Source: a virus (lineage: Duplodnaviria > Heunggongvirae > Uroviricota > Caudoviricetes). Taken from it: a stretch of DNA of 64,000 bases. Of the stretch, positions 1 through 64,000 are shown one piece after another; within the stretch, counting starts at the first letter, position 1, and every line of letters begins with the position of its first letter. Under the pieces are notes generated by a model. It had not been told where the DNA came from. It did no database searches and saw only the letters and a program-made list of their open reading frames with translations. The position numbers and the translations under genes were made by a program. The DNA lies in the IMG/VR virus record IMGVR_UViG_2675903433_000022. The stretch is one strand, 5' to 3'.

Positions 1-95
1 CGGCTACCGCAACTTTCCACTTTGACGCCTTATTCGTACAACGATAATTAACACCAACAAGAAAACAATTTGTTATTTACGATAAGGAATTAATC

Positions 96-578
96 ATGAA
101 TTTTATCGCTACTGTAAACGCACCCGCACATGGCAATATCGTTGTAACGTTCTCTGACATTGAAAAACGAGTACTTGGTGCCTGGCGTCACAATGAGACG
201 GTAGAACTGTCAGAACAAGAAAAATGCATTATTTCACGCGACATCATTGGCAATCGTCGTTACTCGCGGGTATTTGAGAAAGCGTATGTGGTAAATTCTG
301 GATTCGGAACGTTCGTCTTTCCGGTGCGCTCCGGGCGATTCTGCCAGTCCAAGCTGATTGAGTTCGCTACGCAGATTTCTGTCTGGATTAAAACTCAATC
401 GTCGTTCAAATTTTCCGACGATGAAGCAGTATCGCAGGGGATGCGGATCGCCAACAATGCGATTAAATGCAAAAACATTACGTATACCGCTGGCGTTGAT
501 ACATGGAAACTGTTTTGCGCTAACTTTATGCTGAATGTATACGCAAGCAACCGCATCCACATCCTTGATGGCGTGTAA
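96..578 (+). CDS. hypothetical protein (160 aa)
   Basis: Intact ORF followed by a hairpin and T-run; no motif recognised. Confidence 0.45.
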   Translation: MNFIATVNAPAHGNIVVTFSDIEKRVLGAWRHNETVELSEQEKCIISRDIIGNRRYSRVFEKAYVVNSGFGTFVFPVRSGRFCQSKLIEFATQISVWIKTQSSFKFSDDEAVSQGMRIANNAIKCKNITYTAGVDTWKLFCANFMLNVYASNRIHILDGV

Positions 579-582
579 CTGA

Positions 583-610
583 GAAGAGGGCCAGAAACGG
601 CCCTTTCTCT
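583..610 (+). terminator. rho-independent terminator-like hairpin
   Basis: GGGCC-agaaac-GGCCC stem followed by tttctct, directly after stop of ORF 96..578. Confidence 0.5.
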
Positions 611-1118
611 ATAGCCACCAGCTGCCGCAGGGAAATTTTCAGAAACGGCGAGGAACGCATTCATGAGCCGACGGGAAACGGCCAGGATTTTTTCGGGAAA
701 CGGCTGCATTCGCCTTTGTGTAGAAAAAAACATCGGGAAGCTGGTGGAATCCAACCAGCGGTTGTCGGACAGGTGAGCGGGGAAAATTATGATGACTTTC
801 GTCGCCTGAGACATCCAGATTTCTTTCGTAGCGTAATCACATACGTGATTAAGTGGTGTGATTATGTGAAAAATCACGCGCACATAATACGCGAGCGGAT
901 ACGGAACAAAACAAAATGCCGATCCGCGCCGACAATTAAACGCGGACACATAGCAAGAATAAAAGCCAATGATTAACCATACACCATAACGCAATATAAC
1001 GCGATTTAAGCGCGTTAATGCGCTAAGTAATGGGTATGTACTGGTAAGGATATAAAAGCGCGTCTATGGCGTTATTTTGGCGCTTATTTTTATGTTGTTG
1101 GCTTGAGTCAAAGACAAT

Positions 1119-1142
1119 AAAAAAAGCGCCATCATTGGCGCG
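1119..1142 (-). terminator. terminator-like hairpin (second of tandem pair)
   Basis: GCGCCA-tcat-TGGCGC palindrome with A-run on plus strand (T-run on minus), downstream of minus-strand operon. Confidence 0.45.
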
Positions 1143-1164
1143 TTATGGTGGAAGTATTGGAAAC

Positions 1165-1189
1165 GAAAAAAGCGCCCATAGTGGGCGCT
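1165..1189 (-). terminator. rho-independent terminator of minus-strand operon
   Basis: AGCGCCCATAGTGGGCGCT hairpin; on minus strand followed by TTTTTTCGTTT, immediately after stop of ORF 1195..1425. Confidence 0.55.
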
Positions 1190-1194
1190 CGATT

Positions 1195-1425
1195 TTATTT
1201 GTGTAAACTGATTTTAAATCCCATTTCTACAAACGCTTTTAACATTAAAAATATATCAGCGTCGTTCACGTCTGCTTTTTTTCGCTCCTGGTCGCTCAAT
1301 AAGTCAATTTTGCGCGTCGTTTCATCTATAAGCTCGACTGCGCGCCCAGCGTAACCAGCGATCCCAGCGATGCGATTAACATAATATTCATTATGGACGT
1401 TAACGCCAGCGATAAGAACAAACAT
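1195..1425 (-). CDS. hypothetical small protein (76 aa)
   Basis: ORF track; last gene of a three-gene minus operon bounded by terminators. Confidence 0.4.
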   Translation of the reverse strand: MFVLIAGVNVHNEYYVNRIAGIAGYAGRAVELIDETTRKIDLLSDQERKKADVNDADIFLMLKAFVEMGFKISLHK

Positions 1426-1444
1426 GATTAAGCTCCTTAAAAAA

Positions 1445-1648
1445 TTAAATAGAATTTTGAAGTTTTCCGATTAATGCGCTTAAACGTAAGTATTCACGTT
1501 TACGCTTGCAATCTCGCTTGTTGTTAAGCAAATCAGAAAACGTAAAATTTAATTGGTCGCGTTGCGCGATCAAATCATCGATTAATTCCAGTTTATAAGC
1601 GCGATACTTTGCGCGATATTCCGCGCGGATCTTGTCATAGCTGACCAT
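1445..1648 (-). CDS. hypothetical small basic protein (about 67 aa)
   Basis: ORF 1445..1693 trimmed to internal Met (MVSYDKI) preceded by AAAGGAG; the upstream part of the ORF overlaps a hairpin. Confidence 0.4.
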   Translation of the reverse strand: MVSYDKIRAEYRAKYRAYKLELIDDLIAQRDQLNFTFSDLLNNKRDCKRKREYLRLSALIGKLQNSI

Positions 1649-1666
1649 CTTTAAAGCTCCTTTAAA

Positions 1667-1685
1667 GCGCCCACTATGGGCGCTT
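1667..1685 (-). promoter_or_regulatory. intergenic hairpin, exact inverted copy of hairpin at 1171..1189
   Basis: AGCGCCCACTATGGGCGCT is the reverse complement of the 1171..1189 hairpin; sits between two minus-strand genes just upstream of an RBS. Confidence 0.4.
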
Positions 1686-1696
1686 GATTCCATTAA

Positions 1697-2347
1697 TTAC
1701 GCTTTGAAAGCATCAGCTAAATAATTGTAGAAATCATTTTTAATGAAGCGATATTGCTGAGTACCAGCTTTCGCACTCCCAGCTCCTTTGACTTTTTCAA
1801 CAAGTCCAAGACGTTCGCAAAGATTGATCAACTGGTTGGCTTGAGTATAGCCAGCGTCCAATTTAATTTCACACGCTTTTTTAGCTTCATTCATTAAATC
1901 GAAAACAGCGCCATTGGTGAACGTGTCGATCTCGTCGTTAATCATATCGATTAAAGCGAATACACGAGATCCAGACATATCAGCGATGGAATAAACGCAT
2001 TTACCAGATTTAATTGATTTAACCAGATAAACCAGTTTTTCCAGAGAATAACTATTAGTCATTGCATCACGGAAAAATACTTCTGGCGCTTGTTTGCTTG
2101 CTTTAATCGCATAGTAGAAAACAGAGCATAATTTTTCGTCTTCAACAGCGTTTACAACGTTGTTGATGAAGTAAGCAAGTTTAGTGGTCGCAGCTTGCAT
2201 ATTTGCTTTGTCTGCTTTAGTGTGCGTACCATTTTTATAATGTTCGTTATATGTTTGAGTTGCCAGATCTGCTTTTTCGCGCAGTTCATCGGATACAATG
2301 GAAGCAGCTTCAATGATGGATTTTTTAGAAATGATAATGTTAGCCAT
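1697..2347 (-). CDS. hypothetical protein (216 aa)
   Basis: Intact ORF; first gene of minus operon downstream of an AT-rich region at 2348..2580. Confidence 0.5.
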   Translation of the reverse strand: MANIIISKKSIIEAASIVSDELREKADLATQTYNEHYKNGTHTKADKANMQAATTKLAYFINNVVNAVEDEKLCSVFYYAIKASKQAPEVFFRDAMTNSYSLEKLVYLVKSIKSGKCVYSIADMSGSRVFALIDMINDEIDTFTNGAVFDLMNEAKKACEIKLDAGYTQANQLINLCERLGLVEKVKGAGSAKAGTQQYRFIKNDFYNYLADAFKA

Positions 2348-2585
2348 GATAATTTTTCCTTATGTAAATTTAAAATTTATTGTCGTTAGCGTCTTCGCTT
2401 TCGACGAGTTCAATTATCGATACACGAAAAAAGATTGCAAGTGTTTTTTTAAAATTTTTTGCAGGGATGAAAGTCCTAGAAATAAAAGCGAGATCGTCGA
2501 AGGTGTTCCCTAAATAAATAATCGATTCCGACTTTCGACCTTATATATATTTAGATTATTTGATTTATAGATATAAAGAAGTGAT

Positions 2586-2615
2586 GTGAAAAATAATAAC
2601 CGGACTTAGCCGGTT
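2586..2615 (-). terminator. rho-independent terminator
   Basis: AACCGGACTTAGCCGGTT hairpin with T-run on minus strand, just after stop of ORF 2631..2939. Confidence 0.5.
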
Positions 2616-2630
2616 ATTAACCTTATAGAT

Positions 2631-2939
2631 TTATTGAACAGACTCTACAGCCTTACGATTGGTGTCAAATAGCGCATCAACGAACTGTGCCGATGACTCG
2701 CTAGATTCGCAATCCAACATTGCCCGTTCTTCATTTGCCACTTTCTTACACAGTTCCACATTCTCACCTATCGCTTTTCCTGCTTTTACGGCTGCCGAAA
2801 ATTGATACATGCAAACTGATACATTCTGAGACGTTGAGCACACGTCATTCATCAGCGACTGAATGACAGGCTTATAGTCCATTGCATTTGCCGCAACTGA
2901 GCAAAGTAAAAATAATGGTGGTAACAATATCGATTTCAT
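2631..2939 (-). CDS. secreted cysteine-rich small protein (102 aa)
   Basis: N-terminal signal peptide MKSILLPPLFLLCSVAANA; six Cys in mature part. Confidence 0.5.
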   Translation of the reverse strand: MKSILLPPLFLLCSVAANAMDYKPVIQSLMNDVCSTSQNVSVCMYQFSAAVKAGKAIGENVELCKKVANEERAMLDCESSESSAQFVDALFDTNRKAVESVQ

Positions 2940-2942
2940 AAC

Positions 2943-3467
2943 TCAAAAAGGCAAAATTCGCTCAACCCAATCGAACAAAACAACTATTTTTCTACCGTTC
3001 TCGACACGTAGTGTAACCTGACAAGCATCTGCGCCTGCTGACACTCCCTCAATTTCACGGCCATCCGCCATGTACACCCTTATAGATTTGTTTGCTTTGT
3101 AGGCTTGGTTGCAAATTGCAAAAAAATCGCGGCGTGATGGCCGATTATCGACATAATCAGGGTGAACTGTTAGTCGACCTTTGAAATCGTGAGCGATACT
3201 GTCAACCACACCTGATTCAATTGTACTAATGCGTTCAAGTGGGAGCCTTATACGATTTTCTTTATCAAAAGGGGCTGGGCAAAGGTCAACTTTGTTACGA
3301 GATGGCATGAGGCCATAAACGTACATGCAAAACGCCTGGCCATCTTCGAGAGTGACCCTTACAGGAATTTGTTCTCTGCGCCAGAACATCAGTAGTTTTT
3401 CAACGTTAGTGTAATCTCGCGGCCAGAGTTCAGCTTGGATACCGTAGGTAATATCTTTGGTTGTCAT
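2943..3467 (-). CDS. hypothetical protein (about 175 aa)
   Basis: ORF 2943..3545 trimmed to internal Met (MTTKD) to avoid overlap with upstream gene; no motif recognised. Confidence 0.4.
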   Translation of the reverse strand: MTTKDITYGIQAELWPRDYTNVEKLLMFWRREQIPVRVTLEDGQAFCMYVYGLMPSRNKVDLCPAPFDKENRIRLPLERISTIESGVVDSIAHDFKGRLTVHPDYVDNRPSRRDFFAICNQAYKANKSIRVYMADGREIEGVSAGADACQVTLRVENGRKIVVLFDWVERILPF

Positions 3468-3471
3468 GTCA

Positions 3472-3936
3472 TCACAGAGTTGTTGGCAGAATGTCGATGT
3501 CACCAGAATTGCTGGTGAACACCCTGAACGCTTTTGTGTCTCCATTCTTCAGAGTCGTTTCTCGCTCTTGACGAGCGGGGTTTAGAGCACATAAACCTGC
3601 ACCTTCAAGAGATGCACCCACAATTAATTCTCCGGCATTTAAATGGAAAGTCGCTTTTTCGCCTGTAGCCAGTTTTGCGACAGTTTCGCCGTTGATGAAA
3701 ATGGAAGCATCACATCCAGCTCCTACAAAACCTGTGTCTCTCATTACCACCAACGTAGCTGGCGCTGCGCTTTGATACTTGAACACTTTGGCCTGCGGTG
3801 CTGGTTTGGCGTCATGGATTGATATTGGGCGTGATTGGCACGCGGTAAGCATCAACACTGGTAACGTTAGTAGAGGGAGAAGCGAGTATTTCATGATAGT
3901 TTTAGAACAGAAAGTGAACAGTATGGGAGACTTCAT
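3472..3936 (-). CDS. putative lipoprotein
   Basis: Lipobox LTAC after hydrophobic stretch LLPLLTLPVLML; AGGGAGA RBS before ATG at 3936; alternative start at 3894 (MKYSLL). Confidence 0.5.
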   Translation of the reverse strand: MKSPILFTFCSKTIMKYSLLPLLTLPVLMLTACQSRPISIHDAKPAPQAKVFKYQSAAPATLVVMRDTGFVGAGCDASIFINGETVAKLATGEKATFHLNAGELIVGASLEGAGLCALNPARQERETTLKNGDTKAFRVFTSNSGDIDILPTTL

Positions 3937-3962
3937 CTTTGTCTCCCTAATTGATAGCGTGA

Positions 3963-4241
3963 TTATTTTAATCTGCTTAATAGCGTTTCGAGATCTTCCT
4001 TTGTCATATTAGAGTTCTCATAGATACGCATGATTTTCTCACGAGTCTTAGCGGAAGCCCCGACAGAAGATATAACCTTGTCAAAGTCGGCCATTGTCAA
4101 TTGTTCCAGAATGGTATTTATGACTTCAGCCTTAGACATTTTGATATTTTTTTCTTTTAGTTTCACTTGAAACTTTCCAAGTTTGTCATTGGCCTTATCA
4201 GACAATGCTACCTGACAATAAGTTGTTTTCTTTTCACTCAT
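3963..4241 (-). CDS. small protein, possibly ribbon-helix-helix DNA binding (92 aa)
   Basis: Lys-rich small protein immediately downstream of and in operon with the helicase; RHH assignment is a guess from composition. Confidence 0.35.
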   Translation of the reverse strand: MSEKKTTYCQVALSDKANDKLGKFQVKLKEKNIKMSKAEVINTILEQLTMADFDKVISSVGASAKTREKIMRIYENSNMTKEDLETLLSRLK

Positions 4242-4243
4242 AA

Positions 4244-5803
4244 CTAATCTCGTTTCAGAACTCCAAAATCGAATGCTCCATCAATAGGCAATACACCTTC
4301 TGCAAAGCCAGGTGTGGTGTCGATGATGTGTTTTCGCTCATAAGAGTGAGACAACAGGTATTTGTTGCTAATGTCAATGAAATCAGTGATAAAACACACG
4401 TTTGCCTGATTTTTTTTGGCTCGTAAGCCACGACCGACACGCTGCCTCATTTCAACTTCTGCTTTCCCACCACCAGCAAGAATGACCGCACCAACGCTTG
4501 GCACATCAACACCGACATCCAGAATAGTCGAGCCTATTAAAACATCTATTTCTCCAGACGCTAAACTGTTCAGCTTTGCTTGCCTTGTCGCCTGGTTAGA
4601 TTCCCCATAGATGAAGTCAACTCTAAGGCCGGACTCTTTCATCATTTCCATCAGGATTTGCCCGTGGCGTTTAAGACGAACCAGAGTCATACAATTGAGA
4701 GAATGTTGCTTATAGAGCAATGCTTCGCGAACAATGGCCTCGTTACGTCCCAAATTATACACGATCCCCAACTGATAAGCCTTTTGGTAGGCGGTGCTCA
4801 TACCAACTCTAAAATTGAGGTGTTTGTTGGCAAGTTCGGCCTTGATTCTGGCCTCGTCTGGCTTGTAGGCAACTTTATGATAAAGGAAGTACGGCTTTGC
4901 CAGAATGCCTCGATCAATCAGGTACTTTTCTGTGACTTTAATTTCAATTCGCCCGGCCACCGCCATCAGGCGCATGTTGGCTTCCGTCGAATCCTTCATG
5001 AACGGCGTGGCTGTAAGCGCCAGACGATAGTCTGCGTTCACACATAATCTGGCGATGTCATAGAAATTTGAGCCTGAAGACTCATGCGCCTCTTCCAGAA
5101 TAAGAAGAGAGACACTTGAAAGGAAGCGTTTCACCAACTCCCGACGTTTGAGGTGGTAGCTTTTCTTATCTGGTGTTGCATCGCGTGGTGGTTCTTCGAG
5201 GAAACTTGCAAGAGTTTGAACTGTAGCGACGTTGATATGTCGTGATACCTGGAACTCACCCGAGCCAATGACTCCAACCTTTTGGTCTTTTAACCACGGT
5301 TCGCCATTTTCGGCGCGGTAGTCGATGGATCTCTGGAAGTTTTCGGCCATTTGAAACATCAGAACAGAGCGGGTTGTTAAAAATAATGTCATTCGACCGA
5401 TACGTGCAGCTGCTTTGCAGGCAACGTTAGATTTCCCGCCACCAGTAGCGATCTGCGCAATCATCATTCCCTCTCGAACCAGTGTTTCCACAGTCTGATC
5501 CTGATACGCATAATCAGGATTGTATGGGAATGGGTTAACCGCCGGATTTGGTTTACCAAGCGCCGGGGCTTTGTCTTTGCGGATATGAACACATTTGATG
5601 CCCGCCTTGTTCAAGTTCGCCGCTACAGGCTTGGCAAAGCCAGCAGGGAACGAGTTTTTACTCCAGTTGAACATCGTGCTTGTGCCCTTCCAGTCGCCAG
5701 TCTCGACTTCGTAGCTCAACATTTGCTGCACCAGTTGCTTTACCTTGTCATCTGCGCCAGAAATAAGCGCATTTACTGCGTTAGATACAATCCGAACAGT
5801 CAT
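4244..5803 (-). CDS. SF2 DEAH-like helicase (519 aa)
   Basis: Motif I ATGGGKS, motif II LILEEAHES, motif III LTATPF, motif VI QRVGRGLR. Confidence 0.8.
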   Translation of the reverse strand: MTVRIVSNAVNALISGADDKVKQLVQQMLSYEVETGDWKGTSTMFNWSKNSFPAGFAKPVAANLNKAGIKCVHIRKDKAPALGKPNPAVNPFPYNPDYAYQDQTVETLVREGMMIAQIATGGGKSNVACKAAARIGRMTLFLTTRSVLMFQMAENFQRSIDYRAENGEPWLKDQKVGVIGSGEFQVSRHINVATVQTLASFLEEPPRDATPDKKSYHLKRRELVKRFLSSVSLLILEEAHESSGSNFYDIARLCVNADYRLALTATPFMKDSTEANMRLMAVAGRIEIKVTEKYLIDRGILAKPYFLYHKVAYKPDEARIKAELANKHLNFRVGMSTAYQKAYQLGIVYNLGRNEAIVREALLYKQHSLNCMTLVRLKRHGQILMEMMKESGLRVDFIYGESNQATRQAKLNSLASGEIDVLIGSTILDVGVDVPSVGAVILAGGGKAEVEMRQRVGRGLRAKKNQANVCFITDFIDISNKYLLSHSYERKHIIDTTPGFAEGVLPIDGAFDFGVLKRD

Positions 5804-5848
5804 AAACCTCTTTCCTTAGTGCCTTTTGTATGTTATTTGGCTATTATA

Positions 5849-5868
5849 ATAAGTAAGTGATTACTTAG
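5849..5868. promoter_or_regulatory. palindromic motif site ATAAGTAAGTGATTACTTAG
   Basis: TAAGTAA / TTACTTA inverted arms in divergent region between helicase and ParB-like operon. Confidence 0.4.
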
Positions 5869-6566
5869 TGGATTGTAGCAATAAAATGGATGTAAAAATC
5901 ACGATTTTGCAGGTTGATGTTGCCAACCTTCGCCCGAATACCTGGAACACCAATTCGGTTGGTGCGCAGAATTTTGAAAAACTGAAAGGTTCTATCGAAA
6001 AATTGGGCTTTTTTAAGCCAATTTTGGCTCGTGAACTTGAAGATGGATTTTTTGAAATCCTCGGCGGCGAACATCGCTGGCGTGCTGCTATTGAGCAAGG
6101 AATTTCAACGGTTCCGGTGCTTTCTGTGGGCAAAATTAGCGATGTCGTAGCTAAACAGATGTCACTGGTGGACAACGAGCGATACGGTGAAGACGACCAA
6201 ATCGCATTGCAACGCTTCATTGAAGAAATTCAGTCAGAACTTGACTATCAACTGTCTGAAATCGCCCCGTATGACGACGAAATCTCGATGGTTTTAGCAA
6301 AAGAGGCGGCAATCGACCTTGAAGCACTGGAGGCGTTGTCTCGTGGTAGTGATGAGCCTGTCGATACCGACAAACGAGAGAAAACCGAACGTGTGGGGGC
6401 GGAACATCAGACCATGCGCTTCAAAGTAACTTTCGATGCGTCAGATCGTGTTGCAGAAACCATAAAAAACATCATCAAAGAGCAGGCTATTAACACCGGT
6501 AATGAAATGGAGAACGCTGGTGAGGCTCTGGTGTGGCTGGTCGACTACTACAAGGAGCGTATGTAA
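5868..6566 (+). CDS. ParB/Srx-like N-terminal domain protein
   Basis: ParB box GGEHRWRAA; acidic C-terminal half; true start may be ATG at 5886. Confidence 0.65.
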   Translation: MDCSNKMDVKITILQVDVANLRPNTWNTNSVGAQNFEKLKGSIEKLGFFKPILARELEDGFFEILGGEHRWRAAIEQGISTVPVLSVGKISDVVAKQMSLVDNERYGEDDQIALQRFIEEIQSELDYQLSEIAPYDDEISMVLAKEAAIDLEALEALSRGSDEPVDTDKREKTERVGAEHQTMRFKVTFDASDRVAETIKNIIKEQAINTGNEMENAGEALVWLVDYYKERM

Positions 6567-7234
6567 TGACCAAAAAGTTTGAAATCGTATATCGCGACCC
6601 GGCAGATCTTATTCCCTATGAGATGAATGCCAAAAAGCATGATGAACAGCAGATCCGAGATCTGGCCGCAGCCATTAAAAAGCGCGGATTTGACCAGCCA
6701 ATTACGGTCGATAAGAACGACGTAATTATTACTGGCCACGGCCGCCGTGAGGCTGCAATTTTTGCTGGACTTGAGCGCGTGCCGGTTATTGTTCGCGATG
6801 ATCTCAGTGATGACGAGGTTCGTGCGAAGCGCCTTGAAGATAACCGACTTGCCAGCATTGATTACGATGCAATTAAGCTACAGAAAGAGCTTGAGTCGCT
6901 TGTTCTGGACGATATCGAGGTTTTCGGCTTTGAAGAGCGTGAGTTGAATGTTCTCGTTGGCAGTATGACAGAAGAAATGGACACCGACTCGCTAGTTATC
7001 GATCTTGGCGAAGAAACTAAACGACAGAAGGATGAACACACCGAGATCAGTCGCGAAGTTGCAGCGGAAGAAGTACGTGTTGTCGACGTATTGGGCTTTA
7101 AAACGCTTCCTGCTGGCTCTGCCATTGTTGTTGGTGATTTGCTTGCCCACATGGAAGAAATGACGGGAGAGAGCGGGGTAGACGCATTTGTGGCATATGC
7201 GGAGAAGATCTCTTCCGGGGAGATGGCTGCATGA
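6566..7234 (+). CDS. ParB/Srx-like N-terminal domain protein (second copy)
   Basis: ParB box GHGRREAA; start overlaps previous stop (TAATG). Confidence 0.65.
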   Translation: MTKKFEIVYRDPADLIPYEMNAKKHDEQQIRDLAAAIKKRGFDQPITVDKNDVIITGHGRREAAIFAGLERVPVIVRDDLSDDEVRAKRLEDNRLASIDYDAIKLQKELESLVLDDIEVFGFEERELNVLVGSMTEEMDTDSLVIDLGEETKRQKDEHTEISREVAAEEVRVVDVLGFKTLPAGSAIVVGDLLAHMEEMTGESGVDAFVAYAEKISSGEMAA

Positions 7235-7896
7235 GCAAATACATCATCAACGTATCGTTTCAGACTCGCGTAAATAAAACCACGCGCACATTGGAAATCG
7301 CTGAGTCGTTCGGGCTTGGCCTGGACGAAAAAGAGTGGACGCTTTACGACAATCTGGAGCTGGAAGTGAAGCAGGGCGATGTGGTGTACATCACCGGCCA
7401 ATCCGGTTCCGGCAAATCCGTTGTGCTGCGCGAGTTGCAACGACAGATGAAGGATGAAGGGCTGTCTGTAGCCTCCATCGATGATTTTACCTTCGATAAT
7501 GAGGTTAACGTCATCGATCAGTTGGGCAAAACGACCAGTGATGCGCTTGGGTTGTTATCTATGGCTGGTCTGAACGATGCATATCTGTTTGTTCGCAAGC
7601 CTTCTGAAATGTCAGACGGCCAGAAATATCGTCTCAAGATTGCCAAACTGATTGAGTCAGGCGCTAAAGTGTGGGCTGCTGACGAGTTCGGCGCTGTTCT
7701 CGACCGTGTAACCGCTCAGGTTGTGGCGTCTAACCTCCAGCGTGCCGCTCGAAAGGTTGGTGCGACGGTAATGGTGGCGACGACTCACGAAGACCTGAAG
7801 AACGCGCTGCGCCCGGATATGCAGATCACCAAGCACTACAAAGAACGCGTGAAGGTGGAATATCACAATGGTAGTCATGATGAGGTCCATTCATGA
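7231..7896 (+). CDS. ABC-type ATPase domain protein (221 aa)
   Basis: Walker A GQSGSGKS, signature-like SDGQKYR, Walker B VWAADEFGA, H-loop TTHED; ATGA overlap with upstream gene. Confidence 0.6.
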   Translation: MSKYIINVSFQTRVNKTTRTLEIAESFGLGLDEKEWTLYDNLELEVKQGDVVYITGQSGSGKSVVLRELQRQMKDEGLSVASIDDFTFDNEVNVIDQLGKTTSDALGLLSMAGLNDAYLFVRKPSEMSDGQKYRLKIAKLIESGAKVWAADEFGAVLDRVTAQVVASNLQRAARKVGATVMVATTHEDLKNALRPDMQITKHYKERVKVEYHNGSHDEVHS

Positions 7897-8783
7897 CGGA
7901 CATCATCATTAAACGCTACCGCCCTGAAGAGTTTCCGCGTCATCTGGACTTTCTGGAGCGAATGACTGTTACAAAGGGAACTGTAGAGGACTGGCACGCT
8001 CTTAAGTCGCTTCACTACAAAACAGACGGCAAACCTTTCGCGCCAACTTACTATCGCTGCGAACTTGATGACCGTCTGGTGGGCGTCGTGGTTATGGCTT
8101 ACCCGAAACTACTGTTGGCACCTCGCCACCGCATGTTTCCTAAGTTGAAACCAACCACTAATACCACCGTGGCTAACCAGTACTGGGGTCGGTACGTGAA
8201 TAACAACTTTGCGGTGATCAGTCGCTCAGTTGTGGATACTCAGTATCGTGGCGTAGGCGTCTCTTATCGAATGATTAACCTGGTTAGCAGGATGCATGAC
8301 CGGCCAATCATTGAGATCCAGTCCTCGATGAGCAAATACAATCCCTTCGCCATGAAAGCAGGGTTTAAGTTCATCCGCCCTGAGCGACCGAAGAGCTATG
8401 AAAGTGCACTGCGTGTATTCCAGCGCCATTTCCGTTCCGACCCGGGTGATAACGAGGCGATCGTCAAAGAGTTGTTCGCAATGAGCGAGTCTCGTCGTCG
8501 CCGTGCACTGCGTGATCTGGTGGCGGACTACCACAAGAACAGTTCCCTGGCAAAAGCTGGGCGGAATCGTGGCACTACGATTCAGGACATTGCCGACAGT
8601 CTGGTGGACGAGGCCAGCATTGTGAAGCTGCTCAAGGACATTCACAACCTGAGCTTTACGTCTCCGTTGTATGGTGTGTACCGAAACCCTGACTTTGGCC
8701 GTCGACTGCCTGACACGCTGCCACTGCTGGCATTCGACAAACAACCTTTGGATAAACCGTTAGAAATTGCTTTACCGGCATAA
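7893..8783 (+). CDS. GNAT-fold acetyltransferase-like protein with C-terminal extension
   Basis: Motif resembling acetyl-CoA binding (VVDTQYRGVGVSYRM) and NPFAMKAGFKFI; ATGA overlap with upstream gene. Confidence 0.4.
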   Translation: MTDIIIKRYRPEEFPRHLDFLERMTVTKGTVEDWHALKSLHYKTDGKPFAPTYYRCELDDRLVGVVVMAYPKLLLAPRHRMFPKLKPTTNTTVANQYWGRYVNNNFAVISRSVVDTQYRGVGVSYRMINLVSRMHDRPIIEIQSSMSKYNPFAMKAGFKFIRPERPKSYESALRVFQRHFRSDPGDNEAIVKELFAMSESRRRRALRDLVADYHKNSSLAKAGRNRGTTIQDIADSLVDEASIVKLLKDIHNLSFTSPLYGVYRNPDFGRRLPDTLPLLAFDKQPLDKPLEIALPA

Positions 8784-8792
8784 GGATTTGCC

Positions 8793-9059
8793 ATGACGTT
8801 AACCGACAAACAAAAGGACATCATCAAAACGCTCAATCTCGGTTATGAGCGAGGTCATCTACTTGATCTGGACGAATTGCTTGAAGTTTTGCCGTACAAG
8901 ACAACCAAGCAAAGTATCCAGTTCTCAATTCGCGCTCTGATAAAAAAGGGGCTGGTGGAGAAAGGGCATACGCGCCAACGCAGTGACAATCGCTATCACC
9001 GCCGGACTCTTGGGTTAACCACTTTAGGTCGAGCCAAAGCGAAGTTACTGGTGATGTAA
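8793..9059 (+). CDS. small basic protein, possible winged-helix (88 aa)
   Basis: ORF track; 9 bp after previous gene; basic C-terminus. Confidence 0.35.
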   Translation: MTLTDKQKDIIKTLNLGYERGHLLDLDELLEVLPYKTTKQSIQFSIRALIKKGLVEKGHTRQRSDNRYHRRTLGLTTLGRAKAKLLVM

Positions 9060-9083
9060 TCGGTCTGGGAGCTTATTTAAAGA

Positions 9084-9138
9084 CCTGCTTCTGTATATAT
9101 AAATAATAAGTAACTTATTAAATATATACGGAAGCAGG
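9084..9138. repeat. 55-bp near-perfect palindrome, copy 1
   Basis: CCTGCTTCTGTATATATAAATAATAAGT | AACTTATTAAATATATACGGAAGCAGG; a second copy at 42132..42186 is its reverse complement. Confidence 0.8.
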
Positions 9139-9254
9139 CTTCGTAAGACATGCCAGACCTAATTAAACACCCCAGAAAACAAGTTGGTTAGCAGATGCAG
9201 TAAACAAGTTGTTTTAGAGCGCATGGACGCGCTCTGTGTGTTTTAGAGGGATCT

Positions 9255-9887
9255 ATGACGGTCGAAAAAGACGAGGTAAAAACTCGCCTGACACCAGCGG
9301 AGTGGGCCGAAGCTGAAGCCAAATGGACGTCAGGCGAATATACACTCTCAAAGCTGGAGGAAGAGTACGGCATTCGTCGTGAAACACTCTCCAGACATTT
9401 CAAAAAGCGAGGATTAGAGAAAGGCGCGGACTCTGTTGGGAAGATGGTTCGTGAGTCTCTTAAATCTGACGCAGAGCTTCGCGCTAAAGCCCGTGCGGAA
9501 AAGATAGAAGAACGTCGTACACGTTATGACGGCTGGGCGTATGCGTTGGGGCAGATGGTGATGGTCGAAGTCACTACGGCCAAACGTGAGGGTAAGCCTT
9601 TAGGGGCGATTGAGGATTCTCTCAAGAGCTTACAGAGAGCCAGTAATACCCTTGCAAAATGCTTTGAAGTTTCGTCCAAAGCATTGGGCATGGATCATGC
9701 GGAAAATGACGAGGAAGAAATTCCGAACCTGGTATTTGGTGAGCTTACGCCTTCCCAGGTGGCGAAATTACGTCAGGAAGACGACGAGCCTGAAATCATC
9801 GATGACGAATTGCTTGAGACGTTGGAAGAAGAAGCTCTAAGCGAATTTGATGCGACAGATGATGGAATTGAAGGGGAGGACGAATAA
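9255..9887 (+). CDS. putative terminase small subunit
   Basis: Immediately upstream of and overlapping the terminase large subunit; N-terminal HTH-like region, acidic C-terminus. Confidence 0.45.
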   Translation: MTVEKDEVKTRLTPAEWAEAEAKWTSGEYTLSKLEEEYGIRRETLSRHFKKRGLEKGADSVGKMVRESLKSDAELRAKARAEKIEERRTRYDGWAYALGQMVMVEVTTAKREGKPLGAIEDSLKSLQRASNTLAKCFEVSSKALGMDHAENDEEEIPNLVFGELTPSQVAKLRQEDDEPEIIDDELLETLEEEALSEFDATDDGIEGEDE

Positions 9888-11143
9888 TGGCAATCCCGTC
9901 CTCGCTCAGTCTTGTGCAACTGCATTCTGGACAGATGAAAGTCTTCCAGTCTCCGCATCGATTTAAAGTTGTTTGTGCTGGTCGACGCTGGGGAAAATCC
10001 CGGTTGTCGATCTCCACTATTATTCGTGCGGCGGCAAAGGAAAAAAAGCAAAGAGTCTGGTATGTCGCTCCTACTTACCAGATGGCTCGCCAGATTTTGT
10101 GGGACGATCTACAGGAAGTTCTGCCTCGTAAGTGGGTTAGGAAAAAGAACGACACCACGATGACAATCGTGTTGAAGAACGGTTCGGAGATCGCCCTCAA
10201 AGGTGCTGATAAGCCTGACACTCTGCGCGGCGTAGCGTTGCATTTTGTAGTGCTTGATGAATTTCAGGATATGAAGGCTGACACCTGGTACAAGGTGTTA
10301 CGACCTACTCTTTCATCGACACGCGGCGGTGCACTGATCATTGGTACGCCAAAAGGCTTCTCGGAATTTCACAAACTGTGGACTATAGGCCAGAACGTAG
10401 AGCTGCAAAGAAAGGGACAGTGGAAGAGCTGGCAGTTTGTAACTGCCGATTCTCCGTTTGTACCTACGGCGGAAATTGAAGCTGCTAAGAATGATATGGA
10501 CCCGAAATCGTTCGCTCAGGAGTACCTGGCGAGCTTTGAGAACATGTCCGGGCGCGTTTACTACCCGTTCGATCGTAACGTGCATGTAAAACCGCTTCAG
10601 TTCAACCCTCGGTTGCCTATATGGGTAGGGCAGGACTTCAACATTGACCCGATGTCTTCAGTAATTTTGCAACCTCAGCCAAATGGTGAGCTATGGGCAA
10701 TTGATGAATTGGTGCTCTTTTCCTCTAACACGGCAGAGGTTTGTGATGAGCTTGAGAGACGCTTCTGGCGCTGGAAATCACAGATAACGGTATTTCCAGA
10801 TCCGGCAGGTGCTTATCGCCAACATGCTCGCGGGGAGTCTGACGTCGACATATTCAAAGAGAAGGGATTCTTACGTGTCGATTATTCGAAAAAGCACCCG
10901 CCAATTGCGGATCGTGTTAATGCTGTTAACCGAATGCTGATGACCGCATCTGGAGATATCCGGTTGTATATCGATCCGAAGTGCAAGCATTTGATTGATT
11001 CACTGGAAAAAGTCATCTACAAGCCTGGAACACGAGATATGGATAAGACAGGTGGCATTGAGCATAGTGCAGACGCATTGGGCTATCCAGTACATCGTAG
11101 GTATCCAGTCAAAAACCGTGTTATTCTTGGTGGTTCTCGATAG
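9887..11143 (+). CDS. terminase large subunit
   Basis: Walker A AGRRWGKS near N-terminus; 418 aa; followed by portal-sized gene. Confidence 0.75.
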   Translation: MAIPSSLSLVQLHSGQMKVFQSPHRFKVVCAGRRWGKSRLSISTIIRAAAKEKKQRVWYVAPTYQMARQILWDDLQEVLPRKWVRKKNDTTMTIVLKNGSEIALKGADKPDTLRGVALHFVVLDEFQDMKADTWYKVLRPTLSSTRGGALIIGTPKGFSEFHKLWTIGQNVELQRKGQWKSWQFVTADSPFVPTAEIEAAKNDMDPKSFAQEYLASFENMSGRVYYPFDRNVHVKPLQFNPRLPIWVGQDFNIDPMSSVILQPQPNGELWAIDELVLFSSNTAEVCDELERRFWRWKSQITVFPDPAGAYRQHARGESDVDIFKEKGFLRVDYSKKHPPIADRVNAVNRMLMTASGDIRLYIDPKCKHLIDSLEKVIYKPGTRDMDKTGGIEHSADALGYPVHRRYPVKNRVILGGSR

Positions 11144-11156
11144 GTAAGTAATTATC
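11139..11156. promoter_or_regulatory. palindromic motif site GATAGGTAAGTAATTATC
   Basis: Upstream of portal gene start. Confidence 0.35.
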
Positions 11157-11169
11157 TAAGGTTATTCAA

Positions 11170-12744
11170 ATGGAATTGAACGACAAACAAATTAAGGATC
11201 TGGTGGCGCGACGCCACCCGGAATACGAAAAGAAAAAAGAACATTGGGACTTCCTCGCCAGCACTTACGCTGGCGGGCGTGGTTGGTTTACAGACAATAT
11301 CTTTCGTTACTTTAAAGAGGGAGATCAGGAGTTTAAGGAGCGAGTTGAGCGTGCTTATCGCTTCAACCACACTCGTGAGGTGGTAAACCTCATCAACAAA
11401 TATCTCTTTAAAGAAGACATTCATAGAAATATCGAAGAGGCACCAGAGCAGATCCGCAATTTCTGGAAACGTGCGACTCGCCAGAATGCCTCTATTGACT
11501 CATTTATGGCCGCTATTGATTTGCAGTCGTCTATTTACGGTCGCATATGGGTTGTTGTCGATAGCACGATGAGTGGTGATGTTGAGTCAGTAGCTGACGA
11601 GAAAAAGAAAGATGCTCGCGCCTACGCCTACTGGATTTCACCTCAGCAAATGCTGGATGTGGCATGGGACGACGACGGGAATATGTTGTGGGCGTTAATT
11701 GTGGAAGTCGCTCGTGATGACGCAGATCCTTTTACTTCTACAGGTCAGGAATACCAACGTTATCGTCTGTGGACACAAAACGAGTGGTATCTGTTCCGTG
11801 AGGAAGTGAAGAAGGGCGCTGGTGGAGCAGGTCGCCGTCAGGCAAAAGTTATTTTAGAGGATAGCGGTGAGCATAATCTCGGCGTAGTTCCTGTGTTTCC
11901 TGTTGATTGTATTGGAGAAAGTGAATCACCGTATTTCAGCCCATCGTTGATCGATGATATCGCTTATCTTGATCGTGCGGTTGCAAACTATCTGTCAAAC
12001 CTTGATGCCATTATTCAGGATCAGACATTTAGCCAGTTGGCTATACCGGTACAGTCGCTTTTACCTGGTGATGAAAACCACACTAAAGTGCTTGAAATGG
12101 GCACAAAGCGAGTCTTCACCTACGATTCTGAAGGTGGAAACCAGCCGTTTTATCTGTCACCAGACCCGAAACAAGCTCAGATGATCATCACTACGATTAA
12201 GACGGTGATTAACGAAATCTACCATTCAGTTGGTGTAGCTGGTGAGCGAACGAAGCAGGACAACGCACAGGGAATCGATAACTCATCTGGTGCCGCAAAA
12301 ATGTATGACTTCCAGCGTGTAAATAGCTTGCTTGTCACAAAAGCAGAGCGTCTGGAAAGGGCTGAACGCCAAATCATGCTACTGGTTGCGAAATGGATGG
12401 GGGTAGATCTGGACGAAGACCACTCTTTAATTGCGTATCCAGAAAGTTTCGATATTCGTGGCCTTACAGATGAATTTTCTGTTGCCGAGAAACTGTCATT
12501 ACTTCAGGCACCGGACTCTGTACGTCGTCACCAGATGGAAATGCTTATTGAGAAGATTTTCCCGAACATTACTGAGGCGATGAAAAAGGAATTTGATAAA
12601 GATCTCTTGAATTTTCCGCCAAAAAATGATCTAAATACCCTTGAAAATAAGTCAGTACTTACTTATGATCGTGGTACAGCCCAAGAAAGCGGGCAAGATC
12701 AACCCCGAGGGAATGGGGACTCATCTACTCAAGAGAACGAGTGA
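11170..12744 (+). CDS. putative portal protein (524 aa)
   Basis: Size and position directly after terminase large subunit. Confidence 0.6.
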   Translation: MELNDKQIKDLVARRHPEYEKKKEHWDFLASTYAGGRGWFTDNIFRYFKEGDQEFKERVERAYRFNHTREVVNLINKYLFKEDIHRNIEEAPEQIRNFWKRATRQNASIDSFMAAIDLQSSIYGRIWVVVDSTMSGDVESVADEKKKDARAYAYWISPQQMLDVAWDDDGNMLWALIVEVARDDADPFTSTGQEYQRYRLWTQNEWYLFREEVKKGAGGAGRRQAKVILEDSGEHNLGVVPVFPVDCIGESESPYFSPSLIDDIAYLDRAVANYLSNLDAIIQDQTFSQLAIPVQSLLPGDENHTKVLEMGTKRVFTYDSEGGNQPFYLSPDPKQAQMIITTIKTVINEIYHSVGVAGERTKQDNAQGIDNSSGAAKMYDFQRVNSLLVTKAERLERAERQIMLLVAKWMGVDLDEDHSLIAYPESFDIRGLTDEFSVAEKLSLLQAPDSVRRHQMEMLIEKIFPNITEAMKKEFDKDLLNFPPKNDLNTLENKSVLTYDRGTAQESGQDQPRGNGDSSTQENE

Positions 12745-12752
12745 TAAGTAAC
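12743..12752. promoter_or_regulatory. motif half-site GATAAGTAAC
   Basis: 14 bp upstream of scaffold gene start. Confidence 0.25.
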
Positions 12753-12765
12753 AAAGGGAATTTTT

Positions 12766-13653
12766 ATGAAACTGTGGCAAATGCTTTTGGCCCGTCGTGG
12801 TCTGATGGATGTTGCTGAAGCGCATGAGCGTGGGGGCGCTGGCGGTGTAGCTGCTGATAATGAGCAGAGTACACAAGATCCTGACAAGCAGGGTGAACAA
12901 AAAGAGCAGCCGAAGGGTGATGACGAATACGCTGGCATGACTCATGAAGAGTTACTGGTCGAACTTCGCAAAACCAAGAAAGCTGGTGCTGAACTGCTGA
13001 AAGAGAACATGAAGCGCAAAGAGAAAGAGCGCACATTGGCCGATCAGCTTGCTCAGTACGGTGATATCGACCCGGCGCGTGCTCGCCAGCTTTTAGAAGC
13101 TGAACAGGCCGCAGAAAACGCACGTCGTGAGGCGGAGCAAGCTGAACTGGAGCGTCGTGGTGAGTTCGATGCTGTTAAAAAACAGATGATCGAAGCACAC
13201 CAGGCAGAGCTGGCACAGCGTGACGAACGTTATGCAGCACTGGAAAGTGAAAACGCATCACTGAAATCTCAATTAGTCGAGATGACCGTGGGCGCTTCCT
13301 TCAGTAACTCTCTCTTCCTACGTGACAAAGTTCTGATGACTCCGGCAAAAGCCCGCGTGATCTACGGTTCTCATTTTGAAGTGGGTGAAGACGGTAGCGT
13401 AGTGGGTTATGACAAACCGGCAGGTCATAAAGAACGAGCTGTTCTGGTTGACGGTGAAGGTAAGCCGTTGCCGTTTGAATCCGCGATTGAACGCATTGTG
13501 CGGGCAGATCCGGAAGCTGACGCATTGATGCGTAGCGAAGCCAAGCAGGGTGTAGGCTCACATTCCAAATCGACCTACACAATATCCCAACCGAAGAACA
13601 AGTCGACTATGGATAAGTTGGCCTCCGGTCTGGGGAAAATTGGACTTAAGTAA
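12766..13653 (+). CDS. putative scaffolding protein
   Basis: Charged, predicted coiled-coil-rich 295-aa protein between portal and capsid genes. Confidence 0.5.
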   Translation: MKLWQMLLARRGLMDVAEAHERGGAGGVAADNEQSTQDPDKQGEQKEQPKGDDEYAGMTHEELLVELRKTKKAGAELLKENMKRKEKERTLADQLAQYGDIDPARARQLLEAEQAAENARREAEQAELERRGEFDAVKKQMIEAHQAELAQRDERYAALESENASLKSQLVEMTVGASFSNSLFLRDKVLMTPAKARVIYGSHFEVGEDGSVVGYDKPAGHKERAVLVDGEGKPLPFESAIERIVRADPEADALMRSEAKQGVGSHSKSTYTISQPKNKSTMDKLASGLGKIGLK

Positions 13654-13678
13654 CATCTAAATCAAAGGGAATTGATAG

Positions 13679-14554
13679 ATGCCATTACTGCGTGAAGAAG
13701 CTGAAAAGCTGTCTAACAACGAACTTGAACAGGGTGTGATCGAAACTATCATCGATCGCGATGACCTGTTTGCCATCCTGCCTTTTATGAAAATTAATTC
13801 AAAGGCATATCTGTACAACCGTGAAAAAACGCTGAGTGAAGCTACCTTCATCGACGTTAACGACACCATCCCGGAAGGTGCAGCAACCTTCGAAGAATGC
13901 GTTGCGAAACTGCGTATTCTGGCTGGTGACGTAGACGTTGATAAATTCCTGGCAACCACTATGGCCGACACCAATAACCAGTTGGCTATTCAGGTTCGTC
14001 AGAAAGTTAAAGGTCTGGCTCGTGCGTTCCGTCGCAATCTGATTTTGGGTGACTCCAGCACCAACAACAAAGCGTTTGACGGCATTCCACGCCTGATGCA
14101 CGCAGATCAGAAGATCGATATCGCCGGTGCATCTATGACTTTCTCTATGTTCGACGAACTGGTCGATGCGGTGAAAGATCTTGGTGCTGACTGCATCATG
14201 ATGCGTTCAGAGCACCTTCGTGCTTACCGTGCGCTGCTGCGTACAGTAAACGTAGGTCCGTCTGAAATCATGATGGAGAACTTCGGTCGTCCGATGCTGT
14301 GTCATAACGGCGTTCCGTTCATCATCAACGACTTCATCCCGACCGATGCTGGCAAAGCAAGCATCTACTGCCTGCATCTGTCAGAAGAGAACGGCGTTAC
14401 TGGTCTGTATGGCGGCGACAACGCAGGTATCGTTGTTGAAAACATTGGTACTGTACAGAACAAAGACGCAGTACGTACCCGTGTGAAGTGGTACTGCTCT
14501 CTGGCGAATAAGCACGATAAGGCTATCGCTGCACTGACCAATGTAAAAATTTAA
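13679..14554 (+). CDS. putative major capsid protein (291 aa)
   Basis: Position after scaffold; followed by strong terminator 14587..14615. Confidence 0.6.
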   Translation: MPLLREEAEKLSNNELEQGVIETIIDRDDLFAILPFMKINSKAYLYNREKTLSEATFIDVNDTIPEGAATFEECVAKLRILAGDVDVDKFLATTMADTNNQLAIQVRQKVKGLARAFRRNLILGDSSTNNKAFDGIPRLMHADQKIDIAGASMTFSMFDELVDAVKDLGADCIMMRSEHLRAYRALLRTVNVGPSEIMMENFGRPMLCHNGVPFIINDFIPTDAGKASIYCLHLSEENGVTGLYGGDNAGIVVENIGTVQNKDAVRTRVKWYCSLANKHDKAIAALTNVKI

Positions 14555-14564
14555 TCAGTGTAGT

Positions 14565-14580
14565 AGATAGGTAGTTATCT
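14565..14580. promoter_or_regulatory. palindromic motif site AGATAGGTAGTTATCT
   Basis: Between capsid gene and decoration gene. Confidence 0.3.
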
Positions 14581-14586
14581 ATGTTA

Positions 14587-14615
14587 AAGGGTGGGCTATA
14601 CGCCCACCCTTTTTG
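14587..14615 (+). terminator. rho-independent terminator
   Basis: AAGGGTGGGC-tata-CGCCCACCCTT hairpin followed by TTTTTG. Confidence 0.7.
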
Positions 14616-14627
14616 TAGGAGCGAGAA

Positions 14628-15548
14628 ATGCCAGAACAAAAGATGAAGATTACGGAAGAGGCATTTTCGGATTTTACGGGGCATATGTGCCGTGCCGGAT
14701 TTACCAATTCTATCTCCGATGAACCTTTAACCGAGCGGCAACAAAGTCAGCTATCTGCTTGTTTGCAGGCGGTTCCCCTCTCCCAATCCGTAAACATAAC
14801 CCCGGCTTCACCGTCAGTTTTGGTTGGGAAAACTGTTCAACTTAGTGCAGGTATTAGTATGGGTAAGAGTGCCAGTTCATTCACCTGGAAGTCAGCCAAT
14901 GACCAAATTGCAACCGTTAACGGCACTGGATTAGTAACTGGCGTAGCACCAGGCAAAGTAAAAATTACTGCAACTGATCAGGAAACCCAGCTTTCCGCTT
15001 CAGTGGAAGTCACCGTAAATCCGGTAGCCGTTCAATCCGTAACGGTAACGCCAGAATCAACGTCTGTTGAGAAAGGGAAATCAGTCAGTCTGAAAGCGAA
15101 TGTTCAGCCGTCAAATGCGACGAATAAGGCTGTTACCTGGTCTTCCAAAAATGAAGATAAGGCAACGGTAGACCAGAGCGGGAACGTAACTGGTGTAGAA
15201 GTTGGCACTGCGACGATTGAGATCGTTTCCCAAGATGGTAGCAAAAAGGCAACTGCAACGGTGGAAGTAACTGCGCCTGTTGTGGCTGTTACCGGCGTCG
15301 AAATCGACCCAAATAGCACAACCGTTGAGGCAAACAAAACTGTTCAGCTGACCGCAAATGTCGAGCCGGCAGGAGCCACAAATAAAACCGTTACTTGGGA
15401 ATCCAAAAATACCGAGTTTGCAACGGTTGACAGCGAAACCGGTGTTGTAACTGGTGTTGCGGCTGGTACTGCCACAATCGAGGTTACTACCCAAGATGGT
15501 AGCCACAAAGCGACAGCAACTGTAGAAGTTACTGCCGCACAGGAATAA
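14628..15548 (+). CDS. Ig-like (Big_2-type) repeat protein, probable capsid decoration protein
   Basis: Three repeated segments of the form V..V.V.P....V..G..V.L.A; same repeat type as C-terminus of the major tail protein. Confidence 0.6.
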   Translation: MPEQKMKITEEAFSDFTGHMCRAGFTNSISDEPLTERQQSQLSACLQAVPLSQSVNITPASPSVLVGKTVQLSAGISMGKSASSFTWKSANDQIATVNGTGLVTGVAPGKVKITATDQETQLSASVEVTVNPVAVQSVTVTPESTSVEKGKSVSLKANVQPSNATNKAVTWSSKNEDKATVDQSGNVTGVEVGTATIEIVSQDGSKKATATVEVTAPVVAVTGVEIDPNSTTVEANKTVQLTANVEPAGATNKTVTWESKNTEFATVDSETGVVTGVAAGTATIEVTTQDGSHKATATVEVTAAQE

Positions 15549-15592
15549 CCGATATTGGGCGGCGAAAGCCGCCCAAGTGGAGAGAAAGCGTT

Positions 15593-16027
15593 ATGAAACC
15601 AGCAAAAATTGTTTTATTAGAACCGCAATTTTCCGGTTATTCGGGAATGCTGTGTGGCGTTCAGTTCGAGAACGGGGTATCCGTAGCAGAGTTGCCTTTT
15701 ATCGACCAGCAGAGGATTTGTGCTTCAATGCGAGCGTCAACAGTAGAGGGCAAAAATGTTTCTCCGTCTGCCGCATACAGTGATCGTGGTGAATTGACAG
15801 CAGACCTGATTACCGAGCCAGCAGCGCCTGACATTGTGCCAATGAAACGTGGGACACCAGATGAACCGGCCAAACAGATCCAGACTTTCACACGAGAAGA
15901 GCTGGAGTCAATTGCAGACAACGAAGGTATTGCCGGTCTACGAGTTATTGGTAATCAGGTTGGTGTCAAAGCGAAAGGAATTGTCGAAATGATTGAAGGC
16001 ATCCTGAAAGCACAAGGCGGTGAGTAA
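15593..16027 (+). CDS. hypothetical head-associated protein
   Basis: ORF track; positional. Confidence 0.4.
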   Translation: MKPAKIVLLEPQFSGYSGMLCGVQFENGVSVAELPFIDQQRICASMRASTVEGKNVSPSAAYSDRGELTADLITEPAAPDIVPMKRGTPDEPAKQIQTFTREELESIADNEGIAGLRVIGNQVGVKAKGIVEMIEGILKAQGGE

Positions 16028-16860
16028 TGGCGCAGATCGACTCGTATCGTAGCGGTGAAGCTGTTTCTCTTTCATTTGCCTTCAACGTGCTGGATATCGA
16101 ATCTGCCACCTACACAGTAAAGGACAGCACCGGGGCTATTCTCGTTGATGGCGAGCCGCTAGAAATTACCAGCGGTCAAATGTCGATTCCGGTTGTCGTG
16201 TCGGCTGAATATAACCAGCTCTCTGAGAAAGAGCGAGATCTGCGGTACGTCATTGTGAAGGCTGTTGCATCGGGCCTGACGCATGAAGAGCGTCAAATGT
16301 ATGTTCTGCTGAATAGTTTTGAACTGTCGATACCAGAACAGTCGTTTGCAACTGTCGCTGATGCTCAAATGCAGGCGATCGATATGCTGAATGGGGACAC
16401 TTTGCTGTCGGATGGTGAAGGCTTAATGCGCAAGCGTCTCATTGAGGCTACCAGACGAATTAAAACTTTACCGTTCTCAATCCGCAAAATTCTACGTATC
16501 GACTTTGACCGATACGATCGCCCTCAAAATATGCTGAATGTGTATGACATTCCGTGGGGAGCAGATGGAGCGTACCGGCATGATTTAGTCGATTGGGAAA
16601 AGATGACGCAGGAGAAGTTTGAAGAGTTCCCTGACTACTTCAAAGAAGCGTTGATGCTTGCCGTTGTCAACGAAGCGTGTGAGATCGCAAATGGCAATGA
16701 TGTTGCCGCAGCACGAGAAGATGGCATTTTGTCAGAGTCCATCGGTGAAACAACCAACATGTACCGTACCGGCAAAGCTGCAAACGTGCATGTGGCTCGC
16801 AGTACCTGGCGCTTGCTGGTCAGTTACATCAACAACCGTATGATTGTTCGCCGTGCGTAA
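16027..16860 (+). CDS. hypothetical head-tail joining region protein
   Basis: ORF track; start overlaps previous stop. Confidence 0.4.
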   Translation: MAQIDSYRSGEAVSLSFAFNVLDIESATYTVKDSTGAILVDGEPLEITSGQMSIPVVVSAEYNQLSEKERDLRYVIVKAVASGLTHEERQMYVLLNSFELSIPEQSFATVADAQMQAIDMLNGDTLLSDGEGLMRKRLIEATRRIKTLPFSIRKILRIDFDRYDRPQNMLNVYDIPWGADGAYRHDLVDWEKMTQEKFEEFPDYFKEALMLAVVNEACEIANGNDVAAAREDGILSESIGETTNMYRTGKAANVHVARSTWRLLVSYINNRMIVRRA

Positions 16861-16939
16861 CGCCAGTCGCATTATTTACTTTTGGTCGAAAGGTTTTTTG
16901 GCCAGTAATGAGAGCGACCGACAACAACAGGGAGAGAGC

Positions 16940-17284
16940 ATGAATATTTCATGGCAAACAGAAATTGCGATCTACCGCTTTGGCGCAAAGAACGTTTACG
17001 GTGAGGCGCAATTACAATTCGTCAGGAAGACGAATGTCGGCGTGGTTAAGTTCGAACAGAGTAATGAGAAATCGTCAGTTCGTGCTGATAGCTCTGGTAG
17101 TCGTGGTAAGGCGAGTCTGGAGCTGTTTGATGCTGTGTTAGTTGTCCCTTTAGAAGCGGCTGTACAACTTGATGATGTGCTGATCCTTGAAGGTCAAAAA
17201 TTAAAGGTGTCCAGTGTTCATCGTCGCTGGGGGCTACGAGGAAGACCAGGGCATCTTGAAGTGGGGGCGAATATATGGGTCTGA
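16940..17284 (+). CDS. hypothetical head-tail connector protein
   Basis: ORF 16844..17284 trimmed to Met (MNISWQTE) preceded by GGGAGAG RBS. Confidence 0.4.
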   Translation: MNISWQTEIAIYRFGAKNVYGEAQLQFVRKTNVGVVKFEQSNEKSSVRADSSGSRGKASLELFDAVLVVPLEAAVQLDDVLILEGQKLKVSSVHRRWGLRGRPGHLEVGANIWV

Positions 17285-17748
17285 AATACGATGCGCATCA
17301 GTTCAAACGTGCGGGGAATAGACTCAACAACAGCCAGAAAGCATTTAAGCGATATCTTATTCGGGACATGGAAAAGCTGGCGCGCTTGGTTGAGCGTCTT
17401 AGCCGTGCAATGGCCCCGCTGGAAACCGGATCTCTGGAGACAGCCATCTTTGCCAGGGTGATTAAAGAAGGTTATTCAGGGCTGCGCATTGAGCTTTCTG
17501 TGTCTGGAGCAAAACCACGTCAGGGGCATCCGGGTGTAGAAGTAGGTGACTATGCTAAGTACATGGAGCTGGGTAAATACCGACTCGGTTATCTTTCTCG
17601 AATGAAGAACGTGACAAACCCACCAATTGCCGGTGTTAAACCCCGTGTTGGGCCACACTTTCTGGAAAGAGCGGTGGAAATTAGCGAGAAGCAGTTCTCA
17701 GAAGCGATTCTTGAGGCTGCCAGAAAAGCCGGTTTTACGAGAGGTTAA
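17275..17748 (+). CDS. hypothetical head-tail connector protein
   Basis: ORF track; overlaps previous stop. Confidence 0.4.
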   Translation: MGLKYDAHQFKRAGNRLNNSQKAFKRYLIRDMEKLARLVERLSRAMAPLETGSLETAIFARVIKEGYSGLRIELSVSGAKPRQGHPGVEVGDYAKYMELGKYRLGYLSRMKNVTNPPIAGVKPRVGPHFLERAVEISEKQFSEAILEAARKAGFTRG

Positions 17749-17749
17749 T

Positions 17750-18133
17750 GTGTTTATCGAAGCGTTTGCAAGTTTGATGCAGAAGGCAAAGATTGGCACG
17801 GTCGGGGCTGACATTTTCTGTCACTACTTGCCTGCCAATGTGAAATCTGGCGTCCTGCTTATTAACCCAAATACCGGTATCAGCATCGATCATGAGCTAC
17901 AGGGCTTTTACCACGAATCATTCACAATAATTGTACGTGGTTCGTCAATCACTACGACGGTTGAGAAAGCCAATAAAATCATTGAGATGTTTCCAGTAGA
18001 GGAAACGGAATCTGGTGGTGTTTATTTTCGACTGGTACGACCGATGGCGATGCCAATCATTTATCCCAAAAATGATGGAGCATTAATAGAAGCAGGCATT
18101 CCTGTTGAATTTGCTGGCTATTTATTGAATTAA
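17750..18133 (+). CDS. hypothetical tail completion-like protein
   Basis: In-frame GTG with GAGAGG RBS immediately after previous stop; ORF-track start at 17627 overlaps the previous gene. Confidence 0.35.
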   Translation: MFIEAFASLMQKAKIGTVGADIFCHYLPANVKSGVLLINPNTGISIDHELQGFYHESFTIIVRGSSITTTVEKANKIIEMFPVEETESGGVYFRLVRPMAMPIIYPKNDGALIEAGIPVEFAGYLLN

Positions 18134-18141
18134 CTCAATTA

Positions 18142-18157
18142 GTAAGTATATACTTAC
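18142..18157. promoter_or_regulatory. perfect 16-bp palindrome GTAAGTATATACTTAC
   Basis: Upstream of major tail protein gene. Confidence 0.4.
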
Positions 18158-18207
18158 CATTAGCGCAATGAATGCGTAGAATTAACGGAAAAAGGAGTTT
18201 TCCATCA

Positions 18208-18954
18208 ATGTCTAATACCCATGTAAAAAACATCAAACTTGGTGCCTGTAAGGTGTCGTTTGGTGGTGTGGATTTGGGTTACACCAAAGGTGGTGTTCAG
18301 GTTGAAGTAGCCACTGAAACGCTGAAAGTCACCGTCGATCAGTTGGGGCAGACCGTAATTTCCGAATTAGTTCAGGGGCGCAACATTACCATCACCGCGC
18401 CTCTGGCTGAGTCTGTACTCCAAAACATGGTTGACCTGATGCCTGGTTCTACTCTGAGCGAAGATGACAACTCTGTCACGATCACATCTGCACAGGGCGT
18501 TAACCTGATTGATGTGGCGAAGGAGCTGGTTCTGACTCCGCAGGACACCACCGACTATGTGTTGACCATCCCGAAAGCGGCAACCGCGGGCAACTTCACT
18601 ATGACCTACCAGTCTGATGATGTTCGTGTGTTCTCTGTTCAGTTCAGCGCATACCCGGATGATGAAGGCGTTCTGGGCAAAATGAGCGGTCCTAAACCGG
18701 TAAAAACTGTGTCGATCTCACCGGAATCTCCAACCGTAAAAGCTGGAGAAACTGTGCAACTGACAGCCGAAATCACTCCAGCTGATGCCGCAGACAAAAC
18801 CGGTGTTTGGGAATCCGAAGACCAGGAAAAGGCCACGGTAGATCAAACGGGTCTTGTGCGCGGTGTGGCGCAGGGTACTGCAAACATCTCCTTCACCAGC
18901 AATAGCGGTTCTAAGAAGGCAACTAAGTCAGTAACGATTAACCCCGCAGATTAA
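18208..18954 (+). CDS. major tail protein (lambda gpV-like, C-terminal Ig-like domain)
   Basis: Start at MSNTHVK after AAAAGGAG; C-terminal Big_2-like repeat; followed by terminator and G/T chaperone genes. Confidence 0.7.
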   Translation: MSNTHVKNIKLGACKVSFGGVDLGYTKGGVQVEVATETLKVTVDQLGQTVISELVQGRNITITAPLAESVLQNMVDLMPGSTLSEDDNSVTITSAQGVNLIDVAKELVLTPQDTTDYVLTIPKAATAGNFTMTYQSDDVRVFSVQFSAYPDDEGVLGKMSGPKPVKTVSISPESPTVKAGETVQLTAEITPADAADKTGVWESEDQEKATVDQTGLVRGVAQGTANISFTSNSGSKKATKSVTINPAD

Positions 18955-18965
18955 TCAGTAATTAA

Positions 18966-18995
18966 GCAGAGGCTCAGGATGGGCCTCTCTTTTAA
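18966..18995 (+). terminator. rho-independent terminator
   Basis: AGAGGC-tcaggatg-GCCTCT hairpin followed by CTTTTAAAA. Confidence 0.55.
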
Positions 18996-19009
18996 AAGGA
19001 TTTTAACCA

Positions 19010-19327
19010 ATGACCAAATTACTCGATCTAGATTCCATTCTGCCTCCGAAGAAAAGCATCAAATTTGGCGGTCAGGAATATCCCATCGTTGAAATGACGG
19101 TAGGTCTGTTCGTTTCCATCAAGCAGATGGAAGGAAAAGATCTCATGAACATGTCTCCTGTTGAGCAAGTGACAGCTTATGCAGATCTGGTTCGTAAGGT
19201 TATCCCTTCAGTGCCTGATGAAGTTCTTGAAAAACTGACTGTTCCGCAACTCCAGCAGATCTTCACCTTCGCTATGGAAGTGATTGATGAAGAAAACGAA
19301 AAAGCGGCTGGCGAAGGGGCAAAGTAA
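19010..19327 (+). CDS. tail assembly chaperone (gpG-like)
   Basis: 105-aa acidic protein between major tail and tape measure genes. Confidence 0.5.
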   Translation: MTKLLDLDSILPPKKSIKFGGQEYPIVEMTVGLFVSIKQMEGKDLMNMSPVEQVTAYADLVRKVIPSVPDEVLEKLTVPQLQQIFTFAMEVIDEENEKAAGEGAK

Positions 19328-19407
19328 TTTCCCGCGATGAATCCGGGACAAGGACCGTCTCAATAGATCTCGGATTCTATTTCAGTCGTGTAGTTGCTCA
19401 CTACGCC

Positions 19408-19677
19408 GTGTCGCCATTAGAGCTACTGAACGTTCCTCTCACGATGTTCTGGATGCTCAGTCGCAATATAGACCGTCTGCGTGCGGAAGAGGATGTCCGC
19501 AACTTACAAGTCGCTCGTGCGTCCCAGGCGGATGGCGAGGCTGTGAAGGCGTTCATGGAGGGTTTGCAACTCAGGATTGGAAGACCAGTCGTAACAGATA
19601 AAGTCTACGATCCAAGCCAGGATAAGGCAGACCCTGACGCCAAAGAGCAACTGATGCAAATATTTGGCAGAGGATGA
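19408..19677 (+). CDS. tail assembly chaperone extension (gpT-like frame)
   Basis: ORF in -1 frame relative to G-like gene and ending at tape measure start; slippery site not identified. Confidence 0.3.
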   Translation: MSPLELLNVPLTMFWMLSRNIDRLRAEEDVRNLQVARASQADGEAVKAFMEGLQLRIGRPVVTDKVYDPSQDKADPDAKEQLMQIFGRG

Positions 19678-22600
19678 CAAGGGAATGTCACAAAACGTAG
19701 AGTTTATCCTGTCGCTGGAAGACAAACAGTTTACAGCGTCAATCGATCGTGCGGGGAAACTGCTTACTCGATTTGGTGAGCAGGTAACAAAGCCTGCTCA
19801 AAAAATCCAAACCTTTGAACGCTCTTTGGGTTCGGTCGCCCGTATCACTGGCGTTCTGGAAAGCAAGCTCGATTCTACGGCAGATAAACTACAGGATGTA
19901 GCTGCCGGTTTTGAGCTTGCTTCAGATGCTACGCGTAAAATGCGTGGCAACATCACCAGCCTCAATTCTGGTCTTAAAGCCCTGATTGAGCGCGTCGATA
20001 CGACAACTTCTTCAGTAGATAAACTCACCGCGTCATTACGTAAAGTGCAATCAGAGCTAAATGATTTCTCTGATTGGGCGACCTATGCAAGCAAAAGCGC
20101 AAGCCGCTTTGGTACGGAGGTCAAAGAAGCCTCTGCGTCCGTGAGTGGCATGAATACGCGCCTTAATACCACGACGAAGCGACTCAGTAATTGGGGTGTC
20201 ACAACGAGTCAGGCTGCCGAGGGACTGAAAAAGGTTCGTGAGCAGATGGACGAAGTTATCGGACGTCAGCAACTGATTAGCAAGCCGGTACGCGTTCGTA
20301 CATCTGGAAGTGGCGATGGTGGTAGCGGGCGGCGTAGCGGCGCTTCTGGCCATAGCGGTAAAAGTAACGAAGGAGGTATGTTCTCTGGCCTTCGTGGCAA
20401 CATTTTCCTGCTTGGCGAGATCGGAGATGCAGCCAGAACGGTTACTGACATCATGTTTGGGTGGCAGAAGCCTATTGTTGAAGCTGCGGCCGAAATGGAA
20501 CGTATGCGGGTGATGCTTCGAGGGTTGAATAAGGAGAAGTCCAACCCGGGCCAGGCTGCCGCTGATGATATGAAGTACATCGTAGACATGGCTCAAAATG
20601 CGCCGTTCGCGATGCAGGCGTTAACAGACTCCTTCGTGAAGTTTCGTTCTGCTGGCTTAGATCCAACCGATGGTTCTCTGAAGGCGCTGGTGGACTCCGT
20701 TGCTCGTTTTGGTGGTGATAGTGAGCTGTTGAAACGTGCGGCTGTGGCCGTTCAGCAGATGTCCGGTAAGGGCGTTGTGTCAATGGAAGAGCTACGTCAG
20801 CAATTAGGTGAAGCCGTTCCTAACGCGATGCAGGCAATGGCAGACGCCGCAGGCATCACTATGGGGGAACTGACTAAAGCCGTTGCCAGCGGTACGGTTG
20901 AGGCAAAACAGGCGTTGTCTCTGATGTTTGTTGGTCTGCGTGCGGAGAATGAGAACGCAGCGAAAGACATGATGCAAACCTACACAGGTGCGCTGGCGCA
21001 ACTTCAGACGTCATTCACGTTATTTGCTGATCGGGTTGGTCAGGCCGGATATCTGGATTCTCTATCGAAGGGGATGAAAGAACTGGCTTCAATCATGAAT
21101 AGCGCCGAAGGGATTTCGTTTGCCAATTCTTTAGGCTCGGGGTTAACGACGGCAATTGATGGGTTGCGTCAGCTTGCTCAATGGTTAGCAAAGAACCAAG
21201 AGCTGGTAATTAATCTCGGTAAGGTCGTGGCCGCGATGGTTGCGTTCAAACTGATGCGAGCAGGGATCATGGGGGTAGTTGGCGCAGGCAGCCAGATGGT
21301 TAGCACCTTTGCCACGATGGCGACCGCCATACAGACTCCATTTAACCTCGGCGCTACAGCAGTAACCCGATTCAATCGTGCGGCACGTATGGGGCTGGCT
21401 CCGATCCCCTCTCTTATTTTCGCCATCCGTGGGGCGATTACTGGGCTTAAAGGCGCTTTTGCTGGATTAACGGCGTTCATTGCAGCAAACCCTATAGGGG
21501 CAGCATTTACAGTTGCCACTGTAGCTGTTGCTGGCCTAATCACGTACATGACCATGCTCCGCAGCGAAACTTCAAAGGTCGTTGACGAGATTAGGAAAAT
21601 ACCAGAGGCGATGACGGCGGCCAAACGTGCACAAATGGCCGACCGCGCAGAAAAGCTCGAAAAGCAGATTCTTGCTGATCAACGAGCATTAAAAACTGGT
21701 GAGGGTGTTAATTACGTATCTAACTCTGCCGGTGTTATTACTCACAAAGAGTCGAAGGCTGACATCGAAGCACGCCTGAAAAAAAATCAGGAAGAGTATC
21801 AAAAGATAACCGGCACGATAGCTCTTGGTGACGGCGCTGTAGCAAAGCGTTTGGCTAAAGAGGCTGCCGAATCTCAGATTGAGAAAATTCGAGCGGAAAA
21901 CCAGATTTTCGCGGCAACATTCGTGAAAGCCCGGCAGGAGGCTCTGGAGAAGATCCAGAAAATCAATGATGACGGTTCACTTTCAGATGACGAAAAGAAC
22001 AAGCTATTGGCACCGTTACGTGAAACGGTAAACAAAAGCTATCTGGAGCCTGCGCAAAAACTGGTTGATTCACTTTCTTCTCGTAAGAATGCGACCGAGA
22101 AGCAAATCGCGACTCTTAATGATCAGCTTGAAAAAGCCAAAAAGGATGGAAATACCGAGCAGATCCAGAAACTGCAAGGCAGTATTCGTGGTTATCAGGA
22201 GCATTTGGAAGCCGTTGCTCAGGAGCTGACTCAGGCAGAGTTCGAGAGAGATAACGCGGCCAAAACTGGTAAGGGCGTAATGTCAAACCAGGGGACTGTT
22301 CTTGGGTTAGGTACAACTGATAAAGCTGCTCAGAAGGCGCTGGCGCAATATATGCGAAACCAGATGGATTCTGCGACTTATCAGCGTACTTTGCCTGACG
22401 GCACTCCGATGATGGACTTCGAAGGTAAGCCGATTATTGGGCCTAAACAACTCAAGACGCAGCTTAATTTGCAGAAAGCATCCAGTGCCAGCTCTCTGGA
22501 GAAAATGAGCGATGAAGAGCGTGCCGCAGCCATTGCTGCACTGACTAAAGCTCGTGAACAGGATGCAGCAGCTGCCGAGAAAGCAGCCCAACGATCAGCT

Positions 22601-24238
22601 AACGCCTCGCAGCGTGCGGCCAAGAAGGAACAGGCAGCGCAACAGAAACTGGCAGCCGGATACCAGAAGGCTCTGGACAAAGCCGATCAGCTTATGGGGC
22701 AAATGGGTGAAAGCTCTAAGGCTACGGTATCGTTTGATCAGTCTCTTCGCGATACAACGAAATCGCTGACAGATTTGGCTAATGCGGTTCCTAACGAGTT
22801 CATCACTCAAGAGATGATCGACAAGGCGAAAAAACGTCTTGAGGACCTCAAAAATGCGACACCTGAATATCGCGAGATGTTTAATCGCCGCAATGTTGAG
22901 CAGATGATCTCCACTTGGGCACCGGAGGCGGATTCCATTATTAGTGCTGGCTATACGCCGTCTCGTGAAGAGAAAGTTGCTGATTTCGAAGACACCTACA
23001 ACCGCAATCTTAAAGCGTTGATAGAACTTCGTGATAAGGCGTCTGATCCTAAAGTCGTGGCGCTTTATACAAAGAAAATCAATCAACTTATTGCTGCTGG
23101 CAATACCGCGCTTATTAAAGAGACGGGGACTGCGACGCAGAAGTTGGCACTGGAATACGAAAACCTGGCAGAGCAGATCGAAAGCACCTGGACTGATTTG
23201 TTTAGTGGCTTAACTGATGTCCTGACTGATTTCGTTATTAACGGGAAGATGAGCTTCTCCAGCCTATCTCAGTCCATTTTGAAAGATATCACCAATATGG
23301 TCGTGAAGTCGCAGATCACGCTGCCTCTAATGAACATGTTGGGGATGGGAACCACCGCAGCTGGTAGTTCACAGAGTGATAATTTGCTGACCGGGGTTGC
23401 TTCCGCCGTTGCCAATCAAGGTGTACGAATGGGTAACACTGTTAACGGCGACAAATCAGTAGGAGAAGCAACGAAGGAGACGTCCAGTTCGGTAACTGGA
23501 TTGGGGCAAACAACACAGCAGACCACCAGCGCAATTGGCACAGCAACAAATGCGATTGGTAGCTGGGTATCAGGGCTATTTGATAGCACTGAAGCCAAAG
23601 ATGCTGAGACAAAAGCAGTGAAGGATTCCATCTTCTCGATGCAGAACCTCAGCTCTGTTACCGGCGCGCTGTCTGCCGCGTTTGCAATGCTTGGAGCTAA
23701 TGCTTCCGGCTCTGGTAATAAGTGGTTGAGTTTTGGAGCAACGGTTGCATCTGGTCTTGTTTCAGCTTGGGCTGGCGGTGGTTTCGACAGCGTGACATCA
23801 AGCTCTGCTAAAACCGCAACCAGCAGTGTGGCTGACGGAACTAAAGGTATTCCTGCAATCCCGAAGTTTGCAAATGGAGGAATATTCGGAAAAGACGGCG
23901 TGATCCCGCTCCGGGCATACCAGAAAGGCGGTATTGCTAACTCACCTCAATTGGCGTTGTTTGGGGAAGGTTCTATGAATGAGGCGTATGTTCCATTGCC
24001 TGATGGTCGAACAATCCCTGTAACGCTCAGTACCGATGGTATGAGTGGAGGAGGAAATGTTCTTTCTCCGGTATCAATTGAGATCAACGTCCATAGTGAC
24101 GGTAGCACAACTGAATCCGGCGATACAGAAAGCATATGGAACAATGCCGCTCAACGGATGAAAGCAATCGCGCTTGAGACTATCGCTCAAGAGAAACGCC
24201 CTGGCGGATCACTCAACCCAAACACTCAACGTAACTAA
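19664..24238 (+). CDS. tail tape measure protein (1524 aa)
   Basis: Long predicted helical protein with Gly/Ala-rich hydrophobic segment and C-terminal lytic-like region; canonical position. Confidence 0.85.
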   Translation: MAEDDKGMSQNVEFILSLEDKQFTASIDRAGKLLTRFGEQVTKPAQKIQTFERSLGSVARITGVLESKLDSTADKLQDVAAGFELASDATRKMRGNITSLNSGLKALIERVDTTTSSVDKLTASLRKVQSELNDFSDWATYASKSASRFGTEVKEASASVSGMNTRLNTTTKRLSNWGVTTSQAAEGLKKVREQMDEVIGRQQLISKPVRVRTSGSGDGGSGRRSGASGHSGKSNEGGMFSGLRGNIFLLGEIGDAARTVTDIMFGWQKPIVEAAAEMERMRVMLRGLNKEKSNPGQAAADDMKYIVDMAQNAPFAMQALTDSFVKFRSAGLDPTDGSLKALVDSVARFGGDSELLKRAAVAVQQMSGKGVVSMEELRQQLGEAVPNAMQAMADAAGITMGELTKAVASGTVEAKQALSLMFVGLRAENENAAKDMMQTYTGALAQLQTSFTLFADRVGQAGYLDSLSKGMKELASIMNSAEGISFANSLGSGLTTAIDGLRQLAQWLAKNQELVINLGKVVAAMVAFKLMRAGIMGVVGAGSQMVSTFATMATAIQTPFNLGATAVTRFNRAARMGLAPIPSLIFAIRGAITGLKGAFAGLTAFIAANPIGAAFTVATVAVAGLITYMTMLRSETSKVVDEIRKIPEAMTAAKRAQMADRAEKLEKQILADQRALKTGEGVNYVSNSAGVITHKESKADIEARLKKNQEEYQKITGTIALGDGAVAKRLAKEAAESQIEKIRAENQIFAATFVKARQEALEKIQKINDDGSLSDDEKNKLLAPLRETVNKSYLEPAQKLVDSLSSRKNATEKQIATLNDQLEKAKKDGNTEQIQKLQGSIRGYQEHLEAVAQELTQAEFERDNAAKTGKGVMSNQGTVLGLGTTDKAAQKALAQYMRNQMDSATYQRTLPDGTPMMDFEGKPIIGPKQLKTQLNLQKASSASSLEKMSDEERAAAIAALTKAREQDAAAAEKAAQRSANASQRAAKKEQAAQQKLAAGYQKALDKADQLMGQMGESSKATVSFDQSLRDTTKSLTDLANAVPNEFITQEMIDKAKKRLEDLKNATPEYREMFNRRNVEQMISTWAPEADSIISAGYTPSREEKVADFEDTYNRNLKALIELRDKASDPKVVALYTKKINQLIAAGNTALIKETGTATQKLALEYENLAEQIESTWTDLFSGLTDVLTDFVINGKMSFSSLSQSILKDITNMVVKSQITLPLMNMLGMGTTAAGSSQSDNLLTGVASAVANQGVRMGNTVNGDKSVGEATKETSSSVTGLGQTTQQTTSAIGTATNAIGSWVSGLFDSTEAKDAETKAVKDSIFSMQNLSSVTGALSAAFAMLGANASGSGNKWLSFGATVASGLVSAWAGGGFDSVTSSSAKTATSSVADGTKGIPAIPKFANGGIFGKDGVIPLRAYQKGGIANSPQLALFGEGSMNEAYVPLPDGRTIPVTLSTDGMSGGGNVLSPVSIEINVHSDGSTTESGDTESIWNNAAQRMKAIALETIAQEKRPGGSLNPNTQRN

Positions 24239-24280
24239 CTATCGACTGCCCCGGTCGGGGCAGTCTCACAAGGATGTGAG

Positions 24281-24616
24281 ATGGAAAGACAAACGTTTAA
24301 TTGGTATCCAGATTACGAATCTGAAAAAAGCGTAAAACCGAATGTAACTGTACTTAATTTTGGTGATGACTACGAGCAGCGACAGGCTCAAGGTCTTAAT
24401 CGTATTAAAGAAGAATGGTCGTTAACCTTTACCAGATCATACAACGAAATTAATGCAATCGATGACTTCCTGACTGAGCGATCAGGCGTTGAATCGTTCT
24501 ATTGGGTTAATCCAAGAGGCAAGCAGATTGTAGTTGTATGTGACAGTCATACGGTCAAGCGATATCAGGGGTACTGTGTCTTAACAGCTACATTCAGACA
24601 AGTATTTGAAGCTTAA
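24281..24616 (+). CDS. minor tail protein (lambda gpM-like)
   Basis: 111 aa, first gene after tape measure. Confidence 0.55.
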   Translation: MERQTFNWYPDYESEKSVKPNVTVLNFGDDYEQRQAQGLNRIKEEWSLTFTRSYNEINAIDDFLTERSGVESFYWVNPRGKQIVVVCDSHTVKRYQGYCVLTATFRQVFEA

Positions 24617-24623
24617 GTATCTG

Positions 24624-24648
24624 GATAAGTAAGTACTAATTTACTATC
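24624..24648. promoter_or_regulatory. palindromic motif site GATAAGTAAGTACTAATTTACTATC
   Basis: Between M-like and L-like genes. Confidence 0.35.
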
Positions 24649-24698
24649 ATTGTGGCGCTGACAGGATGTTAGCGCCTACTTATTTCAAGGATGAAACA

Positions 24699-25397
24699 AT
24701 GGGAATTAAAGCTGATATTCAGAGCTTATCTCCCTCTGCACTCATTGAGTTGTTCGTACTGGATATGTCGAACACAACTTCAGGGGGGAAGCTATTCTTC
24801 CACGCCGGAACAAACGAACTGATGCAACCGGTCGTCTGGCAAGGGGTGACATACGAGCCGTGGCCAATCAAAGCATCAGGCTTTGACAAAACGGGCCAGG
24901 GAACGTTGCCACGTCCAAAAATTCAGGTATCGAACTTTGCCGGAACCGTCTCTGCGGAAGTTCAGGCGAACGACGATCTTGTTGGCTGCCGCATTATTCG
25001 CAAGATGACGCTGGCTCGCTTCCTCGATGCCGTTAATTTTAAAGACGGCAACCCAACAGCAGATCCAAACCAACATTTCCCGGATGAAATGTGGTTTATC
25101 GAACAGAAAACTCTCGAAACTCATCAGGTTGTCGAGTTTGAATTGTCCAGTGTGTTCGATTTGATGGGGGTGCAACTGCCGTATCGTCAGATCATTAAAA
25201 ACACCTGCCCGTGGAAATACCGAGGGCCAGAATGCGGCTATACCGGTCCATATTTCGACAAAAATAACCAGCAGACGTCTATGTCTGGTGCTGATTACTG
25301 CACAAAACGTTATGACGCCTGTAATGCGCGTCGGAATTATTTTGCCAACGGAGTGATCCATTTTGGCGGGTTTATTGGAGCTACGCGATATGGGTAA
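24699..25397 (+). CDS. minor tail protein (lambda gpL-like)
   Basis: C-terminal Cys cluster CPWKYRGPEC ... CTKRYDACNARRN, resembling the gpL Cys cluster; start at MGIKAD after AAGGATG. Confidence 0.65.
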   Translation: MGIKADIQSLSPSALIELFVLDMSNTTSGGKLFFHAGTNELMQPVVWQGVTYEPWPIKASGFDKTGQGTLPRPKIQVSNFAGTVSAEVQANDDLVGCRIIRKMTLARFLDAVNFKDGNPTADPNQHFPDEMWFIEQKTLETHQVVEFELSSVFDLMGVQLPYRQIIKNTCPWKYRGPECGYTGPYFDKNNQQTSMSGADYCTKRYDACNARRNYFANGVIHFGGFIGATRYG

Positions 25398-26187
25398 TAA
25401 AGCAATCCCTGAGCTTGGCTCTGACGTTATGCAGCAAATCTATCTCTGCGCCATAAATCGCTACCCTAATGAAGCGTGTGGCTTTCTGGTTAGAACTAAT
25501 GGCGACAAATATCGCTTTATGGAAGCGCGGAATGTTTCGGAGAACCCGCAGAACACTTTTGTAATGCACGTTGACGACATTATGGCGGCAGAGGATGCGG
25601 GTGATGTTATCGCAATCTGGCATTCACATACTGATGAATCAGCAGAAGCATCTGATGTCGATCGTGCAGGCTGCGAAGCGACGGAAGTTCCGTGGATGAT
25701 TCTGGCTATTCGCAAGAATGTTGAGGGAGATGCCCCTTTCCATTTTAGCGAGATGAATGTGATCACACCTGATGGTTTCGAAATGCCATACCTGGGCAGA
25801 CCGTATGTATTTGGCGTATTCGATTGCTGGATGTTGTGTCGGGATTATTTGAAGCGTGAGTTTAACGTCGAACTAAACCCGAACGCACACCTGCATATTC
25901 CATCGTGGTACACCGGCGATAACGACATTCTCGATCAGAACTACCGTAACGAGGGATTGGTGCGTCTTGCGCCCGGAACAGAGCCTCAACGTGGGGACGT
26001 ATTCTTTATCCAATACGGGAAAATGCCTGACCACTGCGCGGTTTATATCGGCGATGGAATGATTCTTCATCACCAGATCGACCGCCTAAGTTGTCGTGCT
26101 TATTACGGCGGAATGTATCAGAAACATACGACGCATCACTTGCGTCACAGAGACTTGCTCAAGGGAGATGAGACGTGTCTGAGTTAG
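25390..26187 (+). CDS. tail assembly protein (lambda gpK-like, MPN/JAMM plus NlpC/P60)
   Basis: JAMM motif HSHTDESAEASDVD; Cys-containing NlpC/P60-like segment DCWMLCRDY. Confidence 0.75.
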   Translation: MGNKAIPELGSDVMQQIYLCAINRYPNEACGFLVRTNGDKYRFMEARNVSENPQNTFVMHVDDIMAAEDAGDVIAIWHSHTDESAEASDVDRAGCEATEVPWMILAIRKNVEGDAPFHFSEMNVITPDGFEMPYLGRPYVFGVFDCWMLCRDYLKREFNVELNPNAHLHIPSWYTGDNDILDQNYRNEGLVRLAPGTEPQRGDVFFIQYGKMPDHCAVYIGDGMILHHQIDRLSCRAYYGGMYQKHTTHHLRHRDLLKGDETCLS

Positions 26188-26765
26188 TTCATGTGCAGCT
26201 TGGCGGCCCTATGGCCAAACATTTTGGCCGCCACTGGCATCTAAAGGTGCGTAATACAAAACAGGCTCTGGATTTAATTGAGGCCAACAAGCCTGGGTTT
26301 AAAGCATGGATGAAGCGCAATATCAAAACCTATGACAGATACCACATCCAGATCACCAATAAACAGGGCCACAAGTGGTCTGTGGACGAGAGTGAATATC
26401 AGATGATGGGGCAGTCTGACAACATAGCCAAAATCCGCATTACCCCTGTTCCGCGAGGAAGCGGCGGTTCTGCTTTTGGGTGGTTTCAGACGGTTGTTGG
26501 AGCAGTATTAATGGTTGCCTCGATATGGGTGCCCGCTCTTGCGCCTCTCGGTTTGTCACTGATGATGGGCGGTATAGCGCAAATCATATCTCCGCAAGCC
26601 ACTAACGAAAGTGTGAGGCAGGCGGATAACTCGAACTCTTATTACTTTGATGGACCTCAAAACACAACAAACCAGGGGAACCCTGTACAGCTTATCTATG
26701 GCGAGGAAATTTTAGTTGGCTCACAGGTCGTGAGTTCTTCTATCACCATCGACCAGCTTATGTAA
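26175..26765 (+). CDS. tail assembly protein (lambda gpI-like)
   Basis: 196 aa with C-terminal hydrophobic Gly-rich segment; position between K-like and J-like genes. Confidence 0.55.
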   Translation: MSELVHVQLGGPMAKHFGRHWHLKVRNTKQALDLIEANKPGFKAWMKRNIKTYDRYHIQITNKQGHKWSVDESEYQMMGQSDNIAKIRITPVPRGSGGSAFGWFQTVVGAVLMVASIWVPALAPLGLSLMMGGIAQIISPQATNESVRQADNSNSYYFDGPQNTTNQGNPVQLIYGEEILVGSQVVSSSITIDQLM

Positions 26766-26776
26766 TCAAGGATTTT

Positions 26777-29700
26777 TTGGACATGGAACAGTTCAAGAAG
26801 AAAAAATTACCGCTTTTTATTGCCGGTGCTGGTGGCAAGAAAAGTAAAAGCTCCAGCCGTACCCCGGTTGAAGCTGATGATACTGTCAATTCTCGTGCTA
26901 TGGCAGCCATCCTCGACCTTCTTGGCGAGGGGGTTATCGGTGGCCTGGTAAATGGCGCAAAGTCGATCTTCATCGACGATTTACCGATCTTGAATGAAGA
27001 TGGCTCTTCCAACTTCAGCGGTATTACATGGGATTTTCGTGACGGCTCACAAGACCAGACGCCAATGGCTGGTTTTGATTTTGTCGAAACGCCTAAGTCC
27101 GTAAATATTCAGCTTAAAAAAACACACGACGTTACGGTTTCAATCGATAACGATGAAGCTGATCGCGTTCGTGTCATCATGAAATTCCCCTCTTTACGTA
27201 GCGTTGATAAAAGCTCTGGCGATACAAATGGCACTACGGTGAAGTACAAATTCCAGATCGCCAACGGAGACGCAACATTTTCTGATGTAGTGGCAGAAGG
27301 TGAGAAAAGCGTTGATATCACGCTAACGGCAAAGAAAACCGGCGTGTATTACCGTAGCTATGAGCTGAAACTACCTAAGCCTGGTCGTGCATACAAGGTT
27401 AGGGTGATTCGTCTTACAGATGATAACAGTAGCCAGTACCTCTACAACGACACATGGGTTGATTCCATAGGTGAGATTGTCGACACGCCAATGAACTACC
27501 CTAACTCTGCTCTTGTTGGCTTGAAGGTCAATTCAGAGCAGTTTGGTAGCACAATGCCTTCCCGTTCGTATTTGGTGCGCGGTATCAAAATCCGAGTACC
27601 GTCAAACTACAACGAATACACCAATACTTATGTCGGCGTATGGGACGGTACTTTTAAGCTGTTGTCTTCTTCAAACCCTGCGTGGATTCTCTACGATTTG
27701 CTTACCAATACTCGGTATGGTCTTGGGCAATTTGTGTCGGAATCCATGATTGACCTCGGCCAGCTCTACCAGATTGGTCGATATTGTGACGAAGAGGTCG
27801 ATGATGGCTTTGGGGGTAAAGAGAAACGCTTTGCAATCAATACGCAGATCACCAGTCGACAAGACGCATACCGATTAATTCAGGATATTGCCGGTGCATT
27901 CCGCGGCATGGTGTTTTGGGCTGGTGGCATGGTTAACATCATGCAGGATAGCCCATCAGATCCAGTAATGATGTTTACCAACTCCAACGTCAAAGATGGA
28001 CTGTTTACCTATAAAGGTTCTGCGCGTAAAGATCGCCCATCCGTTGCGCTCGTAACCTACAACAACAAGGAGGACGGTTATAAGCAAAACATCGAGTACG
28101 TTGAAGATCAGGACGCAATGCGCCGTTATGGTGAGCGTAAAACAGAAGTCGTAGCATTTGGATGTACAAGCCGAGGCCAGGCTCACCGAGTTGGTTTGTG
28201 GCTTTTGTATACCGCCAGAATGGAGTCGGATGTAATTACATTTACTGCCGGCTTAGACGCCTCATTTCTGATGCCCGGTGAAACCGTTCTGATTCAGAAC
28301 AAATATCGTGCAGGTAAACGTAACTCCGGTCGAATTGTGGAGTTTACCAAAAACAGCATCACTCTCGATGCGCCTGTGTCGTTAGCTAAAAGCGGCAGCT
28401 TTATTCGGATATTGAATCAGGAAGGCAAAATCGTTGAGCGCGATGTTCTTGAAACTGGCGAAAACATAACAAAGGTTACGTTTTCAAAAGCTCTGTCGTC
28501 AGCGGAAACGCCTGTTTTGAACGGTGTCTGGACAATTACAGAACCAGATCTCGAACCTATGCGCGTTCGCATCGTTAACATCGCTCAGGGGGAAACGTCG
28601 GGTAGCTTTGACATCACCGCTGTTGAGAACAATCCGTCTAAATATGAGGCAATCGACAATGGTGCAACGCTTATCCCGCAGAATACGACGGTATTGGACC
28701 CGACTTACTCTAAGCCATCTAATTTGCAAATCACTGAAGGGACTTATCTCTCAAGCCCGGGCAACCTGTCAGTAAAACTGACTGCAACATGGGAAGGAAA
28801 ATCTCCAGAGTATTGGATTAGTTGGCGACGTTCTGATGAAAACAATGTATCGAACTGGCAATCGGCGCGTGTAACCGAAGAGCAATACGAAATCGTTAAT
28901 GTCGCGGAGAATGGACGCTACGACTTCCAACTGTATGCGGTTTCATTCAACGGTAAAAAAACAGAGATTATCAGTACCGTTTATCAGGTGTTGGGCACAA
29001 TGACACCGCCGGATGCCCCAACGTCATTAACGGCCGTTGGAGACTATCGTAATGTGATACTGAATTGGGTTAATCCAGATTCGGTAGACCTTGATCACAT
29101 TAATGTTTACGCATCCCAGACCAACAATCTGGATACAGCGAAACTGATCGCAGAGTCTGCAAGCACCACCTTTACACATGCTGGTCTTGGGGATAGCGAA
29201 ACGTGGTATTACTGGGTTCGAGCATCGAACAAGCGAGGTATGTTAAGCCCTCCGAACTCAAACTTGGGTACAGAGGCGACAACTCGCGATGTACTGTCGT
29301 TCCTGGCTGGCAAAATTACATCTTCCGAGCTTGGTCAGGCTCTGCTTGAGGACATCAACAGCAAAGCCTCTCAAGAAGCAGTTGACGAGTTAAATGAGCA
29401 TATCAACCAGAGCGTCGAATCTTTGGAGGGGTCGGTAAACGACGTTAAGGAAGATATAGCTGAATTAGATAAGCAGTTCAGCGATAACCTCGCGGGTTTT
29501 GAAATAAAATTCAACGAGCGTAGCGATGCTTTGGAGAACGCACAAACCGAGCTTAAAGGTGAGGTTTCGGCAACGATCGACAAGGTCAATGAAGCGTTTG
29601 AAAAAATTGATGCTGCTGATGCTGCAATTGTTGAAATCGAAAACACCGTATCTGAACACGATAAAGCTCTCGCTAATACAGTCGAGGCAATAAAGGCTGC

Positions 29701-31507
29701 AAGAGACGAAGCGGCGGCTCTTATTGCTAAGGAAAGCGAGGCTCGTGTAGAAGGTGATGCCGCAAACGCTAAACAACTGGAAGTGTTGCAGTCGACGGTA
29801 GAGGAAAGTTCCGCAGCCGTTGAAGAAATGAAAAAGACGGTTGCAGAGGTCGATCGTGCCAGTGCAGAACTGACTACGAACATTGAGGCGTTAGCCAAAA
29901 CAAATATTGACCTGGCTCTTCGTCAAGATGAAGACCAGCACAAGCAGATGGTCAATAACGCGAAGATCGCAACAACACAGAAAACCTTTGCTGATGATAT
30001 GTCTGCAATGGCCACGAAGGTTGAGGAAATTCGCGTAGAAATTGGCGAAGACATTAAGGCCAGTATTCTGGAAGAGTCCACCGCTCGTGCCGATGGCGAT
30101 GAAGCGTTGGCAAAGCGTGTCACTCAGCTGCAATCTAAGTTTGAAGGAGATATCAGCGCGGCGATTAGTACAGAACAGGAGGCTCGTACATCTGCCGATG
30201 AAGCTTTGACGAAACAAATAACTCAGCTTGAGTCGAAAGTAAGCAACGATATTGTCGCAGCCATTAAGGAAGAGCAAGAAGCCCGAGCAACGGAAGATTC
30301 GGCTCTGGCAAGCCAGATCACCCAACTTCAGGCAAAAGTTGATGATGATATTTCTGCTGCAATACGCAGTGAGCAGGAGGCGCGTGCGAGCGGAGACTCT
30401 GCGTTAGCTAAACAAATAAACCAGCTTCAAGCAAAGGTTGACGGTGATATATCCGCCGCCATCACTCAGGAGCAGGAGGCCAGAGCAAGTGCTGACGAGG
30501 CGCTCTCACGAGAAATTAACAGCCTGCGGGCGCAGACCGGAACTGACATTGCCGCAGCCGTTGCTGTAGAGACAAAGGCAAGGACTGACGCCGATAGTGC
30601 ATTGTCCAGCCAGATTACATCTCTTACAGCAAAAGCTAATGATCTCGAGGCGTCTCTTGCCAAAGAAACAACGGCTCGTGCAGATGGCGATACCGCTTTA
30701 ACAAAAGAGGTTTCAAGTTTAAAAGCACAGACAGCGAAAGATATTAGTGCGGCCGTTGCAGTGGAAACGCAGGCTCGAACTGATGCTGACTCGGCGCTAT
30801 CGTCTCAGATCACCAAGCTGACCTCTCAATACAAAGAGGATATTAAAGCGGCTGTAGCAACCGAAACGAAAACGCGTACAGAGCAAGATGCGGCACTGGC
30901 GACTCAAATCACAAACTTAGAGTCTCAAACAGCAGCCAACATTTCTGCGGCGGTCACAACTGAAACGACAGCGAGAACGCAGGCAGATAATGCACTAAGT
31001 GGGCGAATCGATACTCTGAAAGCAGAGGTGGATGGAAATACCGCGACAATTCAACAGCAGGCAACAGCCATTGCTGATACCAACAAAAAAGTCTCAACCG
31101 CGTGGACGTTGAAAATGGAGACTTCAACGAGCGGAGGGCAGAAGTATGTTGCCGGTATTGCGCTTGGTATCGACACCACCGGTCTTTCTCAGTTTTTGGT
31201 GCAGGCGGACAGATTTGGTTTGGTCAACTCTGTTAACGGGAAGATCACCACGCCATTTGTTATCGAAAACAGTATCGCCTATATGAATGGTGCGTATATC
31301 AAGGATGGCACAATCACCAATGCAAAAGTAGGCGATCTGCAATCTACCAATTTTGTTAGCGGTAGATCTGGATGGCGGTTCGGCAAAAATGGAACGCTTG
31401 AGATCAACGGTAATAGCGGCGGCAATGGGCGATTGGTTATAAATGGTCAGCGGATTGACGTTTATGACGATAACAACGTCCTACGAGTAAGAATTGGCCT
31501 TCTGTGA
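26777..31507 (+). CDS. tail tip / host specificity protein (lambda gpJ-like, 1576 aa)
   Basis: Size and position; C-terminal array of about 28-aa tandem repeats. Confidence 0.8.
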   Translation: MDMEQFKKKKLPLFIAGAGGKKSKSSSRTPVEADDTVNSRAMAAILDLLGEGVIGGLVNGAKSIFIDDLPILNEDGSSNFSGITWDFRDGSQDQTPMAGFDFVETPKSVNIQLKKTHDVTVSIDNDEADRVRVIMKFPSLRSVDKSSGDTNGTTVKYKFQIANGDATFSDVVAEGEKSVDITLTAKKTGVYYRSYELKLPKPGRAYKVRVIRLTDDNSSQYLYNDTWVDSIGEIVDTPMNYPNSALVGLKVNSEQFGSTMPSRSYLVRGIKIRVPSNYNEYTNTYVGVWDGTFKLLSSSNPAWILYDLLTNTRYGLGQFVSESMIDLGQLYQIGRYCDEEVDDGFGGKEKRFAINTQITSRQDAYRLIQDIAGAFRGMVFWAGGMVNIMQDSPSDPVMMFTNSNVKDGLFTYKGSARKDRPSVALVTYNNKEDGYKQNIEYVEDQDAMRRYGERKTEVVAFGCTSRGQAHRVGLWLLYTARMESDVITFTAGLDASFLMPGETVLIQNKYRAGKRNSGRIVEFTKNSITLDAPVSLAKSGSFIRILNQEGKIVERDVLETGENITKVTFSKALSSAETPVLNGVWTITEPDLEPMRVRIVNIAQGETSGSFDITAVENNPSKYEAIDNGATLIPQNTTVLDPTYSKPSNLQITEGTYLSSPGNLSVKLTATWEGKSPEYWISWRRSDENNVSNWQSARVTEEQYEIVNVAENGRYDFQLYAVSFNGKKTEIISTVYQVLGTMTPPDAPTSLTAVGDYRNVILNWVNPDSVDLDHINVYASQTNNLDTAKLIAESASTTFTHAGLGDSETWYYWVRASNKRGMLSPPNSNLGTEATTRDVLSFLAGKITSSELGQALLEDINSKASQEAVDELNEHINQSVESLEGSVNDVKEDIAELDKQFSDNLAGFEIKFNERSDALENAQTELKGEVSATIDKVNEAFEKIDAADAAIVEIENTVSEHDKALANTVEAIKAARDEAAALIAKESEARVEGDAANAKQLEVLQSTVEESSAAVEEMKKTVAEVDRASAELTTNIEALAKTNIDLALRQDEDQHKQMVNNAKIATTQKTFADDMSAMATKVEEIRVEIGEDIKASILEESTARADGDEALAKRVTQLQSKFEGDISAAISTEQEARTSADEALTKQITQLESKVSNDIVAAIKEEQEARATEDSALASQITQLQAKVDDDISAAIRSEQEARASGDSALAKQINQLQAKVDGDISAAITQEQEARASADEALSREINSLRAQTGTDIAAAVAVETKARTDADSALSSQITSLTAKANDLEASLAKETTARADGDTALTKEVSSLKAQTAKDISAAVAVETQARTDADSALSSQITKLTSQYKEDIKAAVATETKTRTEQDAALATQITNLESQTAANISAAVTTETTARTQADNALSGRIDTLKAEVDGNTATIQQQATAIADTNKKVSTAWTLKMETSTSGGQKYVAGIALGIDTTGLSQFLVQADRFGLVNSVNGKITTPFVIENSIAYMNGAYIKDGTITNAKVGDLQSTNFVSGRSGWRFGKNGTLEINGNSGGNGRLVINGQRIDVYDDNNVLRVRIGLL
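30098..31035 (+). repeat. in-frame tandem peptide repeats inside J-like gene
   Basis: About 11 copies of a roughly 28-aa unit ([DE]ALAKQITQLQAKVDGDISAAI..EQEARA..D.AL variants). Confidence 0.7.
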
Positions 31508-31537
31508 TGGTAGAAAAAAATATTTATATCGGTAAAA

Positions 31538-31558
31538 ATAAGTAGGTAATTACTTAAT
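31538..31558. promoter_or_regulatory. palindromic motif site ATAAGTAGGTAATTACTTAAT
   Basis: About 45 bp upstream of tail fibre gene. Confidence 0.4.
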
Positions 31559-31600
31559 GGTGGGCAAGAATAGCCCACCAAATCAAGGAGCATATTCAAC

Positions 31601-34600
31601 ATGTGGTACAGGGAAGGTACTATCACATTTACACAGGGCAGCAATACTCTGGTTGGGGCAGGGACAGCCTGGAACGTAACAGCTAATGGTGTGTTGCCGG
31701 GGATGATCGTCATTGGCCCCGACAACAAGCTGTATGAGATCAAGCGCGTAACCAGTGATACGAACATTGTTCTCTCAGAACCTTATACCGGCGAAACTCA
31801 GTCTGAAGTTCCGTGCCGAATCATTACGACCTATGAAGGCGACTTAACACAGTTTAGCGCGCGCTTTACTGCACTAATGTCGCGTATGTCGGCTGATTCC
31901 AAGTCCATGCGCAGTTGGTTGACTGCTCTGGATGAGGTGACAATCGAGCGTGAAGACGGTACAGAAGTGACCGTTAAGCCGCTAATGCAGATCGTCAACG
32001 AGCACAACGAAAACGTTGAGTGGTATAAAAATAACACTGACGCGATTAATGCTGCTGGCGACAAAGCTAGTGAGGCGGCGGCCAGTGCTGCCGCAGCAGC
32101 AGAAAGCGCCAATACCGCTGGAGAAAAAGCCTCTCAAGCGTCTCAAAGTGCATCCGCTGCGGCATCTTCACAAAGTGCTGCAAGTGCGAGCGCAACTGCT
32201 GCGAAAAAATCTGAAACGAACGCACAAGCTGCAAAAGAAGCGGCAGCAGAATCAGCATCTGTAGCGTCGGCCAAAGCATCGGAGGCAGCAACATCTGCGT
32301 CCAGTGCCTCTGCGTCTAAGGATGCAGCCAAAGCATCAGAGACTAACGCTTCATCGAGTGCAAACGCGGCGGCATCATCGGCAACAGAAGCTGCAAATTC
32401 GTCTAAGGCAGCAAAAACGTCAGAGACAAACGCAAAAGCATCTGAAACGGCAGCCGAACAAAGTGCATCGTCTGCAAACAGTTCGAAATCTGCGGCAGAA
32501 GCATCAGCGAGCGCAGCCTCAGCAAGTGCGGTTAGTGCTTCATCAAGTGCAACAGCGGCAGGAAAATCTGCGGATAGTGCATCGTCATCAGCGACAATAG
32601 CTACCACAAAAGCGACAGAGGCGACAAGTCAGGCTACAGCTGCTAAAAATTCAGCATCGGCAGCAAAAACCTCTGAAACAAATGCAAAGGTCTCAGAAGA
32701 CAATGCGGCTTCCTCTAAGGCGGCAGCTGCTGAATCTGCAAGTTCTGCGTCTGCATCAGCCACCTCAGCATCCGCTTCAAAAGATGAGGCGACCAAGCAG
32801 GCATCAGCAGCGAAGGGTAGTGCTTCAACGGCATCCACGAAAGCAACAGAGGCGGCAGGCAGTGCGACGGCTGCATCTCAGAGCAAAGCTGCTGCTGAAT
32901 CCGCTGCGACCCGTGCAGAAGCTGCCGCTGATCGTGCTGAAGAGATTGCCGGTGCAGTTGCGATGGAAGATGCAAGCCTTACCACCAAAGGTGTTGTGAA
33001 ACTTAGCAGTGCTGTCGACAGCACCAGTGAATCTTTAGCCGCGACACCAAAAGCAGTTAAGACCGCATATGATAATGCTGAAAAACGACTACAGAAGGAT
33101 CAGAATGGTGCTGATATCCCCGACAAGGGCCGCTTCCTGAATAACATTAATGTTTACAGCAAAGGTGAAGTGGATAAGAAAAAGGGGATGCGATACGTTG
33201 TGGTAAATGCCCCGGCGGGTGTCCAGGAAGGTAAATATTATCCGTTAGTGATAAAAAGGAATGACAGCCATCGGGCATCCCGCGTTGTCATTTCAACGCC
33301 AAGTCGCACAGCTAATCACAGAATGAATAACTGTGAGTTTAATGGTTTTGTTTGCGCAGGCGGCTGGACGGACCGGGGTAGCTATGCCTGTGGTATGTTC
33401 TGGGCTTATTCATCATCGGAACGCGCTATTCATTCCATTCTGATGAGTAATAAAGGCGATACCGTAGACAGCGTATTCTATATAGAAGGTGGGGCATTTC
33501 CCGTAGAGGTCTTTTTAGAAGAAGGACTCTCCGTTACTGCACCTGCTTCTGATTATGTTGTTGCTGAAACGACTTATAAATTTGGCGCAACTGATCCTTA
33601 TTCTGAATCAGTTGCGGTAAATTTAATTTTAGATTTTAAACAAGGCAATGGATTTTATAGTTCGTATCCTGTTTTGAGTAAGTCAGACATTAGCGGTAAT
33701 AAGGTTTACGCTAATGATGAAGTTATTGTCCGTAGTCAGAATGCGTTAAGGATGATTGCTGGCGATTACGGTGTCATATGGCGAAATGATGGAGCAAATA
33801 CTTACTTGCTGATGACTGATAAAGGCGACCAGTACGGTGGCTGGAACGGTCTTCGACCATTTGCTGTAGATAACGCAACAGGTGAAGTTACGATCAATAC
33901 ACCACTTAATTCTCCAAAAGGGGTTAAGGGGAATTCTGATACAGCTACGAAACTTCAGACTGCAAGAAAAATATCCGGTGTTCCATTTGATGGCTCTACT
34001 GATATCACTTTAACCGCCGCGCATGTTGCCGCTTTCGCAAGAAGAGCAACAGGGTCATATGCGGATGCTGATGGTGGCGTGCCGTGGAATGCTGAATCTG
34101 GTGCTTACAATGTAACTAGAACAGGCGACAGTTATATTCTTGCCAACTTTTATACCGGTGTAGGTAGTTGCCGTACGCTTCAAATTAAAGCTCACTATAA
34201 AAATGGTGGTCTGTTCTACCGTTCCTCAAGAGATGGCTATGGTTTTGAAAGTGGTTGGGAGCAGGTTTACACGACTGGATTTATGCCTCAGCCGGCTGAT
34301 ATAAACGCACCAACCGCTGCCGCTGGATGGTTAAATAGTGGTAACGGAACGGCATTTACGACTGCTCAATTTATAACTTGGCTAAATAATCAGGGGGCAT
34401 TTACAAACAAACATTGGATCGCACGGTGCTCATGGACTTACGCCAACAATAATTATATAGACGACACTGGTTGCGGTAGGATCGATCTATCTGGTTCCGT
34501 GATTGAGGTGTTTAGTAATAAGGCAACAAGCCACTACACTATTCGTGTTACAACGACAACAACATCAGGTCATGGTGGTGTTAATAATGCGGAATTTATT

Positions 34601-36019
34601 TATGTGTACAATGGGAGTGATTATGCGCCAGGCTGGCGTCGTTCTTATAACACCAGAAACAAACCAACAGCTTCTGATGTAGGAGCATTACCGCTTTCAG
34701 GTGGCACATTATCTGGGGGGTTAACGTCTTCTGGTGAGATCGTTTCAAAATATGCAAATGGTTTCCGCATTGCTTACGGTAACTATGGGTTCTTTATCCG
34801 TAATGACGGCGGCAGCACATATTTCATGCTAACAGCATCAGGAGATACGTTAGGTTCATGGAACAGTTTGCGACCGATTACAATTAATAATACCAGCGGT
34901 GTTGTGTCTATTGGTAATGGACTAAATGTTACTGGTGGCGTAAATGGTAGCTTGAATGGCAATGCTTCAACAGCTACGAAGTTACAAACAGCGAGAAACA
35001 TCAATGGTGTTAAGTTTGATGGTTCAGGCGATATCAATATTAATACATTGGTTTCTCGTGGCCGAGTTACGGCTTTAAGCGGTTCTACTCAAGGTACTGC
35101 TGGCATTCAAATGTACGAGGCGTACAACAATAGCTACCCGACCACGTATGGCAACGTATTGCACATGAAAGGGGCGAGTGCTGCTGGTGAGGGCGAGTTG
35201 CTTATTGGCTGGAGTGGTACGAGCGGTGCACATGCGCCGGTTTTCATTCGCTCCCGAAGAGATACCACTGATGCGGCATGGTCAGCGTGGGCGCAGGTAT
35301 ATACTGCTAAGGATTCAATTCCTGGTGTGAATACAACCGGTAATCAGAACACTACTGGTAATGCCGCAACCGCCACAAAATTGCAGACAGCAAGGAAAAT
35401 TGCTGGTGTGGCGTTTGATGGCTCTGCCGATATTACTTTGACTGCGGCTAACCTTAATGCCTATACGAAAACAGAGGTAACAAACCTTCTAAGTTCCTAT
35501 GCAACCAGATCATCACTGACAGGCTATAGTGGCAACCTGGATATTATTGCTGAAACACTGGTTGTCAAATCAGGCGGTAGTGGAGGGTTTGCTATATGGG
35601 ATATTGGCACAACTACTAGCGGTGCCAATATGTACATTGATCCAAACCCAGGTATCAATACAGTTTGGCGTTCAACATCTTCAAGGCGCTATAAAAAGGA
35701 TATTGAAACATTACAAGATCGATATGCTGATGAACTTTTGTCATTAAGACCTGTTTGGTATCGTTCAATTTGTCGAGGTGACCGAAAGGATTGGGGGTAT
35801 TACGGCCTTATTGCTGAAGAGGTTGGTGAGATTGCCCCGCAATATGTCCATTGGCGTGAACCAACAAATAATGATTCTCCAGAAGATATTTCCTCAAATG
35901 GTATGGTCGCTGAAGGGGTGATGTATGAGCGTTTGGTTGTACCACTCATTCATCATATTCAGCAATTGACCAAAAGGGTTGAGGAGCTTGAAACGAAGTT
36001 AAATTCACCTAAAGAATAA
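31601..36019 (+). CDS. side tail fibre protein with C-terminal intramolecular chaperone domain
   Basis: About 300-aa Ala/Ser-rich low-complexity segment; three copies of TATKLQTARKI.GV.FDGS.DI motif; C-terminal YKKDIETL ... ELETKL region resembling the auto-cleaving S74-type chaperone domain. Confidence 0.75.
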   Translation: MWYREGTITFTQGSNTLVGAGTAWNVTANGVLPGMIVIGPDNKLYEIKRVTSDTNIVLSEPYTGETQSEVPCRIITTYEGDLTQFSARFTALMSRMSADSKSMRSWLTALDEVTIEREDGTEVTVKPLMQIVNEHNENVEWYKNNTDAINAAGDKASEAAASAAAAAESANTAGEKASQASQSASAAASSQSAASASATAAKKSETNAQAAKEAAAESASVASAKASEAATSASSASASKDAAKASETNASSSANAAASSATEAANSSKAAKTSETNAKASETAAEQSASSANSSKSAAEASASAASASAVSASSSATAAGKSADSASSSATIATTKATEATSQATAAKNSASAAKTSETNAKVSEDNAASSKAAAAESASSASASATSASASKDEATKQASAAKGSASTASTKATEAAGSATAASQSKAAAESAATRAEAAADRAEEIAGAVAMEDASLTTKGVVKLSSAVDSTSESLAATPKAVKTAYDNAEKRLQKDQNGADIPDKGRFLNNINVYSKGEVDKKKGMRYVVVNAPAGVQEGKYYPLVIKRNDSHRASRVVISTPSRTANHRMNNCEFNGFVCAGGWTDRGSYACGMFWAYSSSERAIHSILMSNKGDTVDSVFYIEGGAFPVEVFLEEGLSVTAPASDYVVAETTYKFGATDPYSESVAVNLILDFKQGNGFYSSYPVLSKSDISGNKVYANDEVIVRSQNALRMIAGDYGVIWRNDGANTYLLMTDKGDQYGGWNGLRPFAVDNATGEVTINTPLNSPKGVKGNSDTATKLQTARKISGVPFDGSTDITLTAAHVAAFARRATGSYADADGGVPWNAESGAYNVTRTGDSYILANFYTGVGSCRTLQIKAHYKNGGLFYRSSRDGYGFESGWEQVYTTGFMPQPADINAPTAAAGWLNSGNGTAFTTAQFITWLNNQGAFTNKHWIARCSWTYANNNYIDDTGCGRIDLSGSVIEVFSNKATSHYTIRVTTTTTSGHGGVNNAEFIYVYNGSDYAPGWRRSYNTRNKPTASDVGALPLSGGTLSGGLTSSGEIVSKYANGFRIAYGNYGFFIRNDGGSTYFMLTASGDTLGSWNSLRPITINNTSGVVSIGNGLNVTGGVNGSLNGNASTATKLQTARNINGVKFDGSGDININTLVSRGRVTALSGSTQGTAGIQMYEAYNNSYPTTYGNVLHMKGASAAGEGELLIGWSGTSGAHAPVFIRSRRDTTDAAWSAWAQVYTAKDSIPGVNTTGNQNTTGNAATATKLQTARKIAGVAFDGSADITLTAANLNAYTKTEVTNLLSSYATRSSLTGYSGNLDIIAETLVVKSGGSGGFAIWDIGTTTSGANMYIDPNPGINTVWRSTSSRRYKKDIETLQDRYADELLSLRPVWYRSICRGDRKDWGYYGLIAEEVGEIAPQYVHWREPTNNDSPEDISSNGMVAEGVMYERLVVPLIHHIQQLTKRVEELETKLNSPKE

Positions 36020-36031
36020 ACAACTTCAATC

Positions 36032-36054
36032 GGGGCTGGAACTAAACCAGCCCC
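36032..36054 (+). terminator. hairpin after tail fibre gene
   Basis: GGGGCTGG-aactaaa-CCAGCCCC; no clear T-run. Confidence 0.35.
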
Positions 36055-36079
36055 TGCTTAAAAGTATAAGGATATATTT

Positions 36080-36334
36080 ATGAGCTATGGTGCACAGGTA
36101 TGGTCGCCATCAAGACAGGAGATGGTCGATGCGTTGGCCCCTGTTTATTACCTCGATTATTTTACTCCCTCTGGTTCTGGAAGTAGAACATATGAGGTTG
36201 AGGCGGGATTGGGAATCGACTATTACATAATGGACGTAACCAATGGGAAATACACAAGTCTTACGGTTTCTGGAAATACCATTTCATGGTCTGGAGCTAG
36301 TGGCAATTTAAACATATTGGTTTTTCAAAAATAA
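36080..36334 (+). CDS. hypothetical protein (84 aa)
   Basis: ORF track. Confidence 0.35.
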   Translation: MSYGAQVWSPSRQEMVDALAPVYYLDYFTPSGSGSRTYEVEAGLGIDYYIMDVTNGKYTSLTVSGNTISWSGASGNLNILVFQK

Positions 36335-36942
36335 TGTACGGAAGCAAGATATATCGATCTGACGGGAAGGTCTGGATGTCTCCTTCTTTGTCTCCTATCG
36401 TTTTTCAGAGAAAGCAGGTTGTTTCTTTGTCTGGCGGGACAGAGTTTAACACCCAAATATCTCCAGATCGTTCACCGATGATTTTTGTTGCCTATTCGAA
36501 AGCTGTTTCATTAATAGCCAACAGAATAGTGCGTAACAACCAGGTGATTTACAGTTTCGGAGGTCAGGGTAGCGACTCTAGTGCCACGATATACGTATTT
36601 TCGAAAGGTATAGCCAAAAAAGAAACTTGGGGCATGAGTTTTTTCAATGCGCGAGGAGAGGAGATCTATAATACGGCAAATATCCCACTTTCATTTACCT
36701 TTCTTAATAATACGGAGTGGAACAGTTCTGGAGGGCATGTTTTTGATTACCCGCCAGCGATAATCCCAACATATGCAAATGTGTTCGCGGTTCCAGTACC
36801 GGGCGGGGCCATGACAATGGTTTATGGATATGCGGCATATGGAAATACTGTTAGTTCCATATTCGTAAACCAACTTAATGGCGGCCATAGTTTTAGCGTA
36901 AATGGCAGAGTACCGGTAATAAATAGAAATCTGTATAACTGA
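36334..36942 (+). CDS. hypothetical protein (202 aa)
   Basis: ORF track; overlaps previous stop. Confidence 0.4.
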   Translation: MYGSKIYRSDGKVWMSPSLSPIVFQRKQVVSLSGGTEFNTQISPDRSPMIFVAYSKAVSLIANRIVRNNQVIYSFGGQGSDSSATIYVFSKGIAKKETWGMSFFNARGEEIYNTANIPLSFTFLNNTEWNSSGGHVFDYPPAIIPTYANVFAVPVPGGAMTMVYGYAAYGNTVSSIFVNQLNGGHSFSVNGRVPVINRNLYN

Positions 36943-36952
36943 TGAGTAAACG

Positions 36953-37183
36953 ATGAAAAGATTATTTCTAACAATAGCTGTTGTTCTCTCTCTTACTGGC
37001 TGTCAGAAATTGCCGACACCCATATGTTATGGTGAGGCTATCATTGGTGGACAGGAGACAGTCATACCTATATATGCTGTTAAAAAGGTTAACGGCTATA
37101 CCTTATACAAAGCGGGTAGCATCTATAACTGGCGATGGGTTGGAGTAGGTGCTTTCTCATCAGTGCGTTGCAATGCTGAATGA
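36953..37183 (+). CDS. small lipoprotein (76 aa)
   Basis: Signal peptide with lipobox LTGC. Confidence 0.45.
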   Translation: MKRLFLTIAVVLSLTGCQKLPTPICYGEAIIGGQETVIPIYAVKKVNGYTLYKAGSIYNWRWVGVGAFSSVRCNAE

Positions 37184-37202
37184 TAAGTAAGTACATACCT
37201 AC
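37182..37202. promoter_or_regulatory. motif site GATAAGTAAGTACATACCTAC
   Basis: Upstream of lysis-region genes. Confidence 0.35.
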
Positions 37203-37252
37203 AACAAGAAGGTGAAATGTGATATAAATCCGCCATCCCGATTTGACTTTTC

Positions 37253-37588
37253 ATGGAGGAAAACATGTCGAACGAGATGGCGGGCGTTACAACAGAGCAA
37301 GTTGAGCGTATTGCCGCGATCGTTGCTCGGGAGGTTGTTGGCAAATTAGGCAAAGAGCTACGTGAAGAAATTGGCCAGGAGGTCAATGATCAGCTGAAAA
37401 CCTACTTTGGTGATATGACCCCGGCGCAACATAGTATTCAACACTCCAACCTGGACAAGCTCCTTAACCGGTTAGATTCCATCTCCAGTGGGTTCTTTGG
37501 CGGCATTGTTTCTAAAATAACGTCGTTCATTATTACCGCACTGCTTTTGGGGTTAGCCGCGTATGGCGTAAAAAATGGACTGCAATAA
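37253..37588 (+). CDS. membrane protein with single C-terminal TM, possible holin-like
   Basis: C-terminal hydrophobic segment ITSFIITALLLGLAAYGV; topology is atypical for holins. Confidence 0.3.
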   Translation: MEENMSNEMAGVTTEQVERIAAIVAREVVGKLGKELREEIGQEVNDQLKTYFGDMTPAQHSIQHSNLDKLLNRLDSISSGFFGGIVSKITSFIITALLLGLAAYGVKNGLQ

Positions 37589-37601
37589 CAGGAGATCAAG
37601 G

Positions 37602-38294
37602 ATGAAGACTCCGAGAGGCATTCGTAATAATAACCCCGGTAATCTTGATAAAGGATCACCGTGGCAAGGTCTGGTTGCGAATCCAGACGAACCGCGTTTT
37701 TGCACGTTTAAAGACCCTGTTTGGGGGATTCGTGCGCTGGCGGTGACTCTAATTACCTACCACGACAAACGTCGCGCAAAAGACGGCTCAAGTATCGATA
37801 CCATTCGTGAAGTTATTGAACGTTGGGCACCGCCGAATGAAAACAACACTGACGCCTACATTAATGAGGTGTCTAAAGCCGTTGGTGTAACCGCAGACAT
37901 GATCATCGATCTGCATGATTACGACATCCTTCGACCTTTGGTTGAGGCAATCATTCGCCACGAGAATGGCCGGGGTCCGCTAAAAACGCTGAACACCTGG
38001 TATGCGGCAGAAGTTATTGAGGAAGGTCTGCGTCGAGCTGGCGTTGTTAAGCCGGTGAAAACCGTGAAGGCTGTTCCTGTAACTAAAGAAACAGCAGGCG
38101 CAACTGTTACAGCAGGTATTGGTCTGGCGCAACTGGCCGATGTTATGCCGCAGGTTTCCGCTGCTATGGATAAGGCACAAGGCCATATCTCTAGCGGGGA
38201 TACAGTACGCATCATCTTCGGTATTGCCACTATTGTTGTGGCCGGATTCATTGCCTGGTCGCAGGTAAGAAAACACCAGAAAGGGATGGTCTAA
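37602..38294 (+). CDS. putative lysis protein / peptidoglycan hydrolase candidate with C-terminal TM
   Basis: Start at MKTPRG after AGGAG; conserved-looking GIRNNNPGNL motif; C-terminal TM; located directly before the spanin pair. Function is inferred from context only. Confidence 0.35.
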   Translation: MKTPRGIRNNNPGNLDKGSPWQGLVANPDEPRFCTFKDPVWGIRALAVTLITYHDKRRAKDGSSIDTIREVIERWAPPNENNTDAYINEVSKAVGVTADMIIDLHDYDILRPLVEAIIRHENGRGPLKTLNTWYAAEVIEEGLRRAGVVKPVKTVKAVPVTKETAGATVTAGIGLAQLADVMPQVSAAMDKAQGHISSGDTVRIIFGIATIVVAGFIAWSQVRKHQKGMV

Positions 38295-38295
38295 T

Positions 38296-38547
38296 ATGCT
38301 AGGCAGCCTGATGACAAAGCTAAAAGTTGCTTTGATTACGCTGGCTGCCGTTCTTTTCGTTCTGGTCGGCGCTTACACGATGGGCGGGAATGCAGCACGA
38401 CGAGCAATGGAAGAGAAGGCAAAACAGGAAGACAGAAAACGACTTCAAAGCACAGTGGACGTCAAAAATGAAACACTTGATGAGTTACGGCGCAAGGATG
38501 CTTCTTCTGTTCATCATGAGTTGCACAATAAGTGGTTGCGTGATTAA
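38296..38547 (+). CDS. i-spanin-like protein (Rz-like)
   Basis: N-terminal TM LKVALITLAAVLFVLVGAY then charged, predicted helical periplasmic region. Confidence 0.5.
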   Translation: MLGSLMTKLKVALITLAAVLFVLVGAYTMGGNAARRAMEEKAKQEDRKRLQSTVDVKNETLDELRRKDASSVHHELHNKWLRD

Positions 38548-38698
38548 GCCTCAACCCGCTGGTGTGCTTTTCTGCGATGCGGCTACACCGCTATACATCA
38601 GCCGTGATGATCTCATGACCGAAGAGACTGAAAGAGAGGTGCTTTTTCACAATATGATAGGGGAGCGATTGTGTGGATGGGGCAGAAAAGTACCATAA
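38468..38698 (+). CDS. o-spanin-like lipoprotein (Rz1-like) in alternative frame
   Basis: Lipobox ISGC after hydrophobic segment; reading frame overlaps the 3' end of the i-spanin gene; exact start uncertain. Confidence 0.45.
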   Translation: MKHLMSYGARMLLLFIMSCTISGCVIKPQPAGVLFCDAATPLYISRDDLMTEETEREVLFHNMIGERLCGWGRKVP

Positions 38699-38875
38699 CA
38701 GAAGAGGAGTTTTCTAACATAAAATTTGCATATTATTAGAGCACAAGGTAGATTTGGCACATGGATGTCAAGTAAATCATCCCTTGCATTAATGCTGCGA
38801 CGCATACTCGTAGCCTCTAAACCCTGACAAGGGTCGCCGCTATGACATTAAGTTAATACCGGCTAAGGTGGACAC

Positions 38876-39259
38876 ATGCTGAACGAAAAACGTTCTATAC
38901 AAACAATTCGCGATTGCACGAGTGTTATCGCAACTCATGTGCTGAATAAGCGCAAACTTGAGGTGCGTAAACTTAACAACGATGCGACTGCGCCAAAAGA
39001 CACTCGCTTCATCGTAACTTTCAAAGACGATGTTGAGAATGCTGGTGCCAGTGTAAAACCGTTGGCTGAAGCGATTTTCCTGAACGATCGTGTTCGTTTC
39101 ATTGTGAAGCCAGCAAAACAATACCCTGAATTAGCACGGTTTAGTGACCAATTCTCTGAAATTATTGAGAGTGCAATTCGCCGCTTTCTTAATACTCATG
39201 GTAGCATTGTCAGCAATACAACTGCTGATGGTACTGCTCTAAGATGGCACCTACACTAG
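38876..39259 (+). CDS. hypothetical protein (127 aa)
   Basis: ORF track; preceded by 180-bp intergenic region. Confidence 0.4.
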   Translation: MLNEKRSIQTIRDCTSVIATHVLNKRKLEVRKLNNDATAPKDTRFIVTFKDDVENAGASVKPLAEAIFLNDRVRFIVKPAKQYPELARFSDQFSEIIESAIRRFLNTHGSIVSNTTADGTALRWHLH

Positions 39260-39996
39260 AACGCACATACTCTAAAAATCTTTATGAGTTTCCTCACCGT
39301 GGGGAAACTCGCGTTTCACGTTTTGGCTACCTCATCAACGAAGCATCGCTTTTCAAAATATCTGAAATAACCATTATCGAGCCTGATGATGATATCTGTC
39401 TGTATATCCTGATGGAGAAAGTTGGAGCACGAGATCAGGGTGAACTGATGGACTTCATTCTGGACAGAGGCGAAGATGGAATGTCTGATTCGGACATTAT
39501 TCAAGCAATTCTGCGTTCCGACATGCTCGATCAGAGCAGAAACACGATAGCAGGCAGAATTGCCTTGCGTGAATACACATTCATCGAGGATGGGGTAGAG
39601 ATTGACTGCTATCAGATTGCAGGTGTTGAAACAGAAAGAGCAATAAGGCAAAGGGGACTGTGCAACCTCACGTATCGCTTCCTCCTTCATTGGTACGAAC
39701 ATCTTGTCTGTGATTACAATCAGACCATTCCTGGCGCAAAAATCTGGGCCGGTCCATTAATGCGAACAGGTGATGTAAGAATTTACAACGCAAAAACTGA
39801 GACGTTCGAGGATGTGTTAGGCGAATATGGGATGGGAAAAGAAACCGGCTTTTTGCCGTGGAACAGAGGATTGTTACTTGATCCAGAATTAAGCTCTTGG
39901 TTTCCAAATAAGGTGCAAGTTAACGTTGAGAAATTTATCGTACTTATCATCTCCCGCAAAACAAGAACCCCAGTTGGTTTATATCTAAAAGATTAA
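39244..39996 (+). CDS. hypothetical protein (250 aa)
   Basis: ORF track; overlaps previous gene by 16 bp; followed by terminator. Confidence 0.45.
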   Translation: MAPTLERTYSKNLYEFPHRGETRVSRFGYLINEASLFKISEITIIEPDDDICLYILMEKVGARDQGELMDFILDRGEDGMSDSDIIQAILRSDMLDQSRNTIAGRIALREYTFIEDGVEIDCYQIAGVETERAIRQRGLCNLTYRFLLHWYEHLVCDYNQTIPGAKIWAGPLMRTGDVRIYNAKTETFEDVLGEYGMGKETGFLPWNRGLLLDPELSSWFPNKVQVNVEKFIVLIISRKTRTPVGLYLKD

Positions 39997-40001
39997 CAAT
40001 T

Positions 40002-40026
40002 AGGCGACTTCTGTCGCCTTTTTTGT
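40002..40026 (+). terminator. rho-independent terminator
   Basis: AGGCGAC-ttct-GTCGCCT followed by TTTTTTG. Confidence 0.65.
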
Positions 40027-40172
40027 TAACAGCCATTGATTCTCGCCTAAAAATTCTAAGGCAGCACCTACCATTTAACCTTTACACAGCAGCCGTAGGC
40101 ATTTAGGCTATATCACATATAAGAAAACAAGTTGTTTCAGACAATAATAATAGACGCAAAGGGAACTCTCCA

Positions 40173-40841
40173 ATGACCAAGATCTTTGTGGTTGGCGGCA
40201 CAAAGGGCGGGCCTGGCAAATCCACTGTTGCCCAGCAAATTGCCGTTTGCCTGAAAGTCAAAAAGAAGAAGAAGGTTTATATCACTGATATAGATATTCA
40301 GCGCACGACAACAAGCTGGTGTGAAGACCGTCGACAGAACGAAGACCTTGAGCTGATTCCTTTTGCCTACGTTCAGGATGACATCATTAAGCACCTAAAA
40401 TCGCTTCAGGGTAGAGCTGAGTTTGTAGTGGTAGATGCTGGTGGCTTTGACTCCGAAATTCAGCGACAAGCGATGCTGATGGCCGACGTTATCATTATCC
40501 CGCTGCGTCCTAAGCGTCGTGATTTGAAATCTCTGCGTGACATCGATCCTATTATCGACAATGTTCGTAATGTAAACGATAAAGTGAAGGTCCGCGCGGT
40601 CATGAACCAGTGCCCGGCTTTGCCATCACAAGTGTCTCGCATTCTGGCGGCTAAAGAGATTGTCGAGACGTTTGGCATCGAGTCTGCGCCAGTCAATCTA
40701 TATAACCGCAACGTCTACGATGATGCGGAAGAGTCTGGTCGTTCTATCTTCGAAATGACCGGTAGCGAGCGCGACAAAAAGGCTGAAGCCGAGTTTGAAG
40801 AATTTGTAGATTATCTGTTGAGTCTGGAGGAAGAAGAATAA
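40173..40841 (+). CDS. parA: ParA-family partition ATPase (small, type Ib-like)
   Basis: Deviant Walker A GGTKGGPGKST at N-terminus; 222 aa. Confidence 0.75.
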   Translation: MTKIFVVGGTKGGPGKSTVAQQIAVCLKVKKKKKVYITDIDIQRTTTSWCEDRRQNEDLELIPFAYVQDDIIKHLKSLQGRAEFVVVDAGGFDSEIQRQAMLMADVIIIPLRPKRRDLKSLRDIDPIIDNVRNVNDKVKVRAVMNQCPALPSQVSRILAAKEIVETFGIESAPVNLYNRNVYDDAEESGRSIFEMTGSERDKKAEAEFEEFVDYLLSLEEEE

Positions 40842-41200
40842 TGTCCATGAAAATGGGTGACCTAGCAAAGCGCAAAGAGCCTGATGCACCGGCTAAGAAC
40901 ACAACTCCTTTGCGCCAACCAGTCAGACCACAGGGACGCCCGACTCGTGGCAAAGAGAAAATTAAGAGCCGCACGATGTCACTGGAGGACGAATACTTCG
41001 AACTGCTGGAGATGATGAAGTTCATCCCTCGTTTCGAGAAATTCACCCGTTCAGACGTGATTCGCGCAGCCATTTTCCATCTGGCAGAGAAGTCACCGCA
41101 GGAAATCGAGGACATCGTGAAACTTAACGAGGCGATCACAGCTGCCGATGTCACGATGCGTACCGATGAAATCAAACGAGAGTTGATGAAAAAAGGTTAA
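40841..41200 (+). CDS. small partition partner protein (ParG/ParB-like)
   Basis: 119 aa, overlaps parA stop; basic disordered N-terminus. Confidence 0.45.
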   Translation: MSMKMGDLAKRKEPDAPAKNTTPLRQPVRPQGRPTRGKEKIKSRTMSLEDEYFELLEMMKFIPRFEKFTRSDVIRAAIFHLAEKSPQEIEDIVKLNEAITAADVTMRTDEIKRELMKKG

Positions 41201-41252
41201 AAATCATGCATTGGCGCAATGTACGCGCCAATGCATAACTACAGTGTCAGCT

Positions 41253-42020
41253 TTATGCCGCGCTAACACTATGTTCAGTCCTAACCACCCCAACCTTCAC
41301 AAAAGGGCTACCGTAGCTTGGTGGCTTCTTGATTAATTTGCCTACATACAGTTTTCTAATATGCTCATCGGCTATTCTGCCAACAAATTCATAACGTTTT
41401 GTGTCGGGGCCAAGAGCTATATCCCTTGTAAAGTACTGCTGAGAACCGGCTTTGACCCAGCATTCAATCCGATAAACTTCCATTATCAGCCCACCATATG
41501 TAGCGTAGGCATATTTGAGATTCTCGTCTCTTGGAACCTTTGCCCATACGCCACGCGTAGCTTCATATAATGCCAGAGCGGACATTCCTGACTTGTAGGT
41601 GCTGTTTAGCAGGAAGGCAAGACCGGCGTGCTCAGGAGCAATTTCAGTTTCCTCTTGCAGCACTAAGTGATGGTAGGCGTCCAGTGATATTCTGCCCATC
41701 ATGGAACCACTTCCTCGTACCTTATTCGTAAGCTCTCCGACCCCCATAAGGTCGATGCATGTCGCCTCAACAAGTTTGGCTGTGGTTTCATCCATACCAT
41801 GACGAAGTATATCTATGCCTAATTTTTTATTAGCCAAAAGTTCTTTGATCCGCATGGATTTGGGAGAGTCATCGGGATACTTGATGTGATCGAGACAACG
41901 AGTCGATTTGCCTTTTCCTATGTAAAACGGTCTTTTCATCTTGTCTTCTGTATCATAGAGACAGTAAACATAGTATTTAGCCTTATCCAATGATCTCGCG
42001 TATACCGATAAATCGTCCAT
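41253..42020 (-). CDS. GIY-YIG nuclease domain protein with uncharacterised C-terminal domain
   Basis: N-terminal YYVYCLYD ... PFYIGKGKSTRCLDH (GIY-YIG-like); about 170-aa C-terminal region unknown. Confidence 0.5.
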   Translation of the reverse strand: MDDLSVYARSLDKAKYYVYCLYDTEDKMKRPFYIGKGKSTRCLDHIKYPDDSPKSMRIKELLANKKLGIDILRHGMDETTAKLVEATCIDLMGVGELTNKVRGSGSMMGRISLDAYHHLVLQEETEIAPEHAGLAFLLNSTYKSGMSALALYEATRGVWAKVPRDENLKYAYATYGGLIMEVYRIECWVKAGSQQYFTRDIALGPDTKRYEFVGRIADEHIRKLYVGKLIKKPPSYGSPFVKVGVVRTEHSVSAA

Positions 42021-42131
42021 TATTGCATCTCTTAGCTACTGACTAATGCGTTCTATTTTACACATAAGTTTTTAATCAATTTAACAGGCTCAAAGTGTAG
42101 AGCTTCTGGGCGTCTAAGACGACAAGTTATG

Positions 42132-42186
42132 CCTGCTTCCGTATATATAAATAATAAGTAACTTATTAAATATATACAGAAGCAGG
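42132..42186. repeat. 55-bp near-perfect palindrome, copy 2
   Basis: Reverse complement of the element at 9084..9138. Confidence 0.8.
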
Positions 42187-42269
42187 TCTTTTAAAAGACA
42201 CCACCAGAACAACTCCCTTCCGTTTCCACTTCCAAAAACTGCCACCAGTCGCTATCATCCGCTCATTGT

Positions 42270-42290
42270 GATAAGTAAGTAACTACCTAC
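42270..42290. promoter_or_regulatory. motif site GATAAGTAAGTAACTACCTAC
   Basis: Just upstream of replication-module gene 42294..43043; near-identical to site at 37182. Confidence 0.4.
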
Positions 42291-42293
42291 CAG

Positions 42294-43043
42294 GTGAGCC
42301 ACATGAGCCAAATCTTTTTCGATACCATCGACAACGACCAGTACGACTTCATGACAGAGTGGAATACCGCTGTTATGGACAAGTGGGTCGCTGAAAACAT
42401 TGGTTTGTCGCGCTGTAAAGACGAGGCTGAACTCTTCGAGACGAAGTGGTTTGATTATCGCGACATGCATCCTCTCATGGCCACCTGTCTTTTTACGGAG
42501 GCATACAAACGTCAGTACTCAAATATCATGCTGACGCACGGTCGCGAACACTTTGAAACAGCTCCGTTCACCACCGGGTTAAAACGCCTGCCTTATCAGG
42601 AGTTGTCGACTGCCAATAAAACGTCGCTATGGAAAGCACGCCAGTTTGCTGACCGCTATTGCTGCTCATACGACTACTTTATCTCCACCGTTCTTTCCGC
42701 AGCTGCACGACGACTGTGGGACAAGCTGCCGCGTCCGCAGCATTTGTGGCAGCCAGAACTGATTGAGATATTCGAAGATAAATTAGCCAGACGCGCAACA
42801 ACCCGTCTGGATGACTCTCTGGTTAGCTTTAAGCATATGGGAGACATGCAGTTCAACCCGATTCAGGAAAGCTATTTTGAGTGGATTCTTGAGCGTTTAC
42901 GCGCCATCCCCCGCAGCAAGCGCATACGCGCAATTTTCTCCGCTATCTGGCTAATGGAAATCGTTCCAGAGCGCCTTATTTCCGCCCACTTTCCAGAAGA
43001 ACTGGAAGAAGCACGGCGGTTTATTGATCCCCTATCTAATTAA
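42294..43043 (+). CDS. hypothetical protein (249 aa), first gene of replication module
   Basis: ORF track; positional. Confidence 0.45.
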   Translation: MSHMSQIFFDTIDNDQYDFMTEWNTAVMDKWVAENIGLSRCKDEAELFETKWFDYRDMHPLMATCLFTEAYKRQYSNIMLTHGREHFETAPFTTGLKRLPYQELSTANKTSLWKARQFADRYCCSYDYFISTVLSAAARRLWDKLPRPQHLWQPELIEIFEDKLARRATTRLDDSLVSFKHMGDMQFNPIQESYFEWILERLRAIPRSKRIRAIFSAIWLMEIVPERLISAHFPEELEEARRFIDPLSN

Positions 43044-43086
43044 CTAATACTAGAAAACAATTTGTTTAAAAAACAAAGGAAAGCAC

Positions 43087-44427
43087 ATGACCGAACTTTG
43101 CCATACAGGACGCGGGCTGTCCGAAGAGTTTGATGAAGATTTCCAGAACAGACTGACGGCATATTTTTGTCGTGATCACGAGTTTCTTACTCGTGCGGGA
43201 GATCTGGTTGTGCCTAGCCAATTTGCCAATGCGGCCAATGCCATATTGGTTAATATGGTTTCGGGCTATTACCGTATGTACAAGAGCGCGCCCTCTTCAT
43301 CTGCAATTCTGGATATGCTTAAGCGTGCGAAACGCGATAAGACTATCCGTGAGGAACTATTCGCCGATGTTGTTGCTGCGTTTAAGCGCATCCTTGCAGA
43401 AAAATTGTCCGATACCTCGTACATGGTTGACCAGGTATCAACCTTCGCAAAAAGCGTAGCGTTTGATGATGCTCTGATTAAGGCTGCTGAACTGAAAGAG
43501 AAAGGCGACTTTCAGGGGGCGATGGCAATCATGGCCAAGGTTCAGCAGATTGGATCGAACGAAGCGACCGGAATCTATGACTACTACACCTCCGCAAGTG
43601 AGCGATTGAAAGCGCGTGAATATGAGGCTTCAGAGGAGTATGTGCCAAACAGCATTACAACTGGACTCCCTCTGCTCGATAGGTTGCTGTACCAAAAAGG
43701 CTGGGCGAAGCGTGAAATGGTGCTCTTCATGGGGTTCGCTAAATCCGGTAAATCGACCGCAATGGGTGAATTTTCCATAAACGCAACGCTTGCTGGCTAC
43801 AATGTTCTGTATCTCTCGCTGGAGGTTCACACCACCATTTTATCCGACCGTTTTGATGCAAGATTGTCGGAGACAGAAATGTCCAAGCTGGTGGAACGGC
43901 GCGATGAGGTTCATCGTAAGTTGGCAGAGTTGGGAGCCACGAAGGGGATTGGTAGTTTGTGGGTGGTTGAGCGTCCGTCAGGAAGTATGTCACCGGCAGA
44001 TCTGGACCGTATGCTTAACAGCATGAAAGCCAACGGCATGGTGCCTGACATGGTTGTTGTCGACTACGCAGATTTGATGCGTGCCAGTTATGACCTTCGT
44101 GATGATCGCGCCAACATTCGTAGTATCTACACCGATTTGCGCGCTCTTTATGACAAGCATAACGTTGCTGGTATCACGGCATCGCAGACAAACCGTGAAG
44201 GTGGCGCGTCAGAAGTTGCCACAATGATGCACGCTGCCGACAACATCGAAAAAGTACGTATTGCTGACCTGGTAATAACGATCAACAAAACCGAAGAAGA
44301 AGAAGCGAAAGGAGAGGCTCGTCTCTACTTTGCTGGTTCACGTAACCAGCAGGGAGGGATCAGCATTCGCGTTAAACAAAACCTCGAACAAATGCGCTTC
44401 ATTGAGCGAATCTTAGACGTTACCTAA
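43087..44427 (+). CDS. DnaB-like replicative helicase
   Basis: Walker A GFAKSGKST in C-terminal RecA-like domain; 446 aa. Confidence 0.7.
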   Translation: MTELCHTGRGLSEEFDEDFQNRLTAYFCRDHEFLTRAGDLVVPSQFANAANAILVNMVSGYYRMYKSAPSSSAILDMLKRAKRDKTIREELFADVVAAFKRILAEKLSDTSYMVDQVSTFAKSVAFDDALIKAAELKEKGDFQGAMAIMAKVQQIGSNEATGIYDYYTSASERLKAREYEASEEYVPNSITTGLPLLDRLLYQKGWAKREMVLFMGFAKSGKSTAMGEFSINATLAGYNVLYLSLEVHTTILSDRFDARLSETEMSKLVERRDEVHRKLAELGATKGIGSLWVVERPSGSMSPADLDRMLNSMKANGMVPDMVVVDYADLMRASYDLRDDRANIRSIYTDLRALYDKHNVAGITASQTNREGGASEVATMMHAADNIEKVRIADLVITINKTEEEEAKGEARLYFAGSRNQQGGISIRVKQNLEQMRFIERILDVT

Positions 44428-44436
44428 AAAATAAGC

Positions 44437-45690
44437 GTGGAGAACACCTCCACGCTTGATTCATTGGTGAAACAACTTTTCTTTTGCCAAACCACAAAAG
44501 AAAAACACATGAGCCTTTATGTTATATCAACATTTAGGTTGGTCACAATATTGCCTGTTAAAAGTGGAATTATCGTGAGCGAGCTGAAAGAGCTAATTAC
44601 CGAATTAGATTTTGAACAATGGTTGGACACTGAAGGTATCGTTTATCGACGTGGAGGCGTGAGTGCTCGCGGTCGTGAAGTGAATATCAAGGAGTGTCCG
44701 GTATGCGGCAGCTCCAACTGGAAGGTATATTTCAATCTGACCAGTGGTGTCGGCAAATGCTTCGCTGGTGATCATCCCGAAGAGATTCAGTTTAATAAGC
44801 TGGTCTTCCTCAAGCACTACAGCGGTAAATCACGACGACAGTTCGAGGAATATGTGCAGAACGCTCTTCTTTCCCAGGGGTGGGCACCAAAGAAAGAAGA
44901 GATAGTGCTTGCAAGCACAGTCGAGTTAGAGGGACCACTTGCACTCCCTCGTCATTACGAACTTCCTATAGATGGCCGTCTTCCAGACTATCTGGTTGAA
45001 CGAAACATATCGCCTGAAATGGCAAAGTATTTTGACCTACGATACTGCGTCGAAGGCAAGCACGCTTATGTAGATCCGTATACAGATCAGGTTAAAGGAC
45101 AGATATTCGATATGCGAATACTGATACCGGTTTACGATCTGGATGGGGTAATGAAGACATTTCAGGGACGAGACATTACCGGTACAGCAGAACGCCGCTA
45201 CCTCTTTCCTATGCAGCTTCCAGCTTCAGGTAAGTTTCTCTACAACGGCCATAATGCGGTCGGCAAACAGACTGTAGTTGTCTGTGAGGGGGCATTCGAT
45301 GTTATGGGGGTTAAACGAGCTATTTTTGATGAAGAAACATTACGTGATTACGTGGAACCAATAGGAACGTTCGGGATGCATCTATCTGGTAACACCACTC
45401 AGGATGCAGAAGATCAGTTAGGCGCGTTCCTGACGCTCAAGGCGCGTGGGTTACGTAATGTGATCATGATGTGGGATAGTGAAAAGCAAGCTATACGCAA
45501 CACTATGGCCGCAGCCAGGCGACTGACCAGTATCGGTCTTAATGTCAAAGTGGCGTGTTTGGGCGAGGAAGGACTCGACCCGGGCGATGCAACGCCAGAG
45601 CAAATCATCAAAGCCTATTATCGGGCAAAACCGTATACCAAGCAGTTGGAGTTACAAAGCAAGGTTTTGGGCATTAAGGCTCTATCATAA
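44437..45690 (+). CDS. DNA primase (zinc-ribbon plus TOPRIM-like)
   Basis: CPVCGSS ... C zinc-ribbon-like; acidic motifs; directly after helicase; true start may be downstream of 44437. Confidence 0.6.
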   Translation: MENTSTLDSLVKQLFFCQTTKEKHMSLYVISTFRLVTILPVKSGIIVSELKELITELDFEQWLDTEGIVYRRGGVSARGREVNIKECPVCGSSNWKVYFNLTSGVGKCFAGDHPEEIQFNKLVFLKHYSGKSRRQFEEYVQNALLSQGWAPKKEEIVLASTVELEGPLALPRHYELPIDGRLPDYLVERNISPEMAKYFDLRYCVEGKHAYVDPYTDQVKGQIFDMRILIPVYDLDGVMKTFQGRDITGTAERRYLFPMQLPASGKFLYNGHNAVGKQTVVVCEGAFDVMGVKRAIFDEETLRDYVEPIGTFGMHLSGNTTQDAEDQLGAFLTLKARGLRNVIMMWDSEKQAIRNTMAAARRLTSIGLNVKVACLGEEGLDPGDATPEQIIKAYYRAKPYTKQLELQSKVLGIKALS

Positions 45691-45704
45691 CAATCACCTT
45701 TAAA

Positions 45705-45724
45705 ATAAGTAGATGATTACTTAT
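45705..45724. promoter_or_regulatory. palindromic motif site ATAAGTAGATGATTACTTAT
   Basis: Upstream of gene 45766. Confidence 0.4.
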
Positions 45725-45765
45725 CTTTCTGTGAGAATACTTTCATCTGTTAGCTAGGAGTTGGT

Positions 45766-46548
45766 ATGAAAGACGAAATTCAGAAATTAGCCTGCGACAT
45801 CATTGATAAAACTGGTTTAGAAATCAGCGAGAGCAATCGGCTAGACATCATTGAAAAAGCCGTAAAAACAGCAATGGATCATATCGCCACTCGTTTGGTC
45901 GAGATCCCGCTACCGGGGCTACCTTATCTGAAGGTTAAGTTACACGTATGGGGTGAACCTTCTTGTGCACGGCGTTCTGCATTAGTTGTTTTTATTAGCA
46001 AAGAAAACCCGATCAGTCTTAAAGTGCAGGTTGGGGCATGGATGGATGGCAAAGTGATCTACACAAATACCGTTTTTTGTGCGTCAAATGACAGTATTAT
46101 TGAAGAGGCTATTCAAGAATCACTTCTAACTATGCATAGCTTAGTTTTGCTGGAAGACAAGCAAAACTACGAAGAGTACTTACGGTCGATAAAAGGTGAG
46201 AGAACATTGTCACTTAAAGCCGATTTCGTTACCCCGACAAACCTGTTGGAAGTCTTGCTTAATAAAGGGGCTAATGATGCCGTAAATGTAATCAGAGAGA
46301 GTGAGTATGCGTCTCTTTGCGACATGTGCAAAAGCCAGTTGGATCTGGTGCATATCGTTATTGATGCTGGGAAGGCATGTGATGGCGTAATGGCGGAATT
46401 TGCTGGGAAGATGGTCAGGATTGCTAACGAATTACCGATGATAGAGCAAGAGGCTAAATCATACGCCACCAATCATGTCACAGAGCTTCTTGTCCCCTAT
46501 CGCTTAGAAAGCAATCAGCGCAAGATGATTAGCTGGGGAAGTTGGTAA
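45766..46548 (+). CDS. hypothetical protein (260 aa)
   Basis: ORF track. Confidence 0.45.
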   Translation: MKDEIQKLACDIIDKTGLEISESNRLDIIEKAVKTAMDHIATRLVEIPLPGLPYLKVKLHVWGEPSCARRSALVVFISKENPISLKVQVGAWMDGKVIYTNTVFCASNDSIIEEAIQESLLTMHSLVLLEDKQNYEEYLRSIKGERTLSLKADFVTPTNLLEVLLNKGANDAVNVIRESEYASLCDMCKSQLDLVHIVIDAGKACDGVMAEFAGKMVRIANELPMIEQEAKSYATNHVTELLVPYRLESNQRKMISWGSW

Positions 46549-46582
46549 TCTCTCCGCGCGTCGTTTTTTTTACGCAAACAAT

Positions 46583-46595
46583 GATAGGTAAGTAC
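46583..46595. promoter_or_regulatory. motif site GATAGGTAAGTAC
   Basis: Upstream of gene 46606. Confidence 0.3.
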
Positions 46596-46605
46596 AAGAT
46601 TATTT

Positions 46606-47088
46606 ATGGCGATAGTTGTGAAAGCTGATTTGTCAAAAATCCCCTCTATTTCAGGAAATAATGGTTATTCACTTCGTTGTGAGGAAGTAAAGATAAACGG
46701 TGAGTCGGCATATTGCAGTTACTCCGTTTGCCAGCACACCATTCTTGCCTTCAAAGAAAGCCGTCTTCCTCGAACTTCTTTCCAGTCGTGCGCAACCGCT
46801 ATTAAAGCAGGCAAATGCAAGGCGTTAAAAATGATGGTTGAAGAGATTCGTAAAGGAGAATCTCTGTATTTCGAAGATATGACCGCACTCATTAAGGAGG
46901 TTGAAGAACGGAATAAACAAGCCAGAACTATAAAACGAAAACGTGACAGTGTAACGATTAATAGCATGGTTAAGAAGAGCGCCACATCACAAACAGCGAT
47001 CACTGACGTGTATGCGGCGTTGCTTGAAGAAACAACAAAAGAAACACATGAGCAAATCGATCAACATATGGAGGCAAAACAACAATGA
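46606..47088 (+). CDS. hypothetical protein (160 aa)
   Basis: ORF track. Confidence 0.4.
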   Translation: MAIVVKADLSKIPSISGNNGYSLRCEEVKINGESAYCSYSVCQHTILAFKESRLPRTSFQSCATAIKAGKCKALKMMVEEIRKGESLYFEDMTALIKEVEERNKQARTIKRKRDSVTINSMVKKSATSQTAITDVYAALLEETTKETHEQIDQHMEAKQQ

Positions 47089-48407
47089 AAAAGTTGATCG
47101 CACTTAAGCATAAGCTGGACGAAATGAAAGCTATGGGAACCAATGCAAAAAAAGAGGCATTGGCCAACATGGATGACTTTGAACAAAGCATGGTTTCATT
47201 GATGCTCAACCCTTTCATCCGTTTTGGGGTAAAGAAATACAAAGTGGCAGAGCCGCTTAGTGAGTCCGTCCTAAGTGACGAAAAAGCCATTGATGTACTG
47301 AATAAGCTGGCCTCTCGCGAGCTGACGGGGAGCGCAGCAATAGTTGCTGTTGAGTCTATCGTGGCGTCAATGTGCGCCGATGGGCAGGACGTCTTCCGTC
47401 GTTTCCTCTTAAAAGATCCGAAAGCTGGCGTTGGGATTAGCCTATGTAACAAGGTTTTTGAAAATCCCATTCCGAAATTCGAGGTGCAGCTGGCGTCACC
47501 GTATAAAGAAAAAGGCGACAAATACCCCTTCAAGCCAAATCCTAAAGCCAAATGGCCGATGATTGGCAGCCTTAAGCTCGATGGTTTGCGAGTAATTTGT
47601 GAGGTTATTGTTGACGAGGAAGAGGTTAACTTCCTTTCTCGTACTGGTAATCCAATCACGTCTCTCGATCACCTAAAGCCAGCCATGCTCGAATTAGGCA
47701 AACTTTCAGGCCACAAACACATCTTCTTCGATGGTGAAGGAACAGCCGGTTCATTTAACCAGTCCATATCTGCATTGCGCAAAAAGAACGTGCAGGCAAT
47801 TGGCGCTATTTATCATGTTTTCGACTTCTTCCTACCGGAATGGCGAGCACAGGCTAAATCCAAAGAGTATGCAAAGACAGGTATGAAGCTGAAAGAGCGC
47901 CTGGCTATGCTGGTGGCGTTGTTCAAAAACGATCGCAGTGAAGGCTACACACAAGACATTCACCTGCATCCGTTCTATATCATCCATAGCCACGAAGACT
48001 TCATCGAACGCTTCATGAAACGCCTGGACGATAACGAAGAAGGGGAGATGGGCAAAGATCCGAACTCTGTTTACGAGTTTAAACGTACCCGCAGCTGGTG
48101 GAAGTTAAAAGACGAAGATTCAGAAGATGGTGAAATTATCGACTTTGAGCCGGGCGACCCGGACTCTGGTTTTGCCAACACACTTGGAAAAATTGTTATT
48201 CGTCTTGAAAACGGCGTCATCGTTCGTGCGAGCGGCATTAAGCATAAATATCTGGACGAGATCTGGAACAACAAAGAGAAGTACCGTGGTCGTATTGTCG
48301 AGGTTCATTGTCACGAGAAAACACCGGACGGCAGCTTACGCCACCCACGACTGAAATGGCCGCGTTGCTTACGCGATACAGAAGATCGAATCGGAGATAA
48401 AGAATGA
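47085..48407 (+). CDS. ATP-dependent DNA ligase
   Basis: Adenylation motif I KLDGLR (KxDG) and downstream nucleotidyltransferase-like motifs; 440 aa. Confidence 0.75.
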   Translation: MKKLIALKHKLDEMKAMGTNAKKEALANMDDFEQSMVSLMLNPFIRFGVKKYKVAEPLSESVLSDEKAIDVLNKLASRELTGSAAIVAVESIVASMCADGQDVFRRFLLKDPKAGVGISLCNKVFENPIPKFEVQLASPYKEKGDKYPFKPNPKAKWPMIGSLKLDGLRVICEVIVDEEEVNFLSRTGNPITSLDHLKPAMLELGKLSGHKHIFFDGEGTAGSFNQSISALRKKNVQAIGAIYHVFDFFLPEWRAQAKSKEYAKTGMKLKERLAMLVALFKNDRSEGYTQDIHLHPFYIIHSHEDFIERFMKRLDDNEEGEMGKDPNSVYEFKRTRSWWKLKDEDSEDGEIIDFEPGDPDSGFANTLGKIVIRLENGVIVRASGIKHKYLDEIWNNKEKYRGRIVEVHCHEKTPDGSLRHPRLKWPRCLRDTEDRIGDKE

Positions 48408-48583
48408 TGCTCGGCTGGATGATTGCATTTTTAGCGGTTGGTTTTTTAATCGGTATTGTGGTGATGTCCAGTTGCATCAATGACTACATTAAAAGCGGTG
48501 TTATAGAACGACGCGGTCGTATTTATCGCATTGTAGAAATAACCCACACAGTGAAGGAGATTAAGGATGATCGTATTAAGTAA
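48404..48583 (+). CDS. small membrane protein (59 aa), not in ORF track
   Basis: ATG overlapping ligase stop; TM LGWMIAFLAVGFLIGIVVM then RGRIYRIVEITHTVK. Confidence 0.4.
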   Translation: MMLGWMIAFLAVGFLIGIVVMSSCINDYIKSGVIERRGRIYRIVEITHTVKEIKDDRIK

Positions 48584-48782
48584 GCGGGAGAAGGAAACGC
48601 TTCATGAAATCAGTAAGTGGCCGGAGTTCCCTGAGTACTGGAAGCCTAAAACGCGAGCTAAGTTAGAGCGTTTAGGGTTGGTTGCAAACGTTTCTGAAAC
48701 GAAGTGTTCGGCCAACTACCAGTTAACTGATAAAGGGAAAGTATTGCTACAGCAATTAGTAGAATCAGGAGTGTTAAAATGA
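48567..48782 (+). CDS. hypothetical small protein (71 aa)
   Basis: ORF track; overlaps neighbours. Confidence 0.35.
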   Translation: MIVLSKREKETLHEISKWPEFPEYWKPKTRAKLERLGLVANVSETKCSANYQLTDKGKVLLQQLVESGVLK

Positions 48783-48931
48783 TTCCATACATCTCATTAG
48801 CTTTTATGGGTGGCTTCCTTATTGGCTTCGGCATCTGTCGTGATTTAATTAAGCAGGAACTTAAAACCAAAACACTGTGCATCGGAAAGCGTGTGTATCG
48901 GGTAGTTCATGAAACAAAGGTTAGAAAATGA
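48779..48931 (+). CDS. small membrane protein (50 aa), paralogue-like of 48404..48583
   Basis: ATGA overlap with previous stop; TM ISLAFMGGFLIGFGI then GKRVYRVVHETKV, matching the motif of the 59-aa protein. Confidence 0.4.
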   Translation: MIPYISLAFMGGFLIGFGICRDLIKQELKTKTLCIGKRVYRVVHETKVRK

Positions 48932-49218
48932 TCAATTTAACTTCTTGGAACTGGTGGTTGGCCACCTATTTCTTAGCGGCCGGAGTCGCATTCGCCTTTT
49001 ACGTAGGTCAGTTAGTCGTAAAACTGTTGCTGATTAAATTTGCTAGTCATAAACGTATCGATGATGGTCTGTGGCGTCTTGGCACCTTGGTGGAAACTCG
49101 CTACGGGCAACTTAAGGAGAACGAAACCATTACTATCCAAGCGAAACGATTCACTGCCACCATCACAAGAACACCTAGTCGTAGAGTGGCCTTGATCAAA
49201 AAAGTTACAACCGAATAA
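48928..49218 (+). CDS. membrane protein (96 aa)
   Basis: N-terminal TM WWLATYFLAAGVAFAFYV; ATGA overlap with previous gene. Confidence 0.4.
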   Translation: MINLTSWNWWLATYFLAAGVAFAFYVGQLVVKLLLIKFASHKRIDDGLWRLGTLVETRYGQLKENETITIQAKRFTATITRTPSRRVALIKKVTTE

Positions 49219-49226
49219 AAATACAA

Positions 49227-49250
49227 TGATAAGTATTTACTTACTTATCA
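49227..49250. promoter_or_regulatory. palindromic motif site TGATAAGTATTTACTTACTTATCA
   Basis: Strongly palindromic; at start of the 780-bp non-coding region before the tRNAs. Confidence 0.4.
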
Positions 49251-49608
49251 TTTATGTATAAGATGACTTTGTTTTCGTTGAGACGCGACTGTTTGAACTT
49301 AAATACAAGTGCAAACGAAGAAGTCTATCTGGCAGTAGCCTAATAAGCCAAACACCAGCGAGGTCAGTTTCCAGCCTCGTTACCGAAATGGGACACACTG
49401 AGCGAGTGTGATTGCAGAACGCAGGAGGGAACATTCATGTTCCCTCCGATGAAGTAACAGAATGGGCGGTTGGTATATTTTCAACTCCATATGACTCCCG
49501 GATTCTTAGCCACTGACCGCCCATCCTGTTACGTCATTTTGTTCAATTATGTCGTTTATACTGGGTTAAAAAGCGGCGACGTAGCCCGGCTGGTATGGTT
49601 AGCCAGCA

Positions 49609-49730
49609 CACAACGTTGAGGCCATTACATTTTTATCAATTCTAAGGTTCTATTCACAGAGATACCGGCGAGCGTTGATATGTAACATGTTGGGCAAACA
49701 TTCAATCGGAGTAGTGGCCTCAACGTTGTG
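49609..49730. repeat. 16-bp perfect inverted repeat pair (CACAACGTTGAGGCCA / TGGCCTCAACGTTGTG) with about 90-bp spacer
   Basis: Arms at 49609..49624 and 49715..49730; arm sequence related to the pair at 50464..50541. Confidence 0.6.
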
Positions 49731-49997
49731 AAGACAGGATTGTTGTGTAGGTTTAACCACTGTTGCCATTGGTGCCTGTTTTCACAACAAATGATTCCAT
49801 ACATCACATTGTATAAATTATAAAGTAGGTGCTGCCCTCAGAAACATCATCTACTTAAAGATTTTGCCTTCTACTATTGAGCGAAGTCGAAAGCGTCTGG
49901 CACTAACGGAAAGTGCAAGTAGCGGTGCGTTTCCTGGCAGAAACTAACACCGCCGCGATTGGCACTGTTGAGTAATAAATACAGGCAGTGCTGAATT

Positions 49998-50072
49998 GAT
50001 GGTGTAGCTCAGCGGTAGAGCAGTTGGCTGTTAACCAACTGGTCGGTGGTTCGAATCCACCCACCATCGCCA
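49998..50072 (+). tRNA. tRNA-Asn (anticodon GTT)
   Basis: Cloverleaf folded by hand: acceptor GATGGTG/CACCATC, D-stem GCTC/GAGC, anticodon loop CTGTTAA, T-loop GGTGG-TTCGAAT-CCACC, then G-CCA. Confidence 0.75.
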
Positions 50073-50074
50073 AT

Positions 50075-50150
50075 GCCGGTTTAGCTCAGTTGGTAGAGCA
50101 CCTGCCTTGTAAGCAGGATGTCAGCGGTTCGAGTCCGTTAACCGGCACCA
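50075..50150 (+). tRNA. tRNA-Thr (anticodon TGT)
   Basis: Acceptor GCCGGTT/AACCGGC, D-arm GCTC-AGTTGGTA-GAGC, anticodon loop CTTGTAA, T-arm AGCGG-TTCGAGT-CCGTT, A-CCA. Confidence 0.75.
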
Positions 50151-50374
50151 ATACAACGATAAGATCATTACGGTTAATCGTCGTTCATGTGCACAATGAC
50201 TGGTCGAAAGGTAGTGATCTTACCGTTGTGGTGGATTCGCAGACTGATGCGATAGCTTTCTTGGATGTTAGGGAAATGCGGCCGCAAATCTTCCCTTTCG
50301 CGAGCGGTGATCGTCCGTAGTCCTAATTGGCTGCACCGTATGCCGGAGATTCAGTACCGGCCACCACAACGGCC

Positions 50375-50461
50375 GGAGAGTAGGGAGCATGGTGCTCAAG
50401 CGGTCTTGAAAACCGTCCCATTGCGCAAGCGATGATGGTTCGATTCCATTACTCTCCGCCA
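50375..50461 (+). tRNA. putative type II tRNA-Ser (anticodon TGA), atypical
   Basis: Acceptor GGAGAGT/ACTCTCC, anticodon stem-loop GCGGT-CTTGAAA-ACCGT, long variable arm, T-arm GATGG-TTCGATT-CCATT, G-CCA; position 8 is A rather than U and D-stem is only 3 bp. Confidence 0.45.
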
Positions 50462-50463
50462 GA

Positions 50464-50541
50464 CACAGCGTTGAGCGGTTTGGCCTTTTAATCAACTCGA
50501 TTAAGACTCCGCTAACATAAACCAGACCGCTCAACGCTGTG
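50464..50541. repeat. 20-bp inverted repeat pair (CACAGCGTTGAGCGGTTTGG / rc) directly after tRNA-Ser
   Basis: Arms at 50464..50483 and 50522..50541, 19 of 20 matching; arms resemble the 49609/49715 pair (CACA[AG]CGTTGAG). Confidence 0.55.
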
Positions 50542-50615
50542 ATAGACAATTACGGCAGACGTTCTTAACCATAGCTTGCTAACATCCTAGCAACACTTTT
50601 TTCAGCGCAAAATTC

Positions 50616-50639
50616 AAAGGGGCTTCGGCCCCTTTTTTG
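50616..50639 (+). terminator. rho-independent terminator
   Basis: AAAGGGGC-ttcg-GCCCCTTTTTTG. Confidence 0.75.
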
Positions 50640-50681
50640 CAACTGAAAGAGTCAAGTCTACGAACTTTGTAGGAAGAAATA

Positions 50682-51032
50682 ATGACCAGCAAAGAGAACA
50701 CACCACTAAAAGTCACCTCTGAACACATTGAACAACTCATTCAAAGTGAACATTATTTCACTGCATATGATGCCAGCCACGGGGATAACTTCATCTCTGT
50801 TTACAATTCAAAAACAGATATCGACAACGGTCATGAGTCGTTAAAACTCTTAACGTTCTGCGTTATGATTCTCAAAAATGGATATACCGTAACGGGAAAA
50901 TCTGCGTGCGTAAGACCAGAAATCTTCAACTTTGATGTTGGTCGCGAGTACGCTCGAAAAGATGCTATCGATCAAATCTGGCCCCTGGAAGGCTATCTCC
51001 TGAAGCAAAAGTGGCATGAGGCAAAGCAATGA
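50682..51032 (+). CDS. hypothetical protein (116 aa)
   Basis: ORF track. Confidence 0.45.
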   Translation: MTSKENTPLKVTSEHIEQLIQSEHYFTAYDASHGDNFISVYNSKTDIDNGHESLKLLTFCVMILKNGYTVTGKSACVRPEIFNFDVGREYARKDAIDQIWPLEGYLLKQKWHEAKQ

Positions 51033-51274
51033 CGATCACTATCTACGGACGAGATAACTGCTCATACTGCAAACGTGCGGTCGAGCTGGCGAAGCAACTA
51101 AAGGGACATGGCTACGGTGATTATGAGTACATCGACATCACCACTGCCGGTATCGACAAGAAAAAACTAAGTGAAATTGTTGGTAAACCGGTAGAGACTA
51201 TCCCCCAGGTACTGATCGATGGCCAACCGATTGGCGGATACACTGAACTGGCTGCATACGTCAGCACCCTCTGA
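51029..51274 (+). CDS. glutaredoxin/NrdH-like redoxin
   Basis: CSYC active-site motif near N-terminus; 81 aa; ATGA overlap with upstream gene. Confidence 0.6.
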   Translation: MTITIYGRDNCSYCKRAVELAKQLKGHGYGDYEYIDITTAGIDKKKLSEIVGKPVETIPQVLIDGQPIGGYTELAAYVSTL

Positions 51275-51280
51275 TTTTAA

Positions 51281-51303
51281 CGGCTCACAGGAGCCGTTTT
51301 TCT
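51281..51303 (+). terminator. rho-independent terminator
   Basis: CGGCTC-acag-GAGCCG followed by TTTTTCTT. Confidence 0.6.
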
Positions 51304-51484
51304 TCCCACCAAACTCACTCCCGTTTCCCTTAAAATTCAAAAAACAACGTCAAAATGATTCCATACCTACTATGTATGGAATCATTACTGAAAATGAGTT
51401 ACTTTTACTCTTGATCCTATAAGAATCTATGCCTAATATACTGTTTACTTATACAGTGCATCGGCGTAACTCGGTGATTGTCAT

Positions 51485-52588
51485 ATGAAAAATAGCTTTG
51501 ACAGAGCACGCGCTGCGGAGAACACCTCAAAAGAGGCGATTGAGTATCTCGAAAGAGCATCTCAAATGCAGGCCGTTATGATCTCGCAGGTTAGCAATGA
51601 CATGAGATTCTCGGACGCATTCATGTTATTCACTCGCTTATCTCTGCTGATAACCAGACGTCGGCCAGAGATCGCTGTTCATTGTATTTTGATACATGTT
51701 TTGCCGCACATTGCCGATGTAAAAGTAAGTGATATTAATAGGTTCATGGTGAACCAACTGGTCAACCCACTAATACTGGATGGCAAAATTGTTATGGGCC
51801 GCCGCGTTTTCTCTCTGATGAAGCAGTTCCTTAGCTGGTGCGCCTTCCAGGGGATGATCGACGTGTCACCGTTAAACGATATGTCACTTAACAAAGTTGC
51901 CGGTGGCGCAAAGCCCACACCTCGCGAGCGGAAGCTAACCGACGCAGAGGTATGGGTGTTCTGGAATATATGGGACTACTTCAATGTGTGTGCTGGTACA
52001 AAATGGGCGGCCAGGCTATGTCTTGTATCCGCAAGACGACCTGACGAAGTACTGCGGGCTAAAAAAAGTGAGTTCAATCTTAAGCGTGGGGTTTGGAATC
52101 AAGGCAAGAGGAACAAATCTGCCCGTGAGCATTCTCTGCCTTTAAGCTCATTAATGCGCACATGTATTGAAGAGTTGTTCGAATATGGTAAAGACAGCCA
52201 GTGGCTCGTGCCTTCGAATAAAAAAATCGGGAAAGACCTTCCTATGTCTAAAGTGGCAATAGCCCAGGCATTACGTCGTATTCTGGAACGACCAGAACTG
52301 ATGGAGCTTGAGCCATTTACACCCCGAGATTTGCGCCGTACTGCGCGTAGTTACTTCCCAGCATTAGGCATAAGCCAGGAGGTATCACGTAAAATCATGA
52401 ACCACAGTCTTGAGGGGATAGATCGGGTCTACGACCGGCACGATTATATGGACGAGATGCGAGACGCCTTAGAAAGTTTCTCGACGTACATCGCATCAAT
52501 CGTAGAGCAACCGGATTTAGACGAAATTGACCACAAATTTAAGGGAGATCGTCTATCAACAGAGCTTATTCGTGTAAATTTTTCATAG
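51485..52588 (+). CDS. int: tyrosine recombinase / integrase
   Basis: C-terminal catalytic residues in RDLRRTARS ... HSLEGIDRVYDRHDY context (R, H, R, Y). Confidence 0.75.
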   Translation: MKNSFDRARAAENTSKEAIEYLERASQMQAVMISQVSNDMRFSDAFMLFTRLSLLITRRRPEIAVHCILIHVLPHIADVKVSDINRFMVNQLVNPLILDGKIVMGRRVFSLMKQFLSWCAFQGMIDVSPLNDMSLNKVAGGAKPTPRERKLTDAEVWVFWNIWDYFNVCAGTKWAARLCLVSARRPDEVLRAKKSEFNLKRGVWNQGKRNKSAREHSLPLSSLMRTCIEELFEYGKDSQWLVPSNKKIGKDLPMSKVAIAQALRRILERPELMELEPFTPRDLRRTARSYFPALGISQEVSRKIMNHSLEGIDRVYDRHDYMDEMRDALESFSTYIASIVEQPDLDEIDHKFKGDRLSTELIRVNFS

Positions 52589-52969
52589 AGACTTTATGGC
52601 CTCAACAACCTTTTGTGATGCGCCTTTCTCTTTACCGAATCGCTCGTTATATGCAGCAAGAACCTGTTTTTCGTCCTCGTTAAGAGGAGCAGTGCCTTCT
52701 TTGTATAAAAATGCTGCGAGCTCGGGTTGGCGTTCTTCCAGCACCATCATCATAAGACGACTTGGCTCAATACCCAGTGCCAGCGCCAGCGGACGAACCT
52801 TATCGATAGGCAAAGGAATTTTGCCGCTTTTAATTAAAGAAAGGTTGTTGGCGTTTTTATACCCAATTGTTTTGGCTATCTGGGCCTGGCTCATAGGTGA
52901 GGATTCAATCAACCCTGCGATAAAAGCAGCGTAGCGACTTTCTATAAATTCAATCTTGTTATCAGACAT
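52583..52969 (-). CDS. XRE-family HTH transcriptional repressor (cI-like)
   Basis: HTH MSQAQIAKTIGYKNANNLSLIKSG; divergent from small gene at 53221. Confidence 0.65.
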   Translation of the reverse strand: MSDNKIEFIESRYAAFIAGLIESSPMSQAQIAKTIGYKNANNLSLIKSGKIPLPIDKVRPLALALGIEPSRLMMMVLEERQPELAAFLYKEGTAPLNEDEKQVLAAYNERFGKEKGASQKVVEAIKSL

Positions 52970-53000
52970 GGTTACAACCTTTGCGCGTTCAATTCTCTCT

Positions 53001-53014
53001 GGTAAGTGCTTACC
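53001..53014. promoter_or_regulatory. palindrome GGTAAGTGCTTACC in repressor divergent region (candidate operator)
   Basis: Located 32 bp upstream of repressor start; shares GTAAGT/ACTTAC arms with the recurrent motif. Confidence 0.4.
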
Positions 53015-53220
53015 GATATTACATCAAAGGTTAGGGTTGTAAAGCTATTATCATTTTTTTCGATAGGCACTTAAAAGACCGGTTAAAGGCCATTGCACGG
53101 AGAAAAATTAGCCCAAAACAGGTAAGAAAATTAACTTGCATGTGATATGAATGTATTCAGTATTGATACAAATTTTAGTAGTATTCCTTACCATAGTATA
53201 AGTTAGAATGGATTGATTGA

Positions 53221-53433
53221 ATGAACACCACTATTTCCAGCCTAATCGCTCTTGAGATCGGACACGTACAGAAATTAGCTGATGAGTGTGTAGCTGACAT
53301 CCTCACCGATCTACCGAATGAGCAGATTCAGGTTGGTGTGAATGACACAACTGGTTTTATATTCGAACTTAACAACAAACGCTTCACGCTTCTCAATACC
53401 GGCTCCGGGTCTTTAGCCGTCAGAATCTGTTAA
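53221..53433 (+). CDS. small protein divergent from repressor (Cro-position)
   Basis: Position only. Confidence 0.3.
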   Translation: MNTTISSLIALEIGHVQKLADECVADILTDLPNEQIQVGVNDTTGFIFELNNKRFTLLNTGSGSLAVRIC

Positions 53434-53531
53434 CCCCTCTTCTCCCTGCGCGAATGGCTTAGTTCCCTGTTCGCGCAGTGCTACATTAAACACACTAGTA
53501 AATAATTTGTTTTCATAACAAAGGATTAGCC

Positions 53532-55640
53532 ATGTCTAAAAAACGTTCCATCAAAGAGGTTCAGGACTTCCGTGACAGTGTAAAACGAGTAGTCGCTCTC
53601 CTTTCAGGTAAAAACATCCCTGTTGCAGAACGAGGGGACGACGCTTATGTACGCTATAACGATGATGGAGAGCCAATTCTCGTAAACATCCCATCAATCC
53701 CGGATAACGCAACACCGGCATTGATGAATGCTGTGCGCGGATTTCTCGATCATGAGGTTGCTCACATTTTGTTTACCGATATTCGTGTGTCCAACAAAAT
53801 GAGAGAAAAAGGACGCGTTCCTTCCTGGTCGCTATGGAATGCCTTAGAAGACGTGTTCATCGAGCGAAAAATGGGTCAGGTCTTTAACGGAACAAGACGT
53901 AATCTGATGGCAACTCAGCGCCTTATTATCGAAAAAGTCTTTAAACCAAAGGCTTCAGAGGCTATTGCTTATTGTGGCAAAGATCAGCGCGCGCTTTTTC
54001 TAAACTTCTTTCTCTGTCCGGTTGTAAGAGCCTGGGATGGCCAAGCACCGTTCGTAGATTTCATGGATGAATATTGGCCTGTCATTGAGAAACCAATTTC
54101 ATTATTAAAAGAACATGGTATCGATGTGGCCGTGCGTAACATGTCTTGCACCGAGGATTGTGTAAAGGTGGCTGCGACCATAGCTAAGATCCTCAAAGAC
54201 ACTGAAAGTGAAAGCAAAGGTAAGGAGTCAGCTCCGGGAAAAACTTCCGATCCTTCAGACGCTGACCAGACGGATTCCTCTGGAGAAAACAATGAAGATA
54301 ACGAAGATCATGAGACACCCTCAGCGTTAGATAATCACAAATCTATCAAATCAGAATCACACAGTAAGCACAAACATGATAATAACGACAGTGATGATTC
54401 AGATAATTCTGAATCATCAGAAACAATATTCGATGATACAGAAAATGATAAAGAGGTATCAGATTCTGATGCTTCTGATAACGCGGTGTCAGAATCATTT
54501 ACCGCTGACCACGAAAAAAGAAAAACGACAGAAGACGGCTCTTCAGATATTCCAACTCCGTCAAAAATGAGTCTGGAAGAGGCTTTAGAGGAGCTGGATA
54601 GCATAGAAGATGAAGTCGGAGGCATGACAGAAGATGCTCTATCCGAAACGATTAAAAGCGAGTTAACAGAAAGCTCGAAAAGCGAATACAGGCCATACAA
54701 TCGCTCATACGACTTCATCGGCTCGATTGATCAGGCAGAAGCCCATATCAAACGGCTTATTAAAACATTCTCCGATATTGATTTAGGAGGATATCCAATC
54801 AGCCGCTATCGCATCGTTCCTGAAGGCAACCAGCTCTTCGACAAATATATTGAAAAGCATCTTTCGTCAGGTGTTTCGTCGACGCTGGCAAAAGACCTGG
54901 AGCGAGCAATAGCAAGCAGAAACAGAGTTCAGTTTATACCGGGCCAGCGTCGGGGGCGCATTCATGGTTCTAGTATCTACAGATTAGCAATGAATGATGA
55001 TCGCGTGTTTCGTAAAAAAGAAGAATCTAAAGCCGTTAACGCCTGTGTTCAACAAGTGATTGATTTATCAGGTTCAATGAGTGGTATAACGATACAATTG
55101 GCTCTTGCAAGTGCATATACCATCGCCGATGCCCTTGATCGAATAAATGTTCCCAACATTATCACCGGCTTCACTACATTTGGTAGTCATATGGCGGCAG
55201 GAGAACTTAAGGCTGTCAAGTATGAGTTCTCTCGCTTTGAATCTTTAATGCTACCTATCATCAAAAATTGGAATGAAAAGGTAAATTCTCGCGAAGTTCG
55301 CTCACGTATGGGGTGCGTAGGCTACACATTCCCACTTCTTAATAATGTGGATGGTGAAAGCATAGCCAGCCTTGCATCGTTGTTTTCCGGTCGCATGGAG
55401 GACAGGAAGATCATGCTTGTTCTGAGTGATGGCGCGCCGTGGGCTGTTGGGAGAGGTTTTGACGCTCATTTGCGTTCGGTTGCGAAGCAAATTGAAACGC
55501 AGACTGACATTGATTTGATGGCAATTGGCATCATGACTGACGCACCGGAGAGATTTTACTCAAATCATGCCCTGGTAACGAGCGTTGATAGTCTTGGTTC
55601 ATCTGTAGTTACTGAACTATCTCGTATCATTTTAAAGTGA
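53532..55640 (+). CDS. vWA-domain protein (CobT-like) with long acidic Ser/Asp-rich linker
   Basis: C-terminal MIDAS-like DLSGSMSG; central low-complexity acidic region. Confidence 0.6.
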   Translation: MSKKRSIKEVQDFRDSVKRVVALLSGKNIPVAERGDDAYVRYNDDGEPILVNIPSIPDNATPALMNAVRGFLDHEVAHILFTDIRVSNKMREKGRVPSWSLWNALEDVFIERKMGQVFNGTRRNLMATQRLIIEKVFKPKASEAIAYCGKDQRALFLNFFLCPVVRAWDGQAPFVDFMDEYWPVIEKPISLLKEHGIDVAVRNMSCTEDCVKVAATIAKILKDTESESKGKESAPGKTSDPSDADQTDSSGENNEDNEDHETPSALDNHKSIKSESHSKHKHDNNDSDDSDNSESSETIFDDTENDKEVSDSDASDNAVSESFTADHEKRKTTEDGSSDIPTPSKMSLEEALEELDSIEDEVGGMTEDALSETIKSELTESSKSEYRPYNRSYDFIGSIDQAEAHIKRLIKTFSDIDLGGYPISRYRIVPEGNQLFDKYIEKHLSSGVSSTLAKDLERAIASRNRVQFIPGQRRGRIHGSSIYRLAMNDDRVFRKKEESKAVNACVQQVIDLSGSMSGITIQLALASAYTIADALDRINVPNIITGFTTFGSHMAAGELKAVKYEFSRFESLMLPIIKNWNEKVNSREVRSRMGCVGYTFPLLNNVDGESIASLASLFSGRMEDRKIMLVLSDGAPWAVGRGFDAHLRSVAKQIETQTDIDLMAIGIMTDAPERFYSNHALVTSVDSLGSSVVTELSRIILK

Positions 55641-55655
55641 ACAAAACAGCCTTAA

Positions 55656-55678
55656 CGATAAGTAACCACTTACGATAG
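55656..55678. promoter_or_regulatory. motif site CGATAAGTAACCACTTACGATAG
   Basis: Upstream of AAA+ ATPase gene. Confidence 0.35.
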
Positions 55679-55735
55679 TTAATGATATATTTATATAAGA
55701 AGTTGAACGCTCATTAGAAAACAAAGGAAAAACGC

Positions 55736-56971
55736 ATGACTACTACTGCACTGCAAAATGAAAAAAATCCTTCTGATTACCTTGTTTGCAAGTGGTGCGG
55801 AAAATCATTTCACTATTTTAAGTCCCATGTAGCCAATGGTAATTGCGAGGGCATTCCTGAGTCAGTAAAAGATGCCGATCCTGACACCGTACTGAAAATG
55901 TACACAACACAGTTTCCAGATGAGCCAACGCTATCGAAAAAGGCACTTGATGCAATTCAAGCTAAACGTGCCGAGCAAAAAAGCGAAATGGCCAAATCAT
56001 CTGGCGTGACCAGTAGCCCAGGCTACACAGGCACAGTTGAGTACAAGACAGATCTGGTCGCAGCTCACGAACTGCTAAATGTAACAGTGGAAGAACTCGG
56101 AACAAAACGTGGGACGCCGCTCATGGTTAGCGTCAACGTCAATACGCCGTATCCAGAGTTCGTTCCCGAAGTGAAGAAAGGCTACGTATATGGCGACTTC
56201 GAACTGATCAAGGATATTTTCATGATGCTTGAACTTGGCATACCTGGCTATTTGTGGGGTCATGCAGGAACAGGCAAATCGTCATTGCCTACACAACTAT
56301 GTGCTTTGCTCAATCGTCCGTTGATCCGTGCCCAACATACAGCATCAATGGAAGAGGCACATGTTACGGGGCAAATTCTGGCGCGTGATGGCTCTACGTA
56401 TTTCGAGCCTGGCTTGCTTGCGCTCGCAATGAAGCATGGCTGGGTTTACCTCGCGGATGAATACGACTTTGCGTTTCCACAAATTCTTGGCGTGTATCAG
56501 CCAGTGCTGGAAGGTGAAGCGTTAGTCATCAAAGAGGCGACTCCAGAATGGCGTCGCATTACTCCGCATGAACGGTTTGCTTTCATTGGCACTGGCAACA
56601 CGAACGGATCTGGTGATGAAACCGGCTTGTACCAGGGTACAAACATCCAGAACGCCGCGAACTTTTCGCGTTTTGGCATCGTTTCGAATGTGAAATACAT
56701 GAGCAAAGAGGCAGAGATCAACATGTTGATAAATGCCGGTATCGTGGATGAATACGCAGAAAAGATGGTTAAGTTTGCCGATATCGTTCGCGATGGATAC
56801 GAAGAACACCTTATCAGTCAGCCAATTGGCCCTCGTGAACTTTTGTTGTCGGCCAAGATTGGAATGATGCGAGGCGACTTTGTGACAGGTATTGAGCGTT
56901 CTTTCATTAACAAACTCCCTTCAGCTTCTGCACAAGCGGCTCGTGAAGTTGTTCAAAAAATATTTGGTTGA
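55736..56971 (+). CDS. AAA+ ATPase (MoxR/CobS-like)
   Basis: Walker A GHAGTGKSS, Walker B-like VYLADEYD; N-terminal Cys/His cluster CKWCGK ... H. Confidence 0.65.
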   Translation: MTTTALQNEKNPSDYLVCKWCGKSFHYFKSHVANGNCEGIPESVKDADPDTVLKMYTTQFPDEPTLSKKALDAIQAKRAEQKSEMAKSSGVTSSPGYTGTVEYKTDLVAAHELLNVTVEELGTKRGTPLMVSVNVNTPYPEFVPEVKKGYVYGDFELIKDIFMMLELGIPGYLWGHAGTGKSSLPTQLCALLNRPLIRAQHTASMEEAHVTGQILARDGSTYFEPGLLALAMKHGWVYLADEYDFAFPQILGVYQPVLEGEALVIKEATPEWRRITPHERFAFIGTGNTNGSGDETGLYQGTNIQNAANFSRFGIVSNVKYMSKEAEINMLINAGIVDEYAEKMVKFADIVRDGYEEHLISQPIGPRELLLSAKIGMMRGDFVTGIERSFINKLPSASAQAAREVVQKIFG

Positions 56972-57177
56972 TCGTGCGTAAAGGATGTTTCGGCTCTCTT
57001 ATCGCTGCTTCTGAAACTGGTAAGGCTTGTCTGGTGTGTCCAGACAAGCCCGATTGTCACCAATCAGCAAAAGAAGTTGCGATTTCGATGCATGGGAAGT
57101 TCGTAGGCTTCCCCAATGACAAAATCAAAAAAACCAGAAAGGTAAAAACACATGAAGGCACTGATGGTTCGAACTGA
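56968..57177 (+). CDS. small Cys-rich protein (69 aa)
   Basis: CLVCPDKPDC motif; overlaps neighbours; coding status uncertain. Confidence 0.25.
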   Translation: MIVRKGCFGSLIAASETGKACLVCPDKPDCHQSAKEVAISMHGKFVGFPNDKIKKTRKVKTHEGTDGSN

Positions 57178-60100
57178 CTTCTCACTTGGGGAGTCGGCTC
57201 TAAAAGCAGAAAACGCGGTGAAGATTGCCAGAGAAGCTGGCTACACCGCTGTAATTTCAGCAGATAGCATGAATATTGCGAGCGTTATTCCACTACAACG
57301 TGCCGCTGGTGACGACATGGCGGTTATTTGTGGTGTGAAACTAAACATTGTTGATGATCCCACATACGAGCACCGGGCTAAACTTGCTAAAGAATCTATG
57401 AGATGTATGGAATCATTAGAGCGGGGACGTAACTACTCGTTTACCGCTCTAATTAAAAATGAGCAAGGATATCGCGACATCTGCGAACTAATGACGGTGG
57501 CCAACACACGAGAACAGTTCTACTTTGTACCGCGTCTCTCGCTCGAACAGTTGGTTTCTACATATGCCAAAGGCAACATCATCCTGCTCACTTCCGACAT
57601 CGGTAGCGTGTTCCAACGCAACGATTTTGCAAAAATCATAAGCTCACTGATTACAGCGGGCGGGAAAGACAACTTCTATAGCGTGGTTTATCCGCACCCT
57701 ACCCCATTCTACGACCAGATTAACGTCCGAGCGATGAAAGTAGCCAGCGCACTGAAAATAGAGCCAGTAGCGTTCTATCCCGCTTATTACGAATCGATCG
57801 ACGATGCAGACATTAAAGACATTGCGCACATGGTTACGAACAACATAAAAATCGACCAGCCGCATCGTCTGCGTATCCCCCACCAGCGAGATAACGCCGT
57901 CAATGGTCGCCGCCATCTCCTTGAGGCGCTTAAAGCCTTCTCCGTTCGCATGGATGTGCCGGTAACAGCTGCAATGGCCTCAACAACGCAGGACTCCATT
58001 ATCGAAGCCTGTACATGGCGCTGGCATGAATTGCCACCAGCACTGCCCAAGATGGCAGACGACGAGCCTGCAACGCTGATGAAACTGGCTGTTGCAGGGC
58101 TGCGCAAACGTCTTACCACAAAAGAGTTTGGCTACACACCACCGGCTTCTGAGAACAGGGTTTATGTTGAGCGACTTAAGTACGAAATGGACACGCTTAC
58201 TCGCCTGGGATTTTGTGGTTACTTCCTGATGGTACGCGATCTGATGAATCACAGCCGTGAAACTGACATTCCTGTCGGGCCTGGTCGTGGTTCCTCTGCC
58301 GGTTCTCTGGTGGCGTGGTGCATAGGCATAACCAACGTCGACCCAATCCGTCACGGTCTTCTGTTTGAGCGTTTCATCAACCCTGAGCGTCTCGACTTGC
58401 CGGATGCGGACTTGGACTTCAGCCAGGCACGTCGCCATGAGGTGATCGAGTATCTGAATGAACGCTACGGCGAAGATTACGTTGCAGGCATTCCGAACTT
58501 CACCTACCTGGGCGCAGCCTCTGCACTACGTGATACCGCTCGTATTTATGGTGTGGAGTCCGCAGATATGGCGGTATCAAAAGAACTGAAGAACGTCGAG
58601 GATGATAGCCTTCCATTGGAAGAGCTGCGCGAACAACTGGCAAGTCTCGACAAATACGCAACAAAATATCCTGATGCATTCAATGCAGCCTGCAAGTTAC
58701 AAAGCCTTATGCGTGGCTTTGGTAGACATGCGGCAGGGATGATCGTAGCAGGTGTTCCTCTGACAGAACGTACACCGGTTGAGCGCCGTGGTGACGCGCG
58801 TTGTATCGCATTTGACAAGCGTTACTGCGAGGCTATGGGCCTAATTAAGCTGGACGTGCTTGGCCTGGCAACTCTCGATTTGCTCGATAGTGCAAAACGC
58901 TACATAAAAGAGAACACAGGTGAAGATATCAATCTTGATGCCATTTCTCTTGAAGATCGCAAGGTGCTGGATGGTTTTGCTGCTGGGTACACTCAAGGTG
59001 TTTTCCAGCTTGAATCAGGCCCAATGCGCAAGCTGCTTAAAGATTTAGGTGGTGGAATTGAGCCAATGAGCTTTAAAACGGTCGTCGCTACGACTGCACT
59101 CTTCCGGCCGGGGCCAATTCAGTCAGGCATGTTGGATGATTATGTTTCTGTCGCCAAAGGCTTTATGACGCCGGAATCATTACATCCCGTTCTTGATGAA
59201 CTTACCGCAGAAACAAATGGCGTGATTCTCTATCAGGAACAGACGATGAACGCGACTCGATTGCTTGCTGGCTTCACAATGGCTGAAGCTGACGGCGTTC
59301 GTAAAGCGATCGGCAAAAAAGACATGGAAAAAATGAAGAGCATGGGCGAGAAGTTCATCGTTCAGGCTCAAGCTGGCTGGATAGACGTTGAGCTGGAAGA
59401 TGGCACTACACAGCGCATTCACCGTGCGGAACATTTTAAATGCGAAGACGGAACTCTGAAAACTGTCGAAGAGGCACTTGAGCACGGCGCAAAACTACCT
59501 ATAAACGCAGTACGCGTTACAGCGTCACATCCAGGGCTATCAGAGATGAAAGCGAAGGAGATCTGGACCGCATTCGAAAAAAATGGTGCCTACCAGTTCA
59601 ACAAATCACACTCTGTTGCTTACTCCTTAATCAGTTATCAATCTATGTGGTTGAAAACTCATTATCCCGCAGAGTTTTTCGCTGCTGCTCTCACTATTCT
59701 TGGCGAAGATAAACACCAAGGGCTGGTTAAAGATGCGCTGACCTATGGTATTCGCGTATTGCCACCAGACGTTAACGTGTCATCTAACCGAATCGAGATC
59801 CGCACGCTTGAAGATGGCAGCCAGGTGCTGTATGCGCCCTTCTCTGCTGTGAAGGGGTGTTCTGAGAATGGCTGCCAGGCCATCATGAGAGCGCGAGAAA
59901 AGGTTGGTGGCAAATTCGAGTCACTTGCGCAATTCGAAGAAGCTGTCGAGAAACGTGCCTGTAATAGTCGAGTGCGCGAATCGCTACAAAAAGTAGGGGC
60001 GTTTGCATCCATCGAGCCAGGTAGTCTGCCAGCAACTGATCCAGAGCGCCTACGCGACCAGGCTGAATTGATGGGAAACCTTGTCATAGACGCAGTTAAA

Positions 60101-60670
60101 GCCTCACGTCCGTTTGAGATGAACCCCAAACGTTCGGCTGAGATTAACGTGCTCATGACACGGATAGCGGCTGAAATGGGCTTAGGTGATGAACTAATCC
60201 GCCCCAGCATTGGTATTAAGCCGAAAATCATGATCATTCTGGACAATGCGAACGGCAATGATGCTCGAACCGGTTACTTTATGGAGAACGGATACGACGA
60301 TTTTAAGGCCAAGCTGTTGACGGCTGGAGATTTGCGCATGGGCGATCTGTATGTCACAGGCGTTTGCAAAAAGGTGAAAGACAAAGAAAAGGACTACACC
60401 AAAGACGAGATCGGCCAGTTCACCGACTTTATGCGTGAAGAGATCAATCTGGTACGTCCGACCTATGTGCTGACGTGTGGCAGTCGGGCAACGGCATTGT
60501 TTAACAACAAAAACAAGCCATCCGATTTAGTCGGTAGGAAGGAGTATCTTCCAGACCTTGACGTTACAGTCTTTTACGGGTTTAACCCCAACATTCTTTA
60601 CTTCAGACCTGAAGAGGGAGAACGACTAGAAGCGATATTAGCCGACGTAGCAGAAACTATTAAGTCGTGA
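57152..60670 (+). CDS. DNA polymerase III alpha-like (DnaE-family) replicative polymerase
   Basis: DnaE-like segment GPGRGSSAGSLVAWCIGITNVDPI; 1172 aa. Confidence 0.8.
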   Translation: MKALMVRTDFSLGESALKAENAVKIAREAGYTAVISADSMNIASVIPLQRAAGDDMAVICGVKLNIVDDPTYEHRAKLAKESMRCMESLERGRNYSFTALIKNEQGYRDICELMTVANTREQFYFVPRLSLEQLVSTYAKGNIILLTSDIGSVFQRNDFAKIISSLITAGGKDNFYSVVYPHPTPFYDQINVRAMKVASALKIEPVAFYPAYYESIDDADIKDIAHMVTNNIKIDQPHRLRIPHQRDNAVNGRRHLLEALKAFSVRMDVPVTAAMASTTQDSIIEACTWRWHELPPALPKMADDEPATLMKLAVAGLRKRLTTKEFGYTPPASENRVYVERLKYEMDTLTRLGFCGYFLMVRDLMNHSRETDIPVGPGRGSSAGSLVAWCIGITNVDPIRHGLLFERFINPERLDLPDADLDFSQARRHEVIEYLNERYGEDYVAGIPNFTYLGAASALRDTARIYGVESADMAVSKELKNVEDDSLPLEELREQLASLDKYATKYPDAFNAACKLQSLMRGFGRHAAGMIVAGVPLTERTPVERRGDARCIAFDKRYCEAMGLIKLDVLGLATLDLLDSAKRYIKENTGEDINLDAISLEDRKVLDGFAAGYTQGVFQLESGPMRKLLKDLGGGIEPMSFKTVVATTALFRPGPIQSGMLDDYVSVAKGFMTPESLHPVLDELTAETNGVILYQEQTMNATRLLAGFTMAEADGVRKAIGKKDMEKMKSMGEKFIVQAQAGWIDVELEDGTTQRIHRAEHFKCEDGTLKTVEEALEHGAKLPINAVRVTASHPGLSEMKAKEIWTAFEKNGAYQFNKSHSVAYSLISYQSMWLKTHYPAEFFAAALTILGEDKHQGLVKDALTYGIRVLPPDVNVSSNRIEIRTLEDGSQVLYAPFSAVKGCSENGCQAIMRAREKVGGKFESLAQFEEAVEKRACNSRVRESLQKVGAFASIEPGSLPATDPERLRDQAELMGNLVIDAVKASRPFEMNPKRSAEINVLMTRIAAEMGLGDELIRPSIGIKPKIMIILDNANGNDARTGYFMENGYDDFKAKLLTAGDLRMGDLYVTGVCKKVKDKEKDYTKDEIGQFTDFMREEINLVRPTYVLTCGSRATALFNNKNKPSDLVGRKEYLPDLDVTVFYGFNPNILYFRPEEGERLEAILADVAETIKS

Positions 60671-60677
60671 TCCAATA

Positions 60678-60707
60678 AACATGGCCTCTATGGCCATGTT
60701 TTCTCTT
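60678..60707 (+). terminator. rho-independent terminator
   Basis: AACATGGCC-tcta-TGGCCATGTT followed by TTCTCTT. Confidence 0.6.
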
Positions 60708-60796
60708 ATCCCCTCATATCCCCTATCCTCGAACTCCTTGCCTCATCATTACAATGATATAATCAATACAAAATGATAAGTGATAAGGAAATGTGC

Positions 60797-61228
60797 ATGA
60801 TCGCCGATATTTACGAGAAAATAATGTCTGATCTCGAGTTTGACCGAGACAATCTGGAAGAAGTCTGGCGTAGACAACCCCGCCTGTTGATGGAATATGG
60901 CTCAAAACTCGCCCATGCAGAAAGAAGTGTCGCAGAAGCAAAACTTAACCTTGAAGCTGTTGAAGCAAAGCTATACGACACAGAGCGTAAGAACTTGAGT
61001 ATGAACGGCATTAAGTTCAACGAATCTGTACTGGACGCTAAGGTTAAAACAAACCCACAGTATCTGTCTAAACGGCAGAAGTTGGATGAAGCACGGCACA
61101 TCGCAGACATATACAAACATGCTGTCGCCGCCTTTTCGCATCGCCGAGACATGATCGTTCAGGCGTCAAAGATGGCCATCGTTGAATTAGAGCGATTAGG
61201 CTCTGAACGCTTTATTACTCCCCGTTGA
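60797..61228 (+). CDS. hypothetical protein, possibly a UvsY-like recombination mediator
   Basis: Start chosen at third Met after AAGGAA RBS; predicted helical 143-aa protein next to SSB gene; UvsY resemblance is weak. Confidence 0.3.
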   Translation: MIADIYEKIMSDLEFDRDNLEEVWRRQPRLLMEYGSKLAHAERSVAEAKLNLEAVEAKLYDTERKNLSMNGIKFNESVLDAKVKTNPQYLSKRQKLDEARHIADIYKHAVAAFSHRRDMIVQASKMAIVELERLGSERFITPR

Positions 61229-61232
61229 TTTT

Positions 61233-61263
61233 TGATAGATAATAAGTAAGTACTGATCTATCA
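61233..61263. promoter_or_regulatory. palindromic motif site TGATAGAT-AATAAGTAAGTACT-GATCTATCA
   Basis: Upstream of SSB gene. Confidence 0.4.
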
Positions 61264-61345
61264 TTTAACAGCTCGAAAGAGCCACGAATGAACGAAAGCC
61301 CAACGCGCATAGCGCCATCGGCCAAATCACAACAAGGAGAAACAC

Positions 61346-62374
61346 ATGTCTAAGACATTACTTGATTTGCTTAACAAAACTCGTGAAGACATTGCCGCCA
61401 AACGTGGCAACAACGTTGATCTGACTCGCTTAAAAGACGGCGTCAACTATATCCGCATCTTCCCGAATAAAGACGACCCAAACGGTAAGTTCTTCCAGAC
61501 TTTCGGTATGCACTACGTTAAGTATCAGAACGAGGAAGGTAAAGAAGCAACCAACGCTTATATTTGTGAGCAACATACTCACGGTCGCGCTTGTCAGCTA
61601 TGCGAAATGGTGATGGAAGGTCGCGCTCGTCACAAGGGTAACAAAGCAATGGAAGAACGCATCGGTCAAATGCGTGCCACTCCTCGCTACCTGGTCAACG
61701 GCATTCTTTCTGCTCGTGAGGATTTCGCAGATGCTGAGAAATGCCAGTTAATCGAGCTGCCGTCTACTGTATTCGATGATATCTGCAAAGCAATCACCGA
61801 AGACATCGCTGATGATATCGGCAATCCACTGAGCAAAGAGGAAGGCTACGCATTCCTGATTAAACGTACTGGCTCTGGTCGCGATACCAAATATGACGTC
61901 TCGCCTAAGCGTAAAGTCTACAAAGGCGATATCGAAGATAAATTCTGGAACACCCAGCATGATCTGATCGCATACGCAAATCAGGCTGATGAAACTCGTC
62001 TTCTGTCGACAGTTCGCACTATGGGTCGTCTGATTGGCATCGCTGCACCAACTGCCGCAGCATCTGCACCAGCAATTTCCTCTACCGCGAAAACATCGGC
62101 CGCGGCACTGCCTGGATTTGGCTCTGTCACTGGTCATACGGAGGGTGCGACTGCTGTAGCTACCGCTCACACCCCAGCTTCTGAACCAACCAGTCTGGTT
62201 GATGAAGAAATCCTCCGTGCCGTTGAAACTGAATTTAAACCAGAGGCAAGTTCCGCTGCCGTTGCAGTATCAGTCAAAGAGTCTGAAGCAGTCGCAGCGA
62301 CATCTGTAGCAGCCGCATCTGCGACGGAAGATGAAGGTCTGGATGACCTACTGAGAGAGCTGGACTCTCTGTAA
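61346..62374 (+). CDS. single-stranded DNA-binding protein (T4 gp32-like)
   Basis: Zn-binding-like C-x2-H-x5-C-x2-C (CEQHTHGRACQLC); acidic C-terminal tail EDEGLDDLLRELDSL. Confidence 0.55.
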   Translation: MSKTLLDLLNKTREDIAAKRGNNVDLTRLKDGVNYIRIFPNKDDPNGKFFQTFGMHYVKYQNEEGKEATNAYICEQHTHGRACQLCEMVMEGRARHKGNKAMEERIGQMRATPRYLVNGILSAREDFADAEKCQLIELPSTVFDDICKAITEDIADDIGNPLSKEEGYAFLIKRTGSGRDTKYDVSPKRKVYKGDIEDKFWNTQHDLIAYANQADETRLLSTVRTMGRLIGIAAPTAAASAPAISSTAKTSAAALPGFGSVTGHTEGATAVATAHTPASEPTSLVDEEILRAVETEFKPEASSAAVAVSVKESEAVAATSVAAASATEDEGLDDLLRELDSL

Positions 62375-62390
62375 TCCCATTACGTGACCA

Positions 62391-62420
62391 GTAAGGCGTC
62401 TACGGACGCCTTACTTTTTG
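62391..62420 (+). terminator. rho-independent terminator after SSB gene
   Basis: GTAAGGCGTC-tacg-GACGCCTTAC followed by TTTTTGG; lies inside the 5' end of ORF-track ORF 62384..62707. Confidence 0.6.
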
Positions 62421-62434
62421 GAAGGAATGTACCG

Positions 62435-62704
62435 GTGAATTATCTCTTCGTAGATGGCAATAGCCTGGGTTATTACCACCAACAATCTGACAAATTGCAC
62501 AACGGTGAAATGGAAGTACAGGCTGCTTTCGGCTTTGTTAAGAACGTCCGTCGTTATGCCTCCATCCTCCATGCCCGACCTATGATTCTTTGGGATGGAT
62601 TTAGTGACAAGCGTCGCGACTTTTACCCGGACTACAAAGCAAATCGCGACGACGATCCTGATATGAAAAAGATGAAGGAAGGCTTTGCTATCCAGAAGCC
62701 ATAC
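62435..62704 (+). pseudogene. 5'-3' exonuclease / flap endonuclease (T5 D15-like), truncated by IS insertion
   Basis: GTG start after GGAAGG RBS; N-terminal motifs NYLFVDGNSLGY and YKANRDDDP; reading frame ends in the TGA formed by the IS terminus at 62705..62707. Confidence 0.65.
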
Positions 62705-62746
62705 TGAACCGCCCCGGGTTTCCTGGAGAGTATTTTATCTGTGAAC

Positions 62747-63634
62747 TCAGGCTGCCAGATCATTATTTCCGATGGAAGCATAATAAGCTTTTTCTGCTTC
62801 TGCCGGAGGAATATGGCCCAGCCTTTCCAGCAATCGTCGATTGTTATACCAGTCCACCCACGTTAGTGTGGCCAGTTCCACTTCTGTCCGGTTTTTCCAG
62901 CTCTTACGGTGTATTACCTCCGCTTTGTAAAGACCATTGATGCTCTCAGCCATCGCGTTGTCATACGAGTCGCCAGTACTCCCTGTTGATGCCAGTAATC
63001 CGGCTTCCTTAAGCCGCTGCGTGTAGGCCAGCGATACATACTGAGAACCTTTATCACTGTGATGGATTGTGCCGGACGGCCGACGGGCCCACAACGCCTG
63101 CTCCAGTGCATCCAGCACGAATGTTGTTTCCATGGATGATGAGACCTGCCATCCCACGATGTATCCGGCGAACACATCAATGATGAACGCCACATAAACG
63201 AAGCCCTGCCATGTGCTTACCCAGGTAAAATCAGCCACCCACAACTGGTCTGGACGTTCTGCCACGAACTGACGGTTTACGCGGTCGCATGCGGCAACGG
63301 CTTTCCGGCTGACGGTAGTGCGGACCTTTTTACCCCGGAGAACACCGGCAAGTCCCATAACTGCCATGAGACGTGCCACAGTGCATCTGGCCACTCTGAT
63401 ACCTTCCCGTAACAACTGACGCCAGACTTTACGCACACCGTATACCTGGTGATTTTCATCGTATACGCGCTGTATCTCTTTCTTCAGCCAGTCATCGTGC
63501 TGCGCACGGGCACTGCGTTTATCCGGATGATGTCGCTGTTGCTGACAATGGTAATACGTTGACGGGGCAATATGCAGTTCGCTGCATACCGGTCCGACCC
63601 CGTACTGCTCACGCAGCTTATCCAGCAGTGGCAT
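62747..63634 (-). CDS. IS3-family transposase OrfB (DDE integrase domain)
   Basis: 295-aa ORF with DDE-transposase-like segments (WVADFTW ... DKGSQY ... DNAMAES). Confidence 0.8.
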   Translation of the reverse strand: MPLLDKLREQYGVGPVCSELHIAPSTYYHCQQQRHHPDKRSARAQHDDWLKKEIQRVYDENHQVYGVRKVWRQLLREGIRVARCTVARLMAVMGLAGVLRGKKVRTTVSRKAVAACDRVNRQFVAERPDQLWVADFTWVSTWQGFVYVAFIIDVFAGYIVGWQVSSSMETTFVLDALEQALWARRPSGTIHHSDKGSQYVSLAYTQRLKEAGLLASTGSTGDSYDNAMAESINGLYKAEVIHRKSWKNRTEVELATLTWVDWYNNRRLLERLGHIPPAEAEKAYYASIGNNDLAA

Positions 63635-63960
63635 TATTTTTTCCAGAGGCGGTCGAACTCCGCCTTCGCAAAATAAGCGGAAGCCTGGCGAAGGATATCG
63701 TTACTGCGGCGCAGTTCACGATTTTCACGTTCCAGCTCTTTCAGACGCTGACGTTCAGCGGTGGTGAGTCCACCATCACCACTCCCGGTATCCCGCTCAT
63801 GCTGACGAACCCACACACGCAGAGTCTCTGGTGTACAGCCAATCTTTGGGGCAATGGAACAAATTGCCGCCCATTGTGAGTCATATTCGCCCTGACTTTC
63901 CAGAACCATACGAACTGCCCGTTGACGGACCTCGGGGGAAAAACGTGTATTTTTAGTCAT
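63634..63960 (-). CDS. IS3-family transposase OrfA (HTH)
   Basis: 108 aa with HTH and leucine-zipper-like C-terminus; overlaps orfB start as expected for -1 frameshift fusion. Confidence 0.8.
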
Positions 63961-64000
63961 CCTGTTTACCTCTTTCTCAGGGAGTTTAGTCTCCAGGATT

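What the first reader, a model, noticed from the sequence alone, without database searches (positions are those of the whole stretch)
9084..9138. Two copies of a 55-bp near-perfect palindrome, 33 kb apart and in inverted orientation
CCTGCTTCTGTATATATAAATAATAAGTAACTTATTAAATATATACGGAAGCAGG at 9084..9138 and its reverse complement at 42132..42186; each copy is itself palindromic except for one A/G position. Flanking sequence is also partly related (GGTCTGG ... CCAGACC around copy 1). Copy 1 lies just upstream of the terminase small-subunit gene, copy 2 just upstream of the replication module; together they bracket the morphogenesis, lysis and partition block. Candidate roles: high-affinity operator pair, bidirectional terminator or promoter, packaging or replication-origin element, or recombination sites.
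Basis: seen in the sequence. Interest (0 to 1): 0.6.

Follow-up and report, generated by a model that had tools for sequence, protein, structure and literature searches.

The report
Paired hairpin terminators in a phage-plasmid
Two nearly identical 55-bp hairpin-forming sequences bracket the virion, lysis and partition genes of an SSU5-type phage-plasmid. They are most likely transcription stop and insulator signals kept alike by gene conversion, so they are fairly ordinary, although this repeat family has not been described.

Summary
Both copies exist at the stated coordinates and cannot be chance. The description is partly wrong. Each site has 17-bp inverted arms around an asymmetric 21-bp centre. 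The copies are direct repeats (53/55 identical); only one Y/R arm position is swapped.

The window is an SSU5-like phage-plasmid, found in about 4.7% of complete E. coli genomes. Both sites are ancient and syntenic across the E. coli, Salmonella and Klebsiella lineages. Site 1 alone was also found in Kluyvera and Yersinia. Orientation and spacing (30-36 kb) never change. No inversion or deletion product was found.

Site 2 is always followed by a T-tract: 28 of 28 variants. Where the upstream gene is co-directional, site 2 starts 22-24 nt after its stop codon. Most of its arm mismatches are T·G on the coding strand. That makes it a Rho-independent terminator. Site 1 lacks the T-tract in most lineages.

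Shared lineage-specific changes show concerted evolution. Some relatives carry the hairpin interior flipped, which explains the swapped arm position.

Best reading: paralogous terminator or insulator hairpins at module boundaries (confidence about 0.45). A shared DNA-binding factor (0.25) or a packaging role (0.1) remain possible. Formal covariation is not significant.

The parts
9084..9138 (+). Site 1: the 55-bp hairpin element. Left arm 9084-9100, asymmetric centre 9101-9121, right arm 9122-9138. Arm position 9/47 is T,G.
   Evidence: RNA fold -30.5 kcal/mol, z = -7.7. DNA fold -15.2 kcal/mol. Conserved upstream of terS in 19 unique variants from 74 loci.
42132..42186 (+). Site 2: a direct-repeat copy of site 1 (53/55). 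Left arm 42132-42148, centre 42149-42169, right arm 42170-42186. Arm position 9/47 is C,A, a minority variant.
   Evidence: RNA fold -26.2 kcal/mol on + and -27.3 kcal/mol on -. 28 unique variants in relatives.
42187..42192 (+). T-tract (TCTTTT) immediately 3' of the site 2 hairpin.
   Evidence: All 28 unique site-2 variants have at least 4 T in the first 8 nt (mean 5.2; the window's T fraction of 0.25 predicts about 2).
9062..9071 (.). Outer inverted repeat, left half (GGTCTGGGAG), flanking site 1. It starts 2 nt after the stop codon of the upstream gene.
   Evidence: Conserved in the SSU5, Klebsiella and site-3 copies.
9153..9159 (.). Outer inverted repeat, right half (CCAGACC), flanking site 1.
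   Evidence: Site-3 copies carry CTCCCAGAC at the same place.
42104..42110 (.). Outer inverted repeat, left half at site 2 (TTCTGGG).
   Evidence: Relatives with the ancestral-type left flank have GGTCTGGCAG or TTCTGGCAG.
42204..42210 (.). Outer inverted repeat, right half at site 2 (CCAGAAC).
8793..9059 (+). 88-aa gene whose stop codon lies 24 nt before site 1. PHROG 900, with a faint winged-helix resemblance. It is the last gene of the upstream + strand operon.
9255..9887 (+). Small terminase subunit (PHROG 867, annotated terS in Cyrano). First gene of the virion block.
41253..42020 (-). GIY-YIG-domain gene on the minus strand, immediately left of site 2. It is lineage-specific cargo. Other lineages have different + strand genes ending 22-24 nt before the site.
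   Evidence: The homology break falls at the left edge of the site.
42294..43043 (+). 249-aa protein (PHROG 2500, function unknown). First gene of the DnaB-helicase and primase block.

Best explanation
The two sites are paralogous copies of a repeated hairpin element that marks module boundaries in SSU5-type phage-plasmids. They act mainly on the + strand transcript.

Site 2 is a Rho-independent terminator. It has a 17-bp G+C-clamped stem, a small internal loop, a 7-bp inner stem, and then UCUUUU. It stops transcription coming from the virion, lysis, partition and cargo block before the replication operon, which I infer has its own promoter.

Site 1 is the same hairpin placed 24 nt after the stop codon of the preceding operon and ahead of the late-operon leader. 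In most lineages it has no U-tract. It is therefore at best a weak terminator, a pause site or a 3'-end-protecting hairpin that insulates the late genes.

The copies stay alike through gene conversion. Recombination between the two arms occasionally flips the interior. Two such flips with different crossover points, or recombination between arm variants, would give the window's odd site 2: swapped arm position with an unflipped centre.

Shown: the anatomy, conservation, synteny, T-tract, wobble bias, flips and concerted evolution. Inferred: that termination actually occurs, the role of site 1, and the gene-conversion and flip mechanisms.
For: 1. T-tract. All 28 unique site-2 variants have at least 4 T in the 8 nt after the hairpin, and 24 of 28 have at least 5. 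The tail is kept even though the sequence beyond it diverges.

2. Position. The hairpin starts 22-24 nt after the stop codon of a co-directional gene. This holds at site 1 in the window and at site 2 in SSU5, Cyrano and pJN2-26, where the upstream genes are unrelated to one another.

3. Strand bias of arm mismatches at site 2. There are 31 T·G pairs on the top strand, 2 C·A and 4 others. Positions 5 and 9 each show the series C·G, T·G, T·A.

4. T-tract strand tracks gene direction.
- In one of the two extra 'site 3' copies (L042), the T-run is on the minus strand, where both flanking genes lie. L034 has only a weak one.
- In the diverged Klebsiella lineage, site 1 carries a strong T-tract.
- In that lineage site 2 is absent where the upstream gene is divergent (L236). 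Where upstream genes are co-directional (L237) there is a canonical terminator plus palindrome remnants.

5. Whole-interior flips at site 2 (L081, L116) keep the flanks and the T-tail. The function therefore tolerates either orientation, as a hairpin would.

6. Both strands fold far better than shuffles, z about -7 to -9.
Against: 1. Site 1 lacks a U-tract in the main lineages: 1 of 19 variants has at least 4 T. It therefore fails a defining terminator feature.

2. Formal covariation is not significant. 94.2% of cells pair, but 255 of 500 shuffles do as well, and only 2 pairs change on both sides.

3. Site 1 has uncompensated changes at position 6 (A·A, G·A) and position 8 (C·A).

4. Arms and centre (AAGT-N-ACTT) are conserved as sequence while the adjacent intergenic DNA has diverged. 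The two copies share lineage-specific changes. An ordinary terminator needs neither, and ordinary short terminators of unrelated sequence occur elsewhere in the window, for example at 40002-40019.

5. In this window the gene left of site 2 is on the minus strand. Its C·A mismatch weakens the + strand hairpin.

6. No transcript data were available.
Confidence: 0.45

Rival explanations
1. The sites are sequence-specific DNA targets of one factor encoded by the phage-plasmid. Candidates are an operator, an insulator or a centromere-like site. The factor would bind the symmetric arms and the central AAGT-N-ACTT, and would coordinate the late and replication modules.
For: - Arms and centre are conserved as sequence across the E. 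coli, Salmonella and Klebsiella lineages (both sites) and in Kluyvera and Yersinia (site 1), while the flanks diverge.
- Concerted evolution. SSU5 shares ACTAAGT at both of its sites. The diverged Klebsiella lineage shares the derived right arm ATATATAGGAGCCAGG at both.
- The element is a composite of about 110 bp with an outer inverted repeat.
- A third copy exists in some relatives.
- The lytic Pseudomonas phage nickie has its own pair of similar palindromes at the same two boundaries; 2 of 500 shuffles reach the observed score.
- Flips preserve the symmetric arms, so binding would survive them.
Against: - The outer half-sites are about 47 bp apart, which is far for a simple dimeric repressor.
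- No candidate binder was identified. The adjacent 88-aa protein also occurs in nickie, which lacks this palindrome.
- Site 2 is dispensable in one lineage.
- This idea does not explain the invariant T-tail or the top-strand wobble bias.
- The conserved downstream block that I take to include the replication-operon promoter persists without the palindrome.
Confidence: 0.25
2. Site 1 is the packaging signal or physical genome end (cos, pac or a terminal-repeat boundary) recognised by the terminase encoded just downstream. Site 2 is a non-functional or auxiliary paralogue.
For: - The linear GenBank records of the SSU5 virion genome and of Cyrano both open inside site 1, at the boundary between centre and right arm (...ACTTATTA|AATATATACGG).
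- The site lies 116 nt upstream of terS.
- Symmetric arms around an asymmetric centre resemble a cosN-type nicking site (from general knowledge of lambda cos).
- A distant relative, Nican01, was called 'DTR (long)' by PhageTerm (PMC11256456).
Against: - The SSU5 break falls exactly where SSU5's own site 1 and site 2 stop being alike. That is what an assembler's repeat-boundary break would give.
- Cyrano's start, one base from SSU5's, looks copied from SSU5 (inference).
- TerL is Terminase_6N type. Its relatives are T5-like, Jersey-like and P74-26 terminases, not lambda, HK97 or P2 cos terminases.
- Nickie-type phages share terS, TerL and the synteny but lack this palindrome.
- There are two to three copies per genome.
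- The IMG/VR contigs I placed do not end at site 1, though some draft contigs do break inside or next to a site.
- A 33-kb terminal repeat bounded by the sites would need about 141 kb in a capsid of about 76 nm (PMC9928086).
Confidence: 0.1
3. The sites are crossover sites for site-specific recombination. The enzyme would be the tyrosine integrase at 51485-52588 or another recombinase. The outcome would be inversion or excision of the 33-kb block, or multimer resolution.
For: - The arm-spacer-arm architecture.
- A tyrosine recombinase gene is present.
- The left edge of site 2 is a mosaic junction with at least 9 different left flanks.
Against: - The copies are direct repeats, so inversion is not expected.
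- Orientation and 30-36 kb spacing are identical in all relatives.
- The predicted deletion junction is absent from 250 plasmids and 257 genomes. Such deletants would lose the partition genes, so this is weak evidence.
- 17-bp arms with a 21-bp spacer do not fit tyrosine-recombinase core sites, which have 6-8 bp spacers (general knowledge).
- The sites are 9 and 42 kb from the integrase gene.
Confidence: 0.04
4. Site 2, alone or with site 1, is a replication-origin element or a priming or unwinding hairpin for the adjacent helicase-primase module.
For: - An A+T-rich interior clamped by G+C.
- Site 2 lies directly upstream of the 249-aa, DnaB-like and primase genes.
- The element encodes T4-like recombination and replication proteins.
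Against: - Site 2 is missing in one lineage that keeps the replication genes and the conserved TTCC-repeat block.
- The plasmid RepA is elsewhere.
- An identical copy sits at terS, where an origin has no obvious role.
- This idea does not explain the T-tail.
Confidence: 0.05

Closest known systems
Rho-independent (intrinsic) terminators of phage operons, such as lambda tR' or T7 T-phi (general knowledge)
   Same: - A G+C-clamped RNA hairpin directly followed by a U-tract (site 2).
- It lies about 23 nt after a stop codon and ahead of the next operon's presumed promoter region.
   Different: - The hairpin is unusually long: 17 + 7 bp with an internal loop.
- It is conserved as sequence and repeated two or three times per genome.
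- One copy (site 1) lacks the U-tract.
RNase III processing hairpins of T7 and the lambda sib site (general knowledge)
   Same: - Several similar intergenic hairpins, about two helical turns long with an internal loop.
- They sit at gene-block boundaries within co-directional transcription.
- This could explain site 1, which has no U-tract.
   Different: No evidence of cleavage. The stem is mostly A-U inside. This was not tested here.
Dispersed centromere palindromes (sopC-like) of the linear phage-plasmid N15 (general knowledge)
   Same: Short palindromes scattered at several places in a phage-plasmid genome, including the late region, all bound by one partition protein.
   Different: - The N15 sites are short perfect palindromes.
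- Here the site is 55 bp with an asymmetric centre and a T-tail.
- The partition system here is a small ParA type whose centromere is unknown.
Lambda cosN and other cohesive-end sites (general knowledge)
   Same: - Two-fold symmetric elements around an asymmetric core.
- It lies just upstream of the small terminase gene.
- The SSU5 record opens at the arm/centre boundary.
   Different: - The terminase belongs to a different class.
- There are multiple copies.
- The site is absent from relatives with the same terminase.
- The record break is explained by a repeat boundary.
Hairpin-associated small inversions in chloroplast non-coding DNA (general knowledge)
   Same: The sequence between short inverted repeats flips while the flanks stay fixed. 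This gives 'inverted loop' variants among close relatives, as in L081 and L116.
   Different: A different system. It is only an analogy for the flip mechanism.

Membership tests
Rho-independent terminator | A stable G+C-rich RNA hairpin on the transcribed strand. | tested here: met
   -30.5 kcal/mol (site 1) and -26.2 kcal/mol (site 2) on the + strand, z about -7.5.
Rho-independent terminator | A U-rich tract immediately 3' of the stem. | tested here: met
   Site 2: TCTTTT in the window. All 28 unique variants have at least 4 T of 8.
Rho-independent terminator | A U-rich tract immediately 3' of the stem (site 1). | tested here: not met
   Site 1: CTTCGTAA in the window. Only 1 of 19 unique variants has at least 4 T of 8. 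It is met only in the diverged Klebsiella lineage.
Rho-independent terminator | Lies downstream of a co-directional transcription unit. | tested here: inconclusive
   Met at site 1: 24 nt after the stop at 9059. Met at site 2 in SSU5, Cyrano and pJN2-26: 22-24 nt after a stop. In this window the gene next to site 2 is on the minus strand, and the nearest + strand genes end at 41200.
Rho-independent terminator | RNA 3' ends form at the site in vivo or in vitro. | not testable with these tools
   No transcript data were available.
Conserved structured RNA (covariation-supported helix) | Statistically significant compensatory changes. | tested here: not met
   2 pairs change on both sides; 316 of 500 shuffles do as well. 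Percent paired equals the shuffle value. No Rfam family matches.
cos site / physical genome terminus | Virion DNA ends map to the site. | tested here: inconclusive
   The SSU5 and Cyrano records open inside site 1. The break coincides with the point where SSU5 sites 1 and 2 diverge. No read data were available.
cos site / physical genome terminus | The terminase belongs to a cos-type class. | tested here: not met
   TerL matches Terminase_6N and Terminase_3. Its relatives are T5-like, Jersey-like and P74-26 terminases.
Tyrosine-recombinase core site (lox / FRT / dif type) | Inverted arms of about 11-13 bp around a 6-8 bp spacer. | tested here: not met
   17-bp arms and a 21-bp centre.
Site-specific inversion or excision system | Recombinant configurations exist among relatives. 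| tested here: not met
   No inversion in 6 contigs or in the four reference genomes checked: SSU5, Cyrano, PhiR41_1 and pJN2-26. No deletion junction in 250 plasmids or 257 genomes.
Protelomerase target (telRL type) | Perfect dyad symmetry at the cleavage centre, and a linear hairpin-ended replicon. | tested here: not met
   The centre is asymmetric. Relatives are circular plasmids. No protelomerase appears in the Cyrano annotation.
Palindromic operator of a dimeric repressor | Symmetric half-sites at dimer spacing that overlap a promoter. | tested here: inconclusive
   The inner AAGT-N-ACTT fits dimer spacing, but the outer arms are about 47 bp apart. No sigma-70-like promoter overlaps either site. 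TATAAATA is not enriched.

The most novel reading that the evidence does not exclude
The repeated composite of about 110 bp (outer inverted repeat, 55-bp hairpin and central AAGT-N-ACTT) is a sequence-specific cis-element read by one factor encoded by the phage-plasmid. It would couple the two major lytic modules, packaging/morphogenesis and replication. Possible forms are a shared antitermination or processing signal, an insulator or operator, or a packaging-related site. An equivalent pair in the lytic nickie-type phages would make it an ancient feature of this siphovirus group of about 110 kb.
Probability: 0.25. Interest if true: 0.6.

Novelty: new member of a known kind. Interest (0 to 1): 0.3.

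Why it matters
SSU5-type phage-plasmids sit in about 5% of complete E. coli genomes. They are common in Klebsiella, Salmonella and Enterobacter plasmids. The literature retrieved describes them as carriers of resistance genes. Their regulation is essentially unknown.

A conserved pair of boundary elements around the virion, lysis and partition block gives three practical things:
- Landmarks for annotating these elements.
- An explanation of why assemblies, and probably the SSU5 reference record, break at this spot.
- A marker for the right edge of a hypervariable cargo hotspot.

If the elements only terminate transcription, the finding is useful but ordinary. If one factor reads both, it would be a first handle on how these plasmids keep lytic modules silent or coordinated.

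Tried and rejected
- **Inverted orientation and inversion of the 33-kb block.** Rejected: the copies are direct repeats and the orientation is constant.
- **Deletion by recombination between the copies.** The chimeric junction is absent.
- **Known RNA family.** No Rfam match at either site.
- **Sigma-70 promoter inside or next to the sites.** None found by the consensus scan.
- **T4-type late promoter (TATAAATA at the left junction).** Only 4 hits in 64 kb, and 9 of 100 shuffles reach that count. No gp55-like factor is annotated.
- **33-kb direct terminal repeat bounded by the sites.** Rejected on capsid capacity.
- **Protelomerase site.** The centre is asymmetric and the replicons are circular.
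- **Nican01 termini as a guide.** Its record simply starts at TerL, so it is uninformative.
- **Aeromonas plasmid.** The shared 60-bp segment in its two gaps looks like a promoter or leader, not the same palindrome. I did not use it.
- **Literature.** Searches for SSU5 with cos or PhageTerm, for the sequence itself, and for pHCM2 palindromes found nothing relevant. The SSU5 genome note and a 2026 heteroresistance preprint were not retrievable.
- **Structure prediction of the 249-aa and 88-aa proteins.** Not attempted; I judged it unlikely to be decisive.

Full report
**1. Observation**

The quoted 55-mer is at 9084-9138. A second copy is at 42132-42186. No match occurs in 100 dinucleotide-preserving shuffles.

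The tool finds copy 2 on the same strand with 2 mismatches. In reverse-complement alignment there are 17 mismatches. Each copy differs from its own reverse complement at 19 of 55 positions. The site is therefore not a near-perfect palindrome.

The true anatomy has three parts:
- Arms of 17 bp: CCTGCTTCYGTATATAT and ATATATACRGAAGCAGG.
- An asymmetric 21-bp centre: AAATAATAAGTAACTTATTAA.
- Inside the centre, a 7-bp inner palindrome, AATAAGT-A-ACTTATT, offset by one base from the outer dyad.

The two copies are direct repeats. Only arm position 9/47 differs: T,G at site 1 and C,A at site 2. That swap made the copies look inverted. The flanking GGTCTGG(GAG) and CCAGACC around copy 1 are real, at 9062-9071 and 9153-9159.

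**2. What the window is**

The region is 98-99.6% identical to Escherichia phage-plasmids CMS-2020a, PhiR41_1 and Cyrano (pLF82). It is about 85% identical to Salmonella phage SSU5 and about 79% to Klebsiella relatives.
- Site 1 lies between an 88-aa gene (8793-9059) and terS (9255-9887).
- Site 2 lies between a minus-strand GIY-YIG gene (41253-42020) and a 249-aa gene (42294-43043). A DnaB-like helicase and a primase follow.

The element occurs in 257 of 5426 complete E. coli genomes, always on plasmids.

**3. Conservation**

An exact arm-pattern scan found 59 IMG/VR loci plus Kluyvera and Yersinia pestis contigs and one MAG. I oriented each site by its asymmetric centre. Every site 1 and every site 2 then has the same polarity relative to its downstream gene.

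Among the exact-pattern hits, 18 of 21 site-2 copies are T,G. They are identical to the commonest site-1 form. The window's C,A is a minority variant, shared with PhiR41_1 and one contig.

Site 2 is also present in SSU5, Klebsiella pJN2-26 and Cyrano, with diverged arms or centres that my pattern had missed. Searching through the downstream proteins gave 19 unique site-1 and 28 unique site-2 variants.

Some relatives carry a third copy, with the same outer inverted repeat GGTCTGGGAG...CTCCCAGAC. The repeated unit is therefore a composite of about 110 bp.

In six contigs that hold both sites, the orientation is the same and the spacing is 30-36 kb. The same holds in SSU5, Cyrano, PhiR41_1 and pJN2-26. 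A synthetic junction of the site-1 left flank and the site-2 right flank is absent from 250 plasmids and 257 genomes. There is no sign of inversion or deletion.

**4. Evidence on mechanism**

*T-tract.* All 28 site-2 variants have at least 4 T in the 8 nt after the hairpin. The mean is 5.2, and the window's T fraction of 0.25 predicts about 2. Only 1 of 19 site-1 variants reaches 4 T.

*Position.* The hairpin starts 22-24 nt after the stop codon of a co-directional gene. This is so at site 1, and at site 2 in SSU5, Cyrano and pJN2-26, although those upstream genes are unrelated to each other.

*Cargo boundary.* The left flank of site 2 is hypervariable, with at least 9 different sequences. The right flank is constant. 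Site 2 therefore marks the right edge of a cargo hotspot. The window's GIY-YIG gene is one such cargo.

*Wobble bias.* At site 2 the non-Watson-Crick arm pairs are 31 T·G on the top strand, 2 C·A and 4 others. Positions 5 and 9 each show C·G, T·G and T·A.

*Limits of that evidence.* The formal pair count is not significant. 94.2% of cells pair, 255 of 500 shuffles do as well, and only two pairs change on both sides. Support for an RNA helix therefore rests on the wobble bias and is only suggestive. Site 1 also has uncompensated changes at positions 6 and 8.

*Gene direction.*
- One of the two third copies (L042) has its T-run on the minus strand, where its flanking genes lie. The other (L034) has only a weak one.
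- In a diverged Klebsiella lineage (249-aa protein 53-56% identical), site 2 is missing where the upstream gene is divergent.
- Where the upstream genes are co-directional, that lineage has a canonical terminator plus palindrome remnants.
- In that lineage site 1 has changed in both arms and in the inner palindrome (GAAG-AA-CTTC). It is followed by a strong T-tract.

*Flips.* L081 and L116 carry the whole interior of site 2 inverted between unchanged flanks. The palindrome therefore flips, and the function tolerates it. Two flips with different crossover points, or recombination between arm variants, would give the window's site 2. This step is inference.

**5. Evidence for something more than a terminator**

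- Arms and the central AAGT-N-ACTT are conserved as sequence while the adjacent intergenic DNA diverges.
- The two copies share lineage-specific changes in SSU5 and in the diverged Klebsiella lineage.
- Unrelated ordinary terminators exist elsewhere in the window, for example at 40002-40019.
- The lytic Pseudomonas phage nickie shares the synteny and lacks this palindrome. It has its own pair of long, mutually similar palindromes at the same two boundaries; 2 of 500 shuffles reach the observed score.

Gene conversion can explain the concerted evolution. The element encodes RecA/UvsX-, UvsY-, gp32-, SbcCD- and RuvC-like proteins. A shared trans-acting factor remains a serious rival.

**6. Packaging**

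The linear SSU5 and Cyrano records open inside site 1. This is the only evidence for a genome terminus, and several points weigh against it:
- The break (...ACTTATTA|AATATATAC) is exactly where SSU5's site 1 and site 2 stop matching; site 2 continues |TTATTTATAC. An assembler's repeat-boundary break would look like this.
- Cyrano's start, one base from SSU5's, looks copied from SSU5 (inference).
- TerL belongs to the Terminase_6N class, with T5-like, Jersey-like and P74-26 relatives.
- Nickie lacks the palindrome.
- The site is multi-copy.

Nican01, called 'DTR (long)' by PhageTerm (PMC11256456), has a record that simply starts at TerL. No paper in the library describes SSU5-type termini or this sequence.

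**7. Other candidates**

- A tyrosine integrase and an HTH repressor lie at 51.5-53.0 kb. The site geometry does not fit a tyrosine-recombinase core site, and no recombination products exist.
- A protelomerase site is excluded by the asymmetric centre and the circular replicons.
- No sigma-70-like promoter overlaps the sites.
- TATAAATA at the left junction is not enriched.

**8. Verdict**

The most likely reading is a family of paralogous terminator-type hairpins at module boundaries:
- Site 2 is a canonical intrinsic terminator.
- Site 1 is a U-tract-poor paralogue that insulates the late operon.
- The copies are homogenised by gene conversion and occasionally flipped.

Confidence is about 0.45. 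Rivals:
- Shared DNA-binding site: 0.25.
- Packaging signal: 0.1.
- Replication origin: 0.05.
- Recombination site: 0.04.

This is a new member of a known kind. It is of modest interest unless a shared factor or a terminus is demonstrated.

Noticed in passing
window 9177-9246: Between site 1 and terS lie two direct repeats: AAACAAGTTGGTTAG (9177-9191) and AAACAAGTTGTTTTAG (9202-9217). A terminator-like hairpin follows at 9215-9236, then TGTGTTTTAG, ending 8 nt before the terS ATG (9255). Both features are conserved in SSU5 and Klebsiella. Lytic phage nickie has ACAAGTTGTTAA and a different-sequence hairpin plus TATTTTT at the same place. This suggests a late-operon leader controlled by antitermination.
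   Followed up: partly
window 41253-42131 (left of site 2): The left flank of site 2 is a cargo hotspot. Among 28 variants there are at least 9 unrelated left flanks, including the GIY-YIG gene here, DUF2971 in SSU5 and CYRAN_30 in Cyrano. The right flank is constant. The GIY-YIG gene (PF22945) might be a free-standing homing-type nuclease.
   Followed up: partly
window 42215-42258: A conserved block, CCCTTCCGTTTCCACTTCCAAAAA, has three TTCC repeats with 6-nt spacing. A TATCAT lies 17 nt after TTCCAA. The block persists in the diverged Klebsiella lineage that lacks the palindrome (L236). It may be the replication-operon promoter or an iteron-like site.
   Followed up: no
L233:1700-1760 and L239:1030-1100 (Pseudomonas phage nickie): Lytic nickie has long palindromes upstream of both terS and the homologue of the 249-aa gene. 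They share CTTTCCCT.TTC..TTAACTACT (local score 26 against a shuffle mean of 17.4; 2 of 500 shuffles reach it). Paired boundary palindromes may therefore be ancient in this phage group.
   Followed up: partly
L081, L116 (site 2 of relatives); also L087, L103: Two kinds of instability occur in the hairpin interior:
- Whole-interior flips between fixed flanks.
- TA-repeat slippage that shifts the centre by 2 nt while total length stays about 55.
   Followed up: partly
SSU5 record NC_018843 ends (L005:1, L006:2500): The reference SSU5 genome is linearised exactly at the point where its two paralogous sites diverge. Draft contigs also break inside or next to the sites (L035, L078, L092; L171 near site 1). 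The repeat probably causes assembly breaks.
   Followed up: partly
window 63563-63679 (-) and 49998-50147 (+): An ALIL pseudoknot (the IS3-family frameshift signal; Rfam RF01497, 120 bits) indicates an IS element near the right end of the window. Two adjacent tRNA genes are also present.
   Followed up: no
window 5868-8783: Upstream of site 1 lie two ParB_N-domain proteins, an ABC-type ATPase and a 296-aa ATPase-like protein. The gene order up to terS, TerL and portal is conserved in the lytic nickie phages, at least from the ABC-type ATPase onward. This block is therefore probably not a plasmid partition system.
   Followed up: no
window 40002-40019: A canonical short bidirectional terminator (AGGCGACTTCTGTCGCCT with T-runs on both strands) lies between the 250-aa gene and parA. 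This genome therefore also uses ordinary terminators unrelated to the 55-bp element.
   Followed up: no

Follow-up and report, generated by a model that had tools for sequence, protein, structure and literature searches.

Escherichia phage Cyrano (= pLF82) has been reported as a plasmid with 5.5 copies per cell, and its virions are inducible by ciprofloxacin (PMC9928086). For plasmid partition, a described system is ParF/ParG/parH of TP228. For the untying of plasmid dimers, Cre acting at lox in phage P1 is the model, and TnpI/IRS combines a symmetric core with one-sided accessory motifs (PMC2847244). In 17 experimental tests of palindromes adjoining the genes of Cre-type recombinases, 8 showed the palindrome to be the true target (PMC10250229). 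Here we compare these systems to a viral sequence of 64,000 nucleotides (IMGVR_UViG_2675903433_000022; this whole stretch is called the window), in which a first-pass annotation had flagged a 13-kb region with a partition locus and a tyrosine recombinase.

The element is a phage-plasmid of the pSLy3 group

The flagged region is 98% identical to Cyrano over 90–99% of its length. It matches 167 plasmids of about 105–115 kb at the same identity and coverage, and three phage records at 98% identity. Since these plasmids and phage records share the region, the arrangement of the ParA, recombinase, tRNA, XRE and replisome genes is not due to chance. The window comes from an E. coli phage-plasmid of the pSLy3 group (SSU5 supergroup, pLF82 type). 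The element itself is already known, as more than 160 E. coli plasmids of about 110 kb and Cyrano/pLF82 share 98% identity with the region. The suggested phage-plasmid lifestyle is upheld by these matches and by the virions that the Cyrano plasmid makes (PMC9928086). A likeness to SSU5 and pHCM2 had been suggested from gene content, and a BLAST search bears it out, with 80.6% identity to SSU5 across 40.06–49.74 kb of the window. Furthermore, the recombinase is found, at 84.5% amino-acid identity, on Salmonella plasmids of 106.7 kb, a length close to that of pHCM2 (106.5 kb). SSU5 differs from the window in that the block from tRNA-Thr to a 70-aa ORF (50074–53433), including the recombinase, is absent there.

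The own-replisome genes named in the first-pass annotation were all recovered with Pfam (DnaB_C, primase/Toprim, ATP-dependent ligase, DNA_pol3_alpha for the DnaE-like polymerase and a gp32-type SSB); the DnaB-like helicase, primase and ATP-dependent ligase lie between the two modules described below (43087..48407, + strand). We propose that the flagged region holds two self-contained maintenance cassettes. Taken together, the data are probably best explained by a low-copy circular phage-plasmid of the pSLy3 group that carries a type Ib-like partition cassette and a multimer-resolution cassette. New compared to the known element are the plasmid-only location of the recombinase and its site in 252 of 5,426 E. 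coli genomes, a 13-7-13 palindrome that accompanies all examined homologues, including those on Pantoea and Rahnella megaplasmids, arms that are invariant or symmetrically changed whereas the spacer varies, DNA to the left that falls into 51 unrelated contexts, and a recombinase clade without the arm-binding domain of its P4-type relatives.

A candidate partition cassette

The small ParA and its 119-aa partner lie at 40173..41200 as first annotated, and their description as type Ib-like partition stands. The ParA ATPase (40173..40841, + strand, 222 aa) has a deviant Walker A motif (K11-GGPG-K16-ST) and no N-terminal extension. It matches MipZ, AAA_31 and CbiA in Pfam as well as phrog_164 ('ParA-like partition protein', E 4e-51), and it is ParF-like, its closest solved structures being ParF/ParA of TP228 (4dzz, 5u1g, E 1.2e-10). 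The partner (40841..41200, + strand) is the candidate centromere-binding protein. Its start overlaps the parA stop by one base, and it directly follows parA in 78 of 80 loci, the other two being truncated. The conserved N-terminus (MGDLAKR) belongs to a disordered basic tail (residues 1–45), followed by the RHH-like segment (about residues 43–82) and two more helices; an AF2 model (pLDDT 67) places helices at residues 48–59, 70–82, 86–97 and 101–118. Indirect evidence points to an RHH domain: the family member P0147 matches RHH_1 (E 0.005), the remote relative P0159 reaches the cut-offs of both RHH_8 and RHH_1 in Pfam across the aligned segment, hhalign gives 92% probability, and there is a weak match to aCcr1 (RHH). 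Searches with the partner itself (Foldseek, PDB profiles, Pfam scans) returned no match.

Upstream of parA lies a cis block (40058..40172, + strand) that is conserved across lineages and would comprise a promoter, an operator and a candidate centromere. It contains TTTACA-17-TAGGCT, the tandem 8-mers TAGGCATT/TAGGCTAT and small palindromes (TATAT-CAC-ATATA and AAACAA-G-TTGTTT). About 110 bp are near-invariant among 49 distinct upstream sequences, and the DNA farther 5' is unrelated between lineages. The block is under far stronger constraint than the synonymous sites of parA: between lineages, the 100 bp 5' of parA are 87–93% identical (88–98% at −100..−51), compared to only 50–63% at synonymous third codon positions of parA in the same lineages. 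The boundaries of the cassette are kept while the flanks on both sides vary. At its end, between the convergent partner and GIY-YIG genes, a perfect 12-7-12 palindrome (ATGCATTGGCGC-AATGTAC-GCGCCAATGCAT, 41206..41236) is probably the terminator; it occurs with its loop in either orientation, and other lineages have differing hairpins at this position. In Cyrano, the orthologues of the partner and of the gene after it are among those listed with expression over the prophage background (PMC9928086).

By analogy to the ParF/ParG/parH system of TP228, the upstream block would double as centromere and operator when bound by the partner, which would also stimulate ParA to move sister plasmids apart. 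Alternatively, ParA and its partner might be, for example, a regulatory pair, with segregation carried out by another locus such as that of the MinD-like CYRAN_99. This second MinD/ParA-like ATPase is encoded elsewhere in the element, outside the window, and RepA is about 30 kb away; moreover, the iterated repeat array typical of centromeres was not found in the par cassette, and the partner family is tiny, with a fold unconfirmed by direct searches. However, the intact Walker A motif of a ParF-like ATPase, the fixed and translationally coupled gene pair, the constraint on the upstream block, the constant cassette boundaries between variable flanks and the indirect evidence for an RHH domain all argue against this reading, which we consider unlikely.

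The tyrosine recombinase and its candidate palindromic site

The recombinase, the tRNAs and the XRE regulator were likewise found where the first-pass annotation had placed them (50.0–53.0 kb). The tyrosine recombinase (51485..52588, + strand, 367 aa) matches PF00589 (E 3e-10) and phrog_1 integrase (E 5e-47). Its catalytic residues R185, K211, R284, H307 and Y316 are conserved; the His-I position is R281, an Arg and not a His. The protein consists of core-binding and catalytic domains, and its AF2 model (pLDDT 86) has an all-helical N-terminus. Among solved structures, Foldseek matches it best to lambda Int (full-length in 1z1b and 5j0n, residues 75–356 in 1z19 and 1p7d), Tn1549 Int, Xer, IntI and Cre. 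Members of the clade contain PF22022 and PF00589, whereas the arm-binding domain PF13356, present in the P4-type integrases that are their next relatives (<=34% identity), is absent. The protein is a simple tyrosine recombinase, descended from P4-type integrases and without their arm-binding domain. Given this descent and the Arg at the His-I position, recombinase activity is taken as an assumption.

A candidate core site lies 98 bp 5' of the recombinase ATG (51354..51386). It is a perfect 33-bp palindrome with 13-bp arms around an asymmetric 7-bp spacer (AATGATTCCATAC CTACTAT GTATGGAATCATT). Each examined homologue, even at 47% identity, is preceded by a palindrome of the same design. In 11 of 12 loci it lies 50–130 bp 5' of the gene; the exception, in K. 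variicola (L013), has two mismatches between the arms and a distance of about 225 bp. Among 120 viral contigs with the palindrome pattern, 113 have a recombinase 42–102 bp downstream, and six of the remaining seven end at the locus edge; a complete site in one locus (L131) has no recombinase inside 5 kb. Only two arm types exist, always symmetric and each limited to one protein clade: TGATTCCATAC is found with proteins at least 57% identical to the window recombinase and TGACTCCAGAC with proteins at most 49% identical. Site and protein thus vary jointly. Arm bases are fixed (11 of 11) in lineages with proteins only 59% identical and unalignable flanks, whereas the spacer has at least 20 sequences and the core-site loop flips between lineages.

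To the left of the core lies a semi-conserved A/T-rich accessory element (51330..51353, + strand, consensus tcAGAtTTcAAaAAAncGCcCtTnAA). When the 51 unrelated left-flank contexts are compared, information content goes up at −26 to −1 only, and each context has its own version of the motif, reaching the arm. The right flanks stay homologous. Genomes lose their homology precisely at the core, which would make the site a natural crossover point. Dif/cer-like XerCD sites above chance level were not found. In the literature searched, the site sequence is absent from the relevant papers, and we found no experiment on the recombinase or the site.

Exact copies of a single 13-bp arm also occur in isolation. 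One at 48778..48790 (+ strand) lies at the start codon of a 50-aa ORF and extends to AAATGATTCCATACATCTCAT; it has 20 nt in common with a copy inside the DnaE-like polymerase gene (57405..57417, − strand). A non-coding copy at 49790..49802 (+ strand), about 200 bp 5' of tRNA-Asn, is exact in Klebsiella and Citrobacter relatives, and its SSU5 counterpart has one mismatch in the 11-mer and two in the 13-mer. Another copy lies within the recombinase gene. None of the four has a part in a simple resolution model.

A likely role in dimer resolution

In complete E. coli genomes, the recombinase and its site are exclusively located on plasmids. The segment spanning the recombinase and XRE genes occurs in 252 of 5,426 genomes at 254 places, none of them chromosomal, and the 49-bp site region has 504 plasmid and no chromosomal matches (blastn E<=10), in a comparison restricted to E. 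coli and blind to matches under about 20 nt. Homologues with the palindrome are also found on Pantoea and Rahnella plasmids of 143–555 kb, where neither phage nor XRE genes were seen in the flanks examined; homologues on megaplasmids are flanked by siderophore-receptor genes and pagP. The first-pass annotation had suggested that the recombinase might be a dimer resolvase rather than an integrase. This is the best-supported reading because of the missing chromosomal copies of gene and site, the lox-like palindrome that accompanies the gene in every lineage examined, the missing arm-binding domain and the megaplasmid homologues without phage genes nearby. Judging from the sequences, the 'integrase' gene most likely serves to untie plasmid dimers at the palindrome beside it, and we infer a multimer-resolution module similar to Cre/lox or TnpI/IRS, in which the protein would cut at the palindrome.

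Two recombinase monomers would bind the identical arms of one palindrome. In a plasmid dimer, four monomers on two directly repeated sites would swap strands inside the asymmetric spacer and resolve the dimer into monomers, which would give ParA separate units to segregate. The one-sided accessory element, a feature shared with TnpI/IRS, may favour intramolecular resolution. As the site lies just 5' of a promoter-like region, recombinase binding may in addition autoregulate the gene.

It is very unlikely that the protein is a true integrase with the palindrome as attP core, integrating into chromosomes in some hosts or conditions in alternation with the plasmid state. The protein is annotated everywhere as a site-specific integrase, its nearest distant relatives are P4-type integrases, and phages usually have the att site beside the integrase gene. 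The orphan site (L131) and a few orthologue-bearing contigs of 0.2–1 Mb left out of the inspected loci would also fit. However, this reading is at odds with the plasmid-only distribution, the missing arm-binding domain and the genomic setting of the megaplasmid homologues. Unlike a complex attP, the site has perfectly symmetric arms, with no arm-type repeats seen in its vicinity, and no excisionase gene was identified beside the recombinase.

We find it similarly improbable that the main role is the capture or exchange of cargo, as in integrons or pdif modules, in which circles, or replicons in the same cell, would recombine here through a cognate site and diversify the genes to the left. The 51 left contexts with their own accessory motifs fit such a role, as do the orphan site and the cargo between tRNA-Asn and the site, which varies among relatives (CYRAN_43, PhoH, Ail/Lom, YafO toxin); isolated arm copies could be decayed sites. 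However, a cassette between two full sites is present in none of the loci or plasmids, with exactly one site per record in the 252 E. coli plasmids and one per viral locus, and the left edge of the variable region is not at an arm copy. Such exchange would be expected just as much as a side effect when a resolvase acts on two related elements in the same cell.

A perfect palindrome near a promoter-like region could be just an operator or a hairpin. That the palindrome is only regulatory, with the recombinase acting elsewhere or being a relic, has little probability: a −35-like TTGATC of the recombinase gene lies just 3' of it, a hairpin would likewise survive symmetric changes in the arms, and the ordinary terminator palindrome shows loop flipping too, but real terminators at comparable positions are wholly different between contexts, whereas here the arms stay fixed between distant lineages, homology ends precisely at the core, the catalytic residues are conserved, and 13-bp arms around a 7-bp asymmetric spacer are the geometry of a tyrosine-recombinase core site.

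tRNA genes and the XRE regulator

ARAGORN and Rfam identify tRNA-Asn(GTT), tRNA-Thr(TGT) and tRNA-Ser(TGA) at 49998..50461 (+ strand). The cluster is 91–94% identical to that of P1/P7/D6. We rejected these tRNAs as attachment sites, as they are complete cargo genes common to P1/P7/D6. The XRE/HTH regulator (52583..52969, − strand, 128 aa; phrog_8 E 1e-11, weak HTH_19) is convergent with the recombinase gene, overlaps its 3' end by 6 bp and is absent from SSU5. It is a putative lysogeny repressor. Its Cyrano orthologue, CYRAN_45, carries the annotation 'putative repressor', and its listed expression is 10-fold over the prophage background (PMC9928086).

Identity of the element

The first-pass annotation had proposed a phage-plasmid lifestyle for this element, and that interpretation is correct. 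All features it had named (ParA, the ParA partner, the tRNAs, the tyrosine recombinase, the XRE regulator and the replisome) are present where it had placed them, and the replisome genes were confirmed as DnaB_C, primase/Toprim, ATP-dependent ligase, DNA polymerase III alpha and a gp32-type SSB. Window 40000-53000 matches, with 98% identity across 90-99% of its length, Cyrano (plasmid pLF82, OV696614), 'phage CMS-2020a' and a set of E. coli, E. albertii and Shigella plasmids of ~105-115 kb, of which 167 cover at least 80% of the region. Cyrano, with 98% nucleotide identity across 90% of the region, shares with the window the gene order parA, partner, dnaB, primase, ligase, tRNAs, glutaredoxin, recombinase, XRE, CobT; it differs in the gene downstream of the partner and lacks window 50157-50374, which lies between tRNA-Thr and tRNA-Ser. 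It is reported to be maintained as a plasmid at 5.5 copies per cell, to form siphovirus particles and to be inducible by ciprofloxacin (PMC9928086; PMC2941450). The plasmid state of the lysogens was read from the plasmid records of the E. coli relatives (254 of 254 places in 252 complete genomes).

The E. coli members have been classified as the pSLy3 group within the SSU5 supergroup (PMC7969092; PMC11652158; PMC12977533). Phage-plasmids of this supergroup are found commonly in E. coli, Klebsiella, Salmonella and Yersinia of clinical origin; some of them carry resistance genes, for instance blaCMY-2 on a plasmid that is among the closest to the window. This family was known before, and the phage-plasmid finding largely describes it; what is new in our analysis is the probable target and role of the recombinase. 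Elsewhere in the window, large ORFs occupy 9-36 kb, and the annotated tail fibre and lysis genes of Cyrano correspond to ~33-39 kb by coordinate offset. The RepA of Cyrano (CYRAN_63) is located ~30 kb from the small parA and beyond the window, as is a second ParA/MinD-like ATPase (CYRAN_99, 366 aa, at 44738-45838 in the 45-95 kb segment of Cyrano), which adjoins a LexA-like S24 peptidase.

Difference from SSU5 and the tRNA genes

The resemblance to SSU5 and pHCM2, which the first-pass annotation had proposed from gene content, was confirmed by BLAST; for SSU5 itself it fails at the recombinase block. Salmonella phage SSU5 (NC_018843) has ~80% identity to the window from parA to tRNA-Asn (80.6% across the first 9.7 kb) and encodes the same replisome and CobT/DnaE genes, and Salmonella plasmids of about the size of pHCM2 carry the recombinase. 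SSU5, however, lacks window 50074-53433 (compared to 14602-14663 in the SSU5 locus), which includes tRNA-Thr, tRNA-Ser, a gp49-like gene, glutaredoxin, the candidate recombination site, the recombinase, XRE and a 70-aa ORF. Its homology to the window ends at the last base of tRNA-Asn and restarts shortly 5' of the CobT-like gene. The recombinase-repressor block belongs to the pLF82/pHCM2/pMT1-type relatives and not to SSU5 proper. SSU5 is called virulent in one paper (PMC5427195), which would fit the loss of the XRE regulator, a link that we infer.

The genes for tRNA-Asn, tRNA-Thr and tRNA-Ser (49998-50461) might be taken for attachment sites of an integrase. This is ruled out, since the complete genes are common to P1, P7 and D6 and one edge of the SSU5 deletion coincides exactly with the 3' terminus of tRNA-Asn; the tRNAs are carried as cargo. 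With 91-94% identity, the tRNA-Asn/Thr(/Ser) cluster matches that of P1, P7 and D6, which are unrelated phage-plasmids, and this likeness suggests exchange between phage-plasmid families. An Rfam scan of 39.5-53.6 kb found the three tRNAs and nothing else. Next to the tRNAs, 780 bp (49219-49997) contain no convincing ORF and several long hairpins with related stems that had no Rfam match; one example is found at 49609-49730, with the stems CACAACGTTGAGGCC.../...GGCCTCAACGTTGTG, and a similar hairpin is located at 50464-50541.

The recombinase is a simple tyrosine recombinase

The recombinase gene (51485-52588, 367 aa) is followed on the opposite strand by the HTH (XRE-type) regulator (52583-52969, 128 aa). 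The catalytic residues R185, K211, R284, H307 and Y316 are conserved, with R281 at the His-I position; together with the two-domain C-clamp fold of the AF2 model, they place the protein in the tyrosine recombinase superfamily. The model has a pLDDT of 86 and an all-helical N-terminus (residues 1-60). When it was compared with solved structures by Foldseek, the best matches, with a probability of 1.0, were lambda Int (full-length and the 75-356 fragment), Tn1549 Int, Xer, IntI and Cre. Cre ranked behind lambda Int, Tn1549 Int and Xer (E ~0.02 with 9-13% identity, compared to 7e-7 for lambda Int), and a phmmer search of the PDB at E<=1 gave no match, so that there is no detectable sequence homology to Cre.

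Members of the recombinase clade (at least 44% identity, 340-380 aa) carry the Pfam domains PF22022 and PF00589. Their nearest sequence relatives outside the clade are the P4-type (CP4-57-like) integrases, which have the central PF22022 and the catalytic PF00589 domains in common with them. The P4-type integrases, however, are longer (400-464 aa), have at most 34% identity and carry the arm-binding domain PF13356 (DUF4102) at the N-terminus, for which neither the query nor any listed clade member had a match. The recombinase is thus neither a complex arm-binding integrase of the P4 type nor a member of the Cre family. Because of its domain content, the AF2 model and the P4-type relatives, it is a simple two-domain recombinase that arose within an integrase family.

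A lox-like palindrome adjoins the recombinase gene

A perfect 13-7-13 palindrome, AATGATTCCATAC-CTACTAT-GTATGGAATCATT, is located at 51354-51386, 98 bp upstream of the recombinase ATG. When homologues at falling identity were inspected, all but one had, 50-130 bp 5' of the gene, a palindrome of like design. In the exception, from K. variicola, it is found ~225 bp upstream and has two arm mismatches. Arms of the window type occur with the spacers CTATTAA (pMT1, Kluyvera), TTAATAG (Buttiauxella) and TTGGTAG (Klebsiella), and with CTATAGA at a K. quasipneumoniae homologue of 59% identity. At the homologues of 47-48% identity, on Pantoea and Rahnella plasmids of 143-555 kb, two positions are changed symmetrically in both arms (TGACTCCAGAC/GTCTGGAGTCA). 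The neighbours (in Pantoea) are siderophore-receptor genes and pagP, and no phage or XRE gene was found in the flanks examined at these loci. Since the palindrome accompanies the recombinase to loci where XRE is not a neighbour, it can be excluded as an operator of XRE.

A scan of IMG/VR with a degenerate pattern detected at least 120 loci, and the recombinase lies 42-102 bp downstream in 113 of the matches listed; for six of the remaining seven matches listed, the stored locus ends too near the site to tell. Among the matches listed there are only two arm types (TGATTCCATAC and TGACTCCAGAC), which are always symmetric and each restricted to one protein clade, while the spacers comprise at least 20 sequences. 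Such a pattern would be expected of a tyrosine-recombinase core, where the arms are sequence-specific and the spacer needs only to match that of its partner. The single symmetric core that adjoins the gene and varies with the protein is of the lox-like, simple-recombinase kind. The literature searched contained nothing relevant on the site sequence or on the SSU5/pMT1 recombinase.

Spacers in both orientations were considered as a sign of recombinase action. We withdrew this evidence because the loop of an ordinary terminator palindrome is also found in both orientations, so that loop inversion is a general mutation of palindromes. The terminator in question is a 12-7-12 palindrome 3' of the partner gene (41206-41236), whose loop reads AATGTAC or GTACATT in different genomes. 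In addition, one locus (L131) contains at 5271-5299 a complete site of the Pantoea type with the spacer CTCGTGA and an accessory-like motif on its left, and the 5 kb to each side of it contain no recombinase homologue. As an orphan, this site might serve a recombinase acting in trans.

Multimer resolution as the probable role

To the first-pass annotation, the recombinase might have been a dimer resolvase rather than an integrase. We favour this reading and consider it probable, if well short of certain, that the protein resolves plasmid multimers at the lox-like site, with catalysis presumed. The plasmid-only distribution in E. coli, the lox-like site and the missing arm-binding domain argue for it. 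Of 5,426 complete E. coli genomes, 252 contain the recombinase-XRE segment, at 254 places that are all on plasmids and never on a chromosome. A 49-bp query centred on the candidate site (E<=10) matched those E. coli plasmids and no chromosome; E. coli chromosomes therefore contain no attB-like copy of ~20 nt or longer. By tblastn, the recombinase was detected on plasmids in 981 records, whose genera include Klebsiella, Escherichia, Enterobacter, Pantoea, Yersinia and Salmonella among others, with identities of 86% for Yersinia pMT1 and 84.5% for Salmonella plasmids of 106.7 kb, which is about the size of pHCM2.

In the proposed mechanism, recombinase monomers would bind the two arms of the site, two directly repeated sites of a plasmid dimer would synapse, and strand exchange across the 7-bp spacer would restore the monomers. 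We count as indirect support that each of the 252 E. coli plasmids carries a single site per replicon, that homology breakpoints fall at the core and that no Xer site exceeds chance. Resolution by XerCD at a cer/dif-like site was considered as the other system and ruled out, as the best match has 5 of 22 mismatches, which equals that of shuffled sequence.

A functional parallel is Cre, which resolves multimers of P1 at lox (PMC7969092; PMC10250229). Both pairs belong to phage-plasmids. In each, a single simple tyrosine recombinase that has no arm-binding domain is paired with a site of two inverted 13-bp arms around a short asymmetric spacer. They differ in that the pair from the window has a 7-bp instead of an 8-bp spacer, a conserved flank on one side and P4-type ancestry, and there is no detectable sequence relationship. 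As an experimental precedent, palindromes beside Cre-type genes were true targets in 8 of 17 cases tested (PMC10250229). That screen demanded Cre homology and an 8-bp spacer, and published screens limited in this way would miss the pair described here. Its P4-type ancestry, the 7-bp spacer and the existence of two arm specificities in nature make the pair a candidate for an orthogonal recombinase/target system.

TnpI and the IRS of Tn4430 are similar in that the core motifs are perfectly symmetric, the spacer is short and asymmetric, and accessory DNA flanks the core on a single side. In the IRS, the one-sided accessory motifs beside the IR1-IR2 core impose resolution selectivity, and the core is still functional when its orientation is reversed (PMC2847244), which parallels the two spacer orientations among the sites described here. 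The accessory motifs of Tn4430, however, are clear copies of the core motif and are bound by TnpI, whereas the element left of the core in the window is loosely arm-like (GATTYCAWA) and does not co-vary with the arm in the Pantoea clade. Furthermore, TnpI resolves transposition cointegrates and not plasmid dimers.

In ~1,000 plasmid records the gene is named 'site-specific integrase', and phage-plasmids have been defined as typically lacking integrases (PMC12977533). If the recombinase is a resolvase, the contradiction with the integrase-free definition is removed and the annotation corrected. A resolvase would also be a specific maintenance function and thereby a possible target for destabilising these plasmids.

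Variable left flank and isolated arm copies

When 122 contexts were oriented by the recombinase gene, the right flanks were homologous and the left flanks fell into 51 unrelated groups. The information content is at background left of position -27 and increases from -26 to -1, where the loose consensus tcAGAtTTcAAaAAAncGCcCtTnAA is found; in the window this corresponds to an A/T-rich accessory element at 51330-51353. Even genomes with 99-100% identical recombinases have at least seven unrelated left flanks, each with its own version of the motif reaching the arm. The simplest account of this pattern is that pairs of complete sites were exchanged and that the crossover fell within the core. The idea that the accessory element is a third motif bound by the recombinase is weak, because it is arm-like at 7-8 of 11 positions and is unchanged when the arm changes in the Pantoea clade.

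The hypervariable left flank is the place where cargo turns over. In Cyrano, the slot immediately left of the palindrome contains an insertion of ~0.8 kb (window 51244-51335 compared to 13854-14741 in the Cyrano locus) that encodes CYRAN_43, which is reported to be the most highly expressed Cyrano gene in lysogeny, at 723 times background (PMC9928086). Other relatives have PhoH, an Ail/Lom outer-membrane protein or the YafO toxin in the same slot.

Beyond housekeeping resolution, the recombinase and its extended site would, on another reading, form a natural docking point, where related phage-plasmids, plasmids or circles with a cognate site recombine. The left side would then be the main entry for cargo, the lineage-specific 7-bp spacers would serve as barcodes that restrict which partners can exchange, and the scattered exact copies of a single arm would be secondary sites, either decayed or regulatory. 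If so, the cargo would include toxins, outer-membrane proteins and possibly resistance genes, and the orphan site in L131 would be a possible partner. We regard docking as unlikely and retain multimer resolution as the preferred role.

Isolated exact copies of the 13-bp arm are located at 48778-48790 (+), 49790-49802 (+) and 57405-57417 (-), and a copy with one mismatch lies within the recombinase gene at 52091-52101 (-). All four are within 8.6 kb of each other, around the recombinase gene, and each is followed by ATC(T/A)CAT-like bases; the rest of Cyrano (50 kb) contains no arm copy except that in the polymerase gene. Three of the four overlap coding sequence; in Klebsiella and Citrobacter relatives the non-coding one is exact, and in SSU5, where the recombinase is missing, it has drifted. 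The copies at 48778 and 57417 are inverted relative to each other and have 20 nt in common. A shufflon-like (Rci/sfx-type) inversion between them was rejected, as the expected junction, which we built, was found in none of 194 plasmid records. Candidate explanations for the isolated copies are secondary binding sites, relics or coincidence with coding sequence.

The partition cassette

ParA (40173-40841, 222 aa) had been read as type Ib-like, and the ATPase agrees with this, as it has a deviant Walker A motif from residue 11 (K11GGPGK16ST) and no N-terminal DNA-binding domain. Among solved structures it is closest to ParF/ParA of TP228 (ParF aligned over residues 9-199); its score against NF041546 is 116 bits, below the cut-off of 180. 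The first base of the partner gene (40841-41200, 119 aa) is also the last of the parA stop codon, and the partner directly follows parA in 78 of 80 related loci, the other two being truncated. The flanks of the cassette are variable, with at least eight upstream and 34 downstream contexts. A GIY-YIG (LEM-3-like) nuclease gene (41253-42020, -), located between the cassette and an AT-rich palindrome, occupies such a variable slot, where Cyrano and SSU5 have other genes.

The ~110 bp 5' of parA (block 40058-40172) are near-invariant. Lineages with only 50-63% identity at synonymous third positions of parA have 87-93% identity over the upstream 100 bp (88-98% from -100 to -51). That this block is far more conserved than the synonymous sites of parA is strong evidence for a cis-acting element. 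It contains a promoter-like TTTACA-17-TAGGCT, tandem 8-mers (TAGGCATT, TAGGCTAT) and two small palindromes, and no obvious repeat array was found in it.

The MGDLAKR N-terminus of the partner is conserved; the protein also has a basic tail, which is disordered, and four helices. Direct fold assignment by Foldseek on its AF2 model, a PDB profile search and Pfam scans of all family members found nothing, and a profile search of the full library detected 20 cluster representatives in 1.84 billion. A chain of remote homology nevertheless points to an RHH-like segment: the family member P0147 has an RHH_1 match (E 0.005), and the remote relative P0159, which is one of the 20 representatives, passes the RHH_8 and RHH_1 Pfam cut-offs on the aligned segment, with an hhalign probability of 92%.

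ParG is a small protein with a flexible N-terminal tail and an RHH fold, and type Ib centromeres usually consist of repeats upstream of the operon. The cassette resembles ParF/ParG/parH of TP228 in its small ParA without an N-terminal DNA-binding extension, its small partner with a flexible N-terminal tail and a putative RHH-like segment, and the conserved cis region directly upstream. The partner in the window is, however, longer (119 aa), has two extra C-terminal helices and belongs to a tiny family, and no short-repeat array was recognised. The par locus would thus work like a type Ib system, with a candidate centromere and a putative partner fold.

Lastly, an AT-rich, near-perfect palindrome of 55 bp (CCTGCTTCCGTATATAT...ATATATACAGAAGCAGG, then TCTTTT) is located at 42132-42186, upstream of a 249-aa ORF and dnaB. 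It is kept across lineages, in some genomes directly 3' of the partner gene. Its possible functions are those of a terminator, a replication origin or a second centromere-like site.

What the first reader, a model, noticed from the sequence alone, without database searches (positions are those of the whole stretch)
41253..42020. Opposite-strand GIY-YIG nuclease with an unrecognised C-terminal domain between the partition and replication modules
The only minus-strand gene in a 30-kb plus-strand block. The N-terminus carries GIY-YIG-like motifs (YYVYCLYD, PFYIGKGK, conserved R) and the 170-aa C-terminal domain is unassigned. It could be a homing endonuclease, a host-DNA-degrading nuclease, or a standalone defence or anti-defence nuclease.
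Basis: partly seen in the sequence, partly recalled or inferred. Interest (0 to 1): 0.45.

Follow-up and report, generated by a model that had tools for sequence, protein, structure and literature searches.

The report
Phage-plasmid nuclease that cuts modified phage DNA
The gene encodes a diverged member of a recently solved family of single-protein restriction enzymes (PD-T4-3, also called CMoRE) that destroy phage DNA carrying modified cytosines, and it sits in a swappable cargo slot of an SSU5-like phage-plasmid, so it is an ordinary finding with a known explanation.

Summary
The ORF is real: window 41253-42020, minus strand, 255 aa, with intact GIY-YIG motifs.

The "unassigned" C-terminal domain now has an identity. 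The whole protein aligns collinearly with PD-T4-3/CMoRE:
- PADLOC profile E=1.6e-23.
- phmmer to PDB 9U7U E=1.9e-15, 32% identity.

CMoRE is a characterised single-gene type IV restriction endonuclease. Its C-terminal domain senses 5hmC or glucosyl-5hmC, its GIY-YIG domain cuts, and it blocks T2, T4 and T6.

All family-wide conserved residues are kept: Y17, Y19, Y33, R41, H45, E85, N99, and sensor residues W159, Y183, W188, F212. The acidic autoinhibitory lid differs: it is 5 residues shorter and keeps 2 of the 4 consecutive acidic residues.

The window is an SSU5-like E. coli phage-plasmid. The gene is a ~930-bp cassette with its own terminator hairpin, lying between the stop codon of the 119-aa gene after parA and a conserved palindrome. 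Relatives have this slot empty or filled with unrelated cargo (DUF2971, KAP NTPase, an unknown gene pair). The cassette is in 107 of 264 backbone-positive complete E. coli genomes.

A preprint already lists PD-T4-3 in SSU5 phage-plasmids. Homing and host-DNA degradation are not supported. Activity and specificity of this protein are untested.

The parts
41253..42020 (-). [quoted passage not shown]
   Evidence: ORF. PADLOC PD-T4-3 E=1.6e-23, residues 11-231 against profile positions 11-238 of 256. phmmer to 9u7u_A E=1.9e-15. BLASTP 32% identity over 237 columns. Foldseek top hits 9u7u and 9u75, E about 1.5e-11.
41706..41987 (-). [quoted passage not shown]
41862..41885 (-). Loop between helices 2 and 3 (aa 46-53, IKYPDDSP), the counterpart of the acidic autoinhibitory lid of CMoRE. 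It is 5 residues shorter and keeps 2 of the 4 consecutive acidic residues.
   Evidence: HMMER and pairwise alignments to 9U7U. Loop-length survey: 15 residues between H45 and L61 in most relatives, 23 in crystallised CMoRE.
41286..41693 (-). C-terminal modification-sensing domain (aa ~110-245)
41206..41236 (-). Terminator-like hairpin of the cassette. On the minus strand it is a 17-bp stem followed by UUUUU. It lies between the convergent 119-aa gene and the nuclease gene.
   Evidence: Fold: -26.3 kcal/mol, z=-4.9. Perfect 12-nt inverted repeat. The simple terminator scan did not list it.
42021..42130 (-). Cassette-specific upstream region of the nuclease gene, presumed to hold its promoter and ribosome-binding site
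   Evidence: This stretch has no homology in sister elements that carry other cargo. No consensus sigma-70 site was found by scan. A TAAAAT hexamer at 42060-42055 and AAGAG upstream of the ATG are seen by eye only.
41201..42130 (.). The whole exchangeable cassette (~930 bp) occupying the cargo slot
   Evidence: Homology to Cyrano, SSU5, pEA11_2 and others stops at 41196-41204 and resumes at 42122-42144. The empty site is seen in L004.
42131..42187 (.). Conserved AT-rich ~56-bp palindrome of the backbone that forms the right border of the slot. It may terminate plus-strand cargo and the parA operon.
   Evidence: Present in all relatives just right of the variable segment. Fold: -26.2 kcal/mol, z=-7.5, followed by UCUUUU on the plus strand.
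40173..41200 (+). Backbone left of the slot: parA (MipZ/ParA ATPase, 222 aa) and a 119-aa gene whose stop codon (41198-41200) is the left border
   Evidence: Pfam hits for ParA. The border is shown.

Best explanation
The gene encodes a single-protein, modification-dependent (type IV) restriction endonuclease of the PD-T4-3/CMoRE family. It is carried as accessory cargo by an SSU5-like phage-plasmid of E. coli.

Inferred mechanism, by homology to the solved and assayed CMoRE enzymes:
1. The C-terminal domain binds DNA that carries 5-hydroxymethylcytosine or glucosyl-5hmC.
2. The N-terminal GIY-YIG domain (Y17, Y19, Y33, R41, E85, with a divalent metal) cuts that DNA at a fixed distance.
3. Incoming T-even-type phage genomes are destroyed, while the unmodified host and phage-plasmid DNA are spared.

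The gene is a self-contained ~930-bp cassette with its own upstream region and terminator hairpin. It is read opposite to the backbone, in a slot between the partition and replication modules where sister elements carry other cargo or nothing. Its likely benefit to the element is protection of its host cell from lytic competitors.

Shown here: homology, motif conservation, fold match, cassette borders and slot polymorphism.

Inferred, not shown: enzymatic activity, which modification is recognised, oligomeric state, and expression in the plasmid state.
For: Family assignment:
- PADLOC PD-T4-3 profile E=1.6e-23, near full length.
- The only PDB sequence matches at E<=1 are the four CMoRE entries, E about 2e-15, collinear over residues 12-230.
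- Foldseek top four hits are CMoRE entries, probability 1.0.

Residues:
- The residues equivalent to those that abolish CMoRE activity when mutated are present (PMC12923530 read).
- Every position conserved at 80% or more across 110 diverse representatives is retained.

Published function of family members:
- They block T2, T4 and T6, cut only 5hmC or glucosyl-5hmC DNA, and act as single genes (PMC12923530).
- A Capnocytophaga homologue behaves likewise (PMC12366544).
- Deletion in a native E. coli host sensitises it to Tevenvirinae.

Context:
- The slot is empty in pEA11_2. Elsewhere it holds DUF2971/PDC-S31, KAP NTPase/PDC-S49 or an unknown gene pair.
- The cassette is in 107 of 264 backbone-positive complete E. 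coli genomes, always on plasmids.
- PD-T4-3 is already recorded by DefenseFinder in SSU5 phage-plasmids of E. coli and Shigella.
- Homologues at 73-76% identity are standalone chromosomal genes.
Against: - Identity to the assayed enzymes is only 32%. No member of this short-loop branch has been tested, so specificity could differ.
- The acidic lid that prevents cleavage of unmodified DNA in CMoRE is 5 residues shorter here and has DD instead of DDDE.
- The dimer-interface residue L96 of CMoRE is Cys here.
- Overall TM-score to the crystal structures is low (0.36-0.39). I attribute this to a different relative orientation of the two domains in the monomer model.
- No consensus promoter was found, so expression is unproven.
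Confidence: 0.8

Rival explanations
1. It is a PD-T4-3-family modification-dependent nuclease with a different or broader specificity than 5hmC/glucosyl-5hmC (for example other hypermodified bases), or with a different self-restraint mechanism because the lid is shorter.
For: - Identity to assayed CMoRE is only 32%.
- The lid is shortened and less acidic.
- The Capnocytophaga homologue also cuts Mu DNA, which carries carbamoylmethyl-adenine (PMC12366544).
- In CMoRE the 5hmC contact is a main-chain atom of Y127, in a stretch where CMoRE has extra residues and the window protein has none to align, so it cannot be checked by sequence.
Against: - The short loop is the commonest form among 110 family representatives, so it is not a peculiarity of this protein.
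Confidence: 0.15
2. It is a free-standing GIY-YIG homing endonuclease (like the T4 seg genes) that spreads by cutting the empty allele between the partition and replication modules.
For: - It is an intergenic, opposite-strand, presence/absence-polymorphic gene. An empty allele exists.
- The gene is more conserved (1-3 differences in 768 nt) than most of the flanking genes (96.7-99.3% identical) across plasmids, which suggests recent spread.
Against: - The C-terminal domain is the CMoRE sensor, not a NUMOD, HTH or zinc-finger DNA-binding module.
- The PHROG homing-endonuclease hit is insignificant (E=0.28).
- The same slot carries several unrelated cargos, each with its own hairpin, as expected of a general recombination hotspot.
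- Homologues sit as single genes in unrelated chromosomal sites.
- Assayed family members cut modified DNA without strict sequence specificity (PMC12923530).
Confidence: 0.03
3. It is a nuclease used by the phage-plasmid in lytic growth to degrade host DNA (like T4 EndoII), or to attack host defences.
Against: - I saw no sign that the element's DNA differs chemically from host DNA, though I did not screen the window systematically for base-modification genes. A nuclease that cuts unmodified DNA would then also hit the element.
- EndoII has no such C-terminal domain.
- The full-length match is to a defence enzyme.
- The gene is absent from about 60% of otherwise similar elements, so it is not part of the lytic programme.
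Confidence: 0.02

Closest known systems
CMoRE / PD-T4-3 of E. coli APEC O1 and O157:H7 (PDB 9U7U, 9U7Z, 9U75, 9U8D; Liu et al., Nat Commun 2026, PMC12923530)
   Same: - Same two-domain, single-gene architecture and similar length (255 aa here; the deposited chains are 262 residues).
- Same GIYxY-YIG motif and the catalytic Arg and Glu.
- Conserved sensor residues W159, Y183, W188, F212 and Y225.
   Different: - Only 32% identical.
- The acidic lid loop is 5 residues shorter, with DD instead of DDDE.
- CMoRE L96 at the dimer interface is Cys88 here.
- It is carried on an SSU5-like phage-plasmid; I did not examine where the crystallised E. coli genes are located.
- Activity of this protein is untested.
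PD-T4-3Capno (Capnocytophaga homologue; Rodriguez-Rodriguez et al. 2025, PMC12366544)
   Same: Same family by annotation. It is a modification-dependent GIY-YIG nuclease that works as a single gene in E. coli.
   Different: It was reported to cut Mu DNA as well as T4 DNA. Whether the window protein does so is unknown.
PvuRts1I/AbaSI family of 5hmC-dependent restriction enzymes (from my own knowledge)
   Same: It works alike: a sensor domain plus a nuclease domain that cuts a fixed distance from modified cytosines. The CN11/N9G pattern reported for CMoRE resembles theirs.
   Different: The nuclease fold and the sensor (SRA-like) are different. No sequence or structural match was found here.
PUA-like sensor / nuclease fusions (VcaM4I, TagI; predicted EVE-GIY-YIG fusions, Bell et al. 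2020, PMC7641849)
   Different: No sequence-profile match to any PUA-like Pfam family. The CMoRE authors report no structural homologue and binding of 5hmC at an edge rather than in a pocket.
Homing GIY-YIG endonucleases (I-TevI, T4 Seg proteins) and T4 EndoII
   Different: The C-terminal domain and the biology are different; see the rival explanations.

Membership tests
PD-T4-3 / CMoRE type IV restriction endonucleases | Full-length sequence match to the family profile and to the solved members | tested here: met
   PADLOC PDLC04031 E=1.6e-23, residues 11-231 against profile positions 11-238 of 256. phmmer to 9u7u_A and 9u75_A, E about 2-3e-15, residues 12-230 against 17-243.
PD-T4-3 / CMoRE type IV restriction endonucleases | 'GIYxY-YIG' motif with three tyrosines (CMoRE Y17, Y19, Y31) | tested here: met
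   Window Y17, Y19 and Y33 align to them. They are conserved in 224-225 of 227 relatives.
PD-T4-3 / CMoRE type IV restriction endonucleases | Catalytic Arg and Glu of the GIY-YIG site | tested here: met
   R41 and E85 align to CMoRE R39 and E93. H45 and N99 are also near-invariant.
PD-T4-3 / CMoRE type IV restriction endonucleases | Inserted 15-residue, negatively charged autoinhibitory loop with four consecutive acidic residues (the authors say 'most' members have it) | tested here: inconclusive
   A loop is present at the same place, but it is 5 residues shorter and reads PDDS where CMoRE reads DDDE. Short loops with 2-5 scattered acidic residues are the commonest form among 110 representatives.
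PD-T4-3 / CMoRE type IV restriction endonucleases | C-terminal modification-sensing domain of the CMoRE fold | tested here: met
   [not shown]
PD-T4-3 / CMoRE type IV restriction endonucleases | Single-component system with no partner gene | tested here: met
   The cassette holds one gene between backbone genes. Homologues are lone genes in Salmonella and Providencia chromosomes.
PD-T4-3 / CMoRE type IV restriction endonucleases | Tetramer (dimer of dimers) required for function; interface residues V92 and L96 and the loop between strands 1 and 2 | not testable with these tools
   V92 corresponds to V84 (kept) and L96 to C88 (changed). The loop between strands 1 and 2 is 2 residues longer. Oligomeric state cannot be tested here.
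PD-T4-3 / CMoRE type IV restriction endonucleases | Cleaves 5hmC or glucosyl-5hmC DNA but not C or 5mC DNA; protects against T2, T4 and T6 | not testable with these tools
   This needs plating and nuclease assays. It is known only for other members (PMC12923530, PMC12366544).
GIY-YIG nuclease superfamily | GIY-YIG fold and motifs | tested here: met
   [not shown]
GIY-YIG homing endonucleases (I-TevI / Seg type) | C-terminal sequence-specific DNA-binding modules, and a target in the endonuclease-free allele | tested here: not met
   The C-terminal domain is the CMoRE sensor. No Pfam DNA-binding module was found at E<=10. PHROG homing-endonuclease hit E=0.28. The slot is shared with unrelated cargo. 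Cleavage of the empty allele was not tested.
PUA-like modified-base readers (EVE / ASCH / YTH) | PUA-like beta-barrel fold with a base-binding pocket | tested here: inconclusive
   [not shown]

The most novel reading that the evidence does not exclude
Two modest possibilities remain open.

(1) The branch with the short, weakly acidic lid, to which this phage-plasmid allele and most family representatives belong, may restrain itself differently from the crystallised enzymes. It may also recognise a different or wider set of DNA modifications.

(2) The CMoRE sensor domain, published as a fold without relatives, may be a very divergent PUA-like (EVE/ASCH/YTH-type) reader. That would tie this family to the other type IV enzymes that use such readers.

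The cargo slot also holds an uncharacterised ~250 aa + ~140 aa gene pair that could be an undescribed defence system.
Probability: 0.3. Interest if true: 0.4.

Novelty: new member of a known kind. Interest (0 to 1): 0.2.

Why it matters
The practical value is annotation. RefSeq calls this protein only 'LEM-3-like GIY-YIG domain-containing protein' or 'hypothetical protein'. It can be named a PD-T4-3/CMoRE-type modification-dependent restriction enzyme.

About 2% of complete E. coli genomes (107 of 5426) carry this allele on SSU5-like phage-plasmids. This could affect their susceptibility to T-even phages, including therapeutic ones.

The locus also marks a defined cargo slot in these elements. 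The borders are the stop codon of the 119-aa gene after parA and a conserved palindrome. The slot can be mined for further defence genes.

None of this is surprising to a specialist.

Tried and rejected
- NCBIfam gave no hit.
- Pfam gave nothing for the C-terminal domain even at E<=10.
- The promoter and terminator consensus scan found nothing in 41100-42350. The terminator hairpin was found only by folding.
- There are no direct repeats or target-site duplication at the cassette ends, so there is no sign of transposition or site-specific insertion.
- Cassette GC content (43.7%) is not unusual for the window (19th percentile).
- Literature searches for PhiR41 and for SSU5 with GIY-YIG found nothing relevant.
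- I checked whether the PD-T4-3 gene deleted in E. coli NILS69 is this phage-plasmid allele. The paper gives no sign of it, and this stays unresolved.
- The homing, host-DNA-degradation and anti-defence readings were considered and rejected (see rival explanations).

Full report
**Observation.** The ORF is at 41253-42020 on the minus strand, with an ATG start and a TAA stop, and encodes 255 aa. Homologues begin at the same methionine. Pfam finds a LEM-3-like GIY-YIG domain (PF22945, 30.1 bits, cut-off 27) at residues 32-104 and nothing else, even at E<=10. NCBIfam finds nothing. PHROG 5356 ('unknown function') matches full length. All other minus-strand ORFs of 100 aa or more between about 6.5 kb and 52.5 kb overlap longer plus-strand ORFs. 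In a plasmid with the identical gene, PGAP annotates the neighbourhood almost entirely on the other strand. Upstream lie ParA and a 119-aa gene. Downstream lie a 249-aa gene, a DnaB-like helicase and a primase. The C-terminal domain is about 140 aa rather than 170.

**What the window is.** The region is 98% identical to Escherichia phages PhiR41_1, CMS-2020a and Cyrano and 82% identical to Salmonella phage SSU5. It matches 705 PLSDB plasmids, most of them typed non-mobilizable. It is an SSU5-like phage-plasmid of E. coli.

**What the protein is.**
- The PADLOC library matches PD-T4-3 at E=1.6e-23 over residues 11-231 (profile positions 11-238 of 256).
- Against all PDB sequences, the only hits at E<=1 are the four entries of PD-T4-3, renamed CMoRE (9U7U, 9U7Z, 9U75, 9U8D). 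The E-value is about 2e-15 and the alignment is collinear over residues 12-230. BLASTP identity is 32%.
- The overall TM-score is low (0.36-0.39). I attribute this to the relative orientation of the two domains in the monomer model.
- The 'unassigned' domain is thus the CMoRE modification-sensing domain.

**What is known of the family (from papers, not tested here).**
- Liu et al. 2026 (PMC12923530) show that CMoRE is a single-gene type IV restriction enzyme. It blocks T2, T4 and T6 without abortive infection.
- It binds and cuts only DNA with 5hmC or glucosyl-5hmC, at CN11/N9G.
- It needs Y17, Y19, Y31 and the catalytic Arg and Glu.
- It is a tetramer.
- It carries a 15-residue acidic lid whose neutralisation (the '4A' mutant) makes it cut ordinary DNA and become toxic.
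- It binds 5hm-dCTP on the C-terminal domain.
- A Capnocytophaga homologue cuts T4 DNA but not T4-GT7 DNA, and also cuts Mu DNA (PMC12366544).
- Deleting PD-T4-3 in a clinical E. coli sensitises it to Tevenvirinae.

**Membership test.**
- The window protein has Y17, Y19, Y33, R41 and E85 at the positions of CMoRE Y17, Y19, Y31, R39 and E93.
- In an alignment of 227 relatives, Y17, Y19, Y33, R41, H45, E85 and N99 are near-invariant.
- Every position conserved at 80% or more among 110 diverse representatives is kept, including sensor-domain residues L151, Y152, R156, W159, V182, Y183, W188, F212, G214, A217 and Y225.
- The family is large and continuous: 1778 cluster representatives at E<=1e-3 and 640 at E<=1e-10. 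Most are 240-265 aa long with the same two-domain span.
- Differences from the crystallised enzymes: the lid is 5 residues shorter and reads PDDS where CMoRE reads DDDE; the loop between strands 1 and 2 is 2 residues longer; interface residue L96 is Cys88.
- The short loop is the commonest form among the representatives, so it is a feature of a large part of the family, not of this gene.
- Activity, specificity and oligomeric state cannot be tested with these tools.

**Genomic setting.**
- Homology to sister elements ends at 41196-41204, which is the stop codon of the 119-aa gene. It resumes at 42122-42144, just left of a conserved ~56-bp AT-rich palindrome at 42131-42187.
- The ~930 bp in between are the cassette. 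It has three parts: a hairpin at 41206-41236 (on the minus strand a 17-bp stem followed by U5; -26.3 kcal/mol; z=-4.9), the gene, and 110 bp of private upstream sequence.
- No consensus promoter was found. There are no flanking direct repeats.
- Occupants of the same slot in other elements:

| Element | Slot content |
|---|---|
| E. albertii pEA11_2 | empty |
| Cyrano | DUF2971 / PDC-S31 gene |
| SSU5 | DUF2971 / PDC-S31 gene plus a 214 aa + 136 aa gene pair |
| pEC00678_4 | KAP-family P-loop NTPase / PDC-S49 |
| pTLYA-2, p009_B | unknown gene pair of about 250 aa + 140 aa |

- Each cargo brings its own hairpin directly after the stop codon of the 119-aa gene.
- Among 5426 complete E. coli genomes, 264 carry the backbone's parA region. 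Of these, 107 have this gene, always on a plasmid and at 99% identity or more in 103 of them. The KAP NTPase is on plasmids in 28 genomes, the DUF2971 gene in 21 and the pTLYA-2-type pair in 7.
- The gene differs at 1-3 of 768 positions between plasmids, while the flanking genes are 96.7-99.3% identical. This suggests recent exchange of the cassette through the conserved flanks.
- Homologues of 73-76% identity in Salmonella and Providencia are lone chromosomal genes among housekeeping genes.
- A preprint that surveyed phage-plasmids with DefenseFinder already lists PD-T4-3 in SSU5-group elements of E. coli and Shigella, with 44 mentions in its supplementary table.

**Mechanism proposed.** The phage-plasmid carries a self-contained type IV restriction gene. 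The product recognises modified cytosines in incoming T-even-type DNA through its C-terminal domain and cuts with its GIY-YIG domain. The unmodified host and phage-plasmid DNA are spared. The homology, motifs, fold and cassette structure are shown. The substrate, expression and benefit are inferred.

**Rivals.**
- A different modification specificity within the same mechanism is possible, given 32% identity and the altered lid.
- Homing is unlikely. There is no DNA-binding module, the slot is shared by unrelated cargo, and homologues are scattered in unrelated chromosomal sites.
- Host-DNA degradation or anti-defence is unlikely. The element appears to share the host's DNA chemistry, and the gene is missing from about 60% of similar elements.

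**A side result on the sensor fold.**
- These include AF2351, EVE proteins such as THYN1 bound to 5mC DNA, ASCH, YTH, the type IV enzyme VcaM4I, McrB N-terminal domains, and the PUA-like N-terminal domains of Lon and ATP sulfurylase.
- The CMoRE authors state that no structural homologue was found.
- The scores are weak and come from a predicted model, so I treat a distant PUA-like relationship as a lead only.
- Bell et al. 2020 had predicted EVE-GIY-YIG fusions as type IV enzymes.

**Verdict.** This is a real gene, correctly spotted as a GIY-YIG nuclease. It is a diverged, untested member of a known and structurally solved defence family, in a known kind of place (an accessory slot of a phage-plasmid), and the association is already catalogued. 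Interest is low.

Noticed in passing
window 38876-39996 (and L002 491-1325; L014 17804-18602): A second variable slot lies just upstream of parA. The window has two plus-strand ORFs (127 and 250 aa) with no Pfam or PADLOC hit. Cyrano and pNT1F31-113kb carry a minus-strand GNAT toxin / DUF1778 antitoxin pair there. Other plasmids are only about 76% identical or unrelated in this stretch.
   Followed up: partly
window 42131-42187: A conserved ~56-bp AT-rich palindrome (-26.2 kcal/mol, z=-7.5), followed by TCTTTT, forms the right border of the cargo slot in every relative examined. It could be a terminator for the parA operon and plus-strand cargo, or a protein-binding site. Its function was not determined.
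   Followed up: partly
window 41217-41224: The 7-nt loop of the cassette's terminator hairpin is inverted between plasmids (AATGTAC here, GTACATT in PhiR41_1 and pSCMY1) while the stems are identical, as if the palindrome had flipped.
   Followed up: no
L005 2253-3420; L007 2235-3378; L003 2637-3681: An alternative cargo of the same slot is a pair of overlapping genes (214-250 aa plus 136-140 aa). It has no Pfam hit and no significant PADLOC hit. Given the location, it is a candidate uncharacterised defence system.
   Followed up: partly
phage records MK994515.1 (Serratia phage Moabite) 6439-7125, MF285618.1, ON375847.1 and others: Jumbo phages of Serratia and Pectobacterium (about 255-276 kb) encode two-domain homologues of this protein (about 28-30% identity over 85-88% of its length; a Klebsiella jumbo phage matches over 71%). 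They are annotated as endonucleases or homing nucleases. They may be phage-borne weapons against phages with modified DNA.
   Followed up: no
[not shown]
   Followed up: partly
L006 2253-3947: The KAP-family NTPase cargo (PADLOC candidate PDC-S49) of the same slot also occurs at 5 chromosomal places in complete E. coli genomes, unlike the nuclease cassette, which is found only on plasmids.
   Followed up: no
L008 8001-8744 (Salmonella enterica GCA_004163535.1): A homologue at 76% identity (cluster of 376 member sequences) sits as a lone gene between a DUF5384 gene and guaA in the Salmonella chromosome. This suggests a separate single-gene insertion there.
   Followed up: no
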